Of a stretch of DNA of 64,000 bases, positions 1-64,000 are shown one piece after another. Origin of the DNA: Candidatus Aenigmatarchaeota archaeon (GTDB lineage Archaea > Aenigmatarchaeota > Aenigmatarchaeia > GW2011-AR5). The stretch's first letter is position 1. Each line of letters starts with the position of its first letter. The notes under the pieces are model-generated. The model did not search any database. It had not been told where the DNA came from and saw nothing but the letters and a program-made list of their open reading frames with translations. The position numbers and the translations under genes are program-made. The DNA is taken from NCBI GenBank assembly GCA_043799385.1, contig JAZDNV010000001.1, positions 1-64,000 on the forward strand. The letters run 5' to 3'.

Positions 1-2
1 TA

Positions 3-212
3 TTGGGAAGATTTGGTGGAGGAGCGCTTTTTGCGTGGTCGACTTTTTATGCTTTTCAAAAATTCGCCGAATGGCATATGAAAAATGAAGATAATAAGTT
101 CAGGAAGCTTGGTTACAGAATAGGCAGTGACGGCGTCATAAATTTACATGAAAGTATGTACAGACTAATCGATGAAGATGCTCCAAAGCTGGGCAGCGGC
201 AACTACGTGTAG
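3..212 (+). CDS. Hypothetical protein, 5'-truncated by window edge
   Basis: Open frame from window start; no recognisable motif. Confidence 0.5.
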   Translation: MGRFGGGALFAWSTFYAFQKFAEWHMKNEDNKFRKLGYRIGSDGVINLHESMYRLIDEDAPKLGSGNYV

Positions 213-280
213 ATTATAACTACTGTTCAGTAACTAAATCTTTAAATACCGCAGAATTATAATAAGTTTGGGTGTGACGA

Positions 281-697
281 ATGAAAGGCATATACGAAAA
301 CATTAAGAGTATGAAGCCTGCTGATTTAATTAAATCTTTGTTCGATTCTAATGCTACTAAGAATCCGAAGTATAGAAGCAGAATAGGCGAGTTTTACGGT
401 TTTATTGAAGACCAGGGTATAGAGATATTCGAAGTACCGCATGCTCATTTGAAAAAAACATTTGGTGGTGATTATGTCGGGTGGAGACAGGGAAACAAGA
501 TTTATGTGGCTACGGACAAAAACGGAAGAAAACTTAAGGAAGACGAAATGATGGCAATAGTAGGCCACGAATATATGGCTGGATTTAACCACGAGAAATC
601 CGACAAAGAAGCGCAGAAGGGCGCGATTGATCTTTTTTCAGCACTAGGATACGCACCTGCATTTGCGCAGGCAGTAGCAATTAATGAAAGAATGTAA
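281..697 (+). CDS. Hypothetical protein, possibly degenerate zincin-like fold
   Basis: GGGTG RBS upstream; IYV...MAIVGHEY...EKSDKEA resembles small metallopeptidase-like domains but lacks a full HExxH. Confidence 0.6.
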   Translation: MKGIYENIKSMKPADLIKSLFDSNATKNPKYRSRIGEFYGFIEDQGIEIFEVPHAHLKKTFGGDYVGWRQGNKIYVATDKNGRKLKEDEMMAIVGHEYMAGFNHEKSDKEAQKGAIDLFSALGYAPAFAQAVAINERM

Positions 698-1383
698 TGG
701 TGATAAGAATGGCAGAAGAAAATAAAGGAAAGAATACTAAGATTGAATTTACAGGGGTTTTGAGTTTTGTTGGGAATGAAATGTTTGATACAGCCGAAGG
801 TATAACTCCTATCTCCAAGAGAAGGAAGATGCCTATATGGGGTATAGGAAAAAAGAAAGATGACGATAAAAATAAAGACAATGGGAAGCAAGAAGCCTCT
901 CAGGCACAGCCGTCCGTGGGACAGGTACCTCAATCCAAAGCAGGAACTAGTGGAGTTGATTGGGATAAGCTTTTGGGACCATACAAAAATAAAAAAAGTG
1001 GTGAAGATGTAGAAGTTTTGAAGTATTTCTCTGACATGGTAAAATGGCTCGTTTCAAAGGAAAACAGTATGATTGTTTATCAGGGGTTGAGCGAAAAAAA
1101 TAGAATGGAAGCGCTCAGAGAAGGTCATATCGATAGGCTCTACAACACATGGTATGGCAAAAATAACAAAAAATCTGCTAAAATAAATGTTCCAAAGTTG
1201 CACACGAGATTAAACGGGCAGTTCGTAGAAGTCGGCACAGAAGCGTATGACACTATGACAAAAGACTTTTCTGAGTATGTAAAAAACACTGGAAATATGG
1301 AGTATAGCACTTGGAGAGTGAACAGAAACCTTGCGTCAGGAATCTATGGCACTGAACGGGGGAATGTAAGAGTCATTATTTAG
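697..1383 (+). CDS. Hypothetical protein
   Basis: 228-aa ORF overlapping the upstream stop (TAATG); true start may be M6. Confidence 0.65.
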   Translation: MVIRMAEENKGKNTKIEFTGVLSFVGNEMFDTAEGITPISKRRKMPIWGIGKKKDDDKNKDNGKQEASQAQPSVGQVPQSKAGTSGVDWDKLLGPYKNKKSGEDVEVLKYFSDMVKWLVSKENSMIVYQGLSEKNRMEALREGHIDRLYNTWYGKNNKKSAKINVPKLHTRLNGQFVEVGTEAYDTMTKDFSEYVKNTGNMEYSTWRVNRNLASGIYGTERGNVRVII

Positions 1384-1433
1384 TTATTTTTTTCCTATAA
1401 AACTTTTTAATTCTGAAGCGATATATAGTTAGT

Positions 1434-2069
1434 ATGGCTATTCTAGATATCGGCGAAATCATATTCCGCGAGATACTGAAAATGAACGAGTATCCTGGCG
1501 CGCCTTTCACTGGAAACATCATAAATGATTTAGTAATGTTCTTGCTCGTGCCTTCTGTCTTTATAATAGTAATTATATACACGTTAGTAGGGAGGATTAC
1601 CGACAATGCAAAGCTAGACCTGCTACTCAGCATAACTTTTTATTTGTTCATAATCTTCGGCGGCTACTACAAGATGTTCGCATACCTTGCAGGACCGTAT
1701 TTCCTGATAATGCTAATATTCATGGGACTTGTAATGTTCTTTTTCGGCCACTTCGGTTTGCGAAGGAGGGAAGAGGGTGGCGGCGGAATGCCTGCTGCTG
1801 CACTTGCAACTGGAACAACAGAAGGTGAACTTGTAATGCAATTTGAAAAGCTTGCCAGGACTTACCAAGACGCGAAACTAGAACGTGACAGGCTCAGGGA
1901 GCTGAGCAAGACAAATCCTGCACTGGATAGAGAATTAGCCGTCCAGAGCGACACTGTAAATCATATAAAGAGGGAATTGAACAGTCTAGAAATGGCTGTT
2001 AAAAGGCAGAGATTAGGTCACGGAGTTGAAGCCCAGATTAAGGCAATGAGAAACAGGTACGGATTATGA
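1434..2069 (+). CDS. Membrane protein with about 3 TM helices and C-terminal coiled coil
   Basis: Hydrophobic N-half, G-rich linker, heptad-like C-terminus. Confidence 0.75.
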   Translation: MAILDIGEIIFREILKMNEYPGAPFTGNIINDLVMFLLVPSVFIIVIIYTLVGRITDNAKLDLLLSITFYLFIIFGGYYKMFAYLAGPYFLIMLIFMGLVMFFFGHFGLRRREEGGGGMPAAALATGTTEGELVMQFEKLARTYQDAKLERDRLRELSKTNPALDRELAVQSDTVNHIKRELNSLEMAVKRQRLGHGVEAQIKAMRNRYGL

Positions 2070-2515
2070 TTATAGAAGATTTCCTTCCGCAAATCGCGTC
2101 ATTTCTATTCGTATTCGCAGTAATCTACGGACTTCTATCAAGCGTGAAGCTCTTTGGCGAACAGAATAACCGGGTATCCGTGCTGATAGCACTGATAATC
2201 GCATTCTTTGCGATTATGTATTCGCCGCTGGTCAACATATTCTATGAATTCATGCCAATCGCAGCGATAATTCTGGTAATACTGTTTTTTGTGGTGTTCA
2301 TAAAAAAACTGATGCTCGACGGCGGCGGAAAAGACTCGCTACCAATAGCGGTATCATTAGCGGTGATGCTGACTGTTCTGGGTATATTATGGAATCGCCT
2401 GGGCTTCAGCATCGGTTCGATATCGTCAGAGAACATGCTCTGGATAATCGGTCTAGCAATAGTAATTATTTTGCTTTTTGCCGTTTATTCACATAAGCCC
2501 GACGAAAAGAAGTAA
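2066..2515 (+). CDS. Multi-pass membrane protein (tandem paralog 1)
   Basis: FLFVFAVIYGLLS motif shared with the next two genes; ATGA overlap with upstream gene. Confidence 0.8.
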   Translation: MIIEDFLPQIASFLFVFAVIYGLLSSVKLFGEQNNRVSVLIALIIAFFAIMYSPLVNIFYEFMPIAAIILVILFFVVFIKKLMLDGGGKDSLPIAVSLAVMLTVLGILWNRLGFSIGSISSENMLWIIGLAIVIILLFAVYSHKPDEKK

Positions 2516-2586
2516 CCTGTAATTGAATTGTAATTTTTGGATTTTGCTTCGATAAATATATAAGAGGGCGGAGGTAATAGAATACT

Positions 2587-3117
2587 ATGGCTGACCCGTT
2601 CACGACGCTGGTGCACAATCTAAATGCGATGGGATTCTATACTTTTCTGTTGCCATGGCTGTTCGTTTTCGCAGTCGTATACGGGCTTTTATCTACGGTA
2701 AAGCTCTTTGGCGAACAGAACAACCGCATATCTGCGCTGATAGCATTCATAGCAGCGTTTTTCGCTGTTAGCTTTGCTGGACCGATGATGGCCGCTTTCT
2801 TTACCAACCTGTTTGGCGGCGCAACAATTATACTAGCAGGCATTCTTGTCATTGTTCTGCTGCTCGCTATGGCAGGATTCAAACTAGACGCGTTGACTGA
2901 CATCAATAAAATGAGTGTAAAAATAGTTATTCTGCTCCTAATAATAATTGGCATTATAGTCTTCTTGGCGGCAACAGGGAACATAAGCGGTGTTGTATTG
3001 AATGATGATCTGATAACAATGATATTCATTATTGTGGTAATTCTATTTGCCATATGGTTCGTTACAGGTGGAGAAAAGAAAGGTAGCGCAACAACAGGTC
3101 AGAAACCTACTGGTTAA
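2587..3117 (+). CDS. Multi-pass membrane protein (tandem paralog 2)
   Basis: GGAGGT RBS; LLPWLFVFAVVYGLL motif. Confidence 0.85.
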   Translation: MADPFTTLVHNLNAMGFYTFLLPWLFVFAVVYGLLSTVKLFGEQNNRISALIAFIAAFFAVSFAGPMMAAFFTNLFGGATIILAGILVIVLLLAMAGFKLDALTDINKMSVKIVILLLIIIGIIVFLAATGNISGVVLNDDLITMIFIIVVILFAIWFVTGGEKKGSATTGQKPTG

Positions 3118-3134
3118 AATTTTATTGTGATTTT

Positions 3135-3602
3135 ATGAACCCGTTCGAGCTTCTTGTCAGTAACCTCAATCAGATGGGGTTCTTTGGATTCTTGCTGCCA
3201 TGGCTTTTGACATTTGCAGTATCATACGGTTTGCTGGTTAAGTCAAAAGTGCTTGGAGAAGACGTCAAGATAGTCGGCGTCGTATCGCTTGTTCTATCAT
3301 TCTTTGTTATCGGATATGGCGGACTCGCTCTTGGCTTATTTTTCCAGAAGCTTTTCGGCGTTGCAGTTGTCGTAATTGGCGGCATTCTTGTAATCGTATT
3401 GTTCGTCGGAATGGCTGGCGGTGATATATCGAAACTCGTTGAGAGCAAGGCAGTGCTTGCGTTGATAGCAGGAATCGGCATAATCGTATTCGTGCTGACA
3501 GTTGGAAATTTGGGTATAGGGGTGAACAACGAAATCATAAGCGCGATCTTCGTTGTGATAATAATGGCAGTCGCGATAATGTTCATAACCGGTGGGAAAT
3601 AA
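3135..3602 (+). CDS. Multi-pass membrane protein (tandem paralog 3)
   Basis: PFxxLVxNLNxMGF..FLLPWL..FAV.YGLL, collinear with paralog 2. Confidence 0.85.
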   Translation: MNPFELLVSNLNQMGFFGFLLPWLLTFAVSYGLLVKSKVLGEDVKIVGVVSLVLSFFVIGYGGLALGLFFQKLFGVAVVVIGGILVIVLFVGMAGGDISKLVESKAVLALIAGIGIIVFVLTVGNLGIGVNNEIISAIFVVIIMAVAIMFITGGK

Positions 3603-3625
3603 ATTAATTTATTTTAATTAAACAA

Positions 3626-3871
3626 TCATCGTTTTCTATTCTTGAAATATTTTTGAACAGCTAATGTGAACCATGCAATAGAAACTAAAGAACTTGAAAT
3701 TACGCTGAGCCATAATTCCAGTGTAGAATATGTCAGAGCAAATACAGCGAGAACCCCTCCTGTAAGCATACTTGTTGAAAACGGCGGCTTATCCCTGCTT
3801 CTGATACTAGGTATAAGCGCTATGAAAAAAATCCAAGAACCAGCAGATAAAATTATGTCTTGCCATACCAT
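3626..3871 (-). CDS. Small 3-TM membrane protein, PQ-loop/SemiSWEET-like
   Basis: 81 aa, three hydrophobic segments, ALIPSI in place of the PQ motif. Confidence 0.55.
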   Translation of the reverse strand: MVWQDIILSAGSWIFFIALIPSIRSRDKPPFSTSMLTGGVLAVFALTYSTLELWLSVISSSLVSIAWFTLAVQKYFKNRKR

Positions 3872-3880
3872 TTATGTGAC

Positions 3881-4501
3881 CTACTGGTAAACCTTCTCTT
3901 CCCTTCGCGACTTCATTTCATGTATCATTGCGGACAACGATTCAATGTTTCTCGTCAACGATGGCAGGAATTGCTTGAACGCCTTTTCCAGGCCGCCGAC
4001 GCGCGCTTCCAGATTGTCCAGGCGGTCATTAATTTCGCTAATGCTTGTTTCTAATTCTTTGTTTTCGACAGGAACAATTAGTCCGCCTTCCTGCCGCGAT
4101 AACCTCAACTCGCTCATCTCTTTCTTGACTTCCGCAATCCTGTCTTCAAATTTTTTCCACTTATCTTCGACTATTCCTTCAACTAACTCTTCGACAATCA
4201 TGTCGGGTGAAACCCTATCATCAAATTCGATGTCCGGCATCTCCAACTCCGGTTGCTCCAAGTCAGATAGACCTTCTATCTCGACCGTCTCAGATGCTGA
4301 TGTTGGGCGTTCAGCACCTTTCGGTTCATCCTCAACGCCTGCTTTAACTGCCTGAAGCATTGCGGACTCAATCTCATCGTATGAGTGGCCTTCTGACTTT
4401 AGCTGCTTGATTATATCCTTGTCAGCCATGCCCTTAGCCGTCAACATCTGAACTTCCTCCACTGATATGGGCCTTACATCCTTTTTTTTCTTGAAAAACA
4501 T
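3881..4501 (-). CDS. Acidic coiled-coil protein
   Basis: GGTGA RBS; N-terminal helical domain, acidic linker, C-terminal heptads. Confidence 0.8.
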   Translation of the reverse strand: MFFKKKKDVRPISVEEVQMLTAKGMADKDIIKQLKSEGHSYDEIESAMLQAVKAGVEDEPKGAERPTSASETVEIEGLSDLEQPELEMPDIEFDDRVSPDMIVEELVEGIVEDKWKKFEDRIAEVKKEMSELRLSRQEGGLIVPVENKELETSISEINDRLDNLEARVGGLEKAFKQFLPSLTRNIESLSAMIHEMKSRREEKVYQ

Positions 4502-4519
4502 GCTTTCACCAAATTATTA

Positions 4520-4876
4520 TTATTCACTCGTATTATTATCCTTTTGCATAGCGTTATCAGGGTTCAACAGGTCAAGCATCGTTTCCAATTCCTTGACGTC
4601 TTTCTTCATCGCATAGCGCACTGCTTGTTTATTCATCTTATCCATGTTGTTTTTTATCTTTGTAACATCGTCGCTAAGGCTTTTTAAAATAGCATCAGCC
4701 TCTGTGAACTTGCTGTTAATTTTCCTTATCTTCTCCAGGCTCGTCTCCTCCAACGACTTCGTCCGGTTTTCCTGTATTTGTATCTTGTCTTCAAGGCTTC
4801 GCACTCTTCTATTGATGTCGTTTGTCCTTTTAACAAGTTCCTGGAGAATGATGTCAGTCTTGTCGGTCACAGGCAT
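4520..4876 (-). CDS. Coiled-coil protein
   Basis: Continuous heptad pattern; co-oriented with the 3881-4501 gene. Confidence 0.8.
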   Translation of the reverse strand: MPVTDKTDIILQELVKRTNDINRRVRSLEDKIQIQENRTKSLEETSLEKIRKINSKFTEADAILKSLSDDVTKIKNNMDKMNKQAVRYAMKKDVKELETMLDLLNPDNAMQKDNNTSE

Positions 4877-4923
4877 ATTTACCTATTATTTTTTCTTGTA
4901 TATTAAGCTAATTCCTCTGAAAG

Positions 4924-5014
4924 TTTGCACCTAAAGAAAGCTATTGACTTGTAAACAATGTCAATAGCTTACCGTTGATGGATGTCAAAAAGACTCCATC
5001 ACTTTAGGTGCAAA
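4924..5014. repeat. Structured intergenic element 1 (three-way junction)
   Basis: P1 tttgcacctaaag 4924-4936 / ctttaggtgcaaa 5002-5014; P2 aagctattgac 4938-4948 / gtcaatagctt 4960-4970; P3 tgatgga(t)gtc 4976-4986 / gactccatca 4992-5001. Confidence 0.85.
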
Positions 5015-5070
5015 AGTTTTCTGAAACTAATCGAAAATATTAATAGATTGGACAATTATTATAGATAATA

Positions 5071-7296
5071 ATGGTCTGCAACTACGAATACGACGAAGAG
5101 ACGCAGAAGATGCGCGTTAACTGTCTTGGATGCATATACAGTTCGAATATCGAGGATTCTGACGTATGCATGGCAGCGGTCATAGACAAGCTGCTTGAAT
5201 TGAAAAAGGTTGTTCGTGTCGTATTAGCTGAAAGGCGTGAGCATGAATACGACTTCTCCGAAGTACGGTTGCTATTGGAAATAGCCAACGCCATAGAAAA
5301 GATAACAAGGGAGAAGGTAATTTCAATAAGGAATACCTCCATAAAGGGGTGCGAAAAAGATGCGCCTGGAAGATACAGTTTTTTACAGGGCATTCTCTAC
5401 GAGCTGCGGCATGATCCGATCGACGCCTACAAAAAACTTCTCAGGGAGATAAGGCACGCGAATGTCAACATTGAAAAGTATAGCGGAATAGAAAAGAGTT
5501 GCTTGGAGCACTACATGAACAATGCGCTACTGCCAATGCAGAGAATAATCGAGTCCTGCAGATTAATCGATATGGTAAAAGATGAGTTAACAGAACACAA
5601 AGACCGTGCATTATATAGAAAGATATTTCATCCGACTGTAAGGCCAAACTTCATGTATACGAGATACGTTACAACGCCGCCGACAAACGCTGAATTAATC
5701 GAGCGCTACAAGGTTGGCGACAGCGACGTTGAAATCTATCAGATAGCCGGCAAGACGAGAAAGCTCTACCACATAGTACCGCCGGAATTCAGACTGAGCG
5801 ATGATGAATATACGCTGCTAGACGCGGCGAGAAATTATATAGGCAGGCACGAGCCACGCGGCATGGAGATGGCAGAACCGGACAAAGTCAGGGAAAATAT
5901 ATTCAGGATAAGCATCGACCTGCTGACTGATATCTCAAGGAGCATGAGGATAAATATAACTGAGGTTGGACTAAGAAGACTTGCAAACATACTCACGAGA
6001 TATACGGCAGGGTTGGGTATACTAGAATTGCTTCTGCAGGATGAAAAAATCCAGGATATAATGATAAATTCTCCTGTCGGGCTGGCACCGATATACATAT
6101 TTCATGAAAACTACTATGACTGCGAGACTAACATGGTTCCGACCATGGAGGACGCGGATTCATGGGCAACCAGATTTAGATTGCGTTCAGGCCGACCATT
6201 AGACGAGGCGAATCCTGTTCTCGATACAGACATCACTGTTCCAGGCGGACGCGCGAGAGTCGCGGCAATAACAAGAAGCCTTTCACCTGACGGATTAGGC
6301 TTCGCGCTTCGACGTCATAGAGACAAGCCATGGACATTCCCGCTGTTCATCAAAACAAAGATGATAGATTCGTTTTCAGCAGCGCTGGTCTGGTTTTTGA
6401 TTGACGGTTCCAGAACGCTTCTAATTGCCGGAACAAGGGGCAGCGGAAAATCCAGTTTTTTAGGCGCTTGCATGGTTCAGATAATGCCGAAACTGAGGAT
6501 AGTCTCGGTTGAAGATACGCTTGAACTGCCGATAGAGCAGCTACGCGAGCTTGGTTATAATATAGAAAGGTTGAAATCACGTTCAGTCATAACACATGTG
6601 GAAACAGAATTGCCGGCAGAAGAGGCGCTAAGAACCGCGCTGCGTCTTGGCGATTCGTGTTTAATAATAGGCGAAGTCCGCTCTCGCGAGGCGCTAGCTT
6701 TGTACGAGGCAATGAGAATTGGCGCATTGGCTAACGTTGTAGCAGGTACGATACACGTCGACAGCGCTTACGGCGTTTTTGATCGTGTCGTCAATGACTT
6801 GGGCGTTCCGCCAACCAGCTTCAAGGCGACCGACATTGTCCTTGTCTGCAACGTCCTACGATCACCTGACGGATTGCACTCATTCAGACGCGTTGTTGAA
6901 TTAACCGAGGTCAGAAAGCATTGGAAGAACGATCCTCTGGAAGAGGGCGGTTTTGTAAATTTGTTAGAGTACTCGGCTCTGGATGATATGCTGAAACCGT
7001 CAAAAACACTGATCATGGGCGAGTCGGTCGTGTTGAATGAGATAGCAAACCGCGTGAGGGAGTGGCGCGGCAGATGGGATGCAATTTGGGATAATATCAA
7101 GCTCAGGGAAAACATATTGCAAACATTGGTGAATTATGCAAAATCAAAGAATAAACCAGAGCTTCTGGAAGCTCCGACTGTGATAGAATCGAATTCCGCA
7201 TTCCACCTGATAAGCAACGAGGTAAAGGAGGAGCTAGGGAAATTGGACAGCAAGATTATATACAGCAAATGGCTGGAATGGCTAAATACCAAGTGA
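5071..7296 (+). CDS. Type II/IV secretion or type IV pilus assembly ATPase (VirB11/FlaI/PilB family) with long N-terminal extension
   Basis: Walker A GTRGSGKS, Asp box VEDTLEL, Walker B IIGEVR, His box GTIH. Confidence 0.92.
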   Translation: MVCNYEYDEETQKMRVNCLGCIYSSNIEDSDVCMAAVIDKLLELKKVVRVVLAERREHEYDFSEVRLLLEIANAIEKITREKVISIRNTSIKGCEKDAPGRYSFLQGILYELRHDPIDAYKKLLREIRHANVNIEKYSGIEKSCLEHYMNNALLPMQRIIESCRLIDMVKDELTEHKDRALYRKIFHPTVRPNFMYTRYVTTPPTNAELIERYKVGDSDVEIYQIAGKTRKLYHIVPPEFRLSDDEYTLLDAARNYIGRHEPRGMEMAEPDKVRENIFRISIDLLTDISRSMRINITEVGLRRLANILTRYTAGLGILELLLQDEKIQDIMINSPVGLAPIYIFHENYYDCETNMVPTMEDADSWATRFRLRSGRPLDEANPVLDTDITVPGGRARVAAITRSLSPDGLGFALRRHRDKPWTFPLFIKTKMIDSFSAALVWFLIDGSRTLLIAGTRGSGKSSFLGACMVQIMPKLRIVSVEDTLELPIEQLRELGYNIERLKSRSVITHVETELPAEEALRTALRLGDSCLIIGEVRSREALALYEAMRIGALANVVAGTIHVDSAYGVFDRVVNDLGVPPTSFKATDIVLVCNVLRSPDGLHSFRRVVELTEVRKHWKNDPLEEGGFVNLLEYSALDDMLKPSKTLIMGESVVLNEIANRVREWRGRWDAIWDNIKLRENILQTLVNYAKSKNKPELLEAPTVIESNSAFHLISNEVKEELGKLDSKIIYSKWLEWLNTK

Positions 7297-7300
7297 GCGG

Positions 7301-7600
7301 ATGATTCAATACATCTTTGTTAATCTGACCGTATTCATAATCTCATTTATTCTGATGCAATACGCTTTCGGTCCAAACTCAGAAATATGGAAGATGCCGA
7401 CATTCAAATACAACAGAAAGAAGGGCATACTGTCTGTGATTATCTGGCTATTAATAACGTACAACTCTTTTTTTGGTGTTGATATTTTTTTATTCATAGC
7501 GCTTGTATGCTTTTGGATAATCACGGTGCCAATATCCTACGTAATATCGTGCATAATAATATCTAATTACGATAAATTCATAGCTCAAATAAAAAAATAA
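7301..7600 (+). CDS. Small membrane protein
   Basis: Three hydrophobic segments; directly follows the ATPase. Confidence 0.6.
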   Translation: MIQYIFVNLTVFIISFILMQYAFGPNSEIWKMPTFKYNRKKGILSVIIWLLITYNSFFGVDIFLFIALVCFWIITVPISYVISCIIISNYDKFIAQIKK

Positions 7601-7622
7601 AAGATAAAAAATCGAAATGGAT

Positions 7623-7913
7623 TTATTTCTTCAAGATCAGTTCTATCGTTGAAACGTTAAGTTTTTCCTTGTTTTCATCTTCTATTACTTCTGTTCCTAT
7701 TTCTATCTTGTCAACTTTTGCTTCTGGAACGAACTTGTTCTTAACAATCTCTGCAACGTCGACTACCTTGCTTATCGCGCGTCCACGAGCCTTCAGATGG
7801 ATTTCTGTCTGACCAGCGCCGAACTGAGTTACGACTGCCAGCACATAGGCCATGTTCGGTTTCTTTCCGATGAAAACAACGTTGTCTCTCATTTCCCTTG
7901 TCTTTTCTGTCAT
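7623..7913 (-). CDS. albA: DNA/RNA-binding protein Alba
   Basis: VFIGKKP..YV, KARGRAISKVVDVAE, VSTIELIL; GAGGTG RBS. Confidence 0.97.
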   Translation of the reverse strand: MTEKTREMRDNVVFIGKKPNMAYVLAVVTQFGAGQTEIHLKARGRAISKVVDVAEIVKNKFVPEAKVDKIEIGTEVIEDENKEKLNVSTIELILKK

Positions 7914-7993
7914 TGTTCACACCTCGTCATGTTATATGCTACACTGTGATGTTAGCTGTCGTTAATATATTCAAAAAGTTTTTAACCCTTTCT

Positions 7994-8091
7994 ATACTGC
8001 TAACTCAATGGGTATTAACATGCTTTGCAGTTAATACCCAGATTGAAGCAATAGCATTAACAGATGCTATTGCTTGTTGAGTTAGCAGTAT
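7994..8091. repeat. Structured intergenic element 2 (three-way junction)
   Basis: Perfect stems: P1 15 bp atactgctaactcaa 7994-8008 / ttgagttagcagtat 8077-8091; P2 11 bp 8009-8019 / 8030-8040; P3 12 bp aagcaatagcat 8046-8057 / atgctattgctt 8064-8075. Confidence 0.9.
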
Positions 8092-8096
8092 TATTC

Positions 8097-8498
8097 CTAT
8101 CTGCAGCAGTGACTACCAAAAGAACAAGTGCCTGGTATCTCTTTTTCACCGCTACTGCAAACGGGTTTGCATTCGCCTTTCAAGTCAACGCAAGCGACTT
8201 GTGGGCAGTAGCCTTCGCAGCATCTCAATAAGCACTCTCTATCGAGCGAAGAACATAGTTTCAGTCCTTTGCATACGTTCTCAAGACTCTTTTTTGTGTC
8301 GTCGTTAGCGCCTGACGGATTGTTGCAGTCTTTATCCGTCTGAACGTACTCGTGGCATTTTATTGCTCTTTCCTGCTCCAATTTTACTATATCTGTCTGC
8401 TTGAAAACCGGCATGAAAAAGAGCAGAAGTGCGACTAAAACGATTCCGGCGAGCATCAGTATTACAACCGTCTCTATCGGCAAGCTTATACCCTTCAT
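8097..8498 (-). CDS. Type IV pilin-like protein, Cys-rich
   Basis: Class III signal MKG|ISLPIETVVILMLAGIVL; Cys-rich C-terminus. Confidence 0.85.
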   Translation of the reverse strand: MKGISLPIETVVILMLAGIVLVALLLFFMPVFKQTDIVKLEQERAIKCHEYVQTDKDCNNPSGANDDTKKSLENVCKGLKLCSSLDRECLLRCCEGYCPQVACVDLKGECKPVCSSGEKEIPGTCSFGSHCCR

Positions 8499-8539
8499 AG
8501 ATATCTATTCCTTGCAGCAGATATAAAATTAATTAGATA

Positions 8540-9295
8540 TTATCCTTTCAGTTTTATAGCCAGAAACACCGGAACTTTTTCGAATTTATCGCCGGAATCG
8601 CGGTAATATTCGTAGCTGTCTAGGAATGTCGCTTTTATATCATAGCGACTACCAGCAATATTTTTTTCAAGCTTGTACTTCACGCCGAATTGATTGGCAA
8701 TCCGCTTTGCCTCGTTATCAAAGTAACTGTCTGCATTGCCGCTGAATGCCATTGCAGATTTCACTAGCTCGTTGGCCGCAGAAACGAGCTTTTTGAACTT
8801 GGTCTTTATTTTGTTGACGTTCGTGGTTTTTGCAGAAATCTCAGTATTACCAAAAGACATGTCTAATTTCTGGGTCACTTCTGAAACTATCTCATCGTCC
8901 TTAACCGAAAATTTCGCCTTGATGTCGCTTATCTTCACATCAACGCCATTCACCTTGATGCTCTTCTGTATTTTCAGATAATCATTCATGGATTCTGCCA
9001 AACTTTTTGCTATGTCATCGTCATTCTTTACCAAAGACTGTCCGTCCCTGTACCAATACTCCTCGCCCAGATTACCGGACTTGAATATCGCCTGCACAGC
9101 AGATAGAAACCATGTCTCGCCAAGTGATTTATCGATAATATAGAACGTGTTTTCTGCCTTGATTAATTCTGCCTTCTCGAATGATATCTTTTCCTCGGCA
9201 TGCGCAGCTCTTGTATTCATCAGCGTAAAGCCGGATGCAAGGGCTATCATCAGAATGATGAATATTATTGACGTAAATGTTGCATCTGCCTTCAT
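8540..9295 (-). CDS. Pilin-like protein
   Basis: MKA| followed by a hydrophobic helix; coupled to neighbours. Confidence 0.7.
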   Translation of the reverse strand: MKADATFTSIIFIILMIALASGFTLMNTRAAHAEEKISFEKAELIKAENTFYIIDKSLGETWFLSAVQAIFKSGNLGEEYWYRDGQSLVKNDDDIAKSLAESMNDYLKIQKSIKVNGVDVKISDIKAKFSVKDDEIVSEVTQKLDMSFGNTEISAKTTNVNKIKTKFKKLVSAANELVKSAMAFSGNADSYFDNEAKRIANQFGVKYKLEKNIAGSRYDIKATFLDSYEYYRDSGDKFEKVPVFLAIKLKG

Positions 9296-9705
9296 GATAT
9301 CACCAAATAACCGATTTTATCTTTGTAGAACAACGGAATCGTGAATTCAAAGCCTCTTTCTTTGCCGACTGACATGTATGTCTTTGTATCCTTCAGGGTG
9401 ATTTTGTAATTAATATCGTATTCTTTCAAAAACTCCTCAAATGAATTTTTTATTTCTATGTCTGCCCTGCCGATCGCGATTGTTTCAATCGATTGCTCGA
9501 ATAGCGATGAATCCTTCCATTGACTCAGGGCCTGCGCAACCAGATACGGCTCGTTCGTATATTCAACGAATGCTATGGAATAGCTCTGCGAGCCTTTTCC
9601 AAAGTTTTGCGTTAATATGCTCACAAAGAGTATGAAGATTATTACGAAAACAAATATCACCCACAGTATCACTGTCCAGAATATTCCGGGAAGCATGCCT
9701 CTCAT
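9292..9705 (-). CDS. Pilin-like protein
   Basis: MRG| followed by a long hydrophobic helix; ATGA overlap. Confidence 0.7.
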   Translation of the reverse strand: MRGMLPGIFWTVILWVIFVFVIIFILFVSILTQNFGKGSQSYSIAFVEYTNEPYLVAQALSQWKDSSLFEQSIETIAIGRADIEIKNSFEEFLKEYDINYKITLKDTKTYMSVGKERGFEFTIPLFYKDKIGYLVIS

Positions 9706-10490
9706 TTTACATCATCCACACACAATGCGATAATAGTTTCGCTTTTTTCAGAAATCCAACTATCACTTATGTCGCTGCATTTACCATCATTTGGCAATGA
9801 GACACCGGTTCGGATTGGTACGGCCTTTAACACGACTTCTGCCTTGTTTACTTTACTTGGAGAGATAAAATGGATTTCCGGCGAATCTGGAAGATACCTG
9901 CAGTCGCTGTCATATATCTTTTTATCAAGCGTCTTTCCGTAGAAGCATACTTGATTCGTCGCTGCATCGTCGTCTTTGTTTCTCACAGGCATAACATTTT
10001 TCCATGGTATAGCAATTTCCTGCGCTTTTTTTGATTTATATGCGTTTTCTATCAGACATGTTATTCTCGCCAGCCAAGAATCATAAACAACAAGCGTCAT
10101 TTTCGCTGGAACGGTTTTGTCGTTATAATATAGAGAAACCGGCGCTTCTATCACTGCGGCATTCTCCTTATTTGCCGTGGAATAACCGAATTGGAATATC
10201 TTATTGTTTTCCAAGTCTTCTATCAACAGGTGATAAGCGAATTGACAGTGCCTGACGTACGGCTCTGTTTTCGTGTTATGATATTTTTCAAGCTCGCTGT
10301 GATTGAATATCGTTCGCTCCACGGTGAGTTTGCTGTTTATTATATTCTCTGACAGCTCTATCGCAAATCGATCGGTATCCTTTTTATCCATGTTGCTCAC
10401 AGAAATCGTTGATAGCGACGAGATAAAAAAGACTAACAGCAATACGGGAAGCACTCGGAATATCTCGAACAAAGCCTCAACTATATTCAT
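9702..10490 (-). CDS. Pilin-like or exported protein
   Basis: N-terminal TM helix; 4-nt overlaps with both neighbours. Confidence 0.7.
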   Translation of the reverse strand: MNIVEALFEIFRVLPVLLLVFFISSLSTISVSNMDKKDTDRFAIELSENIINSKLTVERTIFNHSELEKYHNTKTEPYVRHCQFAYHLLIEDLENNKIFQFGYSTANKENAAVIEAPVSLYYNDKTVPAKMTLVVYDSWLARITCLIENAYKSKKAQEIAIPWKNVMPVRNKDDDAATNQVCFYGKTLDKKIYDSDCRYLPDSPEIHFISPSKVNKAEVVLKAVPIRTGVSLPNDGKCSDISDSWISEKSETIIALCVDDVK

Positions 10491-10852
10491 TTTACCACTT
10501 CTATCCTTACCGCTCCATCATTAACAAAACGGATTTTCCTGGCATTGCATTCTATTTTCGCTGGCTCGATTGATTTTATCAGATTAACGGAATAGCTCGC
10601 ATCCTTCATTGTTACAGTAACGGCTGAATCGATTTTTATCACGCAGTCAGTACCGGGCAATTCGTATATGAACGTTGTAACATTCGGTGAAACAGCAAGT
10701 ATGTTTATAATACCAGAGATTTCTGACGCCTGATACTTGACGTCGTTTTTGACTATCGTATCGGCCTGGGCAGAAAGCGGGTTAAATGCTGCCACGACAA
10801 TTAACAGAGCTATCGCAATAGAAATAAAACTCTTCTGTAACTTCTCGCTCAT
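10487..10852 (-). CDS. Minor pilin-like exported protein
   Basis: N-terminal hydrophobic helix, then A.EI...IN helix and beta-rich tail. Confidence 0.65.
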   Translation of the reverse strand: MSEKLQKSFISIAIALLIVVAAFNPLSAQADTIVKNDVKYQASEISGIINILAVSPNVTTFIYELPGTDCVIKIDSAVTVTMKDASYSVNLIKSIEPAKIECNARKIRFVNDGAVRIEVVK

Positions 10853-10896
10853 ATCTATAATTGTATCTACGTTTAATAAAATAATTTTTTAACAAA

Positions 10897-12273
10897 TCAA
10901 GGCCATATCCAGTTCTCGTCCGGTTTCAATGTCTCTATGAAAGCGTTTGGAGTCGACGGCGCCATTTTAAGGAGGAACATGTTGTTCACATATTCTGTCG
11001 CATAGGTTACCGGCGTCATGTAATTTATCACAGCAGCGGCTGTACTAGCTGATATGCCGAGCGCTCCGGCTGTGCCTATTGCAGTTGCTTCTGTTGCTGT
11101 CAATACCGCGCCGACTGTGCCAAAGCCAGCGACAGTGATTGGTGCTGCTCCGACAGCTGCAACAACGACGAGCGCTACGCCAGCTGCGGCGCCGACTGTA
11201 ATTCCTGCCCACTTCAGCCATGATGTTTTTGGATTGTTAGTGAAGCAGAAGCCATCTTCGTTGGAAAGCACTATTCGCACGCATGGGAGATGCTCTGGTT
11301 TTGCTGCCTCTTTTTTTACAGCTATGAAATCCAGGCACGATGTATGACTACCTATTATCTTGCTTTCGCCTTTTTCGTTATAGCTGTAAATGGGGTACGT
11401 AATATTATTTTCACAGCCGCCGAGGCTATCTAAAAACGTTGTTCTATGCCCGTCCGCACAGTCGTCAACGAATATCTTGGCCTTGATCTTGCACGGGCTT
11501 GCCAGATAGAAATCAGAATACCTCATGTGCTCATCAGGGGAGTCATAAACGAACTGGATGTAATCCATATTCTTGCAATATTTCAGCGGATATGTATTGA
11601 CTGCCTTCGATGTTTTTAGGCATAATGTATTGTCGCCGCAGGAAAGGTATTTTGACATTGTCTTATTGTATGAATCAATCGGTGGGTTTGTGAACGTGAA
11701 TTTTCCGCTCTCCCATTTTCCCAACGGCTCTTTCATCTTCGTTCCAGTCGTAGGGTCTATATTGCCCAGCAATATGTTATTCACAAATGCTCCCTCGAGT
11801 TTTTCATTTTTGCTGGAGCGCTTATCCTTTGCAGCGCTTATCAATTTTTCTATATCGTTGTTCTTTTCGTCAAGCTGCGATACTATTCTCTGGTCCATGT
11901 CGTGATACATCTCCCACGCGACTGCTTCGCCGACAGGAAACATCTCATAATATAAGATATATCTAGGCTCGCCGATTGCTTTTATGACGAATCTTCCGAC
12001 AAGGCTCTCGGATATCGGTCCTATTAGCGGCGCGTGAGCGAACCACACGTTTTGCGGCAGCTCAACATTCATCTCTATTGCATTATCTTTGCTGAGTTCC
12101 TTGAAGCAGGCTTCGTCTATGGCGCTACCTAAACGCGAAAAGCTAGACAACGCGGTCTGCTCATACGTTGTCTGTACTGCGGCAAGAATTATTACGATCA
12201 ACAGGCCTAGACCAAGGAACATTATTCCCAACGACACGATTAGGTCGAGCTTTACCTCTATTGTGTATGACAT
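10897..12273 (-). CDS. Large pilin-like/adhesin protein with internal Gly/Ala-rich hydrophobic region
   Basis: N-terminal TM helix followed by SFSRLGSAIDEAC; multiple Cys; about 60-aa hydrophobic G/A segment near the C-terminus. Confidence 0.8.
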   Translation of the reverse strand: MSYTIEVKLDLIVSLGIMFLGLGLLIVIILAAVQTTYEQTALSSFSRLGSAIDEACFKELSKDNAIEMNVELPQNVWFAHAPLIGPISESLVGRFVIKAIGEPRYILYYEMFPVGEAVAWEMYHDMDQRIVSQLDEKNNDIEKLISAAKDKRSSKNEKLEGAFVNNILLGNIDPTTGTKMKEPLGKWESGKFTFTNPPIDSYNKTMSKYLSCGDNTLCLKTSKAVNTYPLKYCKNMDYIQFVYDSPDEHMRYSDFYLASPCKIKAKIFVDDCADGHRTTFLDSLGGCENNITYPIYSYNEKGESKIIGSHTSCLDFIAVKKEAAKPEHLPCVRIVLSNEDGFCFTNNPKTSWLKWAGITVGAAAGVALVVVAAVGAAPITVAGFGTVGAVLTATEATAIGTAGALGISASTAAAVINYMTPVTYATEYVNNMFLLKMAPSTPNAFIETLKPDENWIWP

Positions 12274-12399
12274 CTATCCACCGGTAATGTTGGCCAAAAA
12301 TTTGTCAAGCCCTGGTATGACGCCTAGGAAAAGACTGAGCACTGCCAAGAGCACAACAAACAACAAAACCAAGCTTACGACAACATATTCCATTCTCAT
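12274..12399 (-). CDS. 41-aa pilin-like micro-protein (not in ORF track)
   Basis: Hand translation MRMEYVVVSLVLLFVVLLAVLSLFLGVIPGLDKFLANITGG; its TAG abuts the ATG of the next gene. Confidence 0.75.
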   Translation of the reverse strand: MRMEYVVVSLVLLFVVLLAVLSLFLGVIPGLDKFLANITGG

Positions 12400-12403
12400 T
12401 CAA

Positions 12404-12541
12404 TCATCTCATTATTCCTAATATCTTCAGCAGGTTTTGCATTATTCCCCCCTGTAATGAAAGTGTCATCAGAACTCCCACAACTACTATCACTATTACG
12501 AGCAGAATAATCCAGTATCCGTGCTCAAAGACGTTGACCAT
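12404..12541 (-). CDS. 45-aa pilin-like micro-protein
   Basis: MVNVFEHGYWIILLVIVIVVVGVLM...; start at 12541 lies 4 nt after the upstream stop. Confidence 0.7.
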   Translation of the reverse strand: MVNVFEHGYWIILLVIVIVVVGVLMTLSLQGGIMQNLLKILGIMR

Positions 12542-12545
12542 AGAA

Positions 12546-13994
12546 TCACTTCCACTCGCTGCCCTTGCACATATAATCCTTATTATCAACTGTTATAATA
12601 TCATTTTCTGATATCTCATCACATGCTATCCAACCGCTACTGCTGCACAGAAGGTCGTATTTTGGCTTCCAGTAATGCCCCTTGTCGTTTCTTTCCAAAA
12701 GACGGCAGTCACCACATTTGTCAACTGATTTATCTGTATATTTCGCTCCGCCTATTGTCTCATCTTTCTTTGACGGGTCAGGCCCGGATTTTTCATATTC
12801 TATGCAGTAGTCATGACCCTTGTCAGACGTAATACAGAAGTCACATTCGCCTTGCGATGTCAACAGTTCCTGACAGTTGAAATCGATCATATAACTTTTG
12901 ATATCATCCCATAATTTCTCGCTATTCTTCTTTATCACTGCACCAGGTTTGATGTACCAGACACTCGCCTTATCCTTTATGATAGATTCTTCATTGACAG
13001 CGAGAATCGCACATGAAGCACCATCCTTGTACTTGAAATCATCGAGTGCGAACTTGAATTCCCCTGCATCCTGCTTCCTGTCAGTCGTGAAATCAAAATT
13101 CCATACCTCTACCGAATCGGCAGGGTCGATTTTAATGAACAATGCATTTTTCTCGGCAACTGAAGCAGCACATTCTGTCTTGAAACCAATGCTTGCAAAA
13201 CCGATGTAGTAAGCCGGGCATTTTTTTATAAGCTCGGAATAGACGCCAGAGCCTTCTAGCGATAATTCAGAACCGGACGAGACCTGAGTCTCGAATCGTA
13301 CTGTGTCGCCGCCCAAATCGCGACACTTGGTAACGCAATTTCCAAATTGCCTTTGATATTTTCCGTCCTCCCATAACGGCTGGCATTGCTGCAAAGGCGT
13401 ACCGAAGCATTCATAATTATTTTTTATCCCTCCCAATGGCTCGCAATCGGCTTTCGTAAAATCAATCCGTGTTTCAGCCTTGTTTATAGTTATTGTCTTG
13501 TCTGTTTCTTGGATATAACAGGTTCCTGTCTTTCCGGCATTGCAGCAGTACCAGCTCCACTGTTTTGACTGCTTCGAGCTTTTCATGTAATCAGTTACGC
13601 ATTCGCTTTCTGCAAAGAATGACAGATGAAGGAATTCCGTGTCTTTCAACGCAGTTCTCGTCCTGAGCTTTAATTCTGGAGACGCGCTTTTCTCCTTCGG
13701 GTAGTTTATCACCTTTCCGTCCCACATCAGCTTTTCATTTATGTCTCCGATAACATAGAATTTCAACTCTTTTTCCTGTTCGTAGACAAAATTCAGGTTG
13801 CTTACCTTGATTGTATAGACATAGTCGTTGCCTGTTTTTTCGCATGACGCCTTTGCATTCTCTACGCCTTCAGTCGTGAATGAATGCTCATCAATACCGA
13901 CAGGAGTCGGTTTCGTAAGAAATATAATAATGACCGTCAGGACTACTATCATGACGAATATCCAGAAAACCGTTTGCATCTCCAGTCCTTTCAT
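12546..13994 (-). CDS. Large Cys-rich pilin-like adhesin
   Basis: MKG|LEMQTVFWIFVMIVVL class III-like signal; many paired Cys. Confidence 0.8.
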   Translation of the reverse strand: MKGLEMQTVFWIFVMIVVLTVIIIFLTKPTPVGIDEHSFTTEGVENAKASCEKTGNDYVYTIKVSNLNFVYEQEKELKFYVIGDINEKLMWDGKVINYPKEKSASPELKLRTRTALKDTEFLHLSFFAESECVTDYMKSSKQSKQWSWYCCNAGKTGTCYIQETDKTITINKAETRIDFTKADCEPLGGIKNNYECFGTPLQQCQPLWEDGKYQRQFGNCVTKCRDLGGDTVRFETQVSSGSELSLEGSGVYSELIKKCPAYYIGFASIGFKTECAASVAEKNALFIKIDPADSVEVWNFDFTTDRKQDAGEFKFALDDFKYKDGASCAILAVNEESIIKDKASVWYIKPGAVIKKNSEKLWDDIKSYMIDFNCQELLTSQGECDFCITSDKGHDYCIEYEKSGPDPSKKDETIGGAKYTDKSVDKCGDCRLLERNDKGHYWKPKYDLLCSSSGWIACDEISENDIITVDNKDYMCKGSEWK

Positions 13995-14030
13995 GGATAG
14001 ATTATGTTTTGGATTAAATAAATAGTTGTA

Positions 14031-14117
14031 AAGCTTTGCACAAAAACTAGGCTATCATCTTTGCTATGATAGTCTTACCATCGATGTAATTGCGCGTTCA
14101 CTTTTTATGCAAAGCTT
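14031..14117. repeat. Structured intergenic element 3 (related to element 1)
   Basis: P1 aagctttgcacaaaaa 14031-14046 / tttttatgcaaagctt 14102-14117 (one mismatch); P2 aggctatcat 14049-14058 / atgatagtct 14066-14075; shares tttgcac, cttacc.t.gatg and tcacttt...tgcaaa with element 1. Confidence 0.75.
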
Positions 14118-14122
14118 GGTTG

Positions 14123-14932
14123 TCATGCTTTTGGCACAATCATAAAAGTGTGCAGGCCAAGAAAATCTCTACCGCACATAGACCGCAGGTATTTGTATTC
14201 ATCCTCTTTTTCAGTGCACTTCGTCTTCTTCCAGAAGCTTATATCTAATGCGTCTCCAGCTTCGTAATACTCGCCGCCTTTGACACTTATCTCGACTTCT
14301 TCGCAGCTGAACATTTTCACGTGAACCGTCCCTTTGCATATGTCCAAGTAGCGCTCGCATTTATCATAATTTGTTTCCTTGCACTCTTCCAGTTCGAATA
14401 ACCTATAATCCGACATGCATTCAACAATGAATTTCGCTTTGCAGCCGTCTTTCTTTTCAAGTGTGACTGTAAAATTACCATCAGCTGAAAAAAGGAATGA
14501 ATCGTGCAATTTCATACGGCCTTTGTAATAATCGCCCTTTTTCATTATTCTCGGCGAGCTGCTCAAAATTTCTGCAGAGATCAGTCCATCAAACGATGGT
14601 TTTTCGGGAGTTAACGTGAATCTATTGCCATCGCTAATCGCCTTCTCGTCGACACCTTTGAAGCTGAAGAGCGGTATCACATCAATCGTATCCTTCAATT
14701 CGCCTGAATATTTAACGATGCCTGAAAATTTTACAGCATAGTTGTATTTGTCATCGATTTTCTTGTCAGAAACATCTATATCAGGCTTGCCTACAACAAC
14801 CACGTTTACCAACGGCGATGGCTTTAGCTCATCTGCGGATATCCTGCCGCCAAAAATAGACATCGCAACAGCAAGGCATACTAATGCGATTACGATAAGG
14901 ACTACTACCTCCTGCATCTCCATGACAATCAA
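14123..14932 (-). CDS. Pilin-like exported protein
   Basis: MEMQEVVVLIVIALV N-terminus resembling the LEMQTV start of 12546-13994; Cys pairs. Confidence 0.75.
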   Translation of the reverse strand: MIVMEMQEVVVLIVIALVCLAVAMSIFGGRISADELKPSPLVNVVVVGKPDIDVSDKKIDDKYNYAVKFSGIVKYSGELKDTIDVIPLFSFKGVDEKAISDGNRFTLTPEKPSFDGLISAEILSSSPRIMKKGDYYKGRMKLHDSFLFSADGNFTVTLEKKDGCKAKFIVECMSDYRLFELEECKETNYDKCERYLDICKGTVHVKMFSCEEVEISVKGGEYYEAGDALDISFWKKTKCTEKEDEYKYLRSMCGRDFLGLHTFMIVPKA

Positions 14933-15198
14933 CCTAATACTGAAGTAACTATTTCACTTGCAAATTTAACGATTGATGGCGAGAAAACCGCCCATAACGC
15001 GAATATGACCACTCCTGCGATTATTCCAAGAATGATCGACACTACGGGATTGTACGGTATCGTGCCTTTGCGCTTTAAAAGAATCGGAGCTGCGACAATT
15101 GGTTTGCCTATGTACCCTGCAAGAAAAGCGAGGGAGAATAAAAGAACGACGAGCGTGATGGCGATGCTGACAACCTTCCACATCATTATATCTTCCAT
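14929..15198 (-). CDS. Two-TM pilin-like protein with an internal KRKG class III-like site
   Basis: Two hydrophobic helices separated by LLKRKG|TIPYNPVVSII. Confidence 0.7.
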   Translation of the reverse strand: MEDIMMWKVVSIAITLVVLLFSLAFLAGYIGKPIVAAPILLKRKGTIPYNPVVSIILGIIAGVVIFALWAVFSPSIVKFASEIVTSVLG

Positions 15199-15319
15199 GA
15201 AAACTATTAGTCATGCCTTTTATAAAAAGCTTGCAACCGAAATTATTTTCTTCCTTCGAGTCTCCATTTGATTGGTTTAATATCGCGCTCATCGTCGCGC
15301 TTTTTCTTCTTTTTCATAA

Positions 15320-16078
15320 CTATCGGATGAATGGGAAGAATTTTCGATACCATATCTCGGCCTTTACCTCGCGTCCTATGAGACGGCTTGCAAGATTTCT
15401 AATCTCGCGGCTTGAAATGCTGGACGGCTTGTGATGAACAATCGGTGTTCTGATTGCTATTGCCTCCTGCACGGCAACGTCTTCCGGCACCTCGGCAAGC
15501 AATTCTACGTCACCTAGCAACCTGAGAATATCACGCCTGTTTAGTTCATGCTTCCTGCCGGTGACCCTGTTTACGACAACGCCTGATATCTTTGTTCCCA
15601 TCTGCTCGGCTAATTTTGCGGCTTTCAGCGCATCGGTAACAGCCGTTAGCTCGGGATTCGTTATGAGCAGCAATTCATCTGCGCATTCCATTGCGGCTAA
15701 CGCCTCGCGGCCAAGGCCGGCTGCTGCATCTATTATTACAATATCAACGTTGCCAAGAAGGTCCAGAATTGCCGATGATAAACCACGGACGTCAACGCCC
15801 TTTAAATCTTTCAGCGCGATTCCGGCAGGAATTATCTTCAGTCCGGATGAATGTTCATAAATCGCGTCCTGTATTTTAGCTTTGCCTTTAAGGACATCGT
15901 GTAACGTCGTTGGATAGAGCGGAACGCCGAGATGCAACCCAAGATTTGGCGTCGTGAGATTCGCGTCAAGAACAACGACATCCTTGCCGAATTCCGTCAA
16001 TGCGGCTCCAAGATTTGCTGCGATTGTTGTCTTTCCAGCGCCACCTTTTCCAGAAACACAAGCGATTATGCGGGTCAT
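15320..16078 (-). CDS. minD: MinD family ATPase (archaeal)
   Basis: Deviant Walker A SGKGGAGKTT, DANLTTPNLG, DAAAGLG, C-terminal amphipathic helix WYRKFFPF. Confidence 0.93.
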   Translation of the reverse strand: MTRIIACVSGKGGAGKTTIAANLGAALTEFGKDVVVLDANLTTPNLGLHLGVPLYPTTLHDVLKGKAKIQDAIYEHSSGLKIIPAGIALKDLKGVDVRGLSSAILDLLGNVDIVIIDAAAGLGREALAAMECADELLLITNPELTAVTDALKAAKLAEQMGTKISGVVVNRVTGRKHELNRRDILRLLGDVELLAEVPEDVAVQEAIAIRTPIVHHKPSSISSREIRNLASRLIGREVKAEIWYRKFFPFIR

Positions 16079-16206
16079 AATATAAGACTTATTTTACTAA
16101 ATATTTAATGATTTCTTATGCTTGAATTATGGTCAGTGCGGATTGCGAATACAATACATCTAACTACGCGCAACGACATATGCCATCACACTGATAATCA
16201 TTTGAA

Positions 16207-16321
16207 TGGGCGCGACGGGATTCGAACCCGCGACCCCCTGCTGACTTCTTTCCATGCACGCTTTCTTTCTAAGAAAGGCGTTTAGAAGGCAGGTGCTCTA
16301 TCCAAGCTGAGCTACACACCC
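16207..16321 (-). tRNA. tRNA-Arg(UCU) with 40-nt intron at 37/38 (16243-16282)
   Basis: Acceptor GGGTGTG/CGCGCCC, anticodon stem CCTGC/GCAGG, loop CT-TCT-A, T-loop TTCGAAT; BHB-like CTTC/GAAG helix; CCA not encoded. Confidence 0.93.
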
Positions 16322-16379
16322 CTTTTAAAAAATCTATTATAACAGATATTTAAATTGTATAAAATCCCATAGTGATTAT

Positions 16380-19193
16380 ATGGATTTCAGAAGTATAGAA
16401 AAGAAGTGGCAGAAGGCGTGGGAAAAGGAGCGGATATTCCAAGCAGATGTATCAAAAAAGAAAAAGTTCTTTGTAACATTTCCATACCCATACCTGAACG
16501 GCTCGATGCACATCGGCCATAGCTATTCCTTTCTACGTTGCGACGTATACGCAAGATACAAAAGAATGCTTGGCTTCAATGTTTTGTTTCCGCAGGGCTT
16601 TCACGCCACGGGCGAACCTTTGTTAGGAGCAATAGAAAGGGTAAAAGCAGGCGACAAGGTACAGATAGAAACGTTCAAATCATTCGGCGCATCGAAAAGC
16701 GAGCTAAAAAAATTCATAAAGAACCCTGAATATGCAGCAAGGTTCTGGATGAAAAGATTCATAGAAAGCATGAAGAGTGTTGGTGGTTCGATAGATTGGC
16801 GCAGAAGCTTTGTAACAGCAATAGACGACCGATACTCGAAGTTTATAGAATGGCAGTACAACACGCTGAGGAAAAAAGGCTACGTTGTTCAGGGAACGCA
16901 TCCTGTTATCTGGTGCCCGAAATGCCTAAGCCCGACCGGCGATCACGACCGATTAGAAGGAGAGGGCGAATCGCCTGTCGACTACATTCTGATAAAATTC
17001 GGTTTTGATGGCTATGTTCTACCTGCGGCTACGTTAAGGCCTGAGACGATTTATGGCGTGACAAACATGTGGGTAAACCCGAATGTAGATTATGTAAAAG
17101 CAAACGTCGGCAACGAGGTGTGGATAATAAGCGAGGAGGCAGCGGAAAAGCTTGTCGACCAGCTGAAGGATGTAAAAATAACAGGCCGTATAAAAGGGGA
17201 GAAATTAGTTGGAAAGCATTGCACAGACCCTATAAGCAACAAGAAGATTCCAATACTTCCTGCCGGATTCGTTGACCCGTCTTCGGCGACTGGCATTGTG
17301 ATGTCTGTGCCAAGTCACGCGCCATACGATTGGATTGGCATAAAGGAGGTGATGGACTGCAATATGGAACGATATGGGATATCAAAAGACGAGCTCGAAC
17401 CTATATCGCTAATATCAACTCCTGGTTTTGGCGAGCATCCTGCCATCGAAATTTGCAAAAGGATGGGGATAAATTCATCGAAAGAAATCGAGAAATTAGA
17501 TGAAGCAACGAATGTGGTTTACAAGAAAGAATTCCATCTAGGCGTCCTGAACGACAACTGCGGCGAATATTCGGGTTTACGAGTCTCTGAATGCAAAGAA
17601 AAATTATCAATCGAATTCATAGAAAGGGGGATTGCAGACGTTCTGTGGGACTGCAAAGCGGTCGTATGCCGCTGCACAACAAAATGCCGTGTAAAAATAC
17701 TTGAGAATCAGTGGTTCCTGAAATACTCAGACGGAAACTGGAAAAAGAAGGTAAAGAGATGCGTAGAAAGGATGGAGATATGCCCAGTCGAAGCTAAGGC
17801 TAATTTCATAAACACAGTTGACTGGTTAAGGGATAAGGCGTGCACAAGAAAGACGGGATTGGGAACAAAACTACCATGGGACAATTCGTGGATAATAGAA
17901 ACGCTGAGCGATTCTACGATTTACATGGCATACTACACGATTGCGAGAATGATGAATGAGAAAAAGATAAGCGCTGATAATCTCAACGACGACGTTTTCA
18001 ATTACGTGTTTCTCGGTAAAGGGGATTTGAAGACGATTGCGAAAAAGAGCAGGTTGAAAAAGAGCATAATAGATGGGATGAAAAATGAATTTGATTACTT
18101 CTATCCTGTGGATTTCAGGAACTCAGCCAAGGAACTCATACAGAATCACCTGACGTTCTTTTTATTCCACCATACTGCATTGTGGCCTGATAACAAATGG
18201 CCAGTGTCGATAGGCGTAAACGGCTTCGTAAACGTTGAAGGCGAGAAGATGAGCAAATCGCGCGGCAACGTAATACCGATATCAGACATAATCAAGCAAT
18301 TCGGTGCGGACCTAGCGAGAATTAATATAGTTGCATCAAGCGAGGACATGAACGATGCCGACTGGCGTGCGGAGAATATAAAGGGCTATCGTGCGAGGAT
18401 AGAGTTTCTCTTCGACGTTGCAAAAAACATGAAAAAGGCAAGAAGGAAGTCGGTTGGAAACGCGGATTTGTTCTTGCAGAGCAGAATCCAGAAGTGCGTA
18501 AAGAACGCGAGCGAAAACTATGATGCAACGAAATTCCGTTCAGCGATTCAATCCGCAATGTTCGGCTCAACAAACGCGTTGAAGTGGTATTTATCAAGAA
18601 GCGGTGGCATAAAAAATGCAAATAAAAAGATATTGTCAGACTCATTGGCGACCGTAGTAAAATTACTCACGCCTGTAATACCGCATTCGTGCGAGGAATT
18701 GTGGAAGTTGTTGGGCAATAGGCAATTTGTATCGCTTGAAGCATGGCCATCCCAGAACGAAAAACTGATAAACGCTGAATCTGAAAAATGCGAAGACTTA
18801 GTTGCGAGGGTAATCGAGGACGTTGAGAACATCAAGAAGATGCATAATTTAAAACCAAAAAGCGTTTCCATATTTGTCGCGGAAAAGTGGAAATTTGACG
18901 TATACAACAAGATACTGACGAATAAAGATAAGCCGATAAACGAGATAACAAAGGAGATAATGGAAGAAGGTAATGAAAAGACGACAATAGCCTTCGTCCA
19001 GTCGCTGTATAAAAAAATCAACGAGATTCAACCAGTGATAGAAAGAAAAAAGCAATTTGAGATTCTTGAAGAAGCGAAAGAATTCCTAGCAAAAGAGATT
19101 AAATGCAAGATAGATATAATCAACGCGGAAAAGAGTGATGCACCAAAAGCGAAATTATCCACGCCACAGAAGCCGGGAATACTACTGGAGTAA
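16380..19193 (+). CDS. leuS: Leucine--tRNA ligase (archaeal type)
   Basis: FPYPYLNGSMHIGH, KMSKS, editing motif ATLRPET, DWRRSF. Confidence 0.97.
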   Translation: MDFRSIEKKWQKAWEKERIFQADVSKKKKFFVTFPYPYLNGSMHIGHSYSFLRCDVYARYKRMLGFNVLFPQGFHATGEPLLGAIERVKAGDKVQIETFKSFGASKSELKKFIKNPEYAARFWMKRFIESMKSVGGSIDWRRSFVTAIDDRYSKFIEWQYNTLRKKGYVVQGTHPVIWCPKCLSPTGDHDRLEGEGESPVDYILIKFGFDGYVLPAATLRPETIYGVTNMWVNPNVDYVKANVGNEVWIISEEAAEKLVDQLKDVKITGRIKGEKLVGKHCTDPISNKKIPILPAGFVDPSSATGIVMSVPSHAPYDWIGIKEVMDCNMERYGISKDELEPISLISTPGFGEHPAIEICKRMGINSSKEIEKLDEATNVVYKKEFHLGVLNDNCGEYSGLRVSECKEKLSIEFIERGIADVLWDCKAVVCRCTTKCRVKILENQWFLKYSDGNWKKKVKRCVERMEICPVEAKANFINTVDWLRDKACTRKTGLGTKLPWDNSWIIETLSDSTIYMAYYTIARMMNEKKISADNLNDDVFNYVFLGKGDLKTIAKKSRLKKSIIDGMKNEFDYFYPVDFRNSAKELIQNHLTFFLFHHTALWPDNKWPVSIGVNGFVNVEGEKMSKSRGNVIPISDIIKQFGADLARINIVASSEDMNDADWRAENIKGYRARIEFLFDVAKNMKKARRKSVGNADLFLQSRIQKCVKNASENYDATKFRSAIQSAMFGSTNALKWYLSRSGGIKNANKKILSDSLATVVKLLTPVIPHSCEELWKLLGNRQFVSLEAWPSQNEKLINAESEKCEDLVARVIEDVENIKKMHNLKPKSVSIFVAEKWKFDVYNKILTNKDKPINEITKEIMEEGNEKTTIAFVQSLYKKINEIQPVIERKKQFEILEEAKEFLAKEIKCKIDIINAEKSDAPKAKLSTPQKPGILLE

Positions 19194-19212
19194 AAATTCT
19201 CATTTCTTAAAA

Positions 19213-19500
19213 TCAGAACATCTCGAGGCTTTCCACTATCTTTCTCTTCTCGTCTTCCTGCTTCCTTACTCTGTCAAGCATTCCGTCAAGCAGGTCTTCC
19301 AATTTAATCAGCCTTTTGTTCAGAGAAAGTATCTCCTTTTGCAGTTCAAGCACAGCGCACCATAACTGAGCGGCTCTGATATCGTCAGCATTACGATAAG
19401 CGCCACGATATTTTGCGACTTTTCTGAGTATTTCATTCATTCTCGCTTCATCTTCATTCGCCAGAAGCTGCTTCCAGTCCTTTTCCATCTTGAACATCAT
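19213..19500 (-). CDS. Hypothetical helical protein
   Basis: DWKQLL...AYRNADD..AQLWCA plus coiled coil; start taken at ATG 19500. Confidence 0.7.
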   Translation of the reverse strand: MMFKMEKDWKQLLANEDEARMNEILRKVAKYRGAYRNADDIRAAQLWCAVLELQKEILSLNKRLIKLEDLLDGMLDRVRKQEDEKRKIVESLEMF

Positions 19501-19635
19501 ATTTATCGAAACTACTAAGTAGTAAATCTTTAAAAGGTTTTCTACAACATGAAAAGTGCAGTGCGTTAGTAATTTGTTTGAAATATAGGCAATAATTAAA
19601 AGATACCTATACAAAGAATTGTAAAACGTGATTAT

Positions 19636-20283
19636 ATGGAAAATGGCGACTTCATAAAGATATGGTACATCGGCAGGTTAGAGAACGGGGAGATATTCGA
19701 TTTGACGGATGAGGAAACAGCAAAGGAGAGTGGCATCTACAACCCGAAAATAAAATACAAGCATGTACCTATCATAATCGGTGCGAAATTCGTAATACCT
19801 GGACTGGAAACTGCATTATTGGGGATGACTTTAGGCGAAAAGAAGACGATAATCATTGAACCTAAGGACGCATTCGGCAACCGTGACCCGAAGCTGGTGA
19901 GGGTCGTTCCTAAGAGCACTTTCAAAGACATGGAGCCAAAACAGGGTATGGTGATTGATTTCTCTGGCATCAAAGGCAGAATACAATCTGTTTCCGCCGG
20001 CCGAGTGATGGTTGATTTCAATAACCCGTTGGCAGGAAAGAAATTGAGCTATGAAATCGAAATAACGGAGAGGATAGATAAGCCAGAGCAGCAGGTCGGA
20101 GCTATATTCGAGTTCCTTGGAGTTGAAAACACTGAAATAAGCATAAGCGGCGACACGGTCGAGGTAAAGAATGTCAAATTGCCTAGGGAATTGAAAGAGC
20201 GGATAAGCTCCCTGATAATAGAACATGTAAAATCTGACGCAAAGATAGAAAAGGTCTGTTTCATAGAGACTTATAGTAAGTAA
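19636..20283 (+). CDS. slyD: FKBP-type peptidyl-prolyl isomerase (SlyD/long archaeal type)
   Basis: YIGRLENGEIFD, IPGLE, P.DAFG, VDFNNPLAGKKL. Confidence 0.93.
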   Translation: MENGDFIKIWYIGRLENGEIFDLTDEETAKESGIYNPKIKYKHVPIIIGAKFVIPGLETALLGMTLGEKKTIIIEPKDAFGNRDPKLVRVVPKSTFKDMEPKQGMVIDFSGIKGRIQSVSAGRVMVDFNNPLAGKKLSYEIEITERIDKPEQQVGAIFEFLGVENTEISISGDTVEVKNVKLPRELKERISSLIIEHVKSDAKIEKVCFIETYSK

Positions 20284-20290
20284 GTCCGTT

Positions 20291-20413
20291 CTATTTTCTT
20301 ATCACTGTAGGCTTGTGATAATACAGGCTGAACTTGCAGTACGGACATAGTACCGGTGGCGTCTCTTTTCTAGTATCCCATACGTGGCCACAGTGGCTGC
20401 ACCTTAATCTCAT
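20291..20413 (-). CDS. 40-aa Zn-ribbon micro-protein (not in ORF track)
   Basis: Hand translation MRLRCSHCGHVWDTRKETPPVLCPYCKFSLYYHKPTVIRK; two CxxC pairs. Confidence 0.8.
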   Translation of the reverse strand: MRLRCSHCGHVWDTRKETPPVLCPYCKFSLYYHKPTVIRK

Positions 20414-20508
20414 ACTACTATTTATATTACTACTACTATTTAAAATTATGTTTTACGTCGGAAAACATCTTTAAATATTTTTTAAGTGATATTTAAGCAG
20501 GTGAATAC

Positions 20509-21588
20509 ATGGGAGTTCTAGAAACCAAAGATATTGGAAAAGGTTCGATGGATGAGGAGCTAAAAAAATTGCTTGAATCGCGAAAAGCTGTTGTCAAAAT
20601 CGTTGGTGCCGGTGGCGCTGGCGGAAATACCATTTCTAGATTGATGCAGATAGGTGTCGTCGGCGGCGAATCGATCGCGTTGAATACCGATGCACAAGAC
20701 CTTCTCTATACAGATGCTGACGTAAAGATATTAATCGGTAAAGAACTGACCGGTGGTTTGGGCGCAGGCGCTGATCCAAAGGTTGGTGAGGAATCCGCAA
20801 AGGAAAGTAAAAATGATATCAAAAAAATTATGGAAGGTTCTGATCTTGTTTTTGTTACATGTGGTTTGGGTGGTGGCACGGGTACAGGTTCTCTGCCTGT
20901 TGTCGCTGAGATATCAAAAAAAATCGGCGCATTGACCGTGGGAATAGTTACACTGCCGTTCACTATGGAAGGAAAGCAGAGGATGGCCAGCGCAAGGCAG
21001 GGACTGGAAAAACTGGAGAAAGTCGTCGATACATTAATAGTTATACCAAACGACAAGCTTCTTGAAATCGTGCCAGACGTTTCATTAACTACAGCATTCA
21101 AAGTCGCCGACGAAATACTTGTCAATGCAGTTAAAGGAGTAACGGAATTGATAACAAGACCTGGTCTGGTCAACCTTGACTTTGCAGACGTGCGCGCTGT
21201 AATGAATAATGGCGGATTGGCTATGATAGGTATGGGCGACTCGGATAGCGAGAATCGCGCAGTGGAAGCAGTAGAAAGGGCGTTGAGAAACCCGCTACTG
21301 GACGTTGATATAGAAGGCGCGAAAGGCGCATTAATTAACGTTTCAGGCGGCATGGACGTAACAATAAAGGAGTGTCAAGAGATTGTAGAAACTGTCGCCA
21401 CAAAACTGAACCCTGACGCAAAGATAATATGGGGAGCTCAGCTGATGAAAGAACTCGGCGACTCTATAAGGACGTTATTGATAGTGACAGGCGTAAGCTC
21501 GCCGCAGATTTTCGGTCCGCAGAAAACATTCCAGAAAGAGAAAAAAAAGGAGATAGAACGGGTCCTCGGCATAGATTTTGTTGAATGA
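20509..21588 (+). CDS. ftsZ: Cell division protein FtsZ (FtsZ1 type)
   Basis: GGGTGTG tubulin signature, NLDFADV, C-terminal LGIDF. Confidence 0.98.
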   Translation: MGVLETKDIGKGSMDEELKKLLESRKAVVKIVGAGGAGGNTISRLMQIGVVGGESIALNTDAQDLLYTDADVKILIGKELTGGLGAGADPKVGEESAKESKNDIKKIMEGSDLVFVTCGLGGGTGTGSLPVVAEISKKIGALTVGIVTLPFTMEGKQRMASARQGLEKLEKVVDTLIVIPNDKLLEIVPDVSLTTAFKVADEILVNAVKGVTELITRPGLVNLDFADVRAVMNNGGLAMIGMGDSDSENRAVEAVERALRNPLLDVDIEGAKGALINVSGGMDVTIKECQEIVETVATKLNPDAKIIWGAQLMKELGDSIRTLLIVTGVSSPQIFGPQKTFQKEKKKEIERVLGIDFVE

Positions 21589-21628
21589 ATTGTTTCTTTT
21601 TAAACCTTTGTTTTTAATAATTAAAACT

Positions 21629-21799
21629 ATGGATATCAAAAATTTCATCGAACGAATAAGGCGAGTGCTACTAGTCTCGAGCAAACCTGATAAAGAGGAG
21701 TTCAAGCAATCCATGAAAATAACAGGGCTCGGCATTATACTCGTAGGTCTTGTTGGGTTCGTGATATTTCTGATAGCAATGCTTATAGGTGGTCTATAA
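21629..21799 (+). CDS. secE: Preprotein translocase SecE/Sec61 gamma
   Basis: RVLLVSSKPDKEEF plus TM helix; ftsZ-secE-spt5 synteny. Confidence 0.95.
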   Translation: MDIKNFIERIRRVLLVSSKPDKEEFKQSMKITGLGIILVGLVGFVIFLIAMLIGGL

Positions 21800-22242
21800 T
21801 GATAGCAACGATAAGAACGACTACAGGCAGGGAAAACGTAGTGATAGAATCAATATTGTCAAGGATTAACAGCAAAAAAATTCCGATAAAGTCAATATTC
21901 CATCCAGAAGAACTTCGTGGCTACGTGTTCATAGAAGGCGAATCGAATGATATAGAATTCACAATAAAGAGCATACCACATATCCGCGGTCTTATAAATA
22001 AAGACGTCCCATACGAGCAGATAGAAAGATTCCTGATAGCAGAAAAAAGTGAGATAAAAATCGAGGTCGGCGACATCGTGGAGATAATCGGCGGTCCTTT
22101 CAAGGGCGAGAAAGGCAATGTTGTCCGAGTCGATGAAATGAAAAACGAAATCACAGTCGAATTCCTGGAAGCAGCCATACCAATTCCTGTGACGATATCA
22201 ACAAATTCCGTCCGAATCCACGAAAAGAAGAAGAGGGACTAA
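21799..22242 (+). CDS. spt5: Transcription elongation factor Spt5/NusG
   Basis: NGN domain (GYVFIE) and KOW motif (GDIVEIIGGPFKGEKG). Confidence 0.97.
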   Translation: MIATIRTTTGRENVVIESILSRINSKKIPIKSIFHPEELRGYVFIEGESNDIEFTIKSIPHIRGLINKDVPYEQIERFLIAEKSEIKIEVGDIVEIIGGPFKGEKGNVVRVDEMKNEITVEFLEAAIPIPVTISTNSVRIHEKKKRD

Positions 22243-22475
22243 GTTGTTTTTAGCACGTGCCTTTCTATTTCTCTCCCCCAGGCTTTTCTTTCTTCTGTTA
22301 TACGTTCAGCCTCATTCAGCGGTACAAGTGGTCTATAACTACAACCAGAGAGCGGACAATAACCACGTGCCATTTTAACGTCATTAACTAATTCGATTTT
22401 TGAACTCTTATAAACTATAGGAAGCCTATGTTTTTGACAATACACATGAGGGTCATTGGGGGTTATATCACTCAT
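22239..22475 (-). CDS. Small hypothetical protein, possible Zn-binding
   Basis: CQKH...CPLSGC. Confidence 0.55.
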   Translation of the reverse strand: MSDITPNDPHVYCQKHRLPIVYKSSKIELVNDVKMARGYCPLSGCSYRPLVPLNEAERITEERKAWGREIERHVLKTT

Positions 22476-22536
22476 AATTCTATTATCCTGGTCACCTTTA
22501 AAAGCTTTTCGAAATTATAACTTAAAAGTGGTGATA

Positions 22537-22980
22537 ATGGACTACAACAAGCTATTGCTGATCCTATACGTGATAACATTGGCTGTAATCCTGGTCGAAT
22601 TTTTCAAGATATGGGGCTTTGCGGTCACGTTGATGCTGATTCTGATAATAATAATAGTGCAAAGGATTAATTTTGAAAAAGCAATAGACGATATGAAAAA
22701 GAAAAGGAACCAGCTGATTGATATCATATCAGAAAGAATAGATATTTTTTCAGAGAGGATTGAAAGCTTGCGATTGGACATGAACCGTGACATGGTAATG
22801 ATAGAAAACCGTATATCTGAACTCAGGAACAACCAAAAAGCTGAAAATGAGAGAAATTACAGGGAGCTTGCAAGAAAAATGTTTGACATTGAAAACAAGC
22901 TTAACAGCGTAAAGAAAACGTTGGGTGCAGCCTTTGGCTCATTGGATGAACGCGTTGAGCAGATAGAGGAGAAAGAATAG
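22537..22980 (+). CDS. Membrane-anchored coiled-coil protein
   Basis: GGTGA RBS before ATG 22537; two TM helices then heptads. Confidence 0.75.
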   Translation: MDYNKLLLILYVITLAVILVEFFKIWGFAVTLMLILIIIIVQRINFEKAIDDMKKKRNQLIDIISERIDIFSERIESLRLDMNRDMVMIENRISELRNNQKAENERNYRELARKMFDIENKLNSVKKTLGAAFGSLDERVEQIEEKE

Positions 22981-23058
22981 GTTTTTATACATTGCCGTTA
23001 TAATAGTTAAACCCGTTTTTACTACAAGAGAGGTAATTCTTTTTGTAGGAGGGATCTT

Positions 23059-23661
23059 ATGAAGATAGAAGAAGCAGTTAATCATCTAAAGGCGAATAGC
23101 AGGAAAAGGAACTTCATTCAGAAATTTGATTTAGTTGTCAATCTAAAGAACATTGATTTAAAGAAGCCGGAAAACAAGTTCTCGAAAGATGTAGTTCTGC
23201 CGCATGAGATAAGAAAGGATATTTCTGTCGGTATAATCTCTGACAATGCTCCTAACGCAACCAACAAAACTGACTTGGAAGAGATGGGGCGTGACAAGAA
23301 AAAACTGAAGGCGTTCGTAAAGAAAAACGAGTTCTTCATATGCGAAGCTCCTTTAATGGCTCTGGTTGGTAAGGTGCTTGGAAGGTATCTGGGACCGAAG
23401 GGAAAGATGCCAAAGCTGCTCTTGCCTGGAAAGGACCCGAAGGAAATGATAGAAGAGCTTAAGAGTTCTGTAAGAGTAATTGTTCGCGATTCTCCTGTTA
23501 TCTATCTGATGGTAGGCTCAGAGAATTTTGAAACCAGCCAGATAAAGGATAACGTTGAAAAGGTCGTGGAAGAGATTAAAAAATCGCTTCCAGTAAAGGC
23601 GAAGATAAAGGATGTTTATTTAAAACTAACGATGAGCAAGCCTGTAAAAATCGATGTGTGA
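23059..23661 (+). CDS. rpl1: 50S ribosomal protein uL1
   Basis: RNFIQKFDLVVNLK, LGRYLGPKGKMP, KLTMS. Confidence 0.95.
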   Translation: MKIEEAVNHLKANSRKRNFIQKFDLVVNLKNIDLKKPENKFSKDVVLPHEIRKDISVGIISDNAPNATNKTDLEEMGRDKKKLKAFVKKNEFFICEAPLMALVGKVLGRYLGPKGKMPKLLLPGKDPKEMIEELKSSVRVIVRDSPVIYLMVGSENFETSQIKDNVEKVVEEIKKSLPVKAKIKDVYLKLTMSKPVKIDV

Positions 23662-23665
23662 TACT

Positions 23666-24496
23666 ATGCTGAAGGATGAAAAACCGCAGGAAGTTGAGAA
23701 ACTGAAAAAACTTATAGAGGAGCATTCGGCCGTAGGGATACTAAACATGCATAAACTGCCATCGAAGCAGCTGCATAAAATCAAGGATGGTCTGCGCGGC
23801 AAGGCTGTGATAAGGATGAGCAGGAAGAACTTGATAAAAATGGCTCTAGACAGTTCTGGTAAGGATGTAAAAAAACTCATAGAAAACATCAAGGAAGAGC
23901 CTGCATTGATACTGTCGAACGAAAATCCGTTCAAGTTGTTTAAGGTATTGAAGGATAGTCGCGTTAAAACAAAGGCAAAAATCGGCGACATTGCAGTAAA
24001 TGATATAATAATTCCGAAGGGTACCACAGAAATACCGCCAGGGCCCGCAATATCAACGCTGCAAAAAGTCGGACTGAAGACTTCAGTCCAACAGGGTAAA
24101 ATATTTGTTATGAGCGATAAAGTAGCAACAAAAGCCGGTGAAGTGATAAATGCTGATGTTGTCAATGTCCTTAACTTATTAAAAATTGAACCGATGGAAG
24201 TCGGCCTGAATATGATATCGGTATGGGAAAGCGGATTCGTGTATGATAAAAAGATTTTGGATATAGATGTAGAAGATTACAAGAATCGCATCACTCAGGC
24301 AGTCCAAGGGATGATAAACCTTTCGTTGAATGCGAATTATCTTGTTTCAGAGACAGCTGAGCTTGCGATAAGGAAAGCCTTCATGGAGGCAAAATCACTC
24401 GCTATCGAGGCGAATATCATTGAAAGAGAATTCATAGGCGATTTGCTCGCAAAGGCTGTTGCGGAGGCAAAGTCTTTGGAAAGCGCGTTAAAATGA
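23666..24496 (+). CDS. rpl10: 50S ribosomal protein uL10 (P0)
   Basis: NPFKL, G.T..PPGP, follows rpl1. Confidence 0.95.
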   Translation: MLKDEKPQEVEKLKKLIEEHSAVGILNMHKLPSKQLHKIKDGLRGKAVIRMSRKNLIKMALDSSGKDVKKLIENIKEEPALILSNENPFKLFKVLKDSRVKTKAKIGDIAVNDIIIPKGTTEIPPGPAISTLQKVGLKTSVQQGKIFVMSDKVATKAGEVINADVVNVLNLLKIEPMEVGLNMISVWESGFVYDKKILDIDVEDYKNRITQAVQGMINLSLNANYLVSETAELAIRKAFMEAKSLAIEANIIEREFIGDLLAKAVAEAKSLESALK

Positions 24497-24529
24497 AAAA
24501 TATGTATATTGAAAGATGAGGTGAAAAAA

Positions 24530-24832
24530 ATGAACCTGATATACGGTGCACTTCTTTTGCACTCTGTAGGAAAAAAGGTAACAGAAGATGAAATGAAAAA
24601 GGTCATCGAATCGACTGGTGAAAAGATTGACGACGCACAGATAAAAGCGCTTATCACAGCATTGGAAGGCGTTAACATAGATGAAGCAATAAGCAAGGCT
24701 GCAATGCCTGTTGCTACAGCAGTCGCAGCAGCAACTCCAGCAGTAGCAGAGAAGAAAGAAGAAGTGGATGAAAAGGAAAAAGAGAAGAAAGCAGAAGAAG
24801 CAGCTGAAGGGTTATCTGCGTTGTTTGGTTGA
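24530..24832 (+). CDS. rpl12: 50S ribosomal protein P1/L12
   Basis: YGALLLH, Ala-rich hinge, C-terminal GLSALFG; GAGGTG RBS. Confidence 0.97.
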
Positions 24833-24861
24833 TTTTTTATTTTTATTTCAACCAATTCTCT

Positions 24862-26616
24862 TTACTCTAGAATAGCTTTTATCCTTCTAACGCCTGCGGA
24901 CACTGATTCCTCTTTGACTATCTTGAATCTCCTAAGCTCTTTCGTATTTTTCACATGAGGTCCTGCGCATATCTCTTTGGAGAAACCGCCAATTATGTAA
25001 ACAGAAACACTCTCGCCGTATTTCGATTCGAAAAATCCGAGTGCTCCTCTTTTCTTTGCCTCGTTTGGCGACATTTCTACGCGATGAATAATTAACCCCT
25101 CACCAATTTTTTGATTAACTATATCTTCCACTTTCTTTATTTGCTCTTGGGTCATCTTTTCTGTATGAGAAAAATCAAAACGCAGACGTTCGGCAGTTAT
25201 GTTGCTTCCTTTTTGTTTAACATGATCGCCTAAAACCGTGCGCAGCGCTTGATGCAACAGATGCGTTGCCGTGTGGTATTTTACAGAGATATCGCTGTGG
25301 TCAGCCAAACCACTCTTGAAAACGCCCTCCATGCTCTTTCTGCTGAGTTCCTGATGCTTTTCGAATTCATTTTCAAATCCGCTCATGTCAACTTTCCAGC
25401 CTTTTTCAGCTGCCAATTCCTCTGTCATCTCTATTGGAAAACCGTATGATTGAAACAAAAGGAATGCATCCTTACCGCTCACGGTTTTATTCTTTGTTTC
25501 TATCCTGCTGAAATGTTTCATTCCAATGTCAATTGTTTTTTTGAAACGCTCCTCTTCCTTGTTTATTTCGTCAATTATGAAGTTTCTGTTTTTCTTCAAT
25601 TCATCATAATCCCTAGAATAAATATCAATAATGGTGCCTGCTATTTCATTCATCACATTATCTTTCATCTGCAACTGCATTGAATGCCTTATTGCTCTTC
25701 TCAGCAACCTTCTAACTATGTAACCGTGACCTAGATTCGAAGGCGTTATTGCTCTGTTGTCACCGAGAACAAAAACGACTGCACGAATATGGTCAGCAAT
25801 TATTCTTTCTGATTTAACATCATGACTTTTGGACAGCTCTCTTATTTTTCTTAATATCGGCAAAAATAATTCTGTTTCGTATACGTTTTCTTTTCCCTGC
25901 AAAACCGCAGTCGTACGTTCAAGACCCATCCCTGTATCAACGTTTTTTTGCTTCAGCAATTCGTATCTTCCGTTCTTTGTTTTGTTATATTCCATGAAAA
26001 CGTCGTTCCATATCTCGCAATATTTGCCGCAGTTACAGCCAGGCTTACAATCCTTAGAGCATTTTTTCTTTCCTGTATTGAAAAACATCTCTGTGCACGG
26101 ACCGCACGGACCTGTTGATCCTGACGGTCCCCACCAGTTGTCTTTTTTTGAAAGATAGTGTATTCGTTCTTTCGGTATTCCTAAGCTAATCCATATTTTA
26201 GCTGATTCATCGTCGCGCGACGCATTACTATCACCAGAAAAAACCGTCACGCTTATTTTTTCTTTGTCGATTCCGAGCCATTTCTTGCTCGTCATGAATT
26301 CGAAACTCCATTCAATTGCCTCTTTCTTGAAATAATCGCCAAGGCTCCAGTTGCCAAGCATCTCGAAGAATGTGTTGTGGAATGAGTCGCCAACGTCATT
26401 TATGTCATCGGTTCGCAGGCATTTCTGCACATCTACAATTCTTTTTCCAGATGGATGCTTCTGGCCGAGCAAGAATGGCACAAGGGGGTGCATGCCTGCT
26501 GTAGTGAACAACACTGTCGGATCGTTTTCAGGGATGAGTGAAGATGAAGGTATGAATTTATGATTCTTCTTCTCAAAAAATCTTATGTATCTTTTCTTTA
26601 ATTCTACAGCCTTCAT
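24862..26616 (-). CDS. alaS: Alanine--tRNA ligase (short form, no C-Ala domain)
   Basis: LFTTAGM, FFEMLGNWS, DTGMGLER, editing HTATHLLH and CAGPH; ends at GVRRIKA. Confidence 0.96.
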   Translation of the reverse strand: MKAVELKKRYIRFFEKKNHKFIPSSSLIPENDPTVLFTTAGMHPLVPFLLGQKHPSGKRIVDVQKCLRTDDINDVGDSFHNTFFEMLGNWSLGDYFKKEAIEWSFEFMTSKKWLGIDKEKISVTVFSGDSNASRDDESAKIWISLGIPKERIHYLSKKDNWWGPSGSTGPCGPCTEMFFNTGKKKCSKDCKPGCNCGKYCEIWNDVFMEYNKTKNGRYELLKQKNVDTGMGLERTTAVLQGKENVYETELFLPILRKIRELSKSHDVKSERIIADHIRAVVFVLGDNRAITPSNLGHGYIVRRLLRRAIRHSMQLQMKDNVMNEIAGTIIDIYSRDYDELKKNRNFIIDEINKEEERFKKTIDIGMKHFSRIETKNKTVSGKDAFLLFQSYGFPIEMTEELAAEKGWKVDMSGFENEFEKHQELSRKSMEGVFKSGLADHSDISVKYHTATHLLHQALRTVLGDHVKQKGSNITAERLRFDFSHTEKMTQEQIKKVEDIVNQKIGEGLIIHRVEMSPNEAKKRGALGFFESKYGESVSVYIIGGFSKEICAGPHVKNTKELRRFKIVKEESVSAGVRRIKAILE

Positions 26617-26669
26617 GAAGAAATTATATAATGTTTAATTTTTAAAACTAAGATGAATGAAACAAAAGA

Positions 26670-27110
26670 CTAGATTGTTATATTTATCAGGCCGCACTCT
26701 ACTGCTGGTGGGTCGTACAGCGTTCTGCAGAGAGCGTTGTAAATCTTTTCTTTTGTTACATTGGCAAATTCTTCCTCGTTGTTTGGCCCTGTAATTTTAA
26801 CATGAGTTTCATTTGCATTTATTTTTTCGACTATCAATTGCACTTGGCCATTATTCGTCTTGAAAATATCAGGTAATTGGTCTGCTTCAAAAAAATCGCT
26901 CTGCGAATAAAGTTTCAGTATTGTAAAACCCATACTCAACTGCAGGTACTCCTGGTTCTGATTTAATTCTCCGTCGACAACAAATTTATCCAGCGGCTTT
27001 AACTGTTCACTGCCTTTGTCAGTACCCGTCATCACATACGCAATCGTTGATGCACTGAAGATAAAAACTATGAAAAGGACCATTATTCTCTGCTTCGTTA
27101 TTTTTTTCAT
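26670..27110 (-). CDS. Membrane-anchored hypothetical protein
   Basis: N-terminal basic and hydrophobic segment; C-terminal Cys pair. Confidence 0.7.
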   Translation of the reverse strand: MKKITKQRIMVLFIVFIFSASTIAYVMTGTDKGSEQLKPLDKFVVDGELNQNQEYLQLSMGFTILKLYSQSDFFEADQLPDIFKTNNGQVQLIVEKINANETHVKITGPNNEEEFANVTKEKIYNALCRTLYDPPAVECGLINITI

Positions 27111-27115
27111 TTATA

Positions 27116-28036
27116 TCACTTTATGTACCGGTAAGCGGATAATGCTGCTACTGCGCCGTCTGCCACAGCCGTTACGTCCTGTTTCCATTGGTTTGTACTT
27201 ATGTCGCCGGCAGCGAAGACGCCTTGGATGTTTGTTTCTTTTTTATCGTTAGTTATTATAAAACCCTCTTTATCGAATTTCACGCCGATTCCTTTTGCCA
27301 GTTCAGCGGCAGGAATAGAACCGACCTCAACAAAAACGCCGTCGACCTTTATTTTTTCAGATTTATTATTCTTTACGTTTTTTATTGTTATGGATTCAAC
27401 AAAATTTTTTCCTGCTATCTCTTCGACGATCGAATTCCATATTATCTCAACGTTTGTTTTCCTTAACTTTTCACCAGAATAAGCATCTGCTCTCAACTGT
27501 TCGCGTCTATGAATCAGATATATCTTTTTTACCCGTAAATCCTTCAATGCTATTACAGCCTTTACAGCTGAATCGCCACCACCGATTACTGCGATGTTCT
27601 TTCCTCTGAACAGAGGACCATCGCATGTCGCACAGTAGCTGACGCCTCTGCCAAAGAATTTCTCTTCGCCTGGAATATTCGCTTTTCTGTGCTTTAGCCC
27701 GGTCGCAAGTATTAACGTTTTTGCCTTGTATTTTTCATTCGTTGTACAAACAACGAATAAACCGTCTTTTGATAAAGAAATGACTTTCTCATATTTTATC
27801 TCAACGTCAAGATTCTCGACCTGTCTTCTCATCTTTTCCAACAATTCAGCGCCGATTATTTTTTCAAACCCTGGATAATTTTCGACTACATGAGAAACTG
27901 CTAGATTTGAAGGCTGTTCAGGATTGTCGAATATCATGACATGCAATCCCTGACGCTTTGCGAAAATCCCGGCTGTGAGACCAGCAGGGCCTGCGCCAAC
28001 TATTATCAGGTCGTATTTGCTTCTCATCATAACCAC
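27116..28036 (-). CDS. trxB: Thioredoxin reductase
   Basis: GAGPAG, GVSYCATCDG, GGGDSA, GVFAAGD. Confidence 0.95.
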   Translation of the reverse strand: MVMMRSKYDLIIVGAGPAGLTAGIFAKRQGLHVMIFDNPEQPSNLAVSHVVENYPGFEKIIGAELLEKMRRQVENLDVEIKYEKVISLSKDGLFVVCTTNEKYKAKTLILATGLKHRKANIPGEEKFFGRGVSYCATCDGPLFRGKNIAVIGGGDSAVKAVIALKDLRVKKIYLIHRREQLRADAYSGEKLRKTNVEIIWNSIVEEIAGKNFVESITIKNVKNNKSEKIKVDGVFVEVGSIPAAELAKGIGVKFDKEGFIITNDKKETNIQGVFAAGDISTNQWKQDVTAVADGAVAALSAYRYIK

Positions 28037-28079
28037 TATGAAGAACTATTTTCGCATAAGGCTTTAAACTTTTTACCGT

Positions 28080-28568
28080 TCATTTGAAACCGAAATGCCT
28101 TCTGAGCAAAAACAATAGTTCTGGGTGAAATTTTTTACCGGCATCAATCATTTTTTTAATCTTGTTCAGGCTGAAGAACCCTATTTTCTCGACCTCCTTT
28201 GGATTTATTTTAAACGGGCCGTTGTACACCGTCTTGAATGTAACCAATATTTTTTTAAGATTGTCTTTTTTGTAGACATCCTTGAATAAAAATTCCATTT
28301 CCAGTTTTTTACCTATCTCCTCCTTAGACTCGCGCAACGCCGCTTCATGGTAGCTCTCTCCTGAACGGACATGACCACTGGCAGACGGGCTCCAGTGATT
28401 AGGGCACATGGACATGCATTTGCTTCTCAGCTGAAGAGCGAGCTCGCCTTTATCATTGAACACGAAGACATGAACTATCCTGTGGGTCAGCTTTTTCTCG
28501 TACATCTCTTCTTCAGTGGCTTTACCGATAACCTCATCTTTTTCATTTACTATATCCATGAATTCCAC
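28080..28568 (-). CDS. NUDIX hydrolase (YfcD/IDI-1-like fold)
   Basis: Nudix box GHV..GES..EAALRESKEEIG. Confidence 0.88.
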   Translation of the reverse strand: MEFMDIVNEKDEVIGKATEEEMYEKKLTHRIVHVFVFNDKGELALQLRSKCMSMCPNHWSPSASGHVRSGESYHEAALRESKEEIGKKLEMEFLFKDVYKKDNLKKILVTFKTVYNGPFKINPKEVEKIGFFSLNKIKKMIDAGKKFHPELLFLLRRHFGFK

Positions 28569-28709
28569 ATTACCATCCCAGAAATTTATATGAATTTCTG
28601 CGTTTATATAAAGAAAATTTAAACGCTTTAAAATGCCGTATGTATTTTAATATTAAAAATCATTTCGTATTATTTTAAATATCTTGTAAAGTAACTAGTG
28701 GAGGGTTTG

Positions 28710-29771
28710 ATGCCTAAAAAAATTATGCTTATTCTTGAAGACGGAACTACATTCTATGGACAGTCATTTGGTAGCGAGATATCAGTTTCTGGTGAAGTTG
28801 TTTTCAATACAGGCATGGTTGGTTATCCGGAATCATTGACAGACCCATCATACCACGGCCAACTATTGGTTTTAACTTATCCTCTTATAGTAAATTACGG
28901 TGTACCGTCCAATGATTTGGAAAATGGGTTGGCAAAACATTTTGAATCTGATAAGATTCATGTTCGTGGGTTAATTGTTTCTAGTTATATCGATGAATAC
29001 AGTCATTGGAACGCCAAGAAATCGTTATCAGAATGGCTAAAGGAAAATGGTGTTCCTGGTATTTATGGTATAGATACTAGGGTGTTGACAAAGAAAATCA
29101 GAGAAAATGGAACTATGCTTGGTAAGATAATAGTTGATGGAGATGTTGAATTTGAAAATCCGAATGAGAGGAATCTGGTTTCAGAAGTTAGTGTTAAAAA
29201 ACCGATAATTTATGAACGTGGTAAAAAAAGTGTTGTCGTTATTGATTGCGGAGTAAAAAATAATATAATAAGGGCATTGCTTAGTAGGAATATAACTGTC
29301 ATAAGGGTTCCGTGGAACTATGATTTTTCTGATATGAAATTTGATGGTGTTCTGATATCCAACGGTCCTGGGGACCCTAAAATATGTAAAGAGACTATCG
29401 CGATTGTAAAGAAAATTATGAAAGATGAAAAGCCTATGCTTGGTATTTGTTTAGGAAATCAAATTCTTGGTCTAGCAGCCGGTGCGGACACATATAAATT
29501 AAAATATGGTCATCGCGGTCAGAATCAACCGGCTGTTGAGTATGGAACTAAGAGATGTTACATAACAACACAAAATCATGGTTATGCTATTGATACAAAA
29601 ACATTACCAAATGATTGGAAGGAGTGGTTCTATAATAACAATGATAAGACAAATGAAGGGATAAAACATACGATAAAGCCGTTCTTTGGGACGCAGTTTC
29701 ATCCAGAAGCGGGTCCAGGACCAAGCGACACAAAATCTTTATTTGAAATGTTTCTGAGTGAGATAAAATGA
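28710..29771 (+). CDS. carA: Carbamoyl-phosphate synthase small subunit
   Basis: GEVVFNTGMVGY, SNGPGDP, GICLG, QFHPE. Confidence 0.97.
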   Translation: MPKKIMLILEDGTTFYGQSFGSEISVSGEVVFNTGMVGYPESLTDPSYHGQLLVLTYPLIVNYGVPSNDLENGLAKHFESDKIHVRGLIVSSYIDEYSHWNAKKSLSEWLKENGVPGIYGIDTRVLTKKIRENGTMLGKIIVDGDVEFENPNERNLVSEVSVKKPIIYERGKKSVVVIDCGVKNNIIRALLSRNITVIRVPWNYDFSDMKFDGVLISNGPGDPKICKETIAIVKKIMKDEKPMLGICLGNQILGLAAGADTYKLKYGHRGQNQPAVEYGTKRCYITTQNHGYAIDTKTLPNDWKEWFYNNNDKTNEGIKHTIKPFFGTQFHPEAGPGPSDTKSLFEMFLSEIK

Positions 29772-29823
29772 GATATGGAAACCACTATATTTTGAAAGTA
29801 ATAATACCTATGGTGTTTTCAAA

Positions 29824-32800
29824 ATGAAGAAATTAAAAAAGGTTTTAATAATCGGGTCAGGGGCCATAAGGATAGGTCAGGCGGGAGAATTCGATTATTC
29901 CGGTTCACAGTGCATCAAGGCCTTGAAGGAGGAGGAAATAGAAACTATCTTAGTTAACCCGAATATCGCTACTATTCAGACATCTGAACACCTAGCTGAT
30001 AAAATATATTTTTTACCGACAGATGCTTATTTTGTCGAGAAGATTATAGATAAGGAAAGACCTGATGGTATATTGTTAGGGTTTGGCGGGCAAACTGGTC
30101 TTAACACTGGTATCGAATTATCAGATATGGGTGTTTTTGAAAAATACAATATTGAAGTCTTGGGAACTCCTGTCGAGGCGATAAGGAATACAGAAGATCG
30201 TGATTTATTTGTTAAGAAATTAGGTGAAATTAATCTAAAGGTTCCGAAGAGCAAGGCAGTTAATTCTGTAGAAGAAGCCATTGATGCAGCTGAAGATGTT
30301 GGATATCCTGTAATGTGTAGGATTGCATATGCATTGGGTGGTCTTGGAAGCGGTGTTGCCTACGATAAGGGGCAATTATTTGATATCATAAAAAGGGCGT
30401 TCTCATTTACGAAACAGATTTTGGTAGAAGAATACCTTGACGGTTGGAAAGAAATAGAGTATGAAGTCGTCAGAGATTCATATGATAATTGCATAACTGT
30501 TTGTAATATGGAAAATATCGACCCGATGGGTATCCATACAGGCGAAAGTATTGTTGTTGCACCAAGCCAGACTTTGACAAATACTGAATATCATAAACTA
30601 AGGGAAATTTCAATACGTGTAATAAGACATCTTGGTATAGTCGGTGAATGTAATATACAATTCGCTTTGGATCCAAATTCGGAGGATTATAGAATAATAG
30701 AAGTCAATGCAAGATTATCTCGCTCATCCGCATTGGCAAGCAAGGCAACTGGTTATCCATTGGCGTTCATAGCAACGAAACTCGCTCTGGGTTATGGTTT
30801 GATTGAAGTTCAGAACGCAATAACCAAGGATACTTCTGCCTGTTTCGAGCCATCCCTTGACTATGTTGTTCTCAAAGTTCCTAGATGGGATTTACAGAAA
30901 TTTCGCGGCGTAATTGATGTAATTGGTTCTGAGATGAAATCCGTTGGCGAAGTCATGGCAATTGGAAGGACGTATGAAGAAGTCTTACAGAAAGCCATTA
31001 GAATGCTTGGCATAGACATGAATGGTATTGTCTGCAATAAAATAAATTTCAATAATAATATAGAAGAGGAGCTTAAGAACCCGACTGACAGGAGAACATT
31101 CGCAGTTGTAGAGGCAATGAAACGTGGGTACAGTATAGATAAAATACATGAATTATCAAAAATAGATGAATGGTTCTTACATAGGATGAAAAATATTGTA
31201 GAGATGGAAAAGAAACTACATGAATATAATATTGATGACATACCTCATGATGTATTGTTGTGCGCAAAAATGCTTGGTTTCTCTGATTTGCAAATTGCAG
31301 TATGTCTCAATTCTGATGAATCGGTTGTCAGAAAAAGGAGGAAGGAATTAAAAATAATTCCTGTAGTGAAACAAATCGATACGCTTGCAGGCGAGTTTCC
31401 GGCAAAAACAAATTATTTGTATTTCACATACAATGGAAATAAAGATGATATTGATTTCGAAGAGAAGGATCAGGTGATTGTTTTAGGCGGCGGCGCTTAT
31501 AGAATAGGGTCTTCTGTTGAATTTGACTGGTGCTGCGTTAATGCTGTTTTAACGTTGAGGAATTTGAATTATAGAACCGTGATGGTAAACTGCAACCCTG
31601 AAACCGTGAGCACTGACTATGATATATGTGATCGTCTGTATTTTGAAGAATTGACACTTGAAAGGATTCTTGATATATACGAAAAGGAGAATCCTATCGG
31701 TATCATCATATCGATGGGCGGGCAAATACCAAATAACTTGGTCTTACCTCTATATAATAATAGAGTTAATATACTTGGCACGAATCCTGTAAACATAGAC
31801 AATGCAGAGAATCGGCATAAATTTTCTAGTCTATTAGATTCGTTGGGTGTCGATCAACCTGAGTGGAAAGAGTTAACAAATTTTGTCGATGCAGGAGAAT
31901 TTTCTAAAAGGGTTGGATATCCTGTCTTGGTACGACCTTCCTATGTACTGAGTGGCTCTGCGATGAGCATTGTATTCAACGAAAAAGATTTAGAATTCTA
32001 TCTCAAAAAGGCATCTGATGTCAGTAAGGAACATCCGGTTGTCATTAGCAAATTTATAACAGGTGCAAAGGAGATAGAAATAGACGCTGTTGCGGACAAG
32101 GGTGAATTAATTACGTATGCTATCAATGAGCATGTTGAGAATGCTGGCATTCATTCAGGAGATGCCACAATGGTATTCCCTCCCCAAAATGTTTATGTAG
32201 AAACGATGAAAAGGATACTGGATATAACTAAAAAAATTGCAGAGGCGTTAGAGATAACCGGACCGTTCAACATTCAATTTCTTGCAAAGGAGAATGAAAT
32301 AAAGGTTATTGAATGCAATCTCAGGGCGTCAAGAAGTTTCCCTTTTGTTTCTAAGGTATCAAAAATAAATTTCAGTGATCTAGCAACGAAGGTTATAATG
32401 GGCCAAAAAATAGGGAAAAAAGACGCGATGAGTGTTAATTGTGTTGGTGTTAAAGCTCCTCAATTCTCTTTCTCAAGATTGAAAGGCGCAGATCCTATAT
32501 TGACTGTGGAGATGACATCAACAGGCGAGGTGGCTTGTCTGGGGGATGATCTAAATGAAGCTTTTCTCAAATCAATAATTTCTACTGGATTTTATCCTCC
32601 GAGTAAGAGTGTTCTTGTTAGCGTAGGCGGTTATAAAAATAAATACAAACTCTTGGATAGTATTAAGACCTTAGAGTACTTAGGATTTGAGATATATGCA
32701 ACAGAAAAAACGTCAGAATTTTTAAGTGAGTATGGAATAAAAAATATTATGGTACAGAAAGTCAGCGAAGACTTTTCTGAATTAAACATTATAAATTTAC

Positions 32801-33006
32801 TGAAAAATAAAAAAATAGACCTTGTAATAAATATTCCAAAAGATTTCACAAAACAGGAGCTGGAAGATGAATATATAATAAGAAGGCATTCGGTAGACTA
32901 TGCTATTCCTCTATTAACTAATATGGAATTATCTGAATTGTTCATTAAAACAATAACCAAAAAAAGCCTAAATGACCTGAAGATAAAGGCATGGGATGAA
33001 TATTAA
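29824..33006 (+). CDS. carB: Carbamoyl-phosphate synthase large subunit
   Basis: IGQAGEFDYSG, duplicated ATP-grasp domains, RPSYVLSG, C-terminal MGS domain. Confidence 0.98.
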   Translation: MKKLKKVLIIGSGAIRIGQAGEFDYSGSQCIKALKEEEIETILVNPNIATIQTSEHLADKIYFLPTDAYFVEKIIDKERPDGILLGFGGQTGLNTGIELSDMGVFEKYNIEVLGTPVEAIRNTEDRDLFVKKLGEINLKVPKSKAVNSVEEAIDAAEDVGYPVMCRIAYALGGLGSGVAYDKGQLFDIIKRAFSFTKQILVEEYLDGWKEIEYEVVRDSYDNCITVCNMENIDPMGIHTGESIVVAPSQTLTNTEYHKLREISIRVIRHLGIVGECNIQFALDPNSEDYRIIEVNARLSRSSALASKATGYPLAFIATKLALGYGLIEVQNAITKDTSACFEPSLDYVVLKVPRWDLQKFRGVIDVIGSEMKSVGEVMAIGRTYEEVLQKAIRMLGIDMNGIVCNKINFNNNIEEELKNPTDRRTFAVVEAMKRGYSIDKIHELSKIDEWFLHRMKNIVEMEKKLHEYNIDDIPHDVLLCAKMLGFSDLQIAVCLNSDESVVRKRRKELKIIPVVKQIDTLAGEFPAKTNYLYFTYNGNKDDIDFEEKDQVIVLGGGAYRIGSSVEFDWCCVNAVLTLRNLNYRTVMVNCNPETVSTDYDICDRLYFEELTLERILDIYEKENPIGIIISMGGQIPNNLVLPLYNNRVNILGTNPVNIDNAENRHKFSSLLDSLGVDQPEWKELTNFVDAGEFSKRVGYPVLVRPSYVLSGSAMSIVFNEKDLEFYLKKASDVSKEHPVVISKFITGAKEIEIDAVADKGELITYAINEHVENAGIHSGDATMVFPPQNVYVETMKRILDITKKIAEALEITGPFNIQFLAKENEIKVIECNLRASRSFPFVSKVSKINFSDLATKVIMGQKIGKKDAMSVNCVGVKAPQFSFSRLKGADPILTVEMTSTGEVACLGDDLNEAFLKSIISTGFYPPSKSVLVSVGGYKNKYKLLDSIKTLEYLGFEIYATEKTSEFLSEYGIKNIMVQKVSEDFSELNIINLLKNKKIDLVINIPKDFTKQELEDEYIIRRHSVDYAIPLLTNMELSELFIKTITKKSLNDLKIKAWDEY

Positions 33007-33167
33007 TAGCCCTGCCAGGATTTTCTCAACCATTTCTTTCCTTCAACGCTTTCTTTTAAGAAAGGGCTGCTTCGAACCTGGGTCTCAAGGTTTCTCTCTG
33101 TTTTGTGTCATTTTGTTACGAAGTTTAGACCAGAGCCTCGCATCCTTGACCACTAGACTACAGGGCT
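33007..33167 (-). tRNA. tRNA-Gln(CUG) with two introns: 38 nt at 37/38 (33092-33129) and 50 nt at 59/60 (33021-33070)
   Basis: Acceptor AGCCCTG/CAGGGCT, anticodon arm CGAGG-CT-CTG-G|A-CCTTG, T arm CCAGG-TTCGAA|T-CCTGG; BHB-like motifs at both junctions. Confidence 0.9.
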
Positions 33168-33201
33168 ATCAATAAGAATTAAAGAGAGGAAAGGATTAAA
33201 A

Positions 33202-33459
33202 TCATCTTTCCATATCCTGCAGGGCCCTGCTGCCGTTTTTTGTTATTATGTAGCAGGTGGAGCCAATAGGATTTATCGTCGTGACGAGATTCTTCTCTAT
33301 GAGGCCGCGGGTCGCCGAATCTATTATCACGTTCAAATCCTTCCCCGCATTGCCATCGTCTTTGATGATTTTTTTCAACTCGTTCTTTGTCACTAGGCTG
33401 GACTCTCCTATCTTCCTCAGCAATTTTTCCTCGATTTTTGTCAGACTCATTTTAATCAA
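33202..33459 (-). CDS. Winged-helix DNA-binding protein
   Basis: LIEKNLV...YIITKNG wing signature. Confidence 0.75.
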   Translation of the reverse strand: MIKMSLTKIEEKLLRKIGESSLVTKNELKKIIKDDGNAGKDLNVIIDSATRGLIEKNLVTTINPIGSTCYIITKNGSRALQDMER

Positions 33460-33988
33460 CTGCCATTTGTTCTCTTAGCTTTTTTTCAACGCCCTTGCCA
33501 GAAATTATTTCAACTATTTTCAACGCGAACTCTATTGCCGTTCCTGGACCCTTGGATGTTATAACATTTTTATCAACGATAACCTTTGCATCACGCACTC
33601 TGGGCAATTCTTTTTCCAAACCGGTAGCTATCGTTCCTATTCTGTCCTCCATTATCCCTGCCTTTGCGAGCACAGAAGGCGCACCGCATATGGCTGCTAT
33701 CAATTTTTTCTTCTTCTCAAAATTCTTTACCAGATTGATAACGATTTGGCTGTTTGCAAGATTCTTGTAGCCTGGGTTACCGCCTGGTAGTATTAAAATA
33801 TCATAATCGTTCGTATTGATATCACCCAGCCTTTTATCGGCCATCACGCGGACGGCATGTGAACTTTCAACTATAGTGGAAATTAGACCTGCGACCGTTA
33901 CGTCTATCTTTGCCCTGCGCAGTATATCGACTACTGCAAATGACTCGATTTCTTCAAAACCATTAGCCAAAATTACCAGAGCCTTCAT
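33452..33988 (-). CDS. DJ-1/PfpI (ThiJ/YajL) family protein
   Basis: GFEEIE, ILPGG, AAICGAP, TSKGPGTA. Confidence 0.95.
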   Translation of the reverse strand: MKALVILANGFEEIESFAVVDILRRAKIDVTVAGLISTIVESSHAVRVMADKRLGDINTNDYDILILPGGNPGYKNLANSQIVINLVKNFEKKKKLIAAICGAPSVLAKAGIMEDRIGTIATGLEKELPRVRDAKVIVDKNVITSKGPGTAIEFALKIVEIISGKGVEKKLREQMAVD

Positions 33989-34093
33989 ACTAAATCTAAT
34001 AATATTCGTTATTTCTATATAAAGTTTCGTAAAGTTTTTTCAAAAGACGATAGATATAAAAGCGTTGACAATGGATTAATTAGAGGTGGTTCG

Positions 34094-34576
34094 ATGCCCA
34101 TAGTTGGACTCAATATTAAATCAATAACAGCCAAGATGACCAAGTTAGACGAAAAAAAGGATGACAAAACGTCAGTTAGAAAAATAAACACCAAGATAAC
34201 GCCTGAAGTCGTGAACGTTGAGAGTTTCGACAAAAAGCTTGCTGATATCCCTAATTTTAACACTGACAACATCATAAAAATCATTTTCAAATTCGAAATA
34301 AGCTACGAACTGAAAACTGATGAGAAGAAAGGGGAGAAGATAGGTGAAATTGTGTTTAATGGTGATTTCCTATATCAAACAAACGATACAAAGAACGTAT
34401 TGAACAGATGGAAAAAAGAAAAGAAATTAGAAAATAATATTACCGCTGAAATTTATGACAGGATTTTCAGAACATTCCTATCGAATGCTGTCGGCATAGC
34501 GAATTATTTCATGCTGCCACCTCCGATAGAATTTCCAAAATTCGAGTTCAAGGACAGCGACGAATACATCGGCTAG
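34094..34576 (+). CDS. Archaeal protein, probable SecB-like fold
   Basis: Alternating beta strands, C-terminal helix, LPPPI motif; ends in DEYIG. Confidence 0.6.
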   Translation: MPIVGLNIKSITAKMTKLDEKKDDKTSVRKINTKITPEVVNVESFDKKLADIPNFNTDNIIKIIFKFEISYELKTDEKKGEKIGEIVFNGDFLYQTNDTKNVLNRWKKEKKLENNITAEIYDRIFRTFLSNAVGIANYFMLPPPIEFPKFEFKDSDEYIG

Positions 34577-34800
34577 TCGATAACCGCACCGTATATATTC
34601 TCAAATCTTTTTTGCAACTGTTCTAGTCTTTCTGTTAACAAATTTATTTTTACATTAATTTCATCTATCTCTATTTTTAACAAATCAATTCCAGTGTGTT
34701 CATCTAACTTTTTAATGATCGAATCAACATTATTTTTCAAATCATCCAGCAATATTTCTCTTCTCTCGTCGCTCGTTAGTTCTTCGGTTATTTCAGTCAT
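34573..34800 (-). CDS. Small coiled-coil protein
   Basis: Heptad pattern; start taken at ATG 34800. Confidence 0.55.
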   Translation of the reverse strand: MTEITEELTSDERREILLDDLKNNVDSIIKKLDEHTGIDLLKIEIDEINVKINLLTERLEQLQKRFENIYGAVID

Positions 34801-34870
34801 GATACTAGAATATGGATAAAAATATTTATGCTCCAAAAAATCTTTTTATTCGGAAAAAAGAAGTATAATC

Positions 34871-35089
34871 ATGTGCCTAAAAAATATATACGCTAAAGGA
34901 ATTTGCACAGCAGTATGCATGACAGGTTTTATAACATTGCTTGTCAGCGGTTTTCTATATCAGGCGAAAGCAGGCTCGCTTCTGGCAGATTATTCAGCAC
35001 TTGCAAACGTTCTTGCCAGATATTTCGTTGCATTCCTGTTCGTAGGCTGTGCAAAATGCTGCATGAAGTGCGATAAGAAGAAGAGGTAA
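34871..35089 (+). CDS. Small two-TM Cys-rich protein
   Basis: Two hydrophobic helices. Confidence 0.5.
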   Translation: MCLKNIYAKGICTAVCMTGFITLLVSGFLYQAKAGSLLADYSALANVLARYFVAFLFVGCAKCCMKCDKKKR

Positions 35090-35283
35090 TCTGAACTTTT
35101 CGATTCATGCATTTTTTTAGTTTTTATAATTTCTTCTGTAACATCTATTAAATAAAATATATTTTTAACAATATTCATTAAATTGGAGATGATATATGTA
35201 CTATAACAGATATTTTATAGTATATAATATTGATATGTAGGTTAAAAATATTAAAAATTGCTTGTTATCCCTCACATAAAAGA

Positions 35284-35838
35284 CTATTCATCGACGACAT
35301 TTTCATTTACTTCATTAACGCCTTCTTCGCTTTCTTCTGATATCTCCTGCGGTTCTACATTTTCATCGGTTTTTGCATCTACCTTTTCCTTCCTTGCTAT
35401 ACCTAGCATGAGTAGGTCATCGAAATCCTTGGCTATTCTTCTGGTTTTTCGCATGAAAGACTTCATCGACGACTCAACGCGGTCCATTAGGCGATTAACT
35501 GTATTAGCCGGAAGCATGTAACCCTTGATAAAGCCGCTGCCGGCTGGTATTTTCACGAACTCTATGAGGCCGATAGAACGCCACTTTCTAAGTTCTTCGT
35601 AAGTTTGCGATTGCGAAACCTGCAATATCTGCGATATCTTTTCTATCGACAACGGGATGTTATCCTTTTTCATCTTTAGCAATTCCAGAAGTAGTTCCGC
35701 ATGCCTTGCCTTACTCTCTTTCCTTTTCAGTCCAAGACGCTTTACCAAAACACGGGATAGGTCTTCTAAACTCAAATCCGTCTTATGGTCAGGCGGGCTT
35801 ATTCTTTGAAAAACCATATCAGATAACTTTTTTTTCAT
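35284..35838 (-). CDS. Winged-helix transcriptional regulator with acidic tail
   Basis: SIEKISQILQVSQSQTYEELRKWRSIGLIE HTH. Confidence 0.8.
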   Translation of the reverse strand: MKKKLSDMVFQRISPPDHKTDLSLEDLSRVLVKRLGLKRKESKARHAELLLELLKMKKDNIPLSIEKISQILQVSQSQTYEELRKWRSIGLIEFVKIPAGSGFIKGYMLPANTVNRLMDRVESSMKSFMRKTRRIAKDFDDLLMLGIARKEKVDAKTDENVEPQEISEESEEGVNEVNENVVDE

Positions 35839-35847
35839 AAAATCATC

Positions 35848-36045
35848 TTATGAATTGCTATTTTTTACGCTGCTTTTTTCGCTGGAGGGTATGGTATTGG
35901 CTGAATATATACACAGCAAGTGGTCAGTAATTTGCAATTTTTGGCCATAACAACCGCCAACTGAGCGGCAAAAACCATCAGGAATTTCGTGCAATAATAT
36001 TCCAGACAAAAAATTAGTCATTTTATCACATTCATAATTAGGCAA
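35848..36045 (-). CDS. Small hypothetical protein
   Basis: Co-oriented ORF with several Cys; weak support. Confidence 0.35.
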   Translation of the reverse strand: MPNYECDKMTNFLSGILLHEIPDGFCRSVGGCYGQKLQITDHLLCIYSANTIPSSEKSSVKNSNS

Positions 36046-36084
36046 GAGTAAGTTTTTAAAGTGCTCGGTTTTTCATATGTTTGG

Positions 36085-36104
36085 TATGTAACCTTGGTTA
36101 CATA
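36085..36104. promoter_or_regulatory. Perfect 9-2-9 palindrome, probable operator
   Basis: tatgtaacc-tt-ggttacata in intergenic DNA. Confidence 0.55.
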
Positions 36105-36186
36105 GCAGACGTCCTTGTCCATGGACTTTTTGGTTTTCACTACTTATGATAGAAATTATGGTCAAGAATTGGAGTAAGCAGGTTTT

Positions 36187-36873
36187 TCATATCTGACTAT
36201 CTGAGATGTGTCCGTTTTTTTCAGAATTAGGGTAGAATCTTATTTTTTGTCCGCCTGACCTATGCAAAGTCACAGGCGTCTCCAGGATATGTGTTAAATA
36301 CCTGTTTTTTCTCTTGTATGGTTCTTCTCCCACTATCCTTGCAATGAAGTATCCGACCAAAAGAGCCATGCCACAGGCAGCAAGATAACCAAAACCCTCT
36401 ATACCTTTTTCTACCTGACCTGTGCTAACACCCTGATATATTCCTGTTCCAAGCGCAGACAGGTCTATTAGTAAATCCGTACCAACTGCAACATCTCCAA
36501 CCAACTCCCATCTGTCTGCCATAGCCCTGCTGTAATCTGCTTCAGAACCAACTGATTTATTGGTAACATTGATGATATCTGCTGTCTTGAGGCTTGACCT
36601 AGATGATGGATATAAATGGATTTCTTTCACAGGAAGTTCGTATTCCTTTTTCTCCCTTCCAATTTTTTCTCTCACATGTCTCATCAACCTTCTTACAGGC
36701 TTTAGTTCGTTCATGCGCCTCGTTCTCTCAAGGTCCTCAGCTTCCTTGTATCCTTTGTAGAGGTTTTCCATGAAATCGTCTGTCAACTCTCCGTCTTTGA
36801 CTATATCATCAAAGCTGTTTATTTTGACGTCTAAGGTGCTTTTTTTCTCATTGAATTCGGTAGTTATTGACAT
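36187..36873 (-). CDS. Hypothetical membrane protein
   Basis: 228 aa with two hydrophobic segments. Confidence 0.7.
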   Translation of the reverse strand: MSITTEFNEKKSTLDVKINSFDDIVKDGELTDDFMENLYKGYKEAEDLERTRRMNELKPVRRLMRHVREKIGREKKEYELPVKEIHLYPSSRSSLKTADIINVTNKSVGSEADYSRAMADRWELVGDVAVGTDLLIDLSALGTGIYQGVSTGQVEKGIEGFGYLAACGMALLVGYFIARIVGEEPYKRKNRYLTHILETPVTLHRSGGQKIRFYPNSEKNGHISDSQI

Positions 36874-36935
36874 AGTTCAGCTATAGAAGAAAAACTCTTA
36901 AATCTAGTGGGAAAAACGTGGGTATATATAGTTGC

Positions 36936-37217
36936 CTATTTCTTCTTCTTCAGTTTCGAGAATTTCCTTAGGACGTTCTCGAAATCGCCTGCCAAATCAA
37001 GTCCGTCCTGCGTTAATTTTACGAACTTTATCCTACCCTCTTTCTCGAACTCAACAAGACCCAGGGTCATGAATATGTCTAGTAGTTTCACCGTGTGCGA
37101 ATACGTGCAATCTGTTTCTTTTGCAAGGATGGATACGTAAGCGTCGCCCTTGTTTTTTATATTGAGAAGTAGTCTTACCGGCTTTCTTCTGAGAAACAAT
37201 TCCTCCATCTCCGACAT
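36936..37217 (-). CDS. Archaeal MarR-like wHTH protein
   Basis: YVSILAKETDCTYSHTVKLL...GLVEFEKEGRIKFVKLT..G. Confidence 0.88.
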   Translation of the reverse strand: MSEMEELFLRRKPVRLLLNIKNKGDAYVSILAKETDCTYSHTVKLLDIFMTLGLVEFEKEGRIKFVKLTQDGLDLAGDFENVLRKFSKLKKKK

Positions 37218-37292
37218 ATTTACTTTAATATATGTTTTCGAGGTTTAAATATTTTTTAAGACCATTTAAAAATATATAAGGAAGGTAATGCT

Positions 37293-37502
37293 ATGGAAAT
37301 GACGTTGCAGTCGATGCGGAGATTGTTCAAAAAAGCTGGCGCAAAGCGTGTTTCTGACAAGGCTGCCATAGAATTGGGCAAAATAGTTGAAACAAAGGCT
37401 AGTTCGATGCTTCTGGAGGCAAAAAAAGTGTCGGAACACAGCGGTCGCAGAACGATATTGAAAAGGGATGTAAAACTCGCAAAAAAGATTCTGGAAGAGT
37501 AA
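37293..37502 (+). CDS. Archaeal histone (HMf/nucleosomal type)
   Basis: RRLFKKAGAKRVSDKA...HSGRRTI..RDV. Confidence 0.93.
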   Translation: MEMTLQSMRRLFKKAGAKRVSDKAAIELGKIVETKASSMLLEAKKVSEHSGRRTILKRDVKLAKKILEE

Positions 37503-37535
37503 CAACTTTAAACATTTTTCCGTGTTATTATCACC

Positions 37536-38495
37536 ATGCTTGACGAGCTAGTCAAAACGGTTTCTGCTGCTTCTGGTCTTAACGAAGAAAACATACGGAT
37601 CAAGATAGCTGAAAAACAGAGGGAACTTTCTGGTCTAGTGTCCGAAGAAGGCGCATGCCATATAATTGCTCGAGAGCTTGGCGTAAAGCTGATACGTGAA
37701 TGCAAGAGACTCAACATAAAGAACGTTATTCCTGGGATGCAGAACGTGGATATAATTGGCAGGATAATAAAAATCTTCCCTGCTCGCGAGTTTGGCAATG
37801 AAAAGAAGGGCAGAGTAGCCAGCATCTTTGTTGCAGACGAGACCGGACCTATAAGATTATCGCTATGGGACAGCGAAACCGACAAAATAAGCGAGTTCAG
37901 CGTCGGCGATGTCATCCAGATAAAGGGTTACGTAAAGGATAACCTCGGCGAGCCAGAGATACGTCTAGGCAGGTACGGCTCAATCGAAAAAATAACACAT
38001 GAGATGCCTGAGTTAAAAAATCTAGGCGGATTTGAGAGAAGAACAGAGAGAATTGCAATATACGAGATGAAAGAGAACCAATATTGCGAAATTCGAGCTT
38101 GCTTAATAAGCGTATTCGAGTCAAATCCGTTTTACAGCGTCTGCTCAAAGTGCGGTTCGCGGTTGAAGGATGATAAATGTCCAGAACATGGCGTTGTGGA
38201 GCCGGAGTATGAACTGGTCTTGACGGGCATAATAGACGATGGCTCAGACTCGATAAGGGCGGTATTTTTCCGCGACAACGCCGAGAAGGTATTGGGCATG
38301 GCAAAGAATGACGCGAAGAAGGTCGTTTTCGGCAGAGGCGTTCCTGCATTGATAGATAAAATAGAATTAGGGGTGGAGTTTATATTTGCTGGCAGGGTCA
38401 AGAAAAATATGTTATTCGACAGGCTTGAGTTTATAGTCAATAGCATTAAAAATGTTGATGTTAAGGATGAGATAGAGATGATGCTGAATGCCTAA
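37536..38495 (+). CDS. rpa: Replication protein A (OB folds plus Zn finger)
   Basis: [31 protein letters not shown]. Confidence 0.9.
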
Positions 38496-39486
38496 GGAAG
38501 AAGTAAAAGAGAGCACTACTAAGGAAGAATCGATTAAAGCGAGTATGAATGAGGCATTTACACTTGAGGATTTGCCTGGTGTTGGACCAAAGGGCGCAAA
38601 AAAACTGAAAGACGCTGGTTTCGAGGATTTAATGTCAATAGCTGCAGCGTCATCAAAAGAGCTCGCAAACGTTTGTGAAATAGGCGAGGCAACAGCAGAA
38701 AAAATCATAGAAGCGGCGCGCGATAAACTGGATATGGGGTTCAAGACCGCTTCTGACTTTCTTGAAAAAAGAAAGGAGATAGGAAGAATAACGACAGGCA
38801 GCAAGACATTAAATGATTTACTGGGCGGTGGTGTTGAAACGCAGGCGATAACAGAAGCGTACGGCGCTTTTGGCTCTGGAAAAACGCAACTAGGTTTTCA
38901 GCTAGCGATAAGCGTGCAATTACCGAAAGAGAAAGGCGGGTTAAACGGCCGCTGTCTTCTTATAGACACAGAATCTACCTTCCGTCCTGAGCGAATAGAA
39001 CAGGTCGCGACTGCGATGGGACTAGACCCGAAAAAGGTTTTGAAAAACATATTTGTTGCGCGCGCCTACAACTCGGACCATCAAATAGTTTTAGTCGAGA
39101 AAGCGAAAGACATGATAAGGGAGAACAACATAAAACTTATAATAATAGATTCCATGATGTCACATTTCCGTTCTGATTACACGGGACGAGGGGAATTAGC
39201 TCCGCGACAGCAAAAGCTTAATCGCCATCTACATGAATTGCAGAAGATTGCTGATATTTATAACATTGCAATTTACATAACAAACCAGGTAATGGCACGT
39301 CCGGATATGCTGTTTGGCGATCCTACGGCTGCAATAGGCGGTCATGTTCTTGGTCATGCATCCACTTTCAGATTATATTTCAGGAAGAGCAAACAAACGA
39401 AGAGAATAGCAAGATTAATCGATTCGCCATCGCTACCCGAGGGCGAAGCGATTTTTTCAGTCACCGAGAAAGGTATTGAAGACTAA
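38488..39486 (+). CDS. radA: DNA repair and recombination protein RadA
   Basis: HhH N-domain, [26 protein letters not shown]. Confidence 0.98.
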
Positions 39487-39531
39487 TTTCTTATGTTAGA
39501 TATAAATATCAAAAATTTTATAAAATAAAAT

Positions 39532-39789
39532 TTAAGAAATCTCTTTTTCAGAAACTATCACAAAGTCTCCAACGGACTTGACGGAAGAGAACGGCACGAG
39601 CAGTCTATTGACTTCATCCTTCTCAAGGCTCAAATCACTTGAATATTTTGTAGGTTCCACCAGCACGATATTCAATAACTCGCCTGATTCAGAAACAAAG
39701 TTTATATCGCCAACGACGCCAAACTTTCTTCCTGTCTCTTCTGAAACAAGTATCTTCCCTATCAGGTCGCGTCCTCTATTCTTTATCAT
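39532..39789 (-). CDS. PRC-barrel protein (CdpB-like cell division factor)
   Basis: LIGKILVSEETGRKFGVVGD...VPFSSVKSVGDFVIV. Confidence 0.88.
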   Translation of the reverse strand: MIKNRGRDLIGKILVSEETGRKFGVVGDINFVSESGELLNIVLVEPTKYSSDLSLEKDEVNRLLVPFSSVKSVGDFVIVSEKEIS

Positions 39790-39864
39790 CCAATCACCTA
39801 ATTATATTCCCATCGCAGATTTAAATATTTGTTTTTGATATCGTTATTTTTATGTTAGGGATAA

Positions 39865-41082
39865 TTACGACTTTACAACAAGCGTTTTTATCCGCGGGGA
39901 AAGCCTGTAAATGAACGTCTTGTCACGCTTTTCCCTTTCAACGAGATTTTCCTGAAGCAGTATTTTCAATACGTTGTTTAACGACCGCACAGCATGCTGC
40001 CTTGACTTGTATTTTTCCAGATCGAGCATGTCGGCAATGTCGCCTGGCGAAAGCGATTTTTTGCTCAAGAAATTTATGACCTCTTTCTGCATGTTTGTCA
40101 GTCTGTCAAGAATCTTCATCGTCGTTGGCTTCTCTTCTATATCTTCGCGCAAAAGGTCGGGTGTTATTCTTCTTCTTTCCTCCTTAATTGCTAAATTAAC
40201 TAGCTCGTTTGATAATCTTAAAACTTCGCGCGGAAAGCCGCCTGTCCTCTCGTATATCATATCTATTGTTTCCGGCAGGAACGGCTCTATATCATTGCCG
40301 CCAACGCTCGCTATCCTCTTTCTAATCAACTCAAACGTTTCTTCTTTTGTTAGGGATAAAAGCTCTATTCTGGCCACGATTCTTTTTCTTAACGTTTCGA
40401 GTTTGTCTTTTATATGGTCCTCGAATATAGGCAAACCTGATAAAATAATAGACATGTTTTCCACCTGGTCGCTCAGAACGCGGAGCCATTCCAGAATATC
40501 GATATCCGCTTCATGCGATTCGTCAAACATTATAATCAGGTATTTATTTCTCAATTTTTTGTTCAGAAAACCGGAAATATCATACGTATTTTTTATGTTA
40601 GGGTTAAATGGCCTTAAAAACCATGAAATCCTGAATTTTTCTTTAAATATCCTCACAAATTCATCCGGCTTGTAAGGTGGTTTTGCGATGTAAATATGTT
40701 CATAACCTAGGGGAAGATTGTTAGAAACCCATTTTAGCAAGGTTGTCTTTCCAGATCCCGTTGGACCTGTAACTAGTATTATCTTATGCTTTTCTTCCAG
40801 CAATGATAGTATCTCATCCCGTTGCTCACTGTAGCCGACTGATATAGAAGGCGTTATTCTGAACGTGAACGGGTTAGCAGACCAACCAACATCGTTGAGC
40901 CATTTTTTGACTATTTTAGGTTCTAATCTGGCAGTTTTATGGGTTTTTTCGTATTTTTTCTCTTCTTTTTCTACTCTAGCTTCTCTCTTCTCTTCTATTG
41001 GCTTTTCTATGTTAGGGATAACTGCCACGCTTGGAGCTGTATTTTTGCTGCTCTCGTCGCTAACTGTATTCTCATCAACCAT
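39865..41082 (-). CDS. AAA+ ATPase (ExeA/Cdc6-like clade) with C-terminal wHTH
   Basis: NPF motif, Walker A GPTGSGKTT, Walker B IMFDESH, TGGFPRE, C-terminal wHTH (SPGDIAD...NLVEREK..YRL). Confidence 0.88.
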   Translation of the reverse strand: MVDENTVSDESSKNTAPSVAVIPNIEKPIEEKREARVEKEEKKYEKTHKTARLEPKIVKKWLNDVGWSANPFTFRITPSISVGYSEQRDEILSLLEEKHKIILVTGPTGSGKTTLLKWVSNNLPLGYEHIYIAKPPYKPDEFVRIFKEKFRISWFLRPFNPNIKNTYDISGFLNKKLRNKYLIIMFDESHEADIDILEWLRVLSDQVENMSIILSGLPIFEDHIKDKLETLRKRIVARIELLSLTKEETFELIRKRIASVGGNDIEPFLPETIDMIYERTGGFPREVLRLSNELVNLAIKEERRRITPDLLREDIEEKPTTMKILDRLTNMQKEVINFLSKKSLSPGDIADMLDLEKYKSRQHAVRSLNNVLKILLQENLVEREKRDKTFIYRLSPRIKTLVVKS

Positions 41083-41123
41083 ATGCCTATTATGTACAGC
41101 TGTTTTATTAAAAGATTTTCGTG

Positions 41124-41472
41124 TTCAACTTCATATTTTTCTTCGTGAAGTTCATCAAATTTTAAACAAGTTCACTAAAGTTTTATAGACTTTAATGAAC
41201 TTCATCAAATTTCACAATGAATTCACGTGAAGTTCATGAAGATCTTTTTTAATTTCGTGAAGTAAGATGAAGGTTTTGTGAAGGGTTTTGTGAATATTTA
41301 TTACGTATTTTAGTTGTAATAAATGCATAAATGTGAGTTTTTCATATAATTTCTCCAAGGTTTGGTAAGAGTATTCATATTATGTTCATTTAGCTTCATG
41401 GAATATTCATAGATGTTCATTTTAACTTCATATAACTTCACGCAACTTCACGTAATCTTCACGAAATGTTCA
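41124..41472. repeat. Helically phased TTCA/TGAA repeat arrays around an AT-rich core
   Basis: TTCA at 41374, 41385, 41395, 41406, 41416, 41427, 41437, 41447, 41458, 41469; also at 41130, 41151, 41171, 41201, 41211, 41222, 41233; TGAA at 41218, 41228, 41237, 41258, 41268, 41279, 41291. Confidence 0.9.
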
Positions 41473-41639
41473 CGAAGCCTGTTATGAATGTGGGTAAAAT
41501 TGTGAGAAATAAAGCCATTTTCGTGAGATTGAAATAATAAAATTTTAAAATTTAAATTCAAAATATTGACAATAAAAGCTGAAAACCTAAAATATTTCCT
41601 TTTTAGACTGAAAATAACACAATATTAGTGTAATTATTG

Positions 41640-41936
41640 CTAAATTTTGTTCAAAACACGAAGGAGTTTCATGATCTCGGTTATGTCCTTACCTTCCTGA
41701 AGTCTCTCGAGGACGAACGGCTTTAATTTTATGACACGGATTATCGGTTTGCCGTTGCCCAAACTGGAATCATCGACAAGCGGCTTAAGAATCCCTTCTA
41801 CGTATTTAGCCACAGTAGCCGGAGCCATTCCTAGCTCTTCGGATAACCGTCTCAACCAGATGCCGTCTGGATTAGCCCGCAAAGCCCTTACAATAGATGA
41901 AATCTTCCTATCATCAAAGCCCTTTTTCCTTCCCAC
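41640..41936 (-). CDS. Small wHTH DNA-binding protein
   Basis: IVRALRANPDGIWLRRLSEELGMAPATVAKYV HTH; probable GTG start at 41936 (track start 41954). Confidence 0.82.
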   Translation of the reverse strand: MGRKKGFDDRKISSIVRALRANPDGIWLRRLSEELGMAPATVAKYVEGILKPLVDDSSLGNGKPIIRVIKLKPFVLERLQEGKDITEIMKLLRVLNKI

Positions 41937-42080
41937 GCCTAATAAAATGAACACGTGTAAATATAAAGCTTTATTGAACCTGCATAACGAAAAAAACCGT
42001 ACTTTCTATTAAAACCAGCTAAAAACTCACATAAATTGCATAATTACTGGTTTTATACGTAGCGATTTATACATTCCAAC

Positions 42081-42116
42081 TTCATCCTTACTTCATATTG
42101 TATTCACACATTTTCA
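42081..42116. repeat. Satellite phased TTCA array
   Basis: TTCA at 42081, 42092, 42103, 42113. Confidence 0.7.
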
Positions 42117-42164
42117 CGTAAAAATCTATATAAATTTTAAATTTTTTACAATGCAAGTAATGCC

Positions 42165-42665
42165 ATGCGCTGCTTTGTTTCAATCGACGTTGATAGTAGG
42201 TTAAAAGAAGCAGCAATCAACCTGCAAAATCAGATACCGGGCGATGTCAAGCTCGTGGAGCCAGAAAACCTGCATTTCACGCTTGAGTTCCTAGGTGAAA
42301 TAAGCAATGCATCAGTGATAGAAGAACGTCTGGCTAAAATAGCAGGTGAATTTGAGCCATTTATAATTAACATAAGAGGGATCGGCGTATTTCCTGATAT
42401 GAATTATATCCGTGTCGTCTGGCTGGGTGCAGAAGAGCTTTCTAACCTACAAAGCGCTGTTAATCCAAAAGAAGCGACGCCTCATCTAACGATAGCTCGT
42501 GTACGCTCAGTGAAGGACAAGGAAGCACTTAAGGCTTTCATAGAAAAGCATAAAGACATAGATATTGGCCAGATGCTCGTTGACAAAATCAAACTAAAGA
42601 AGTCAACGCTAACGCCAAGCGGGCCTATATACGAGGATATAAGGGTTTTTGAGTTGAGGGTATGA
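42165..42665 (+). CDS. thpR: RNA 2',3'-cyclic phosphodiesterase (2H family)
   Basis: Two HxT motifs (LHFTL, PHLTIAR), STLTPSGPIY. Confidence 0.95.
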   Translation: MRCFVSIDVDSRLKEAAINLQNQIPGDVKLVEPENLHFTLEFLGEISNASVIEERLAKIAGEFEPFIINIRGIGVFPDMNYIRVVWLGAEELSNLQSAVNPKEATPHLTIARVRSVKDKEALKAFIEKHKDIDIGQMLVDKIKLKKSTLTPSGPIYEDIRVFELRV

Positions 42666-43024
42666 TCTCTGACAAGAAATTGATGACATTGTGCCTGGCA
42701 ATATCGTTAATCGGCATTGCTGCTCTCTTTATTATCGTTCAGTTTATAGAGCCACGGCAGGTAAAAATCAGCGAGATAAATGAAAGCATGGCCGGGCAGA
42801 ACGTTATGATTAATTGCATTGTCGATTCGATAACGGTAAAGGATGCTATATTTGTCGAGGTTAGCGACAACCTCAGTATAAACGCAGTCGCGCTGGACAG
42901 AAACGCAAAAGAGAAAGCGATGCAGCTAAAGCTAGGCGACAAGATAATCCTTACAGGTAAGATCGAGCTCTACAAGGGCGAATTAGAAATCTTAATTAAT
43001 GATATCAAACTAAGATATGATTAG
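42662..43024 (+). CDS. Membrane-anchored OB-fold protein
   Basis: N-terminal TM helix; GDKI.LTGKIELYKGELEI. Confidence 0.85.
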   Translation: MISDKKLMTLCLAISLIGIAALFIIVQFIEPRQVKISEINESMAGQNVMINCIVDSITVKDAIFVEVSDNLSINAVALDRNAKEKAMQLKLGDKIILTGKIELYKGELEILINDIKLRYD

Positions 43025-43032
43025 TGGTTTTT

Positions 43033-43761
43033 ATGAAAGCTATTGTACTTGCAGGCGGTTACGCGAAGCGGCTCTGGCCTATAACAAAACATGTGTCAAA
43101 ACCGCTGCTTCTTGTCGGCAAAGAGCCTGTTATAAATTATGTAATAAGGAAATTAGAGACGGTCGACGTTGATAAAATCTACATTTCCACAAACGAAAAA
43201 TTCAAGGACGATTACAAAAAATGGCTCAAGAAATACGGATTCAAGAAGATAAAAATTGTTATCGAGAAAACGCACAGCGAGAAGGAGAAACTTGGCGCGA
43301 TAGGCGGTATAAATTTTCTCATCAAAAAGGAAAATCTCAAAGACGACTGTATTATAGTGGGTGGCGACAACCTGCTCAGCTTTAGCATGGAAGAGTTTAT
43401 TGAATTTTATAAAAACAAAAAAGCGCCTACTGTTGCAGTATTTGACGTAAAATCTATGGAAAAAGCAAAGCTCTACGGCATCGTAAAGACCAATCAGAAA
43501 AATAAAATAATAGATTTTCTTGAGAAGCCAGAAAACCCGCCGACGACGTTGGCAAGCACTTGCTGCTATTTATTCCCAAAAAACATACTGCCTCTTTTTT
43601 CAAAATACCTCAATCAAAAAAATCCAAAAGACGCCCCTGGTTTCTTCCTTAAATGGCTTTGTAAAAAGAGAAACGTTTTTGCATTTGTTTTCGAGGACCA
43701 CTGGTTTGACATCGGTGATAAAAAGACATTGGCAGAAGCTAGAGCATACGCAAGCAAATAA
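43033..43761 (+). CDS. Sugar-phosphate nucleotidyltransferase
   Basis: LAGGYAKRLWPIT..SKPLL, FLEKP, WFDIG. Confidence 0.93.
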   Translation: MKAIVLAGGYAKRLWPITKHVSKPLLLVGKEPVINYVIRKLETVDVDKIYISTNEKFKDDYKKWLKKYGFKKIKIVIEKTHSEKEKLGAIGGINFLIKKENLKDDCIIVGGDNLLSFSMEEFIEFYKNKKAPTVAVFDVKSMEKAKLYGIVKTNQKNKIIDFLEKPENPPTTLASTCCYLFPKNILPLFSKYLNQKNPKDAPGFFLKWLCKKRNVFAFVFEDHWFDIGDKKTLAEARAYASK

Positions 43762-43783
43762 ACTATATATATGAAACAAAATA

Positions 43784-44950
43784 ATGGTGTTGCTTATGGA
43801 AAAACTCATGAAGGACGTTGCAAAGAAAATTGTATGGTCAATGAACATGAAACGCGGCGAATCGCTACGTATAAGCGCCGGTCTTCATGAACAGGAACTC
43901 GTAGAAGAGATGATAATACTTGCGATGAAGCAAGGCATAGACGTAACCACTGCGTTGGGCTCTGACAACCTTTCAAAGCGCGTTTATTCTGAAGTGCCGA
44001 CCGAGAAGTTAAGGAAAACGTCAAAACTATCAATGAAGATTGTGGAGGCGCTGAACAATCATGTTGCTATAGAGAGACTAAAGGATCCGAGAGTTGCAGA
44101 AAGCTTTCCGCCTAAAAAGATTGCAGCTGTGCGCGAATCAGCTGAGCCTGTAAGCAAGCTCATAGAGAAATATAACATCAAGACATGCTTTGTCGGATAT
44201 CCGACTGAAGAGATGGCGGAAAAGCTTGGCGTCAAATTCTCTTTATTAAAAAAATTCATACTCAATGGCATGCTGATAAAACATAATGACCTGACGAAAA
44301 AGGCAGACTTTATCAGAAATTGTTTGAAAGGCGCGAAGTATGCGCACGCCTATGATGAGTACGGAACGGATTTGAAAATATTGGTTAAGGGGAGAAGGCC
44401 GCTTCTCGACGACGGATTGATAGGTGATGAGGATATAAAGAACAAAGACCTGCACGGCAACCTACCGTGCGGCGAAATATTCCTTGCGCCAGTAGAAACG
44501 TATGCTGAAGGCATTCTTGTGTCGCCAAAGCGTGCTGATTCATTCACGGGCAAGATGATTGAGAACATAACACTTGTTTTTGAAAATGGAAAGTTGAATA
44601 TAAAGAAGACAAAAGCTGAAAAGAATGAAAAGGCATTGAAGACTACGCTAAAGAGCTGCATAAACATTGATAAAAAAATGCATAAGGTAGTCAGAACAAC
44701 GAACATTGCAGAATTAGGCATCGGCCTGAATCCAGTTATAGATCAAATCATCGGTTATCTGCTCACTGATGAAAAGATAGGCGGCACGATACACGTTGCC
44801 TTAGGCGAGAATAAGAGATTCCCTGGTGGAAAGAGCGAATCCTGCCTGCACTGGGACTTTATAACCAATAAAGGTGTTAATTTAGAAGCAATATATCAGA
44901 GCGGGAAGAAAAAGATGATATTAGATAAAGGAAAACCGTGCTTTTCCTGA
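43784..44950 (+). CDS. Aminopeptidase (M29, AmpS/AmpT family)
   Basis: NLPCGEIF.AP, AELGIG, DEKIGGTIHVALG, HWD. Confidence 0.92.
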   Translation: MVLLMEKLMKDVAKKIVWSMNMKRGESLRISAGLHEQELVEEMIILAMKQGIDVTTALGSDNLSKRVYSEVPTEKLRKTSKLSMKIVEALNNHVAIERLKDPRVAESFPPKKIAAVRESAEPVSKLIEKYNIKTCFVGYPTEEMAEKLGVKFSLLKKFILNGMLIKHNDLTKKADFIRNCLKGAKYAHAYDEYGTDLKILVKGRRPLLDDGLIGDEDIKNKDLHGNLPCGEIFLAPVETYAEGILVSPKRADSFTGKMIENITLVFENGKLNIKKTKAEKNEKALKTTLKSCINIDKKMHKVVRTTNIAELGIGLNPVIDQIIGYLLTDEKIGGTIHVALGENKRFPGGKSESCLHWDFITNKGVNLEAIYQSGKKKMILDKGKPCFS

Positions 44951-44977
44951 AAATCTTATAAAAATTGCTATTAATTT

Positions 44978-45022
44978 AAAAATGGAAAAATTTTCCATTT
45001 TTTAAGTGGGAATTTTTTCCCA
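44978..45022. promoter_or_regulatory. Two adjacent palindromes upstream of a TATA-like box
   Basis: aaaaatggaaaa-a-ttttccattttt 44978-45002; tgggaa-tttt-ttccca 45007-45022; tttaaata at about 45030. Confidence 0.5.
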
Positions 45023-45264
45023 AAAAGAATTTAAATATCTATTGATAATAGTATTATTAGTGAAAAAGATGTCTGAAAAAATGAATAATGGCATGTGGTA
45101 TTTTGGCATTAATTTGAATAGGACATCTTGTCTCTTCCCTAAGGCCGTATATTGCTGATTTGGGATGATTCTGTTTCGTTCTCAAAACTAACAGATGACC
45201 AATATATTCAAAAATTACATGGGAAAAATGAAAAAAATATAAAAAATACAAAAATGGTGATTGT

Positions 45265-45414
45265 ATGATAAAAATACCCGTTTGTTGCGGGAAAAAAATG
45301 AAAATTAACATGGAACTTGGGCGTTTTGTAGAAGTCCAGTGTGATAAATGCGGAGACACTGTCTACATCAAGAAGTATAGCGACGCTCAGAAGCCTGTTT
45401 TGATAGATGACTGA
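45265..45414 (+). CDS. 49-aa Zn-ribbon micro-protein (not in ORF track)
   Basis: GGTGA RBS; MIKIPVCCGKKM...VQCDKCGDTVYIKK... Confidence 0.78.
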   Translation: MIKIPVCCGKKMKINMELGRFVEVQCDKCGDTVYIKKYSDAQKPVLIDD

Positions 45415-45453
45415 GGTCACTACAAGAAATACGTAGAGACCTCTCTTTCTATC

Positions 45454-46626
45454 TTACTTGAAATCTTCGATTGTCAGAATCTTAAGCGATCCTGGATTGA
45501 CACGTTCTTTGTAGTCCATCCCAACCAGATATGAAACTTTTTTCTTCAAAGCTAGGTCGACGATTGCCTGGTTTATCTTTCCGTCAAAAACAATCGCATG
45601 AACGTCGAAATCATCTATGACGCTGCTCAGTTCGTTTAGAGGCACTTTCGTCAGGACTTCACGATTCCTGTCTATCAGATACGCTGCTCTTGTTCCGATT
45701 AGCTCTTCAAGTGTCGAAGAAAGGAAATTCATCGTCTCTACATCAATCTTTTCTTCCTCGTATTCTTCCTTGACAGCTTCTTCTACAGGAATGTCATTCA
45801 ATTTATCGCGCTGGTCGACTGGCACGCGGTCGCGAAGAGCTTTGAATATCTGCTTTTTTGTCAATTCCTCAACTTCCTTTCCTTTCTCGCTTCTTGCAAC
45901 GAACTCTATATCCGCTACTGAAAGCAGTTTTTTCAGTATCAAATCGCCTCCGCGGTCATTATCCAGAAACGCGGTCGTTATTTTTTCTTTTGTAAGTGCC
46001 GCTATTGCTTCCGGGACTTTCGAGCCTTCAACTGCTATTGCGTTTCGTATGCCGTTCTTTAGCAGGTTTATCACGTCTGCACGACCTTCAACAACGACTA
46101 TCTCATCCGAATCGCGTATTCCTGGGCCACAACTCAGACCATTGTAGTTCATGACCTCGTAGCTTCTAACTGCTTCCTTAATAATTTCGGAAAGCTTTTG
46201 CGAATCCGGTATTCCCTCGTCTATCGTTGCCCTCAATATTTCTTTGGCGCGGTCGACAACGTATTTTCTTTTCTGACTGCGAACATCTTCTACTTTAACC
46301 GTCTCTATAGTCGCTTCGCAAGGACCCACTTTGTCTATTGTTTCCAGAGAAGCGGCAATCAATGCCGTTTCGCTTGCGTCTAAACTGGACGGAATCAATA
46401 TCTCTGCGTAGGCCTTTCCCTTTGATGTCTTTATTTCTACATCTATTCTTCCTATGCGGCCTGTTCGCTGCAGCTCGCGCAAATCTAAATCCTGGCCTAA
46501 AAGGCCTTCGGTCTGACCGAATATCGCTCCTATCACATCAGGCCTCTCAACGACGCCGCTGGCGTCAAGCCTTGCATGTATAAGATACTTAGCAAAATCC
46601 TGTGCTAATTTAGCCATATGATTCAC
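45454..46626 (-). CDS. dnaG: Archaeal DnaG (exosome-associated TOPRIM protein)
   Basis: GVVERPDVIGAIFGQTEGLLG, VVEGRADV, DNDRGG. Confidence 0.97.
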   Translation of the reverse strand: MNHMAKLAQDFAKYLIHARLDASGVVERPDVIGAIFGQTEGLLGQDLDLRELQRTGRIGRIDVEIKTSKGKAYAEILIPSSLDASETALIAASLETIDKVGPCEATIETVKVEDVRSQKRKYVVDRAKEILRATIDEGIPDSQKLSEIIKEAVRSYEVMNYNGLSCGPGIRDSDEIVVVEGRADVINLLKNGIRNAIAVEGSKVPEAIAALTKEKITTAFLDNDRGGDLILKKLLSVADIEFVARSEKGKEVEELTKKQIFKALRDRVPVDQRDKLNDIPVEEAVKEEYEEEKIDVETMNFLSSTLEELIGTRAAYLIDRNREVLTKVPLNELSSVIDDFDVHAIVFDGKINQAIVDLALKKKVSYLVGMDYKERVNPGSLKILTIEDFK

Positions 46627-46760
46627 CTCATTTTTAAATTTGCAGAAATAGGTCTAGTCACACATTCGCAAAATAAAACCGTTCATAAAATTCACTTGAT
46701 GAATATTATTGACTTCCTACTTCTGTGATAAGAATAATGGAAGAAACGTTTTTAAACCTA

Positions 46761-47195
46761 TCATGCCACTACAAAATTCTCCTTGATTTGCTTTTCTATT
46801 TCTCCTATGATTTTTTTTGCGTCATCCTCTGCACGGTTCTTTACAGAAGGAAATACGTTCTGTGTATAATAATCAGTAAATGTCTCGGAGGCGAATCCAT
46901 TTTCCTTCGAAACCATTCTAAACTTGCATGTTATTTTCAATTCAAGGAAGCCTGAACCGTGCGACTCGCCCATGAGATTGAAAGAGAATTTCAATTTTGA
47001 TTTGCTATCTACCGTCTTTATTATCTCATAAACCATCTCAAGCATCTTCCTTGGTCCGTCTGTTCCGTAAATATTTTTTCTCTCTATCAGTTTTCCGTAT
47101 TTTGAGATTACGGCAAGTATTTCCAAAGCAGTTGAGTATACATCGTTTGTTTTTATTGAGACGGATTTTGTTAAGAACGTATCTATTATCCTCAT
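46761..47195 (-). CDS. Hypothetical protein
   Basis: 144-aa ORF co-oriented with neighbours. Confidence 0.65.
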   Translation of the reverse strand: MRIIDTFLTKSVSIKTNDVYSTALEILAVISKYGKLIERKNIYGTDGPRKMLEMVYEIIKTVDSKSKLKFSFNLMGESHGSGFLELKITCKFRMVSKENGFASETFTDYYTQNVFPSVKNRAEDDAKKIIGEIEKQIKENFVVA

Positions 47196-47264
47196 ATATT
47201 AAAATTAGATTCCCTAGATTTAAAGTTTGAGTTAGTAATGCAAAAGAAGCAGACTTATCTTTAG

Positions 47265-47789
47265 TTAATCCCTGCACTCAGCGCATGTGGCAACGCCATT
47301 AACTTCTTCTATATCGTCCGAGTAATTACCGCATACTTCGCACTCTTCAAACTCAAGGTCATCGTCCGTTGGTCTCTTTAACCCAATCTTCATTCGCTCG
47401 AGTAGTATTTCAAATAATGCGGGTTCTACCCGCAATATGTCGTTATTCGTTATTATACCGACTATTCGATTATTGTCAAGAACCGGTAGTTTCTCGATGT
47501 TTCTCTCAACCATTAATTTTGCCGCGTCTTCTATCGTAGTGTTCGGTGAGATTGTAATCACGTCCTTGGTCATTATTTCCTTTGCCGTAGAGCCGCACTT
47601 GTCTGCAACACACTTGTATACGACATCTTTAGTTGTTATTATTCCCTTGACGTTTTTTTCGCCGATTACGAGAACTGAGCCTACGTCATATTTTTTCATT
47701 ATCTTTGCTGCATTTTCCACAGAATCGTCCAACCCTATTGTGCGGACATTCTTGTTCATCACATCCTTTACGAGCGCGCGCAACTTCAT
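47265..47789 (-). CDS. CBS-pair protein with C-terminal Zn ribbon
   Basis: Two CBS repeats; CEVCG...CAEC. Confidence 0.93.
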   Translation of the reverse strand: MKLRALVKDVMNKNVRTIGLDDSVENAAKIMKKYDVGSVLVIGEKNVKGIITTKDVVYKCVADKCGSTAKEIMTKDVITISPNTTIEDAAKLMVERNIEKLPVLDNNRIVGIITNNDILRVEPALFEILLERMKIGLKRPTDDDLEFEECEVCGNYSDDIEEVNGVATCAECRD

Positions 47790-47847
47790 AATATCACTAA
47801 TTTTATTGGGCTACTAACTTAAAAAGGTTTTTACTCCTTTTAGTGAT

Positions 47848-48222
47848 ATGGTCAAGAAATACTTTAAGGGATATTTCGCCGAATGGCAGCTGGTTCATCT
47901 TCTTTCTGATCGTGGGTACATGGTGATTCGTGCGCCCAGGAGCGGCAGAATTTCATTAGCGAGCCCTGATATAATCGCTGCGAAGGGTGGTCGGTTGATA
48001 GTCATTGAATGTAAATCGCGAGCGAAAGGCTTCAAAATACCCATGGAACAGTTAGACGAATTAAAACAATGGGAGGAAAAAGCTTGTGCGAAAGCATACG
48101 TAGTATGGAAAGTTGCGAGAAAGGGCTGGTTCTTCCTGCACTTGAATGACGTTGTGGCAAATAACGGCAACGTGGGAAAAAAGTTCATAGAAGAAAAGGC
48201 AATCGGCATTGACGATATTTAA
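47848..48222 (+). CDS. hjc: Holliday junction resolvase Hjc
   Basis: G..AE..LV, RAPRSG, PDIIA, IECKS (PD-(D/E)xK). Confidence 0.92.
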   Translation: MVKKYFKGYFAEWQLVHLLSDRGYMVIRAPRSGRISLASPDIIAAKGGRLIVIECKSRAKGFKIPMEQLDELKQWEEKACAKAYVVWKVARKGWFFLHLNDVVANNGNVGKKFIEEKAIGIDDI

Positions 48223-48268
48223 TGATCATGAGATTCACCTGTTTTATATGCATTTTCTGATTCTGTAA

Positions 48269-48481
48269 TTGATGAGCGGGGCATACACAACGCTTGAGAT
48301 GAGTAAAATGGGAATGACTTACACCGGTGTTGGCGCTGGCGACATATATGTCTACAAGATAGGCGGCGAACTGTTCATAATGCAGCACATAACCGATGAT
48401 ATATTTTTTGAGGTTCGCAGATGCAAGTCCAAAAATATAGGAAGCGTCGATGAGTTAATGAAAGAATTAAAGAAACTGTAG
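48269..48481 (+). CDS. Small hypothetical protein
   Basis: Co-oriented ORF. Confidence 0.5.
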   Translation: MMSGAYTTLEMSKMGMTYTGVGAGDIYVYKIGGELFIMQHITDDIFFEVRRCKSKNIGSVDELMKELKKL

Positions 48482-48528
48482 AAGATAAGTATTTATTTTT
48501 TTGGTTGATTCTATGGGAATGGACAAAT

Positions 48529-48825
48529 ATGGTTGATGAAATTAGCACACGCTTGAACGTGAAGACGTATATTGGCCTGAACGGCTACTTATTCGAAGTT
48601 CCTCTGAGCATTGATTTTTTCGCTATATCAGAAGACGGCGCAACCGCGGAGATAAAGGAATTCCGTTTTTACTACCCTACCTGCATTTTTTCCAATATCG
48701 ACCCGAACCTGATGGAACAAAAAGCAAAAGCCATACTGGACGTGAAATTCCATAAGGCAGCGACTGAAGCGCTGAAGCAATACATGACCGAAGCTGAGGG
48801 CTTATACATTGTGAGCAAGAATTAA
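48529..48825 (+). CDS. Hypothetical protein
   Basis: Co-oriented ORF; start taken at ATG 48529. Confidence 0.55.
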   Translation: MVDEISTRLNVKTYIGLNGYLFEVPLSIDFFAISEDGATAEIKEFRFYYPTCIFSNIDPNLMEQKAKAILDVKFHKAATEALKQYMTEAEGLYIVSKN

Positions 48826-48871
48826 AAGAAAGCATTAAATATCGTTCTGACAAATTTATCTGAGTGATGTT

Positions 48872-50116
48872 ATGGATTCAGCGATTTCCGGTTTTCATGA
48901 GAAGAGCGTAGACGAACGGCTGCGGATACTGAAGGAATTCGCTAGTCTTAGTGAAGATGAAATTGCGTCACTGAAGAAAGAGAACGCTCTCGGTATGAAG
49001 ACGGCGGACATGATGATTGAGAACGTTGTCGGAACGATACAGATACCGCTGGGCATTGCTACCAATTTCTTGATTAACGGAAAAGATTATCTTGTACCGA
49101 TGGCACTTGAAGAACCAAGCGTGGTCGCGGCAGCAAGTTACGCTGCTAAGCTTGCTAGACCAGAAGGTTTCACTACGAGTAGCGACCCGCCGTTAATGAT
49201 AGGCCAGTGCCAACTCGTCAATATTGATGATTGCGAAAAAGCAAAGAAAACTGTTTTGAAGAACATGGATAAACTGATTGAAATTGCCAATCAACGGGAT
49301 TCGGTGCTTGTTAGTTTCGGTGGTGGGGCAAAAGACGTCGAGGCACGGATTATAAAGACTAAACGTGGCTCTATGCTTATCGTTCATCTTATCGTAGATG
49401 TGCGCGACGCGATGGGCGCCAACGCCGTAAATACGATGATAGAGGCGATTGCACCTATGCTTGCCGAAATGACTGGTGGTAGAGTTCGATTAAAAATTAT
49501 TTCTAATCTTGCAACAAAGCGACTGGTTCGGGCAAAAGCTGTATGGAAGGAGGAAGTAATAGACGCGGATGTCATTGATGGGATTTTAGATGCTTACGAG
49601 TTCGCAGAAAATGACCGCTACCGTTGCGCGACCCACAATAAAGGTATAATGAACGGCATTGATGCCGTAGCGATAGCGACCGGTCAGGATTTTCGAGCAT
49701 TAGAGGCAGGAGCGCATGCTTACGCCGCATTGGACGGTTATCGCTCATTGACAAAATATGAAAAAGATAGAGACGGAAATTTAGTCGGCATCATTGAATT
49801 GCCATTGGCTGTCGGCTTAATCGGCGGTGCGATAAAAACGAACCCGATTGCAAAAATTGCTGCAAAGATTTTAGGCGTGAAGAGCGCTAATGAACTGGCG
49901 GAAATAATGGCCTGCGTCGGCCTTGCAAATAATTTTGCAGCAATGCGGGCAATGGTAGTTGAAGGGATACAAAAAGGTCATATGAAGCTTCACGCAAAAA
50001 ATATTGCCATTGCGGCCGGCGCGGAAGGCGAATTTATACACAAAATAGCAGAGAAGATTATTGAGGAAAAAAATATCTCTGTGAACAGGGCGAAAGAACT
50101 TTTAGAAGATTTGTGA
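48872..50116 (+). CDS. mvaA: HMG-CoA reductase, class II
   Basis: IENVVG, EEPSVVAA, DAMGAN, THNKGIMNG, GIQKGHMKLH. Confidence 0.96.
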   Translation: MDSAISGFHEKSVDERLRILKEFASLSEDEIASLKKENALGMKTADMMIENVVGTIQIPLGIATNFLINGKDYLVPMALEEPSVVAAASYAAKLARPEGFTTSSDPPLMIGQCQLVNIDDCEKAKKTVLKNMDKLIEIANQRDSVLVSFGGGAKDVEARIIKTKRGSMLIVHLIVDVRDAMGANAVNTMIEAIAPMLAEMTGGRVRLKIISNLATKRLVRAKAVWKEEVIDADVIDGILDAYEFAENDRYRCATHNKGIMNGIDAVAIATGQDFRALEAGAHAYAALDGYRSLTKYEKDRDGNLVGIIELPLAVGLIGGAIKTNPIAKIAAKILGVKSANELAEIMACVGLANNFAAMRAMVVEGIQKGHMKLHAKNIAIAAGAEGEFIHKIAEKIIEEKNISVNRAKELLEDL

Positions 50117-50128
50117 TAAGGTGATTAA

Positions 50129-50389
50129 ATGAACAAAACTTTTGAGAAACTTGTTGTACGGCCTTTCTTTTATATGCTAGAAAGTCCGTTTAGAGGCGCG
50201 TCTAGGGCACTTGATGGTGAAAGAACGCCGATAAGCCGCGAAGAAATTGCAAAAGAATACCATAATAAATTCGGAGATGGCAAAATTACCGATATTGGTA
50301 TAACGCTTTCATTGATAGCAAGCGCAATACCGGCGTGCTATTGTTATTGCGAGATGCATTTATTTAACAGTTATCTTGACAAACGCTGA
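50129..50389 (+). CDS. Small hypothetical protein
   Basis: AGGTGA RBS. Confidence 0.5.
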   Translation: MNKTFEKLVVRPFFYMLESPFRGASRALDGERTPISREEIAKEYHNKFGDGKITDIGITLSLIASAIPACYCYCEMHLFNSYLDKR

Positions 50390-50391
50390 TA

Positions 50392-51201
50392 CTAGACGTA
50401 AGCTTCTAGATAAGCGGCAACAAAAATCAATGCTTCTGCTATTACTAAGAACATGACCGAGTCCATAAATACTTTCTTGAATTCTTTGCTGATTATTTTT
50501 TCGCGGATTATACCGACTGATAATATCCCGCCTGCGAGCCCTGCGATAAAATAGGCAAGTATTTCCGGTATGCCATGCAGCGCTATAGCTCCGAGACCTG
50601 CGGGAATGCCATAAAAGTATGCTGTGCCTATGTTCATGCCCTGATTGACAAATGAATGATATATCAACCCCAGGTATACGGATATCACCGATGCATTCCA
50701 GGCGAGGATGAAGATTGCCCCTGCTCCAAACATCGTCGAGAGTATGAACATCAGTATCATCACCTGGCTGTTGTTGATGAAGTACAGCGTGAAGCTTGTA
50801 TTGCCTGTCGCATTACCTGTGATACCTTGACCAGCGAACCATTCCTTCTGTAGAACAAAGACGTCTTCAAAACCGAAGAATATGTACGTCAGATTCATTG
50901 CAAGAATTATTCCCATGAAGAACGCAGAAAATGTGTAGATGATTTTTGCATGACGCGTGAATAAATTTCCAAACTTGTTCCTTGCCGCAAAACATTCTTT
51001 CTTCTCCTCAATTTCAAAAAGGCGCTGGAAGAACGGTACGAAAATTATTGTTATCAGCGATATCGCCAGTATTGACGACTGTGACGGAAAAAGCTGGTGT
51101 GCAAAAAATATTGCAACGAAAGAGTAAAAGAACGCCAGGATAAATACGTGCCATGGCTTGTCCTCGGCATTTCTAGGGTTCATTATTGATTCTAGAACCA
51201 T
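50392..51201 (-). CDS. SpoIIM-family membrane protein
   Basis: FINN, WNAS, HGIPEI motifs. Confidence 0.9.
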   Translation of the reverse strand: MVLESIMNPRNAEDKPWHVFILAFFYSFVAIFFAHQLFPSQSSILAISLITIIFVPFFQRLFEIEEKKECFAARNKFGNLFTRHAKIIYTFSAFFMGIILAMNLTYIFFGFEDVFVLQKEWFAGQGITGNATGNTSFTLYFINNSQVMILMFILSTMFGAGAIFILAWNASVISVYLGLIYHSFVNQGMNIGTAYFYGIPAGLGAIALHGIPEILAYFIAGLAGGILSVGIIREKIISKEFKKVFMDSVMFLVIAEALIFVAAYLEAYV

Positions 51202-51235
51202 GAATATAATTGCCGCAGGCGGTATATATCTGTTT

Positions 51236-51457
51236 TTATCTGATTTCGATGCGCTTGTTCCTACTCCTGCTGCCGCTAACTATCTTTATTGATGATTTCT
51301 TGACGTTAAAGTGGTCAGATAACACTTCGATTAATCTTGAATTCGCTTTTCCTTCTATCGTGGGTGCGTTTAGTTTTATTCTATAGTTATTCTCATCAAC
51401 TTTTGTTATCTCTAGTTTTTTGGAATTTGGAATGATTTTTACCGAAATTATTACCAT
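51236..51457 (-). CDS. DUF167 (YggU) family protein
   Basis: VKIIPNSK, APTIEGKAN, IVSGSRSRNK. Confidence 0.92.
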   Translation of the reverse strand: MVIISVKIIPNSKKLEITKVDENNYRIKLNAPTIEGKANSRLIEVLSDHFNVKKSSIKIVSGSRSRNKRIEIR

Positions 51458-51813
51458 TTAACAAACCCTTCGTACATGTTGTAGACTTCCACGAACCCGA
51501 GTTCTTTCATTGTCGTCATTGCAACTTTGCTGCGCGAGCCTGTTGCGCAATAGACTAGATATGCTTTGTTCCTGTCAAAACGATCAATGTCCTCCCGAAA
51601 GTTTTTTGAATAATAATCTAGATTTATGGCTTTCTCTATACGGCCGTTCGCATATTCGCCTGCTGTGCGAACGTCTATAATATTTATATCTGGCCTGTTT
51701 TGTATCAATTCTCTTGCCTGGGCTGTACTGATATCTTTGTACATGGTACTATCGCTCACACAACCGCTTATTAATACCGTTAATATTAGTATAGATAATA
51801 CGTCTATTTTCAT
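51451..51813 (-). CDS. Rhodanese-like lipoprotein
   Basis: Lipobox-like LISGC, IDVRT..EY..G.I, YCATGSRS. Confidence 0.9.
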   Translation of the reverse strand: MKIDVLSILILTVLISGCVSDSTMYKDISTAQARELIQNRPDINIIDVRTAGEYANGRIEKAINLDYYSKNFREDIDRFDRNKAYLVYCATGSRSKVAMTTMKELGFVEVYNMYEGFVKW

Positions 51814-51865
51814 TTCAAGTATTTCTCAATTAATAATTTAAATACAAACTAAAATACATTTTACT

Positions 51866-53281
51866 ATGTCCAAAAACAACTACATTAAATATGTTTTTCT
51901 AACTATCGTCTTATTAATATTAGTTTCATTCTTTATGTATACGGGATTGAATAAAAACCCTGAGCTGAAATATAAAGATTATAATCTCGTTTTTGTTTCC
52001 TTTGACGCTCTTCAGGCAAACCATGTTCATAATCTTGGCTATTACAGGAATATAACGCCAACAATCGATGAACTGGCTGATAGCGGGTTTAATTTTAAAA
52101 ATGCCATAAGCGTTTCATCGTGGACCGTTCCTTCGAGTATGTCATGGTTTACTGGCGTTTATCCATCCCAACATAAGGTTGTAAATAAATTTTCTGTATA
52201 TACTGAAAAAAACAAAACCATTTCAAATCTAAAGTTATTATCGCCTGAAATAATAACACTTGCTGAATTGTTTAAACAGAACGGTTATACTACAGCAGGT
52301 TTTACTGGCGACGCGGGCGTTAATGGTGTTTTTGGTTATGATAAAGGCTTTGACTTATATTTTGACAATACAACGCAGTTTTCTGGTATGGAGGTAAGTG
52401 TACCTAAGGCTATAGAATGGTTAAAAAATAACAAAGATAAAAGATTCTTTTTATTTCTTCATGGTTACGATTTTCATGGACAATATGAGCCGCCTGATGG
52501 GTTTGACTACCGTTTTGTTGACGATTATAACGGATTTTACAACGGTAGCAGAGAACAACAGGCAAAACTCAGGGAAGATGGCTTAGAAAACGGTTATATA
52601 AATCTAAGTGAAGATGACGTAAAATTCTGGCGCGCAATATATGATGAAAAAATCTCTAGAGCTGATGAGAAGTTCAAGAATTTTATTATCGAATATGAAA
52701 AACTTGGGTTGATGAACAAGACCATATTCATTCTAACATCTGACCACGGGACTGAATTTTATGAGCATGGTAGAGTTGACCACGGCTTTTCTTTATACGA
52801 CGAACTGATACACGTGCCATTGATTATAATCCTTCCAGGTAAAACTGGCTTGAGTATTGAAAACCAAGTCAGTTCTATTGACGTAATGCCGACTATCTTG
52901 GATCTACTTGATATAAATTATAATAGCACAGTTGAAAACCAGATGAGGGGTACAAGTCTCGTGCCTTTAATGGTTGGCGATAATATGGCCATTGATGCGT
53001 ACTCTGAAACCGATTATAGGTTGTATACTCATAAGAAATCTGTAAGAACTTATGATGGGTGGAAATTCATCTATACATTTGCCGAGTATCCAGATAAAAA
53101 AATGATAAAAGAACTGTATAATTTAAAAAACGATCCTCATGAAGAAGATAACCTTATTGAAATGGAGCCAAGAATTGCTTATGAGCTTGAGCAAAAATTA
53201 TTCAGCTGGATGCGGGGGAATAAAATACAATATTCATATAATCTGGGATGCTCACCCGTATATTCAACGCAATGTAAATGA
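51866..53281 (+). CDS. Membrane-anchored sulfatase/alkaline-phosphatase superfamily protein
   Basis: SFDALQANH, WTVPS..S.FTG.YP, SDHG, ELYNL..DP.E. Confidence 0.9.
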   Translation: MSKNNYIKYVFLTIVLLILVSFFMYTGLNKNPELKYKDYNLVFVSFDALQANHVHNLGYYRNITPTIDELADSGFNFKNAISVSSWTVPSSMSWFTGVYPSQHKVVNKFSVYTEKNKTISNLKLLSPEIITLAELFKQNGYTTAGFTGDAGVNGVFGYDKGFDLYFDNTTQFSGMEVSVPKAIEWLKNNKDKRFFLFLHGYDFHGQYEPPDGFDYRFVDDYNGFYNGSREQQAKLREDGLENGYINLSEDDVKFWRAIYDEKISRADEKFKNFIIEYEKLGLMNKTIFILTSDHGTEFYEHGRVDHGFSLYDELIHVPLIIILPGKTGLSIENQVSSIDVMPTILDLLDINYNSTVENQMRGTSLVPLMVGDNMAIDAYSETDYRLYTHKKSVRTYDGWKFIYTFAEYPDKKMIKELYNLKNDPHEEDNLIEMEPRIAYELEQKLFSWMRGNKIQYSYNLGCSPVYSTQCK

Positions 53282-53285
53282 TTTA

Positions 53286-54767
53286 ATGAAAAAATTTTTC
53301 ATAATTTTTATCTTAGCTTTGATTATAATAGTGGTTATTTTTGTTTCACAGCAACGTAGCGTAGAGATTGGAAAATGCGAGGATTGTAATGTAATTGTTT
53401 TTGTTCTGGATGCTTTACGTACAGATCATATGAGCTTGTACGGATATTATAGGAATACGACAACGAATATTGATAAATTTGCTGATAAGGGCATTGTATT
53501 TGAAAACGCCTTCAGCCAGTCGTTCAACACATTACCAAGTGTTACGTCATTATTTACATCCACATATCCTTCTTCGCATGGTGTATATTATGTATATAAG
53601 GATACCTTGAACCGCGATATCCCGACATTACCGAGAATACTGAAAAATTATGATTATAAAACAGCCGCATTCTCACCTTCGGATGATCCATATACTAATC
53701 ATATTTTAGCTGATTTTGATGAGGGTCATAGGTTGGTTCCTTACTACGAATTTGAAGATAATTATATATTCGACTGGTTAGAAAATAATTCAGAAGAAAA
53801 GTTTTTTCTTTATTATCACACGTATAACATTCACGCGCCATATCTCGTAACAAATGATGATGATTTAAAAATTTATACCAGAGACTGTAACAGCGAAATA
53901 GGGGGGACCTTTAAGTACGTTTATAACATTTCAAGGGATAAACTTATTGATTACTACTATAACGACAGCGAAAGGTTTTTTGAATATTTTGATAGAAATT
54001 TTATAGATGGATTAAACCTCTCCTCAATAAAAAATTATACTTATGAAGAAAGGTGGGAAATAATTTTAGAAAATCCTCAACAGAGAAAACTTAAGAAGTT
54101 CTTTCATGTTGAGGTATTTCGTGAAATTTTCAAGGAAGATCATGTATGTATAAAGAGTCTTTACGACACAAAAATATACCTGGTAGATCAATTTTTGAAT
54201 AGGATATTCGAAAAGATTGATGAGCTTAACTTGACTAAAAAGACGATAATTATCATAACTGCTGACCATGGGGAAGCGTTGTTTGATCATGGAGAAATGT
54301 CACATACGCAACTATATGATGAGGTTTTGCATATTCCTCTGATTGTAAAAACGCCTGATATAAAAAATAAAATTGTTGTTGAGGGTCTTGCTGAAAGCGT
54401 TGACATCATGCCAACGATTCTTGATGTTTTGGGGATACCTGTTAATCATGTGGCTCAGGGAAAGAGTCTTTTGCTAACTTTAAATCGAACGATGGCAAAG
54501 GAGTATGTTTATGCAAGCTTCGGTGAAGATTATACTATAAGGTCTAAAGACTGGAAGCTTTATAGACATGGTGATTGGACTGAACTTTATGATATAAAAA
54601 ATGACCCTGATGAAATGATAAACGTTGCAGAAGTAAGGAGAGATGTTGTCCGGTCCATTATGAATCGTGTTCTTAAACTGCCTAATTATAAAACGCGTAA
54701 TAGCACTTTTAATGAAAATCTCTCTTCAGAAGAGATGATGAATATAATCAAAACCGGTTATTGGTAG
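53286..54767 (+). CDS. Membrane-anchored sulfatase-superfamily protein (paralog)
   Basis: LDALRTDH, NTLPS..S.FT..YP, ADHGE; start re-assigned to ATG 53286 (signal anchor). Confidence 0.9.
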   Translation: MKKFFIIFILALIIIVVIFVSQQRSVEIGKCEDCNVIVFVLDALRTDHMSLYGYYRNTTTNIDKFADKGIVFENAFSQSFNTLPSVTSLFTSTYPSSHGVYYVYKDTLNRDIPTLPRILKNYDYKTAAFSPSDDPYTNHILADFDEGHRLVPYYEFEDNYIFDWLENNSEEKFFLYYHTYNIHAPYLVTNDDDLKIYTRDCNSEIGGTFKYVYNISRDKLIDYYYNDSERFFEYFDRNFIDGLNLSSIKNYTYEERWEIILENPQQRKLKKFFHVEVFREIFKEDHVCIKSLYDTKIYLVDQFLNRIFEKIDELNLTKKTIIIITADHGEALFDHGEMSHTQLYDEVLHIPLIVKTPDIKNKIVVEGLAESVDIMPTILDVLGIPVNHVAQGKSLLLTLNRTMAKEYVYASFGEDYTIRSKDWKLYRHGDWTELYDIKNDPDEMINVAEVRRDVVRSIMNRVLKLPNYKTRNSTFNENLSSEEMMNIIKTGYW

Positions 54768-54990
54768 TCTTTAAATATGCTCCAGGATAATTACGGAAGG
54801 GGTTGTGCTGCCTCATTTTATCGGATATTTTCCACTGACGGATCACCCAAGTACGATTAAAAGAATATGCTAAATGCTCGATTACTGATTTTCATATAGC
54901 TATTTAAGAATTTTCCTAGAAGATAAAAAGATGAGATGCATATAGATAATTGCATGGCATCTCAATTCGATGCAACGTGGTGTTCTGAAG

Positions 54991-56028
54991 ATGAGAGTCG
55001 GCATAGCTGGTTATGGCTGTTATATTCCTGTTTACAGGATAAAGGTCGAGGAGATCGCCAAGGTGTGGGGTCAGGACCCGAATGCGATAAAAAAAGGCTT
55101 AGGTATTGAAGAAAAGAGCGTCCCTGATATCGACGAGGATACTATAACGCTTGCTGTTGAAGCAGGACGAAACGCATTTCTTTCCGGCATTAATCCTGAC
55201 AAGGTCGGTGCGTTATTTATCGGCAGCGAAAGTCACCCTTATGTTGTCAAGCCATCCGGCACCGTCGTTGCTGAAGCGCTCGGTTTGCCGCGCAATCTTA
55301 TGCTTGCTGATTTCGAATTCGCATGCAAGGCTGGCACAGCAGCGATACAAGTTTGCTCAGCGATGGTGCGAGCGGGCGATATTGAATACGGCATTGCAAT
55401 AGGCAGCGACTGTGCACAAGGTCGACCTGGTGATGCACTAGAGTATACGGCCGCAGCAGGAGCAGCGGCGTTCATTGTCGGCAAAGAGCCGCTTGCAGAA
55501 ATAGAAGGAAGCTACTCCTATACAACAGATACACCAGATTTCTGGCGCAGGGAAGGGCAATCGTATCCCACTCATGGCGCACGCTTTACCGGCAAGCCTG
55601 CATACTTCCATCATATAACCGAGGCGACTAAAGGGTTGATGAGCAAACTTTCGTTGAAGAACGATGATTTTGATTACGTTATCTTCCATATGCCGAACGG
55701 AAAGTTTCCGCGCGAAGCTTGCAAGTCTCTTGGTTTCGACGAGAAAAAATTATTACCATCTCTCGTCGTCGAGAAAGTCGGCAACAGCTATTCGGGTTCT
55801 TCTTTAATGGGTTTGTGCAAAATACTTGACATCGCAAAGCCAGGCGAACGAATCCTGCTGACGAGCTTTGGCTCGGGCGCGGGCAGCGATTCATTTTCAT
55901 TTTTAGTCACCGACGCTATAGAGAAGAGGCGCTTTGGCCGTGTTGATTACTACGTTAACGACGAAAAAAGGAAACGCTACATTGATTACGGGACTTATAT
56001 TAAAATGCGGGGTAAACTTAAACTATGA
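54991..56028 (+). CDS. HMG-CoA synthase (archaeal)
   Basis: GSESHPY, FACKAG (catalytic Cys), FHMPN, GNSYSG, SFGSGAG. Confidence 0.96.
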
Positions 56029-57182
56029 AAAACGTTGCAATCGTGGGCATCGGCCAGGTAAAGTTCGGAGAGAACTGGAATGAATCGCTAAGAGACATTG
56101 CTACCGGAGCGATAAGGTCTGCCATGCTTGAGGCAGACATAGGCACAGAAGACGTTGAAGCACTTTATATCGGAAACATGGGCGCTGGCCGGTTTATCGG
56201 CCAGGAGCACCTTTCTGCCCTCATAGCAGATCATTCACGTTTGCTTCATAAGCCGGCGACAAGATGCGAGGCTGCGTGCGCATCTGGTGCATTAGCATTC
56301 CGCCAGGCTTATTTATCAGTGATGTCCGGTCGCCATGACGTGGTTATGGTTGTGGGCGCCGAGAAGATGACCGACTTGAAGACAGGTGACGCAACGTCTG
56401 CATTAATAACAGCAGGTGACCAGGAAACAGAGGCGTCTTCGGGCATAACATTCGCTGGTTTGTACGCATTGATAGCTAGGGCGCACATGAATGCCTACGG
56501 CACAACGAGCGAGCAGCTAGCGATGGTTTCGGTAATAAACCACAGAAATGCTATTGGCAATAAGTATGCGCAATTCCAGTATGAAATAAGCGTTGCAGAC
56601 GTGCTTAAGTCGGCAATGGTAGCTGAGCCGTTGCATCTTTTAGACTGCTCGCCGATAACAGACGGCGCTGCTGCGTTGATAATAGCATCAGAAAACGCGG
56701 CGAAGCGGTTCAAGAGTCCAGTGTGGATACTTGCGAGCGAGCAGGCTTCTGATACGATAGCGCTGCACGACCGCAAGTCGTTGACAGAGATGCTTGCAAC
56801 AAAACATGCGGCCAAAACTGCCTATGAAAAACTGAGAATAACGCCTAGTGATATAGATTTTGCCGAGGTTCATGATTGCTTTTCAATAAACGAAATATTG
56901 GCAATAGAGGATCTTGGTTTTTGTGAGAAAGGGCGCGGCGGCGAGCTTGTTGAAAGCGGCGAGATAAAACTGAAAGGATCTATACCTATAAACACCACGG
57001 GTGGATTAAAGGCGATCGGCCACCCCGTAGGCGCGACTGGCGTCCGTCAATTGGTTGATATAACCCGGCAGTTGCGCGGCGAATGCTACAACCAGGTTAA
57101 AGGCGACCTTGGGCTTGCTCTTAATGTTGGTGGAAGCGGAGCGACTGCATTGCTGACAATACTCGGAAAAGAGGTGAGATAA
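56025..57182 (+). CDS. Acetoacetyl-CoA thiolase (archaeal)
   Basis: [21 protein letters not shown]. Confidence 0.95.
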
Positions 57183-57568
57183 TGCCACACAAATCTTCTA
57201 TACCGCTTGTCTGGAGGCTGAAGGGCGTACGGTATCGGCTTGTCGGCAGCTACTGCGAGAAATGTAAGAAATTCTACTTTCCGCCTAGAAACGAGTGCGA
57301 ATGCAAGGAACGTACAAAAACCGTGTATTTGTCTGGTTTCGGTACGGTTGTTTCTTATACTACAATCACTGCAGCGCCAAGTGGTTTCGAGGCAGCCACA
57401 CCCTATAAGGTTGGTATTGTGGAATTAGAAGAAGGGCCAAGAATAACCACAGGGCTAATCGGCGATATTCATATTGGCACTAAAGTAAAGGCGGTTTTTA
57501 GGGAGATTTACGAAGACGGTAAAGACGGACTAATCCATTATGGTTATAAATTCGTGCCTGTAGAGTAG
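57182..57568 (+). CDS. DUF35 Zn-ribbon/OB-fold scaffold protein
   Basis: CEKC..YFPPR..C.C, YGYKF; HMGS-thiolase-DUF35 synteny. Confidence 0.93.
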   Translation: MPHKSSIPLVWRLKGVRYRLVGSYCEKCKKFYFPPRNECECKERTKTVYLSGFGTVVSYTTITAAPSGFEAATPYKVGIVELEEGPRITTGLIGDIHIGTKVKAVFREIYEDGKDGLIHYGYKFVPVE

Positions 57569-57574
57569 AAGGTA

Positions 57575-57804
57575 CCCGGTGTTTTCGTTTGGAGTTTTGT
57601 TTTTATTGAAAATTTGAGAATTTTATGAAAAAAACACTACCTTACTTTCCTATAACATTGTTATTTTAATTGTTTTTTATAATATCTCCATTTGAAACGA
57701 GGGGGTGTGTTGTGGTGGTGTTAATTCAAAACAAAAAAAGATATACCACCAACCCTATTTTCCAGTAGAGATATGTTTATATATACTCCAAGAGAAAAGT
57801 AGGT
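57575..57804. other. Replication origin (oriC) with ORB elements and AT-rich DUE
   Basis: ctccaaacgaaaacaccggg (minus, 57575-57594); AT-rich 57595-57685; ctccatttgaaacgaggggg (57686-57705); ctctactggaaaatagggt (minus, 57752-57770); ctccaagagaaaagtaggt (57786-57804); directly upstream of cdc6. Confidence 0.82.
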
Positions 57805-57821
57805 ATATTCTTGGTGGTGTG

Positions 57822-59030
57822 ATGGAAGCAATAGCCAGTAATATTTTTTCCCAACATATAAACAAACCCTCGTTGTTTAAGAATAAAAATATATTGAACT
57901 CTACGTTCATACCGCCAAAAATATCATTCAGAGACGTTGAGATTGAACAGGCGGTTTCGGTACTTTCTCCGGCCCTGAGGAACTATAAGCCAAACAACAT
58001 ATTCATCTATGGCACGTGCGGAACTGGCAAGACCGTGGTTGTCAAATACGTCCTTAACCAACTCGAGGCTTTAGGCAAGAATAACATCAAAACAGTTTAC
58101 GTCAACTGCAAAATGAAGCGCGTTGCAGATACAGAATACCGCTTGCTGGCGTGTCTGCTGCGCGAACTCGGTGTTACAGTGCCGGATACAGGCCTGCCTA
58201 CAGACGTTCTTTACAGAAGATTTTTTGAGAAGGTTGACTCAAAACAGCATATAGTCCTAATCGTGCTTGATGAAATTGATACGCTATTCAACAAAGTAGG
58301 CGACGAATTCCTTTACAACCTGATAAGGATAAACAACGAGCTGAAAAACGCGCACATAAGCATAGTTGGGATAACCAACAACCTTTCTTTCCGGGAGGGC
58401 CTGGATGTAAGGATACGCTCTTCTTTGGGCGAAGAGGAAATTTTATTCAAGCCCTACAACGCCATACAACTGAAAAACATACTTTCAGAAAGAATAGCTG
58501 AAGGGTTTTGCGAGAACGTCGTTTCCGAGGATGTCTTGGGCAGATGTGCCGCATTGGCTGCGCAGGAGCATGGCGATGCAAGGCGTGCACTTGATATGTT
58601 AAGAACAGCAGGCGAGCTTGCAGAGCGCATGGGCGATACAGAAATAACTGATACGCATGTTGATTTGGCGGAGAAGAAGATTGACCTTGACCGTGTCGTC
58701 GAGACGATAAAGGCCCAGCCGAAACAGTCACAGGCGGTTCTGTGCGCGATAATGGCGTTGGAAAAACAAAGCAATGGCAAATGGAGCGATTCGCGGTTGC
58801 TCACAGGCAATGTTTTCTTGAAATATAAGGAGATAGTCAAGAACAACGGTTTGCGCGCCTTGACACAAAGAAGGATAAGCGACCTGATAGGTGAATTAGA
58901 TATGCTCGGCGTAATCACTGCGAAGGTTATTTCCAAGGGAAGATACGGCAGAACGAGGGAGATATCGTTGGCAATGGCGGATGAATTAAAGGACAAGGTA
59001 AAGGCGACCCTCTGGGAAAGATTTTTATGA
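57822..59030 (+). CDS. cdc6: Orc1/Cdc6 replication initiator
   Basis: YGTCGTGKT, VLDEID, GDARRA, C-terminal wHTH SKGRYGRTR; start ATG 57822 after GGTGGTG. Confidence 0.96.
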   Translation: MEAIASNIFSQHINKPSLFKNKNILNSTFIPPKISFRDVEIEQAVSVLSPALRNYKPNNIFIYGTCGTGKTVVVKYVLNQLEALGKNNIKTVYVNCKMKRVADTEYRLLACLLRELGVTVPDTGLPTDVLYRRFFEKVDSKQHIVLIVLDEIDTLFNKVGDEFLYNLIRINNELKNAHISIVGITNNLSFREGLDVRIRSSLGEEEILFKPYNAIQLKNILSERIAEGFCENVVSEDVLGRCAALAAQEHGDARRALDMLRTAGELAERMGDTEITDTHVDLAEKKIDLDRVVETIKAQPKQSQAVLCAIMALEKQSNGKWSDSRLLTGNVFLKYKEIVKNNGLRALTQRRISDLIGELDMLGVITAKVISKGRYGRTREISLAMADELKDKVKATLWERFL

Positions 59031-60109
59031 ACAGGGACGAGATAGTTAAAAAATTTCTGGATAAAAAAAAGCTTCTGACACAGGCTGCGCTGGAAGCAAT
59101 CCACGGCAAAAACCTAGACGATTTCTTGGGGAAGGAGTACGTATCACTTGTTCTGGAGGAACGGGATTTTTTTGTTCACGATGTCAAGATACTAAAAAAT
59201 TTGACGGAAAAGCTCAATGAGATAACAACAGACGATTTTGTAAAATTCTACAAATCGAAATACGAGCGAATGCGTGAGATAATACTGAGCAGGATGAAGA
59301 AGGATTTCGTATCATTAAATAAATTGGATAATTTCAGGAACGAGGTCTTCGTTCTCGGTATCGCCAGAGAGATAAAAGAGAATGGCGACAAGAAAATCGT
59401 CGAATTTGAGGACCTAACGGCAACGAAACCTATAATATTCGACGATATATCAGATCTGGAACTGGACGATGTTGTTGCAATAAAGGCAATAAGCGCCGGT
59501 AATGTTTTATACGGCAAGGGTATTTTTTATCCTGACATACCGCTTCGCGAACCGGTTAAAGGGATGGACAAGGCGTGCTTTATCTCTGACATGCATCTGG
59601 AAGAAGCGCCATTGAGCGGTGCCGAAGACTTTTTCAAATGGTTTTCAAACCAGGCGATAAAATACCTTTTTGTCGCCGGTGACGTTGGTGACAGGGAAAA
59701 ATTTGAAAAACTCGTCAACGAATACTGTATAGGCAAATCGGTTTTCTCGACACCAGGTTGCGGTGCCGAATACCCAGGCTTGCCGGAAAAATTTGAAAGC
59801 AAGCATATAACATCATTATCCAATCCTGCAATGGTCGAGATAAACGGCATAAAGATACTGCTTGTGCACAGCCTTAACTTGAATATGCTCAAGAAAAGAT
59901 ACCTAGGTAAATCGAAGATAATACTGCCTGAAGATTATCTGGTCCTCGATTACGTTCCGGACATCGTGCATTACGGCCACAATCACGAGGCGCAAGTCAC
60001 GAATTATAAATCAGTCACACTGGTCAATTCAGGTTCATTGCTCACGGATTTCAAGCCAGTAGTGATCGATTTCGCAACGCGCGAAGTTGAGCAGATAAAG
60101 ATAGCTTAA
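59027..60109 (+). CDS. PolD small subunit (DP1)-like protein, short, with partly degenerate phosphoesterase
   Basis: F.S.Y..M..I helix, OB fold (EDLT), YPDIP, FISDMH, AGD, SNPA, EDYLVL..VPD..HYGHNH, NSGS; PGNHD replaced by PGCGA. Confidence 0.88.
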   Translation: MNRDEIVKKFLDKKKLLTQAALEAIHGKNLDDFLGKEYVSLVLEERDFFVHDVKILKNLTEKLNEITTDDFVKFYKSKYERMREIILSRMKKDFVSLNKLDNFRNEVFVLGIAREIKENGDKKIVEFEDLTATKPIIFDDISDLELDDVVAIKAISAGNVLYGKGIFYPDIPLREPVKGMDKACFISDMHLEEAPLSGAEDFFKWFSNQAIKYLFVAGDVGDREKFEKLVNEYCIGKSVFSTPGCGAEYPGLPEKFESKHITSLSNPAMVEINGIKILLVHSLNLNMLKKRYLGKSKIILPEDYLVLDYVPDIVHYGHNHEAQVTNYKSVTLVNSGSLLTDFKPVVIDFATREVEQIKIA

Positions 60110-60243
60110 AGGCGTGTTTATTGGTCACGATTTATGATATTATACAATTAGGGTAAGCGAAAATCTGCTGACGTATTTGCTACTCATAAGATATATTTAA
60201 TGATGGCGGAAAGAATTAAATAATTTAATCAATCAATGGGGTT

Positions 60244-62853
60244 ATGTTATTTCAATTATTGGATGTTGACTATTTTTTGAACGGAAACAAACCGGTCGTA
60301 AGATTATACGGCAAGACAGAAAACGACAACTCAATATGCGTATTCTGCGAGAATTTCCAGCCTTATTTCTACATAAAAGAAAAAACCGACGTGCCCGGTG
60401 CGATAAAGATAGAAGAGGTCGAGAAATTCCTGCCTCTAGGTTATCATGAAAAACCAATAAAGCTACAGAAAGTAACTCTGACCAATCCGCAGGACGTCGG
60501 TGTAGTGAGAGAGCAGCTGGCCGCAGACGGCGTAGAGAGCTATGAAGCAGATATATTGTTCAAATACAGGTTCATGATCGACCATGGTCTGCACGGCATG
60601 GACTGGATTGAATTCGAAGGAAGAAAAACGCACACGAATCTGGTTAACATACCTGCATACGTTGCAAGCAGCATAAAGAGAGTCGAGAGCTATTCGAACG
60701 CGCCGCTGAAATACATGTCGTTTGATATTGAATGCCTGCCGAGTGACGTTAAGCGGTCAATAGACGCAAAGATGGACCCTATAATAATGATAGCGCTGAC
60801 TTTCTACCCGGATTACAGGAACAAAAAAAACCTCGTTCTTGTCGCAAAGCCGGTGAATGAAAACGATGCTAAAGGATTCAGAAGCGAGAAAGAGATGCTT
60901 GAGGAATTCCTGAACATAATAAGGGTGTACGACCCGGACATAATCACGGGTTATAACATAAATTCTTTTGATCTGCCGTACCTGCTTGAGAGGTTAAAAC
61001 AAAACCATCTGCCAGCGAATTTCGGCCGCTGCAACGACAAGTACGTCTACTCAAAAAAATTCGGCATGACAGAAGAATGCACAATCAACGGAAGAATAGT
61101 AGTTGACCCATACCAACTGTTGAAAAGAGACCCGTGGCTCAAATTCGTACGTTACGACCTTAATACGATTGCAAAGGAGTTGCTGGGCGAAGCGAAATTG
61201 GACGTTGAGTACAGCGAAATGCCAGAGCTTTGGAACGGCACACGGGACGAACTAAGCAGGTTCATCGAATATGCGAGAAAAGATGCAGATCTATCAATAC
61301 GCTTAGTTCTTGAGAGAAGGATGCTTGACAAATTCATAGAGCTTGCGAAGGTATCCGGATTGCTTTTACAGGATACGTTCGGCGGCCAATCCACGAGGGT
61401 AGAAACGATGATTCTGCACGAATTCAAGAAAAGGAATTTCGTGATGCCGTCTAAGCCAACTTCTTCTGAACTTACAAAACGATTGAAAGAACGGGAGAAG
61501 AAAGGATTGAAGGGCGCGACAGTTTTAGAACCTAATAAAGGATTTTATTCTGACTATGTGCTCGTACTGGATTTCAAAAGCCTGTACCCGAACATAATCA
61601 GGACGTATTGCATTTCGCCTGACTGCCTACTGCTTGATGGCAGCGATGGTATTAAATCACCGTCAGGCGCGGTTTTTGCGAAACGTGAAGTTCGCGAGGG
61701 CGTTTTCCCGTTTCTTCTAACAAAGCTGCTTGAAGCAAGGGGAATTGCAAAGAAGGCGATGAAAACCGTAGGCAAAGAAGAGAAAAAGATACTCAATGCA
61801 AAACAATTGGCGTTAAAGGACATGGCCAACTCGTTCTACGGCTATACAGGCTACATACGTGCAAGGCTGTATATGATAGACGTGGCTAATGCAGTGACGA
61901 GTTATGGCCGTGAAAATATCGAAAGGACGAAAAAACTGATAGAGGATACCTTTAAAGTGAATGTCATCTACGGCGACACTGATTCCATATTCCTGAAGGT
62001 GAGTGTAAAGAGCATAGACGAGGCGAATGAGCTAGGCAGTAAAATATCAAAATTCGTGACCGACAACCTTCCAGGCTACCTTGAGTTGGAATTCGATAAG
62101 ATATACCGCTCGTTCCTCATACTGACAAAGAAGAGATATGCCGGTTGGAAGTTTGACTATTCAGATGGAAAATGGGTTGACAGCATAGACATGCGCGGCA
62201 TCGAGACAGTCAGACGCGATTGGTGCTCGCTGGTTACAGAAACAATGAACGAGATACTCAACATAATCCTGAAAGAGGGCGATGTACAGAAGGCGCTTAA
62301 TCGCATGCGCGATGTCGTAGAAAAGATAAAGAGAAATGAAATACCAATGGAAAAACTTACTGTTGTGAAGGAAATAACGAAACATGTGGATTCATATGAA
62401 GGGATACTGCCGCACATCGAGCTGGCAAAAAAGCTCACTAACAGGAACCCGCACGACGTACCAAAAGTTGGCGACAGGATTGGTTATATTATAATAAAAG
62501 GCAATCAGCTGCTGTCCAAGAGGGCAGAAGACCCGAAATATGCGGAAAAAAACAGATTACAGATAGATTCTGATTACTATCTGTCGTCGCAGCTATTTCC
62601 GCCGATCGAAAGAATATTGAACGCCGTCGGGATAACGAGGAGCGAGATGCTTGGCAACGGAAAACAGATGAACATATTCGACATGGTCAACGGGAAAAAA
62701 AGCTCAAGCAATGAGTTAGCAGGTTGGGAAGGATTTGTCTGCAAAAAATGCAACAAATCCTACAGAAGGATGCCGCTGCAAGGTCTTTGCGAGTGCGGCG
62801 GCGAACTTTTGCTCAGCTACCACGGCTCTGTTGGCAACAAGATAAAGATTTAG
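60244..62853 (+). CDS. polB: Family B DNA polymerase with PIP-like box and C-terminal DP2-like Zn finger
   Basis: Exo FDIE, YNINSFDLPYL, YARKD; Pol DFKSLYP, K..ANSFYGY, YGDTDS; QMNIFDM; CKKCNKSYRRMPLQGLCECGG. Confidence 0.96.
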   Translation: MLFQLLDVDYFLNGNKPVVRLYGKTENDNSICVFCENFQPYFYIKEKTDVPGAIKIEEVEKFLPLGYHEKPIKLQKVTLTNPQDVGVVREQLAADGVESYEADILFKYRFMIDHGLHGMDWIEFEGRKTHTNLVNIPAYVASSIKRVESYSNAPLKYMSFDIECLPSDVKRSIDAKMDPIIMIALTFYPDYRNKKNLVLVAKPVNENDAKGFRSEKEMLEEFLNIIRVYDPDIITGYNINSFDLPYLLERLKQNHLPANFGRCNDKYVYSKKFGMTEECTINGRIVVDPYQLLKRDPWLKFVRYDLNTIAKELLGEAKLDVEYSEMPELWNGTRDELSRFIEYARKDADLSIRLVLERRMLDKFIELAKVSGLLLQDTFGGQSTRVETMILHEFKKRNFVMPSKPTSSELTKRLKEREKKGLKGATVLEPNKGFYSDYVLVLDFKSLYPNIIRTYCISPDCLLLDGSDGIKSPSGAVFAKREVREGVFPFLLTKLLEARGIAKKAMKTVGKEEKKILNAKQLALKDMANSFYGYTGYIRARLYMIDVANAVTSYGRENIERTKKLIEDTFKVNVIYGDTDSIFLKVSVKSIDEANELGSKISKFVTDNLPGYLELEFDKIYRSFLILTKKRYAGWKFDYSDGKWVDSIDMRGIETVRRDWCSLVTETMNEILNIILKEGDVQKALNRMRDVVEKIKRNEIPMEKLTVVKEITKHVDSYEGILPHIELAKKLTNRNPHDVPKVGDRIGYIIIKGNQLLSKRAEDPKYAEKNRLQIDSDYYLSSQLFPPIERILNAVGITRSEMLGNGKQMNIFDMVNGKKSSSNELAGWEGFVCKKCNKSYRRMPLQGLCECGGELLLSYHGSVGNKIKI

Positions 62854-62917
62854 CCGCAGCAGCAATCTATTTTTCGTTCTATAAAAGTTTATATAATCCA
62901 AATGATAAGAAAATGTC

Positions 62918-63109
62918 ATGCACATCAAGACAATAAACGGAAAACAGTATTATTATGAGTCTGTGAGGAAGGGAAAGAAGGTTACAAGCAGGTATATCGG
63001 CCCTGTAGAAAAAGCAAAAAAGAGAATACAGGAACAAGAGATTGTAGAAGAAAAGGAAAAAATCAAACAAGAAGATATAAACCTCCCGGATGATAGCTAT
63101 ATCGGCTGA
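62918..63109 (+). CDS. Small basic beta-sheet nucleic-acid-binding-like protein
   Basis: KTINGKQYYYESVRKGKKVTSRYIGP; ends in DSYIG. Confidence 0.7.
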   Translation: MHIKTINGKQYYYESVRKGKKVTSRYIGPVEKAKKRIQEQEIVEEKEKIKQEDINLPDDSYIG

Positions 63110-63179
63110 TTCTTCTTAAAAACAGAATTAAATAGAAATATTTATCTCGAATTGAAGAAAAATAAAAAAATTATAAAAT

Positions 63180-63353
63180 TTACACATGCCTTGATTTTAT
63201 CGTCCCTTTCTTGTCACTTTTGGCACGCTCTACTGCGCGATCGAGCAATCTTGCGACTTCCTTATTCAGTTCGTCGATTGCGTCGCCGCCCATGCGCATC
63301 TTCTTCTTTGATGCATAGTCCTTTACTTTACTTTTCACTACCAATACTTCCAT
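63180..63353 (-). CDS. 57-aa histone-fold protein, Bd0055/face-to-face-like (not in ORF track)
   Basis: Hand translation MEVLVVKSKVKDYASKKKMRMGGDAIDELNKEVARLLDRAVERAKSDKKGTIKSRHV; GAGGT RBS (alternative start 63359). Confidence 0.85.
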   Translation of the reverse strand: MEVLVVKSKVKDYASKKKMRMGGDAIDELNKEVARLLDRAVERAKSDKKGTIKSRHV

Positions 63354-63414
63354 TTTCATAACCTCTACCTTATTTTTAATTAAAGAAATTCTAAATCAAA
63401 GCTTAAAAAGCCCT

Positions 63415-64000
63415 CTAAACAGGCAGGTAGAAAAGTATCGTAGGTAAAATCAGGACACCCATCAGGTTACCACGCTTTATTTTTACAATATTCGTGAAAA
63501 TACCTAGTACCGAACAAATCGCTAGCAAAAACAATCCGTAGAAGGATGTGAAAACGAAAGTGAGCAGAAGTATCAGCGATAAAACAAAAACACTAATCAC
63601 GGAGTAATTCATCTGCTCAATCACGCCCAGAAATCTTTTTGTCATCAGTAATGTTAATATCGCAGACACGCCGCACGCTATGAGCGATACGGAAACAATC
63701 ATGAGCAATTCATTAAAGCCGATACTCATCGTCTGCTCGATAACGACTGCAACGCCGCTCCTCGCCTTTCCGATGAGATACAATGATATCATCGAGAGCA
63801 ATATGTTTGCAGTAGTTATAGCGCCGATGCTGACTAAAAACGAATGGTCGTTTTTCTCAACGCTCGCAAGCGAAGCAATTTCGCTCGAGCCCACGCCAGG
63901 CAGAATGCCGGAGAAAATGCCGCCGAACGAGCCGGACAATAATGAGCGGTTTACGGTTTTTCTTGATACGTTTAATTCTGCCCCTGTCTGCTCTGGGATT
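63415..64000 (-). CDS. TctA-family (tripartite tricarboxylate transporter-like) membrane protein, 5'-truncated
   Basis: GILPGVGS, GKARSG, many TM helices, LMGVLILPT; frame continues past window end. Confidence 0.8.
   Translation of the reverse strand, partial: IPEQTGAELNVSRKTVNRSLLSGSFGGIFSGILPGVGSSEIASLASVEKNDHSFLVSIGAITTANILLSMISLYLIGKARSGVAVVIEQTMSIGFNELLMIVSVSLIACGVSAILTLLMTKRFLGVIEQMNYSVISVFVLSLILLLTFVFTSFYGLFLLAICSVLGIFTNIVKIKRGNLMGVLILPTILFYLPV

Follow-up and report, generated by a model that had tools for sequence, protein, structure and literature searches.

Among described systems, the closest to the elements analyzed here are the insertion sequences IS903/IS903B of the IS5 family and the MITEs of bacteria and archaea. 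Both the left (IRL) and the right (IRR) inverted repeat of IS903B start with GGCTTTGTTGAATAAATC, and a 9-bp direct repeat is made, according to the description in PMC10569121. The Acinetobacter element MITEAba12 is reported to comprise 113 bp, with 16-bp terminal repeats and 9-bp duplications, and to be mobilised by ISAba12 (PMC6382973), and a census of prokaryotic MITEs notes that some DPANN genomes are densely populated with MITEs (PMC11602168). Our literature search found no description of the family reported below, of its three-way-junction layout or of a link to IS903-type ends; the supplements of the MITE census may list the family.

Here we analyze three elements, denoted E1, E2 and E3, from the pilus locus of a 786-kb archaeal genome; the window is the whole 64-kb stretch of DNA that was analyzed. 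Multiple observations on ends, flanking duplications, dispersal and folding lead us to conclude, with a probability of about 0.92, that these are non-coding, non-autonomous elements of 85-100 bp that derive from, or hitch-hike on, IS903-type insertion sequences of the IS5 family.

The three elements and their neighborhood

A first-pass annotation placed three-way-junction elements at 4924-5014, 7994-8091 and 14031-14117. All three are present, with closing stems of 13 bp in E1 (4924-4936/5002-5014), 15 bp in E2 (7994-8008/8077-8091) and 16 bp, including one mismatch, in E3 (14031-14046/14102-14117). The features of the locus are as follows.

4913..4921, no strand: E1 target-site duplication, left copy TCCTCTGAA, 9 bp, 7/9 match with 5017-5025
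4922..5016, + strand: E1, probable MITE copy of family A, 95 nt, full three-way junction (covariance model R1, nhmmer, folds)
5017..5025, no strand: E1 target-site duplication, right copy TTTTCTGAA
5071..7296, + strand: type II/IV secretion (pilus/archaellum-type) ATPase gene (PF00437 T2SSE, E 8.3e-17)
7994..8091, no strand: E2, probable MITE copy of family B, 98 nt, ends ATACTGCTAACTCAA (folds, second copy, relatives)
8097..8498, - strand: pilin-like ORF, 133 aa, N-terminus MKGISLPIETVVILMLAGIVLVALLLFF (by eye)
14023..14031, no strand: E3 target-site duplication (degenerate), left copy TAGTTGTAA, 7/9 match with 14117-14125
14032..14116, + strand: E3, probable MITE copy of family A, 85 nt, variant with P3 deleted or degenerate (covariance model R1, alignment)
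14117..14125, no strand: E3 target-site duplication, right copy TGGTTGTCA; the final three bases form the stop codon of ORF 14123-14932 (-)
14123..14932, - strand: ORF, 269 aa, hydrophobic pilin-like N-terminus (by eye); E3 abuts its stop codon

Folded as RNA, E1 (z = -9.3) and E2 (z = -10.8) form three-way junctions that 0/200 shuffles equalled, and folds with DNA parameters agree (z of -10.6, -12.0 and -2.5 for E1, E2 and E3, respectively). The third stem of E3, which had been described as weak, indeed forms 2/10 pairs in the helix count of P3, and the RNA fold of E3 is weak as well (z = -2.2 on the + strand, where 6/200 shuffles equal it, and -3.9 on the - strand). The sequence said to be shared by E1 and E3 is reflected in their match to one covariance model, R1 (70.3 bits at 4921-5017 and 64.4 bits, respectively), with E1 diverged to 12/15 model pairs in the closing stem. 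E2, described as like E1 in geometry without evident sequence identity, has the same architecture as family A with different ends, and gave no match to R1 at E ≤ 1. Within the window, R1 matches E1 and E3 only. Another three-way fold of the window, at 26656-26762, proved to be single-copy and unrelated to the elements.

E1 and E3 contain no ORF of at least 50 aa; a 60-aa ORF (7898-8080, + strand) spans most of E2 and, overlapping a palindromic repeat as it does, is putatively spurious. A search of the window against Rfam 15 at the gathering thresholds returned only a tRNA, and with permissive settings the elements reached 24-30 bits at best, against thresholds of 88-100; no Rfam family matches the elements.

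E1 is situated between two divergent gene starts, 56 nt upstream of the start of the ATPase gene, which lies outside the element. E2 and E3 begin, on the minus strand, 5 nt past the stop codon of ORF 8097-8498 and that of ORF 14123-14932, respectively, as had been noted; the N-termini of both ORFs resemble archaeal pilin signal peptides by eye, and a Pfam search with the two returned no match. The 5-nt spacing is not a rule, because other copies lie anywhere from -18 to +282 nt from the nearest stop codon.

Genomic distribution and target-site duplications

Iterated nhmmer searches started from E3 recovered family A at 28-29 loci on 14-15 contigs of the genome, the number of distinct loci being 28 because one of the 29 is a contig-end fragment that duplicates the end of contig C26. 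The restriction to the pilus locus implied by the first-pass annotation is contradicted by 26-27 family-A loci beyond E1 and E3 and by one additional E2-family locus on other contigs. Of 5000 random placements, 64% put three copies into a stretch of 9.2 kb at some point of the genome, and the clustering of E1-E3 is what chance is expected to produce.

The family-A copies of this genome are 83-99 nt long, stand singly, kilobases apart, and carry 15-nt terminal inverted repeats of the pattern A/GGCTTTG-NNN-AAAAA, with at least 12 of the 15 closing-stem pairs formed in 28/28 aligned copies. In the alignment, the terminal repeats close on their inner side with A5 and T5 tracts that are nearly invariant, and in most copies both strands show a hairpin and, after it, a T5 run. 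P2 or P3 is missing from 13/28 copies, and variants without P3 are found at 2-3 loci each with good target duplications. Nine-bp target duplications are perfect (9/9) at 7/29 loci and match at 8/9 positions at another 8/29, against none at 9/9 and 21 at 8/9 or better among 2000 random controls. The genome is ~92% coding, and the elements make up ~0.35% of it (~30 copies, each of ~92 nt, in 786 kb); in places they provide the stop codon of the adjoining gene, and the assembly is broken at least once by an element (the copy at the C26/C24 contig ends).

Family B comprises seven copies, three of them with 9/9 duplications. Two reside in this genome, namely E2 and C11:44910-44982 (9/9 duplication), and five in four relatives, two of these with a 9/9 duplication. 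The flanks of E2 match at 6/9 positions only, its own target duplication being no longer recognisable, and the assignment of E2 as a probable MITE rests on its relatives. Family B, E2 included, is devoid of the T run; a 22-nt P2 core is common to family B and to the family-A copies of relative G052.

Plain BLAST with a family-A copy against 40 relatives gave one partial match only, and a covariance model was therefore needed to reveal the family in relatives. R1 has matches in 13/69 other genomes of the order, and in 12/43 of the same family; in 21 family-A copies read from 13 relatives the architecture is kept, and many have perfect 9-bp repeats.

Three DNA runs from a single study supplied the contigs for a comparison of populations. 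In one contig of a related groundwater population (run X1), position 4915 is followed directly by 5020 and exactly 104 nt (4916-5019) are missing, a length equal to the 95-nt element and one copy of the 9-bp repeat together, with 7 letters at the joint fitting both sides. This joint, seen in a single contig of depth 3.6 from one run, is an empty site for E1. E3 is present in an X1 contig (record 8, 13753-14106) at about 5% divergence, and presence/absence polymorphism between strains was seen for E1 only, no joint at E2 being reported among the contig pieces listed.

Terminal repeats and transposases

Compared by eye with the published ends of IS903B, copy L183 matches at 15/18 positions and E3 at 11/18. 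In sister genomes, IS5-family transposase genes end beside element-like termini: L096 is a 909-bp insertion sequence with GGCTTTGTAGAAAA at both ends, and in L099 the end GGCTTTGCACAAAAACTAG lies beside an IS5-family transposase gene. The best NCBIfam model for these transposases is NF033579 (IS5 family), whose cut-off is reached by 2/5 proteins; they are ~24% identical to bacterial IS5-family proteins, and their tblastn matches include transposases of the ISPpa3 family, of which ISPpa3a has been assigned to the IS903 group (PMC3281130). For most of the ~410-aa transposase genes of the sister genomes, simple searches found one GGCTTTG end and no matching second end.

The enzyme that mobilises the elements is presumably an IS903-type transposase, although none is encoded in the present assembly, which is 91% complete and broken by repeats: neither an IS5-type (PF01609) nor an IS6-type (PF13610) transposase is present in it, nor is any complete element with family-A ends. 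Searches with three end motifs at up to 3 mismatches returned only solitary look-alikes (C23:2237, C21:20380 and C10:11611) without a partner end, and the solitary ends in relatives G013, G043 and G056 had no adjoining transposase in the five stretches read. An IS6/IS26 origin, suggested by the ends, was rejected: PF13610 genes are found in 24/69 relatives, yet 0/12 of the PF13610 loci read had such ends beside them. In bacteria, the same ends together with 9-bp duplications are widespread in MITEs, with 9/9 duplications in 43/80 loci examined, namely those listed out of at least 117 matches, whose taxa are a sample and not a census; 61/80 of these bacterial loci, again among the matches listed, form a single long hairpin.

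Conservation of the folds

Compensatory changes keep all three helices among the 28 copies of this genome and 19 distinct copies from relatives. Double changes are found in 22/40 pairs within the genome and, across genomes, in 31/36 pairs with 95.9% of cells paired, in an alignment that was fitted to the model. The covariation asked about in the first-pass annotation is present, but it is symmetric between strands (26 G-T versus 24 A-C cells) and independent of gene orientation (7 copies in the same and 11 in the opposite orientation). Among copies in tandem gene contexts, 10/18 are no more than 14 nt away from the stop codon upstream, and 8/27 classifiable copies, including E1, sit between divergent gene starts. 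Given the compensatory changes, the strand symmetry, the lack of orientation bias and the spread of arm-less variants, the fold looks like a DNA-level feature and not a host RNA, and we infer that upkeep of the hairpins takes place at the DNA or element level. The covariation exceeds what a plain decaying repeat needs, and the fold may have an added function.

Proposed origin and alternative explanations

We propose that a DDE transposase, supplied in trans, would recognise the terminal inverted repeats of 15-18 bp, those of family B probably being a diverged version of those of family A, and would cut the target with a 9-bp stagger, the repair of which would yield direct repeats of 9 bp. In the junction, the closing stem consists simply of the two terminal repeats paired with each other, and the two inner hairpins are internal palindromes that the element carries along; their upkeep could reflect either selection for transposition or for persistence, or the correction of quasi-palindromes by template switching. 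Insertions would persist only in short intergenic spacers and would mostly spare the promoter of the next gene, which could account for the frequent position of the elements against stop codons.

It is distinctly unlikely that a junction of MITE origin was adopted by the host as a bidirectional transcription stop, a stabiliser of 3' ends or an insulator between packed genes. Such adoption would be in keeping with the three helices kept by compensatory change, with the placement of tandem-context copies near upstream stop codons and with the nearly invariant A5/T5 tracts, oligo-T runs being the main archaeal termination signal. Terminator-like roles have been proposed for bacterial MITEs, according to a review (PMC10969869). 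However, an RNA made from one strand should show both an orientation bias and an excess of G-U over A-C, and neither is seen; copies between divergent gene starts would have no terminator role, family B has no T run, and P2 or P3 was lost from almost half of the copies, the P3-less variants having good duplications. Unlikely, too, is the possibility that the folded single strand is a substrate or required intermediate of transposition, in which the ends are brought together on the lagging strand under element-level selection. The architecture is kept despite wide divergence of the P2 and P3 sequences among genera, strand symmetry fits a structure at the DNA level, and folding with DNA parameters gives values as extreme as folding as RNA; nevertheless, P3-deleted and P2-degenerate variants have multiplied, and the bacterial MITEs with the same ends mostly form one long hairpin. 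Moreover, IS903-type DDE enzymes act on double-stranded ends, and palindromes can acquire compensatory changes through template-switch correction, with no selection involved. In a broader form, the three-way junction would be a feature of the element that is under selection, preserved across two sister families and 11 or more genera, either as the strand presented to the transposase or as a host-adopted, orientation-independent gene boundary; this we likewise consider improbable.

Far less credible than any of these is a reading of the elements as folded, attC-like sites at which an integron-type system would recombine and which would delimit cassettes of pilin genes. The imperfect palindromes, the attC-like length, the adjoining gene ends and, in E2, GCTAAC...GTTAGC near the ends, which by eye is loosely like attC core sites, all invite it, but attC recombination makes no target duplications such as the 9-bp ones flanking the copies, which moreover are single and scattered over contigs and not arrayed. 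E1 lies between two divergent gene starts, its empty site removes only the element and one repeat, with no cassette, and the ends match an insertion-sequence family. There is similarly next to no chance that these short, palindromic intergenic repeats, many-copied as they are, represent REP/REPIN-type elements moved by a RAYT (Y1) transposase: the genome has 0 matches to the Y1 transposase (PF01797) in a search that was positive in 6/14 control genomes, and REP elements make no target duplication, in contrast to the 9-bp ones seen here.

Thus, E1-E3 are ordinary genomic parasites and not pilus-gene signals, because their copies are scattered over the whole genome and its relatives. Of the four readings put forward in the first-pass annotation, the REP/MITE-like one is retained in its MITE part, whereas the cassette sites and the signal of pilin stoichiometry are not supported, in view of a genome-wide distribution unrelated to pili, the 9-bp duplications and the absence of E1 from the related population. 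A tempting false lead is thereby removed, the folds being neither pilus regulators nor cassette sites.

Comparison with known systems

The present analysis documents a MITE lineage in very small, DPANN-type archaeal genomes, which are usually thought to be streamlined, and the empty site of E1 indicates that the elements differ between close populations. Two families, many genera and natural arm-deletion variants offer a clean natural data set on conserved MITE hairpins. Furthermore, such elements can be mistaken for structured RNAs, which is a risk in annotation.

The likeness to IS903/IS903B lies in ends that begin with GGCTTTG and continue A/T-rich and in the 9-bp duplication (PMC10569121). 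The elements differ from IS903 in having no transposase, a length of 85-100 bp, an unrelated internal sequence and tiny archaeal hosts. With MITEAba12 they have in common that they are short and non-coding, with 9-bp duplications, repeats shared with an insertion sequence of ~1 kb and identity confined to the ends. MITEAba12 is reported to fold only weakly, at about -24 to -27 kcal/mol, and its movement has been observed in the laboratory (PMC6382973), whereas in the present family compensatory change maintains two internal hairpins, and a search for a co-resident insertion sequence in the genome found none. The archaeal MITEs of Sulfolobus, Halobacterium and Haloquadratum, as listed in the review PMC10969869, are elements of the same kind.

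Folds and setting of the elements

The structures of the three folded elements near the pilus genes (E1-E3) are real, and the elements are MITEs of a known kind, an ordinary interpretation. An inverted-repeat scan recovered each closing stem (the paired terminal repeats) from the sequence at the coordinates and in the form first described.

Folded elements, with their closing stems, neighbours and flanking repeats
E1, 4924-5014: closing stem of 13 bp, perfect; between divergent gene starts, 4520-4876 (-) and a T2SSE-type ATPase gene, 5071-7296 (+); target duplication TCCTCTGAA / TTTTCTGAA, 7/9
E2, 7994-8091: closing stem of 15 bp, perfect, part of a longer pair of 28-nt arms; 5 nt past the stop codon of ORF 8097-8498 (-)
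E3, 14031-14117: closing stem of 16 bp, one mismatch; 5 nt beyond the stop codon of ORF 14123-14932 (-); target duplication TAGTTGTAA / TGGTTGTCA, 7/9

As RNA, E1 and E2 fold into clean three-way junctions (-48.3 kcal/mol, z -9.3, and -55.1 kcal/mol, z -10.8, respectively); for both, 0 of 200 dinucleotide shuffles fold as stably and the opposite strand is equal in stability. The fold of E3 is weak (z -2.2 on the + strand, equalled by 6 of 200 shuffles, and z -3.9 on the - strand), its third stem being faint, as claimed, because this copy lacks P3, one of the two inner hairpins (P2 and P3) of the junction. Folds computed with DNA parameters agree (z -10.6 for E1, -12.0 for E2 and -2.5 for E3).

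Two other structured stretches were noted in the window. One, at 26656-26762, is a three-way junction closed by arms of 21 nt (z -4.2); it occurs once in the genome, overlaps ORF 26670-27110 (-) at its 3' end and has no DNA match among 43 genomes of the same family. At 41146-41261 lie clustered imperfect inverted repeats (TGAAGTTCAT... motifs; z -3.5) that are unrelated to the MITE families.

E2 and E3 indeed begin 5 nt past the stop of a pilin-like gene, the likeness being judged by eye only: the N-termini of ORFs 8097-8498 and 14123-14932 resemble archaeal pilin signal peptides, and a Pfam search gave no match in either. As a rule, the 5-nt spacing does not hold, since it is not fixed across the repeat family of E1 and E3 (family A) and E1 sits between two gene starts. 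Elsewhere in the neighborhood, four small membrane-protein ORFs stand in series at 1434-3602, upstream of the pilus-type ATPase locus; the last three, apparent paralogues, have a common N-terminal motif (…LLPWL..FAV.YGLL…KLFGEQNN…). A tRNA gene at 16207-16321 (-), intron-bearing given its length of 115 nt, lies between a ParA/MinD-like gene (15320-16078) and a leucyl-tRNA synthetase-like gene (16380-19193).

A dispersed repeat family

The contig of the window (C25, 166 kb) belongs to an assembly of 786 kb in 31 contigs, 91% complete. Short-word BLAST with E3 as the query matched many of its contigs, and iterated nhmmer from E3 converged at 57 hits on both strands, that is, 29 loci on 15 contigs; the profile recovers E1, in agreement with the sequence similarity noted between the two. 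One of the 29, on C24, is a fragment at a contig end whose flank matches that of the C26 copy, which leaves 28 distinct family-A loci, only 2 of them on C25. At C26:16651-16733 and C24:1-44, the element stands at one contig's end and another's start with identical flanks, indicating that the repeat broke the assembly. Family-A copies span 83-99 nt and combine AGCTTTG-NNN-AAAAA ... TTTTT-NNN-CAAAGCT ends with a P2 hairpin (GGCTATC...GATAGCC), a linker and a P3 hairpin (TGGACATC...GATGTCCA). Neither the profile nor a covariance model derived from it retrieved E2, which has a second copy at C11:44910-44982; these two represent a sister family (family B).

In 5000 random placements of 30 elements over the genome, 64% had a 9.2-kb stretch holding three or more. 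Three copies at the pilus locus are thus no more than chance would give, and the specificity for it that was originally proposed gives way to a genome-wide dispersal.

The genome is about 92% coding by a rough ORF call, with median spacers of 8-79 nt. In tandem gene contexts, 10 of the 18 family-A copies lie no more than 14 nt from the upstream stop, some supplying the stop codon itself, and the next start mostly follows at 27-56 nt. This closeness to stops probably reflects the survivorship of insertions that spared the downstream promoter. At C14:38108 and C21:24521 (L025 and L005), the upstream ORF takes part of its stop codon from the element's first bases, such that insertion reshaped the 3' end of the gene.

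Target duplications and an unoccupied site

The nine bases flanking each family-A copy are direct repeats, identical at 9/9 positions at 7, 8/9 at 8 and 7/9 at 9 of the 29 loci; by the same procedure, 2000 random places yielded none with 9/9, 21 with at least 8/9 and 208 with at least 7/9. The 7/9 matches at E1 and E3 are as expected of older insertions. We compared contigs from three groundwater-metagenome runs with 4500-14400. A contig from one run (X1) joins 4915 to 5020, skipping 104 nt, with 7 letters fitting either side; the skipped stretch equals the 95-nt E1 plus one 9-bp repeat. This joint looks like an unoccupied target site; the evidence is good but unreplicated, coming from a single contig (depth 3.6) of a single study. 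The related population sampled by X1 does carry E3, since an X1 contig spans 13753-14106, differing at 18 places and by a 2-nt deletion.

Relatives and the sister family

BLAST with one family-A copy against 40 relatives gave almost no matches. The covariance-model search of this and related genomes envisaged in the first-pass annotation detected family A (model R1) in 13 of 69 further genomes from the order (12/43 in the same family, 1/1 in a second family and 0/25 in the remainder). All 21 copies read from these 13 genomes are closed by a 15-17-bp stem, mostly starting GGCTTTG, and contain a pair of inner hairpins and a linker of 5-9 nt; the 9-bp flanking repeats are perfect at many of them, and the P2 and P3 sequences are widely different. 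Longer variants of about 125-150 nt (L057 in genome G043 and R1 model matches of 124-153 nt in G013 and G056), with extra hairpins in the P3 loop, could represent nested insertions or a subfamily of larger elements.

Family B is found in 4 of the 69 genomes (5 copies, in addition to the 2 here), with 9/9 duplications in 3 of the 7 copies. Family A in G052 and family B in G013 have a 22-nt P2 core in common, and E2 holds it with one compensated base-pair change; families A and B are therefore related. The same geometry had been described for E1 and E2 without evident sequence identity: the geometry stands, the P2 core now links their families, and the likeness is thus due to shared descent rather than independent invention.

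Transposon family of the ends

Terminal sequence and duplication length together point to IS903 as the source of the ends; the IS903B inverted repeats are given as beginning GGCTTTGTTGAATAAATC, with a 9-bp direct repeat (PMC10569121). Compared with this repeat by eye, a copy from the wider scan (L183) agrees at 15 of 18 positions and E3 at 11 of 18. The present genome, 91% complete, yielded no match to the DDE_Tnp_1 (PF01609) or IS6-type (PF13610) families and no long element with family-A ends. PF01609 genes occur in 23 of 69 sister genomes, several ending beside such termini: a 909-bp element (L096) has GGCTTTGTAGAAAA at both ends, and another (L099) has one end, GGCTTTGCACAAAAACTAG, nearly identical to the MITE end; for the transposase genes of about 410 aa, only one such end was found. 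The best NCBIfam model for the sister-genome transposases is NF033579 (IS5 family), its cut-off reached by 2 of 5, and tblastn against plasmids gave IS5-family transposases at about 24% identity, including the ISPpa3 family; ISPpa3a is assigned to the IS903 group in PMC3281130.

Scanning one genome per species for family-A-type ends 50-80 nt apart revealed at least 117 stretches. Among the 80 matches listed, the flanking repeats agree at 9/9 positions in 43 and at 8/9 in 9, and 61 fold as a single long hairpin, not a junction; most of the 80 are from Planctomycetota and Acidobacteriota, and Nitrososphaera and other taxa supply some. The matches listed (L111-L190) include MITEs, 85-110 nt long, that combine GGCTTTG-NNN-AAAAA ends with 9-bp duplications and are common in planctomycetal and acidobacterial MAGs, one acidobacterial MAG among them having dozens of copies. 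These sequence patterns indicate that the ends are a widespread transposase recognition sequence, and that the three-way layout belongs to a lineage of small archaeal genomes.

Covariation and the role of the fold

Covariation of the fold is present. In the alignment of the 28 copies, 93.6% of cells pair and 22 of 40 pairs changed on both sides; 0 of 500 shuffles reach any of five pairing measures, and a slid partner lowers pairing to 35-44%. Among 19 distinct copies from relatives, 95.9% of cells pair and 31 of 36 pairs have double changes, in a model-fitted alignment that leans to structure. Double-change counts exceed the number of independent events, since the copies share descent.

Several readings of this fold were weighed. 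The lack of a G-T excess (26 G-T against 24 A-C cells), the lack of an orientation preference (same as the genes at 7 copies, opposite at 11, in tandem contexts) and the location of 8 of 27 classifiable copies between divergent starts argue against a host RNA made from one strand, and no Rfam family fits E1-E3. The proposal of attC-like recombination sites bounding pilin cassettes fails on the target duplications. From the suggested REP/MITE-like class, the dispersed copies and 9-bp duplications bear out the MITE half; REP/RAYT elements fail on the same duplications, and the genome has no Y1 transposase.

Under the MITE reading, the junction is unneeded for the spread of the element, because arm-less copies multiplied: both inner arms are retained in only 15 of 28 copies, and P3 was deleted in three different ways, each shared by 2-3 loci that have good duplications. 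It is possible that the elements were exapted as terminator-like boundary elements, or that the folded strand has a role in transposition; the data favor neither addition.

Comparison with described elements

The MITE lineage of E1-E3 appears to be undescribed in print: in their main texts, the papers retrieved on MITEs in DPANN, archaea or Aenigmarchaeota and on IS903 with a 9-bp duplication, among them a MITE review (PMC10969869) and the report of the published MITEAba12 (PMC6382973), describe no such family. According to a census (PMC11602168), MITEs reach high densities in some DPANN genomes. The conserved hairpins inside the elements are a minor oddity of this lineage.

Follow-up and report, generated by a model that had tools for sequence, protein, structure and literature searches.

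The DNA analysed here, referred to as the window, is a stretch of 64,000 nucleotides from the 786-kb genome (G000) of a member of Ca. Aenigmarchaeota. Three of its genes are as originally described: a PRC-barrel gene, a gene for an AAA_22 ATPase with a C-terminal winged helix-turn-helix (wHTH), and a gene for a small wHTH protein. Phased copies of the short motif TTCA accompany them (Table 1). The box at 41106–41113 resembles the archaeal TATA consensus. Neighbouring genes include those for RPA, RadA and a DnaG-like protein, and a histone gene is found 4 kb away.

Table 1. Features of the array locus and of the replication origin in the window.
Feature	Coordinates	Strand	Remarks
PRC-barrel gene, CdpB-like fold	39532..39789	-	PF05239, 22.8 bits, over cut-off; downstream of ATPase, same orientation
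AAA+ ATPase with C-terminal winged helix, 405 aa	39865..41082	-	Variable N-terminal extension of ~55 aa; inferred array binder
TATA-like box TTTTAATA	41106..41113	-	From sequence; 24-31 nt upstream of ATPase start, touching last array unit; putative promoter
Promoter-proximal phased units, TTCA on +	41124..41236		Include palindrome TTCACGTGAA at 41222-41231
Opposite-sense run, TGAA on +	41218..41294		Relatives: 11-bp repeat of AAAACCTTCAC type, minus-strand reading
Central core	41298..41337		Inverted repeat TTATTAC-N11-GTAATAA, 41298-41322; CTCACA box, minus strand, 41332-41337
Main array, ten TTCAY units at one-turn spacing	41374..41472	+	From 10/11-bp chain count
79% AT stretch	41500..41639		Minus-strand boxes CTCACA 41501-41506, CTCACG 41522-41527
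Small wHTH gene, C-terminal helices	41640..41936	-	Likely GTG start 41936; longest ORF from 41954
Four more phased TTCA (fourth run, 42081-42113)	42081..42116	+	Upstream of small wHTH gene; spacer common to divergent ligT
Canonical origin, outside array	57651..59030	+	Palindrome 57651-57665; ORB-like box 57687-57705; cdc6 57822-59030

The ten TTCA copies of the main run start at positions 41374, 41385, 41395, 41406, 41416, 41427, 41437, 41447, 41458 and 41469, and the spacings of 11, 10, 11, 10, 11, 10, 10, 11 and 11 bp are exactly those of the original prediction. The second TTCA run (41130–41233; spacings 21, 20, 30, 10, 11, 11) and the opposite-sense TGAA run (41218–41291; spacings 10, 9, 21, 10, 11, 12) are likewise present. 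The gap between the arms is AT-rich as had been claimed, but only moderately so (75% AT versus ~60% for the window). Among chains of any 4-mer repeated in 10- or 11-bp steps, the TTCA run of ten is the longest in G000; the remaining chains are one of six, which overlaps and derives from the TTCA array, and twelve of four, and independent chains elsewhere in the genome reach four units at most. The array also forms the densest 500-bp window of TTCAY/RTGAA, with 28 sites; windows average 3.3, and the runner-up has 12. Periodicity of this kind is therefore not common in random DNA. None of the nine listed strain substitutions hits a TTCA core. The array is no assembly artefact, because contigs of other runs cover its DNA: one matches 41081–41347 with zero differences, and a strain contig spans 41098–42123.

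That the array should lie beside orthologs of the ATPase is borne out in other Aenigmarchaeota. TTCAY/RTGAA arrays with a period of 10.5 bp, on both strands, are found upstream of the AAA+-wHTH ortholog in 83 of 89 loci. The 750 nt upstream of the ATPase contain a mean of 25.5 sites, compared with 3.2 in the reversed control; six of the 89 loci have fewer than 12. Where the ATPase is missing, the array is missing as well (17/17 loci; mean 7.0 sites, maximum 11), and ligT abuts the PRC gene. Inter-site distances in 41 loci peak at 11, 21–22, 31–32, 42, 52 and 63 bp, and opposite-strand sites are phased as well; helical phasing thus holds over six turns. Spacer letters vary among loci while cores and phase are kept. 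In nearly every family the sites cluster in the 500 bp ahead of the ATPase start codon, and several relatives have one site between the TATA-like box and the ATG. Short-array families have no central gap and carry sites inside ligT.

The density of the motif within ligT depends on distance to the ATPase: 11.6 per kb where the two genes are less than 500 bp apart (27 loci), 4.3 where they are farther apart (27) and 3.0 where there is no ATPase (17). Valine before lysine or asparagine is encoded as GTG in 88 of 148 cases, versus 61 of 255 for other valines; at loci without the ATPase the figures are 11/49 versus 35/183. Up to 1.5 kb away, the odds ratio amounts to 4.4, versus a background of 1.5–2.2. 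Where the spacer is short, the adjacent ligT gene has been recoded to carry array sites. No recoding is seen near the locus in G000.

The ATPase is encoded in 106 of 151 genomes, mostly as a single-copy chromosomal gene among fixed housekeeping genes; no transposase or secretion genes are found among its annotated neighbours. The protein displays a Walker A motif (GPTGSGKT), a Walker B motif (hhhhDE), a candidate arginine finger, a GFPR lid motif and a conserved, nearly invariant RS[VI]NN[IL]L helix; these labels, and the role of each residue, follow AAA+ proteins in general. In the 405-aa protein, the Walker B glutamate is E188 and the candidate finger R234. GxGKT, D132-E133, R179 and G227-P229-R230 are invariant in 19 and in 21 ATPase sequences. 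Accordingly, the Walker A motif, Walker B DE, arginine finger and lid arginine of an active AAA+ ATPase all appear to be present. Profiles match AAA_22 (E 3e-12), TIGR03015 below its cut-off and VchTnsC (E 5e-8), and the wHTH resembles that of MecI-type repressors (E 6e-5). The top fold matches are Orc1/Cdc6 proteins (TM about 0.5). The alignment with the host's own Cdc6 has an hhalign probability of 38%, and Pfam profiles detect no Cdc6_C or Cdc6_lid domain in the ATPase, both of which are present in the cdc6 product. Prediction of a complex of two ATPase copies with ATP scored 0.00, which has no bearing either way.

The range beyond Aenigmarchaeota is taken from a few names (Nanopusillus, Nanobsidianus, Asgardarchaeia), with DNA context for two of 11 Nanopusillus-like loci; in the Nanopusillus homolog the RS[VI]NN helix has diverged, and the array is absent in the two loci read. 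No close relative was found among 16 plasmid records (<30% identity in all 15 listed) or among viral contigs, which gave ten weak P-loop matches. A first contig scan found no relatives; a second, dominated by P-loop matches, yielded one true homolog among 80 loci.

With its own wHTH, the ATPase very probably binds the array. The small wHTH protein, whose homologs begin at MGRKK, is probably not the TTCA binder, because a strong homolog is missing from families f16 and f17 (0/19 at E<1e-10), which nevertheless retain TTCAY sites. Its fold matches are MarR/TrmB-like only, none at E<1e-3. Of the 29 loci that have the small wHTH gene, 10 match a strict pattern of the central core, versus 0 of the 17 that lack it, and the CTCACA boxes of the 29 loci are strongly oriented (81 sense versus 9 antisense). 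The small wHTH may be regarded as an accessory protein tied to long arrays and CTCACA boxes. A palindrome, TATAACAnTGTTATA, considered as its site does not occur in the G000 array.

The cdc6 gene next to the ORB-like box is the only one found in G000. The canonical origin is ~16 kb from the array, as stated originally, and the array unit, TTCAY, is not an ORB; ORB-like boxes sit at cdc6, and ORB pairs accompany cdc6 in the 35 genomes looked at. Across 151 genomes, the ATPase and an origin-type Cdc6 occur together in 104, the ATPase alone in two, Cdc6 alone in three and neither in 42, which leaves five discordant genomes. Co-loss probably reflects just one or two events, a count that depends on a weak LigT+PRC tree, and the pattern suggests that two Aenigmarchaeota families have no ORB origin. 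The distance between the ATPase gene and cdc6 is usually 1–35 kb (48 of 49 same-contig pairs are within 35 kb, such pairs being biased toward short distances), and is 27 kb in a one-contig genome of 875 kb. There are exceptions: cdc6 is on another contig in G043, G052, G138 and G071 despite at least 50–80 kb of contig flanking the ATPase, and in G173 the ATPase copy with the long array is ~200 kb from cdc6 on a gapped scaffold. Origin proximity may be an effect of conserved gene order, because the ligT-PRC-CBS block persists without the ATPase. The array is conserved, phased, found at a single locus in G000, under selection at the DNA level and co-occurs with the ATPase and origin-type Cdc6.

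The proposed centromere-like role is retained as the leading reading, although it is unproven. The locus would be a two-part chromosomal module of Aenigmarchaeota, in which the AAA+-wHTH ATPase is paired with a cis site of its own. Each ATPase wHTH would read one TTCAY half-site; given the 10.5-bp period of the sites on the two strands, protomers would share one face of the helix, and assembly through the AAA+ domains would be cooperative and ATP-dependent. That the ATPase polymerises on the array is fairly likely. The complex would form at a single place per chromosome, usually near oriC, and would mark the origin region after firing for anchoring, organisation or segregation, with a partner protein in addition. 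The promoter of the ATPase gene itself would be covered as well, and the small wHTH would act as accessory factor of the long-array form. The whole, an oriC-proximal centromere-like platform with one wHTH per turn that also represses the ATPase promoter, is proposed tentatively, and segregation or anchoring as its purpose may be somewhat short of an even chance. The sequence and fold relatives of the ATPase, TnsC and Orc1/Cdc6, are DNA-assembling AAA+ proteins, which is consistent with this proposal. Against it, no motor, membrane anchor or ParA partner is found in the locus, and lineages that have lost the module show no increase in ParA/MinD genes (means 3.4 in f18, 3.6 in f14 and 3.4 in f16). 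Compensation by ParA expansion had been hinted at by five genomes and was not upheld in 151. All five genomes checked for SMC have it, whether or not they carry the module. The array touches the promoter, which fits an operator, and the site-poor loci, the lack of recoding in G000, the possible one- or two-event co-loss and the caveats on origin proximity also count against a centromere.

Replication control is a less likely alternative. The array would be an auxiliary or conditional origin, or a site similar to datA/DARS, where a Cdc6-fold ATPase on two opposed arrays, in the style of DnaA at E. coli oriC, opens the central gap or times the ORB origin. The fold matches, a conserved core flanked by two opposed arrays with ~11-bp steps, the RPA, RadA and DnaG-like neighbour genes and the loss of the module together with origin-type Cdc6 and paired ORBs are consistent with this; E. 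coli oriC has clusters of four low-affinity sites 2 bp apart (PMC6070618). However, a complete ORB origin already exists at cdc6, and the residual skew turns near 60–67 kb and not at 41 kb (a weak signal from one contig). The originally suggested second main origin is weakened by these two observations. In addition, the gap is moderate in AT content, short-array families are gapless with sites inside ligT, and the similarity to the host's own Cdc6 is low. The ATPase is no stand-in for cdc6, since only two of the 106 ATPase genomes lack that gene.

A role in transcription only is likewise less likely, about on a par with replication control. The array would be a long cooperative operator by which the ATPase controls its own operon, with the PRC and divergent genes; titration might perhaps sense origin duplication, with non-initiator Orc1-2 and tandem-binding wHTH regulators as models. 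The crowding of sites before the start codon, the site between TATA-like box and ATG, and the MecI-type wHTH favour an operator, and Orc1-2 is described as an AAA+-wH regulator and not an initiator (PMC9738581). However, 25–50 sites over 400–600 bp together with ligT recoding seem to exceed the needs of self-repression, and PRC persists without the ATPase. G000 has no second array cluster and hence no regulon built on similar arrays. A sigma-70 promoter scan was at chance level, the model being ill-suited to archaea, and RNA run X3 gave one contig with the PRC gene only, which has no bearing on array transcription.

A link through the PRC-barrel protein to FtsZ division is very improbable. PRC follows the ATPase in most genomes, and CdpB PRC barrels work in haloarchaeal division, but the same source indicates that stand-alone PRC barrels are not all division proteins (10.1101/2023.03.28.534520). 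In some genomes the PRC gene is separated from the ATPase or inverted relative to it. PRC (147/151 genomes) and FtsZ (150/151) are retained in all 39 f18 and f20 genomes that lack the ATPase (32/32 and 7/7), so obligate coupling is not supported; none of the 15 f18/f20 PRC loci examined has an array. PRC is a conserved neighbour whose presence is independent of the ATPase/array system.

Finally, that there is no specific binder, and that the array is a nucleosome-positioning signal, RNA hairpin/cruciform or set of slippage repeats, is hardly credible: in folding, the spacer outscores dinucleotide shuffles (z -3.8) and shuffles in which only the cores are fixed (mean z -1.9, 10 loci), and a histone gene is nearby, but the folding signal disappears when spacers are permuted within arms (mean z +0.42, 15 loci), a result that speaks against the hairpin or cruciform favoured by the two looser controls, no Rfam match is found, cores and phase are constant as spacers vary, and f20 loci without the array keep their histone genes. 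Spacer permutation, strain substitutions and ligT recoding agree with a DNA-level binding platform.

The array-ATPase module bears on how chromosomes are handled in DPANN archaea, which have histones, SMC and FtsZ and mostly no ParB. The array-ATPase pair, near the origin across a phylum of tiny archaea, may represent an undescribed handling of newly copied chromosomes. The module pairs one identified protein with one identified DNA site, and families f18 and f20 serve as a natural knockout, so that a single purified protein and a 560-bp fragment would suffice to test the question. If DNA segregation is its task, the module would be a partition system based on an AAA+ ATPase; if initiation control is, it would place an architecture like that of bacterial oriC next to an archaeal origin; and if the array is an operator only, it would still be an unusually long phased one.

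The module is neither a ParABS system nor an ORB origin, and no component of SegAB was seen. It resembles ParABS in having an origin-proximal cluster of sites beside its own genes, and the palindrome TTCACGTGAA, with 182 copies in 55 of 93 loci, is the inner 10 bp of parS, TGTTNCACGTGAAACA (PMC7022226). The 16-bp parS palindrome has at least three mismatches at its best match in all 93 loci, none within two. ParB-family proteins (PF02195) occur in 15 of 151 genomes, in 0 of 5 in a smaller set and in 0 of 11 in the family of G000, including G000 itself. ParABS has a ParA ATPase, whereas the enzyme here is AAA+ (AAA_22) and the array units are phased half-sites; the operon has no ParA-type (deviant Walker A) ATPase, and the only AAA_31 gene of G000 is at 15.3–16.1 kb. 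Nearness to oriC, as in ParABS and SegAB, is found here (16 kb), with the exceptions in relatives and the same-contig distance bias.

Archaeal SegAB/segS (PMC12139799) and HpaAB (PMC13722703) similarly have a direct-repeat centromere directly upstream of an ATPase operon near an origin. Their ATPase is of ParA type and binding falls to a second, small protein, whereas ATPase and wHTH are in one protein here; S. acidocaldarius segS consists of three 7-bp repeats, compared with a period of 10.5 bp. Orc1/Cdc6-ORB (PMC3914693) and the non-initiator Orc1-2 (PMC9738581) share AAA+ plus wHTH and are the top fold matches. However, the ATPase has no Cdc6 Pfam domains, the array has no ORB motif and no G-string-bearing ORB boxes on either side of an AT-rich element, and G000 has a separate cdc6-ORB origin. 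DnaA arrays of E. coli oriC and datA (PMC6070618) also show two opposed weak-site arrays, ~11-bp steps and an AAA+ protein; they differ in binding domain and motif, and the array here is in an archaeal host with its own origin, where an unwinding element would be hypothetical.

ExeA/GspA-like and TnsC/TniB ATPases share the AAA_22 domain, and databases label relatives of the ATPase ExeA or GspA. The ATPase here differs in its C-terminal MecI-like wHTH and in its fixed neighbourhood, and is mostly single copy. Tandem boxes of the PhoB/OmpR type, bound by proteins with a receiver domain, have 2–6 units in 11-bp steps; they are similar in that every turn presents a short core to one wHTH, the domains following each other head to tail. 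The array here, however, runs to dozens of units, occupies both strands and goes with an AAA+ protein. The likeness to CdpB division proteins is by PRC fold alone. No description of such an array and ATPase module was found in the literature searched. We infer a function for a module that these differences appear to set apart from the known kinds. It is conceivable, though somewhat doubtful, that it represents a new type of segregation or origin-anchoring system, in which the winged helix of a single initiator-fold AAA+ ATPase would read a phased near-oriC centromere in the absence of ParA, ParB and SegB, and which would be discarded when Cdc6/ORB initiation is given up.

The phased TTCAY/RTGAA array and the adjacent ATPase gene form a real, phylum-wide protein–DNA module, apparently undescribed so far. 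On re-reading of the sequence, the ten TTCA of the main run and their spacings match the original prediction exactly, the two further runs it claimed (TTCA and TGAA) are present, and the neighbouring genes encode, as it described, a wHTH protein, an AAA+-wHTH ATPase and a PRC barrel. A fourth phased run is also found. Similar periodicity is not common in random DNA: across the whole 786-kb genome, no other independent chain of 4-mers at 10/11-bp steps exceeds four units. The spacer also has the genome maximum of TTCAY/RTGAA density (28 per 500 bp vs a mean of 3.3).

Positions of features in the window
Feature	Position	Strand	Remarks
PRC-barrel gene	39532-39789	-	
ATPase gene	39865-41082	-	405 aa
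Spacer with array	~41083-41639		
Main run	41374-41472		ten TTCA
Small wHTH gene	41640-41936	-	
Fourth phased run	42081-42113		four TTCA
Stretch without ORF of at least 70 aa	51814-53138		1.3 kb
Palindrome TATAACAnTGTTATA	57651-57665		
cdc6	57822-59030		

Compared with a single low-depth strain contig of a public run, the sequence differs at 17 positions in 1,028 bp. Among the differences listed, nine are within the main array, all outside TTCA cores (chance ~0.01); two of them turn TTCAT into TTCAC. A further 13 over the aligned stretch fall outside that list. Interpreting the spacer as an RNA or cruciform element fails a spacer-permutation control, looser controls having favoured folding, and an Rfam search of the spacer gave no match.

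The ATPase is present in 36 of 41 near genomes and 106 of 151 phylum genomes (originally 107; the partial, weak match in G056 was removed), and the small wHTH in 32 of the 41. ATPase loci were read in 93 distinct genomes, and four with less than 500 nt upstream were removed. Arrays were sought beside these orthologs, as the original prediction proposed, and 83 of the 89 loci have at least 12 sites per 750 nt upstream (mean 25.5 vs 3.2 in a reversed control); phased chains reach at least three units in 66 loci and at least four in 41. A four-unit pattern occurs in 49 of 151 whole genomes vs two control matches, mostly adjoining the ATPase gene, with a few elsewhere. Three short phased runs are distant from that gene (L215 at G074:C3:2368, G046:C8:24735 and G104:C19:23392); one is upstream of a small wHTH gene and two are ~4 kb from cdc6.

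In 41 loci, same-strand site distances peak at 11, 21-22, 31-32, 42, 52 and 63, and opposite-strand sites are offset by +6 and -5, with whole turns added. The ideal polymer is thus self-complementary and repeats about every 10.5 bp. In the host's family, the layout towards the ATPase consists of a T-rich stretch, CTCACA boxes, a GTGAA run, a core, an 11-bp TTCAC run, mixed palindromes, a TGAA run, a TATA-like box and the start. At three loci (L132, L134, L135), TTCACGTGAA units run on into the ATPase coding sequence, within a variable N-terminal extension.

We infer from association that the ATPase is the probable binder of the array sites. In all 17 loci read from four families (f18, f20, f29, f31) the ATPase is gone, ligT adjoins the PRC gene and the array is missing (mean 7.0 sites, maximum 11); three loci of genomes with cdc6 but no ATPase match are excluded from this count. 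Families f16 and f17 have a strong small-wHTH homolog (E<1e-10) in 0 of 19, yet keep TTCAY sites. The RS[VI]NN helix of the ATPase is nearly invariant; the Nanopusillus homolog has an altered helix, and two loci read there have no array. Oriented CTCACA boxes go with the small wHTH: the 29 loci that have it contain 81 in sense orientation and 9 in antisense, vs 5 and 6 in 17 loci without it, the groups being assigned by the analyst. Weak matches to this protein persist in f18 and f20, so its loss there is not established.

At the coding level, GTGAA/TTCAC words crowd the adjacent ligT where the spacer is short (11.6 per kb in 27 loci, vs 4.3 in the other 27 loci with the ATPase and 3.0 in 17 without). 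Valine preceding Lys/Asn is encoded by GTG in 88/148 cases vs 61/255 for other valines; in loci without the ATPase the values are 11/49 and 35/183. In 10 genomes the odds ratio peaks at 4.4 within 1.5 kb, over a background of 1.45-2.2. P values for recoding are overstated, as the genomes are related and not independent. The genome under study, with its long array, has no such bias near the locus.

The closest homologs that carry a name belong to Ca. Aenigmarchaeota. The 405-aa protein belongs to the AAA_22 ATPases; its Walker A, Walker B and arginine motifs are invariant, and it ends in a C-terminal winged helix, which has a profile match to MecI. Its top fold matches are Orc1/Cdc6 (TM about 0.5). 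In a profile search, VchTnsC (E 5e-8) and Aeropyrum Orc2 (E 1.5e-5) are among the solved structures matched across the AAA+ module, ranking below midasin, Hsp104 and RuvB, which match in part. The protein is only remotely similar to the one Cdc6 of the genome (hhalign probability 38%). For the small protein, a wHTH that carries C-terminal helices, no close structure was found; the third gene encodes a PRC barrel. Related ATPases (P0046-P0076) are extended at the N terminus by about 100-280 aa, a region that looks membrane-like and zinc-finger-like in the three sequences read, and have no wHTH match. Full-length homologs P0081, P0305 and P0306 are named Ca. Asgardarchaeia; the recognition helix of P0081 differs. 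One record (G173) has two ATPase copies, one with a short array and one with a long (L041, L226), representing a paralog or a mixed scaffold.

The canonical origin sits at cdc6, given ORB-like boxes upstream in 40/40 rows (35 distinct genomes) by a lenient pattern modelled on known ORBs. Residual skew at fourfold sites, a weak signal, has its turn near 60-67 kb, with none at 41 kb. Among 151 genomes, 104 have both the ATPase and origin-type cdc6, 2 the ATPase alone, 3 cdc6 alone and 42 neither; the joint losses may represent one or two events. Both genes are on one contig in 49 of the 104, within 35 kb in 48 (median 17 kb), distances that are biased by contig extent, with gene order broadly conserved; in at least four genomes they are at least 50 kb apart. 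In the six f18 loci examined, the sole Cdc6 is a shorter paralog that follows another gene and has no ORB spacer, and three f18 genomes show no paired ORBs. Origin-type Cdc6 is absent from the 39 genomes of f18 and f20 (loci L232-L237, L242-L256); they are candidate cases of ORB-independent replication. Two ancient Cdc6 paralogs, just one tied to origins, are described by Raymann et al. (PMC3914693). The palindrome TATAACAnTGTTATA lies between ORBs in most cdc6 loci read, with up to 44 copies per genome (122/151 genomes at one mismatch), in some near the genes for the ATPase or the small wHTH; an origin-binding regulator may recognise it.

In the simplest model, the ATPase would assemble cooperatively and ATP-dependently along one helix face, confined to a single origin-proximal site. 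A centromere-like or anchoring role is tentatively favoured because there is one large site, near the origin and co-lost with it, ParB is scarce and the unit equals the parS core. Against this, no motor or anchor is seen at the locus, and ParA counts do not compensate (151 genomes). Replication control is rather unlikely, as is a role in transcription alone, and the remaining readings together are improbable. The proposed coupling to FtsZ division is opposed, as an obligate link, by the persistence of PRC (147/151 genomes) and FtsZ (150/151) in families without the ATPase. Most genomes, the host and relatives, have two to four FtsZ_C matches (three in the host).

No description of the locus was found in titles and abstract openings, subscription papers being mostly outside reach. 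The PRC neighbourhoods tabulated in 10.1101/2023.03.28.534520 or the families of PMC8204110 could already include the gene cluster, but probably not the array; the latter paper notes a module specific to Aenigmarchaeota, without any predicted function. The function of the present module is directly testable. Tested as a ParABS system, an ORB origin and a TnsC transposon, the module fails on the criteria applied, and it has no ParA-type ATPase such as SegAB (PMC12139799) and HpaAB (PMC13722703) use. The array unit equals the bacterial parS core (PMC7022226), perhaps by coincidence, since the flanks differ.
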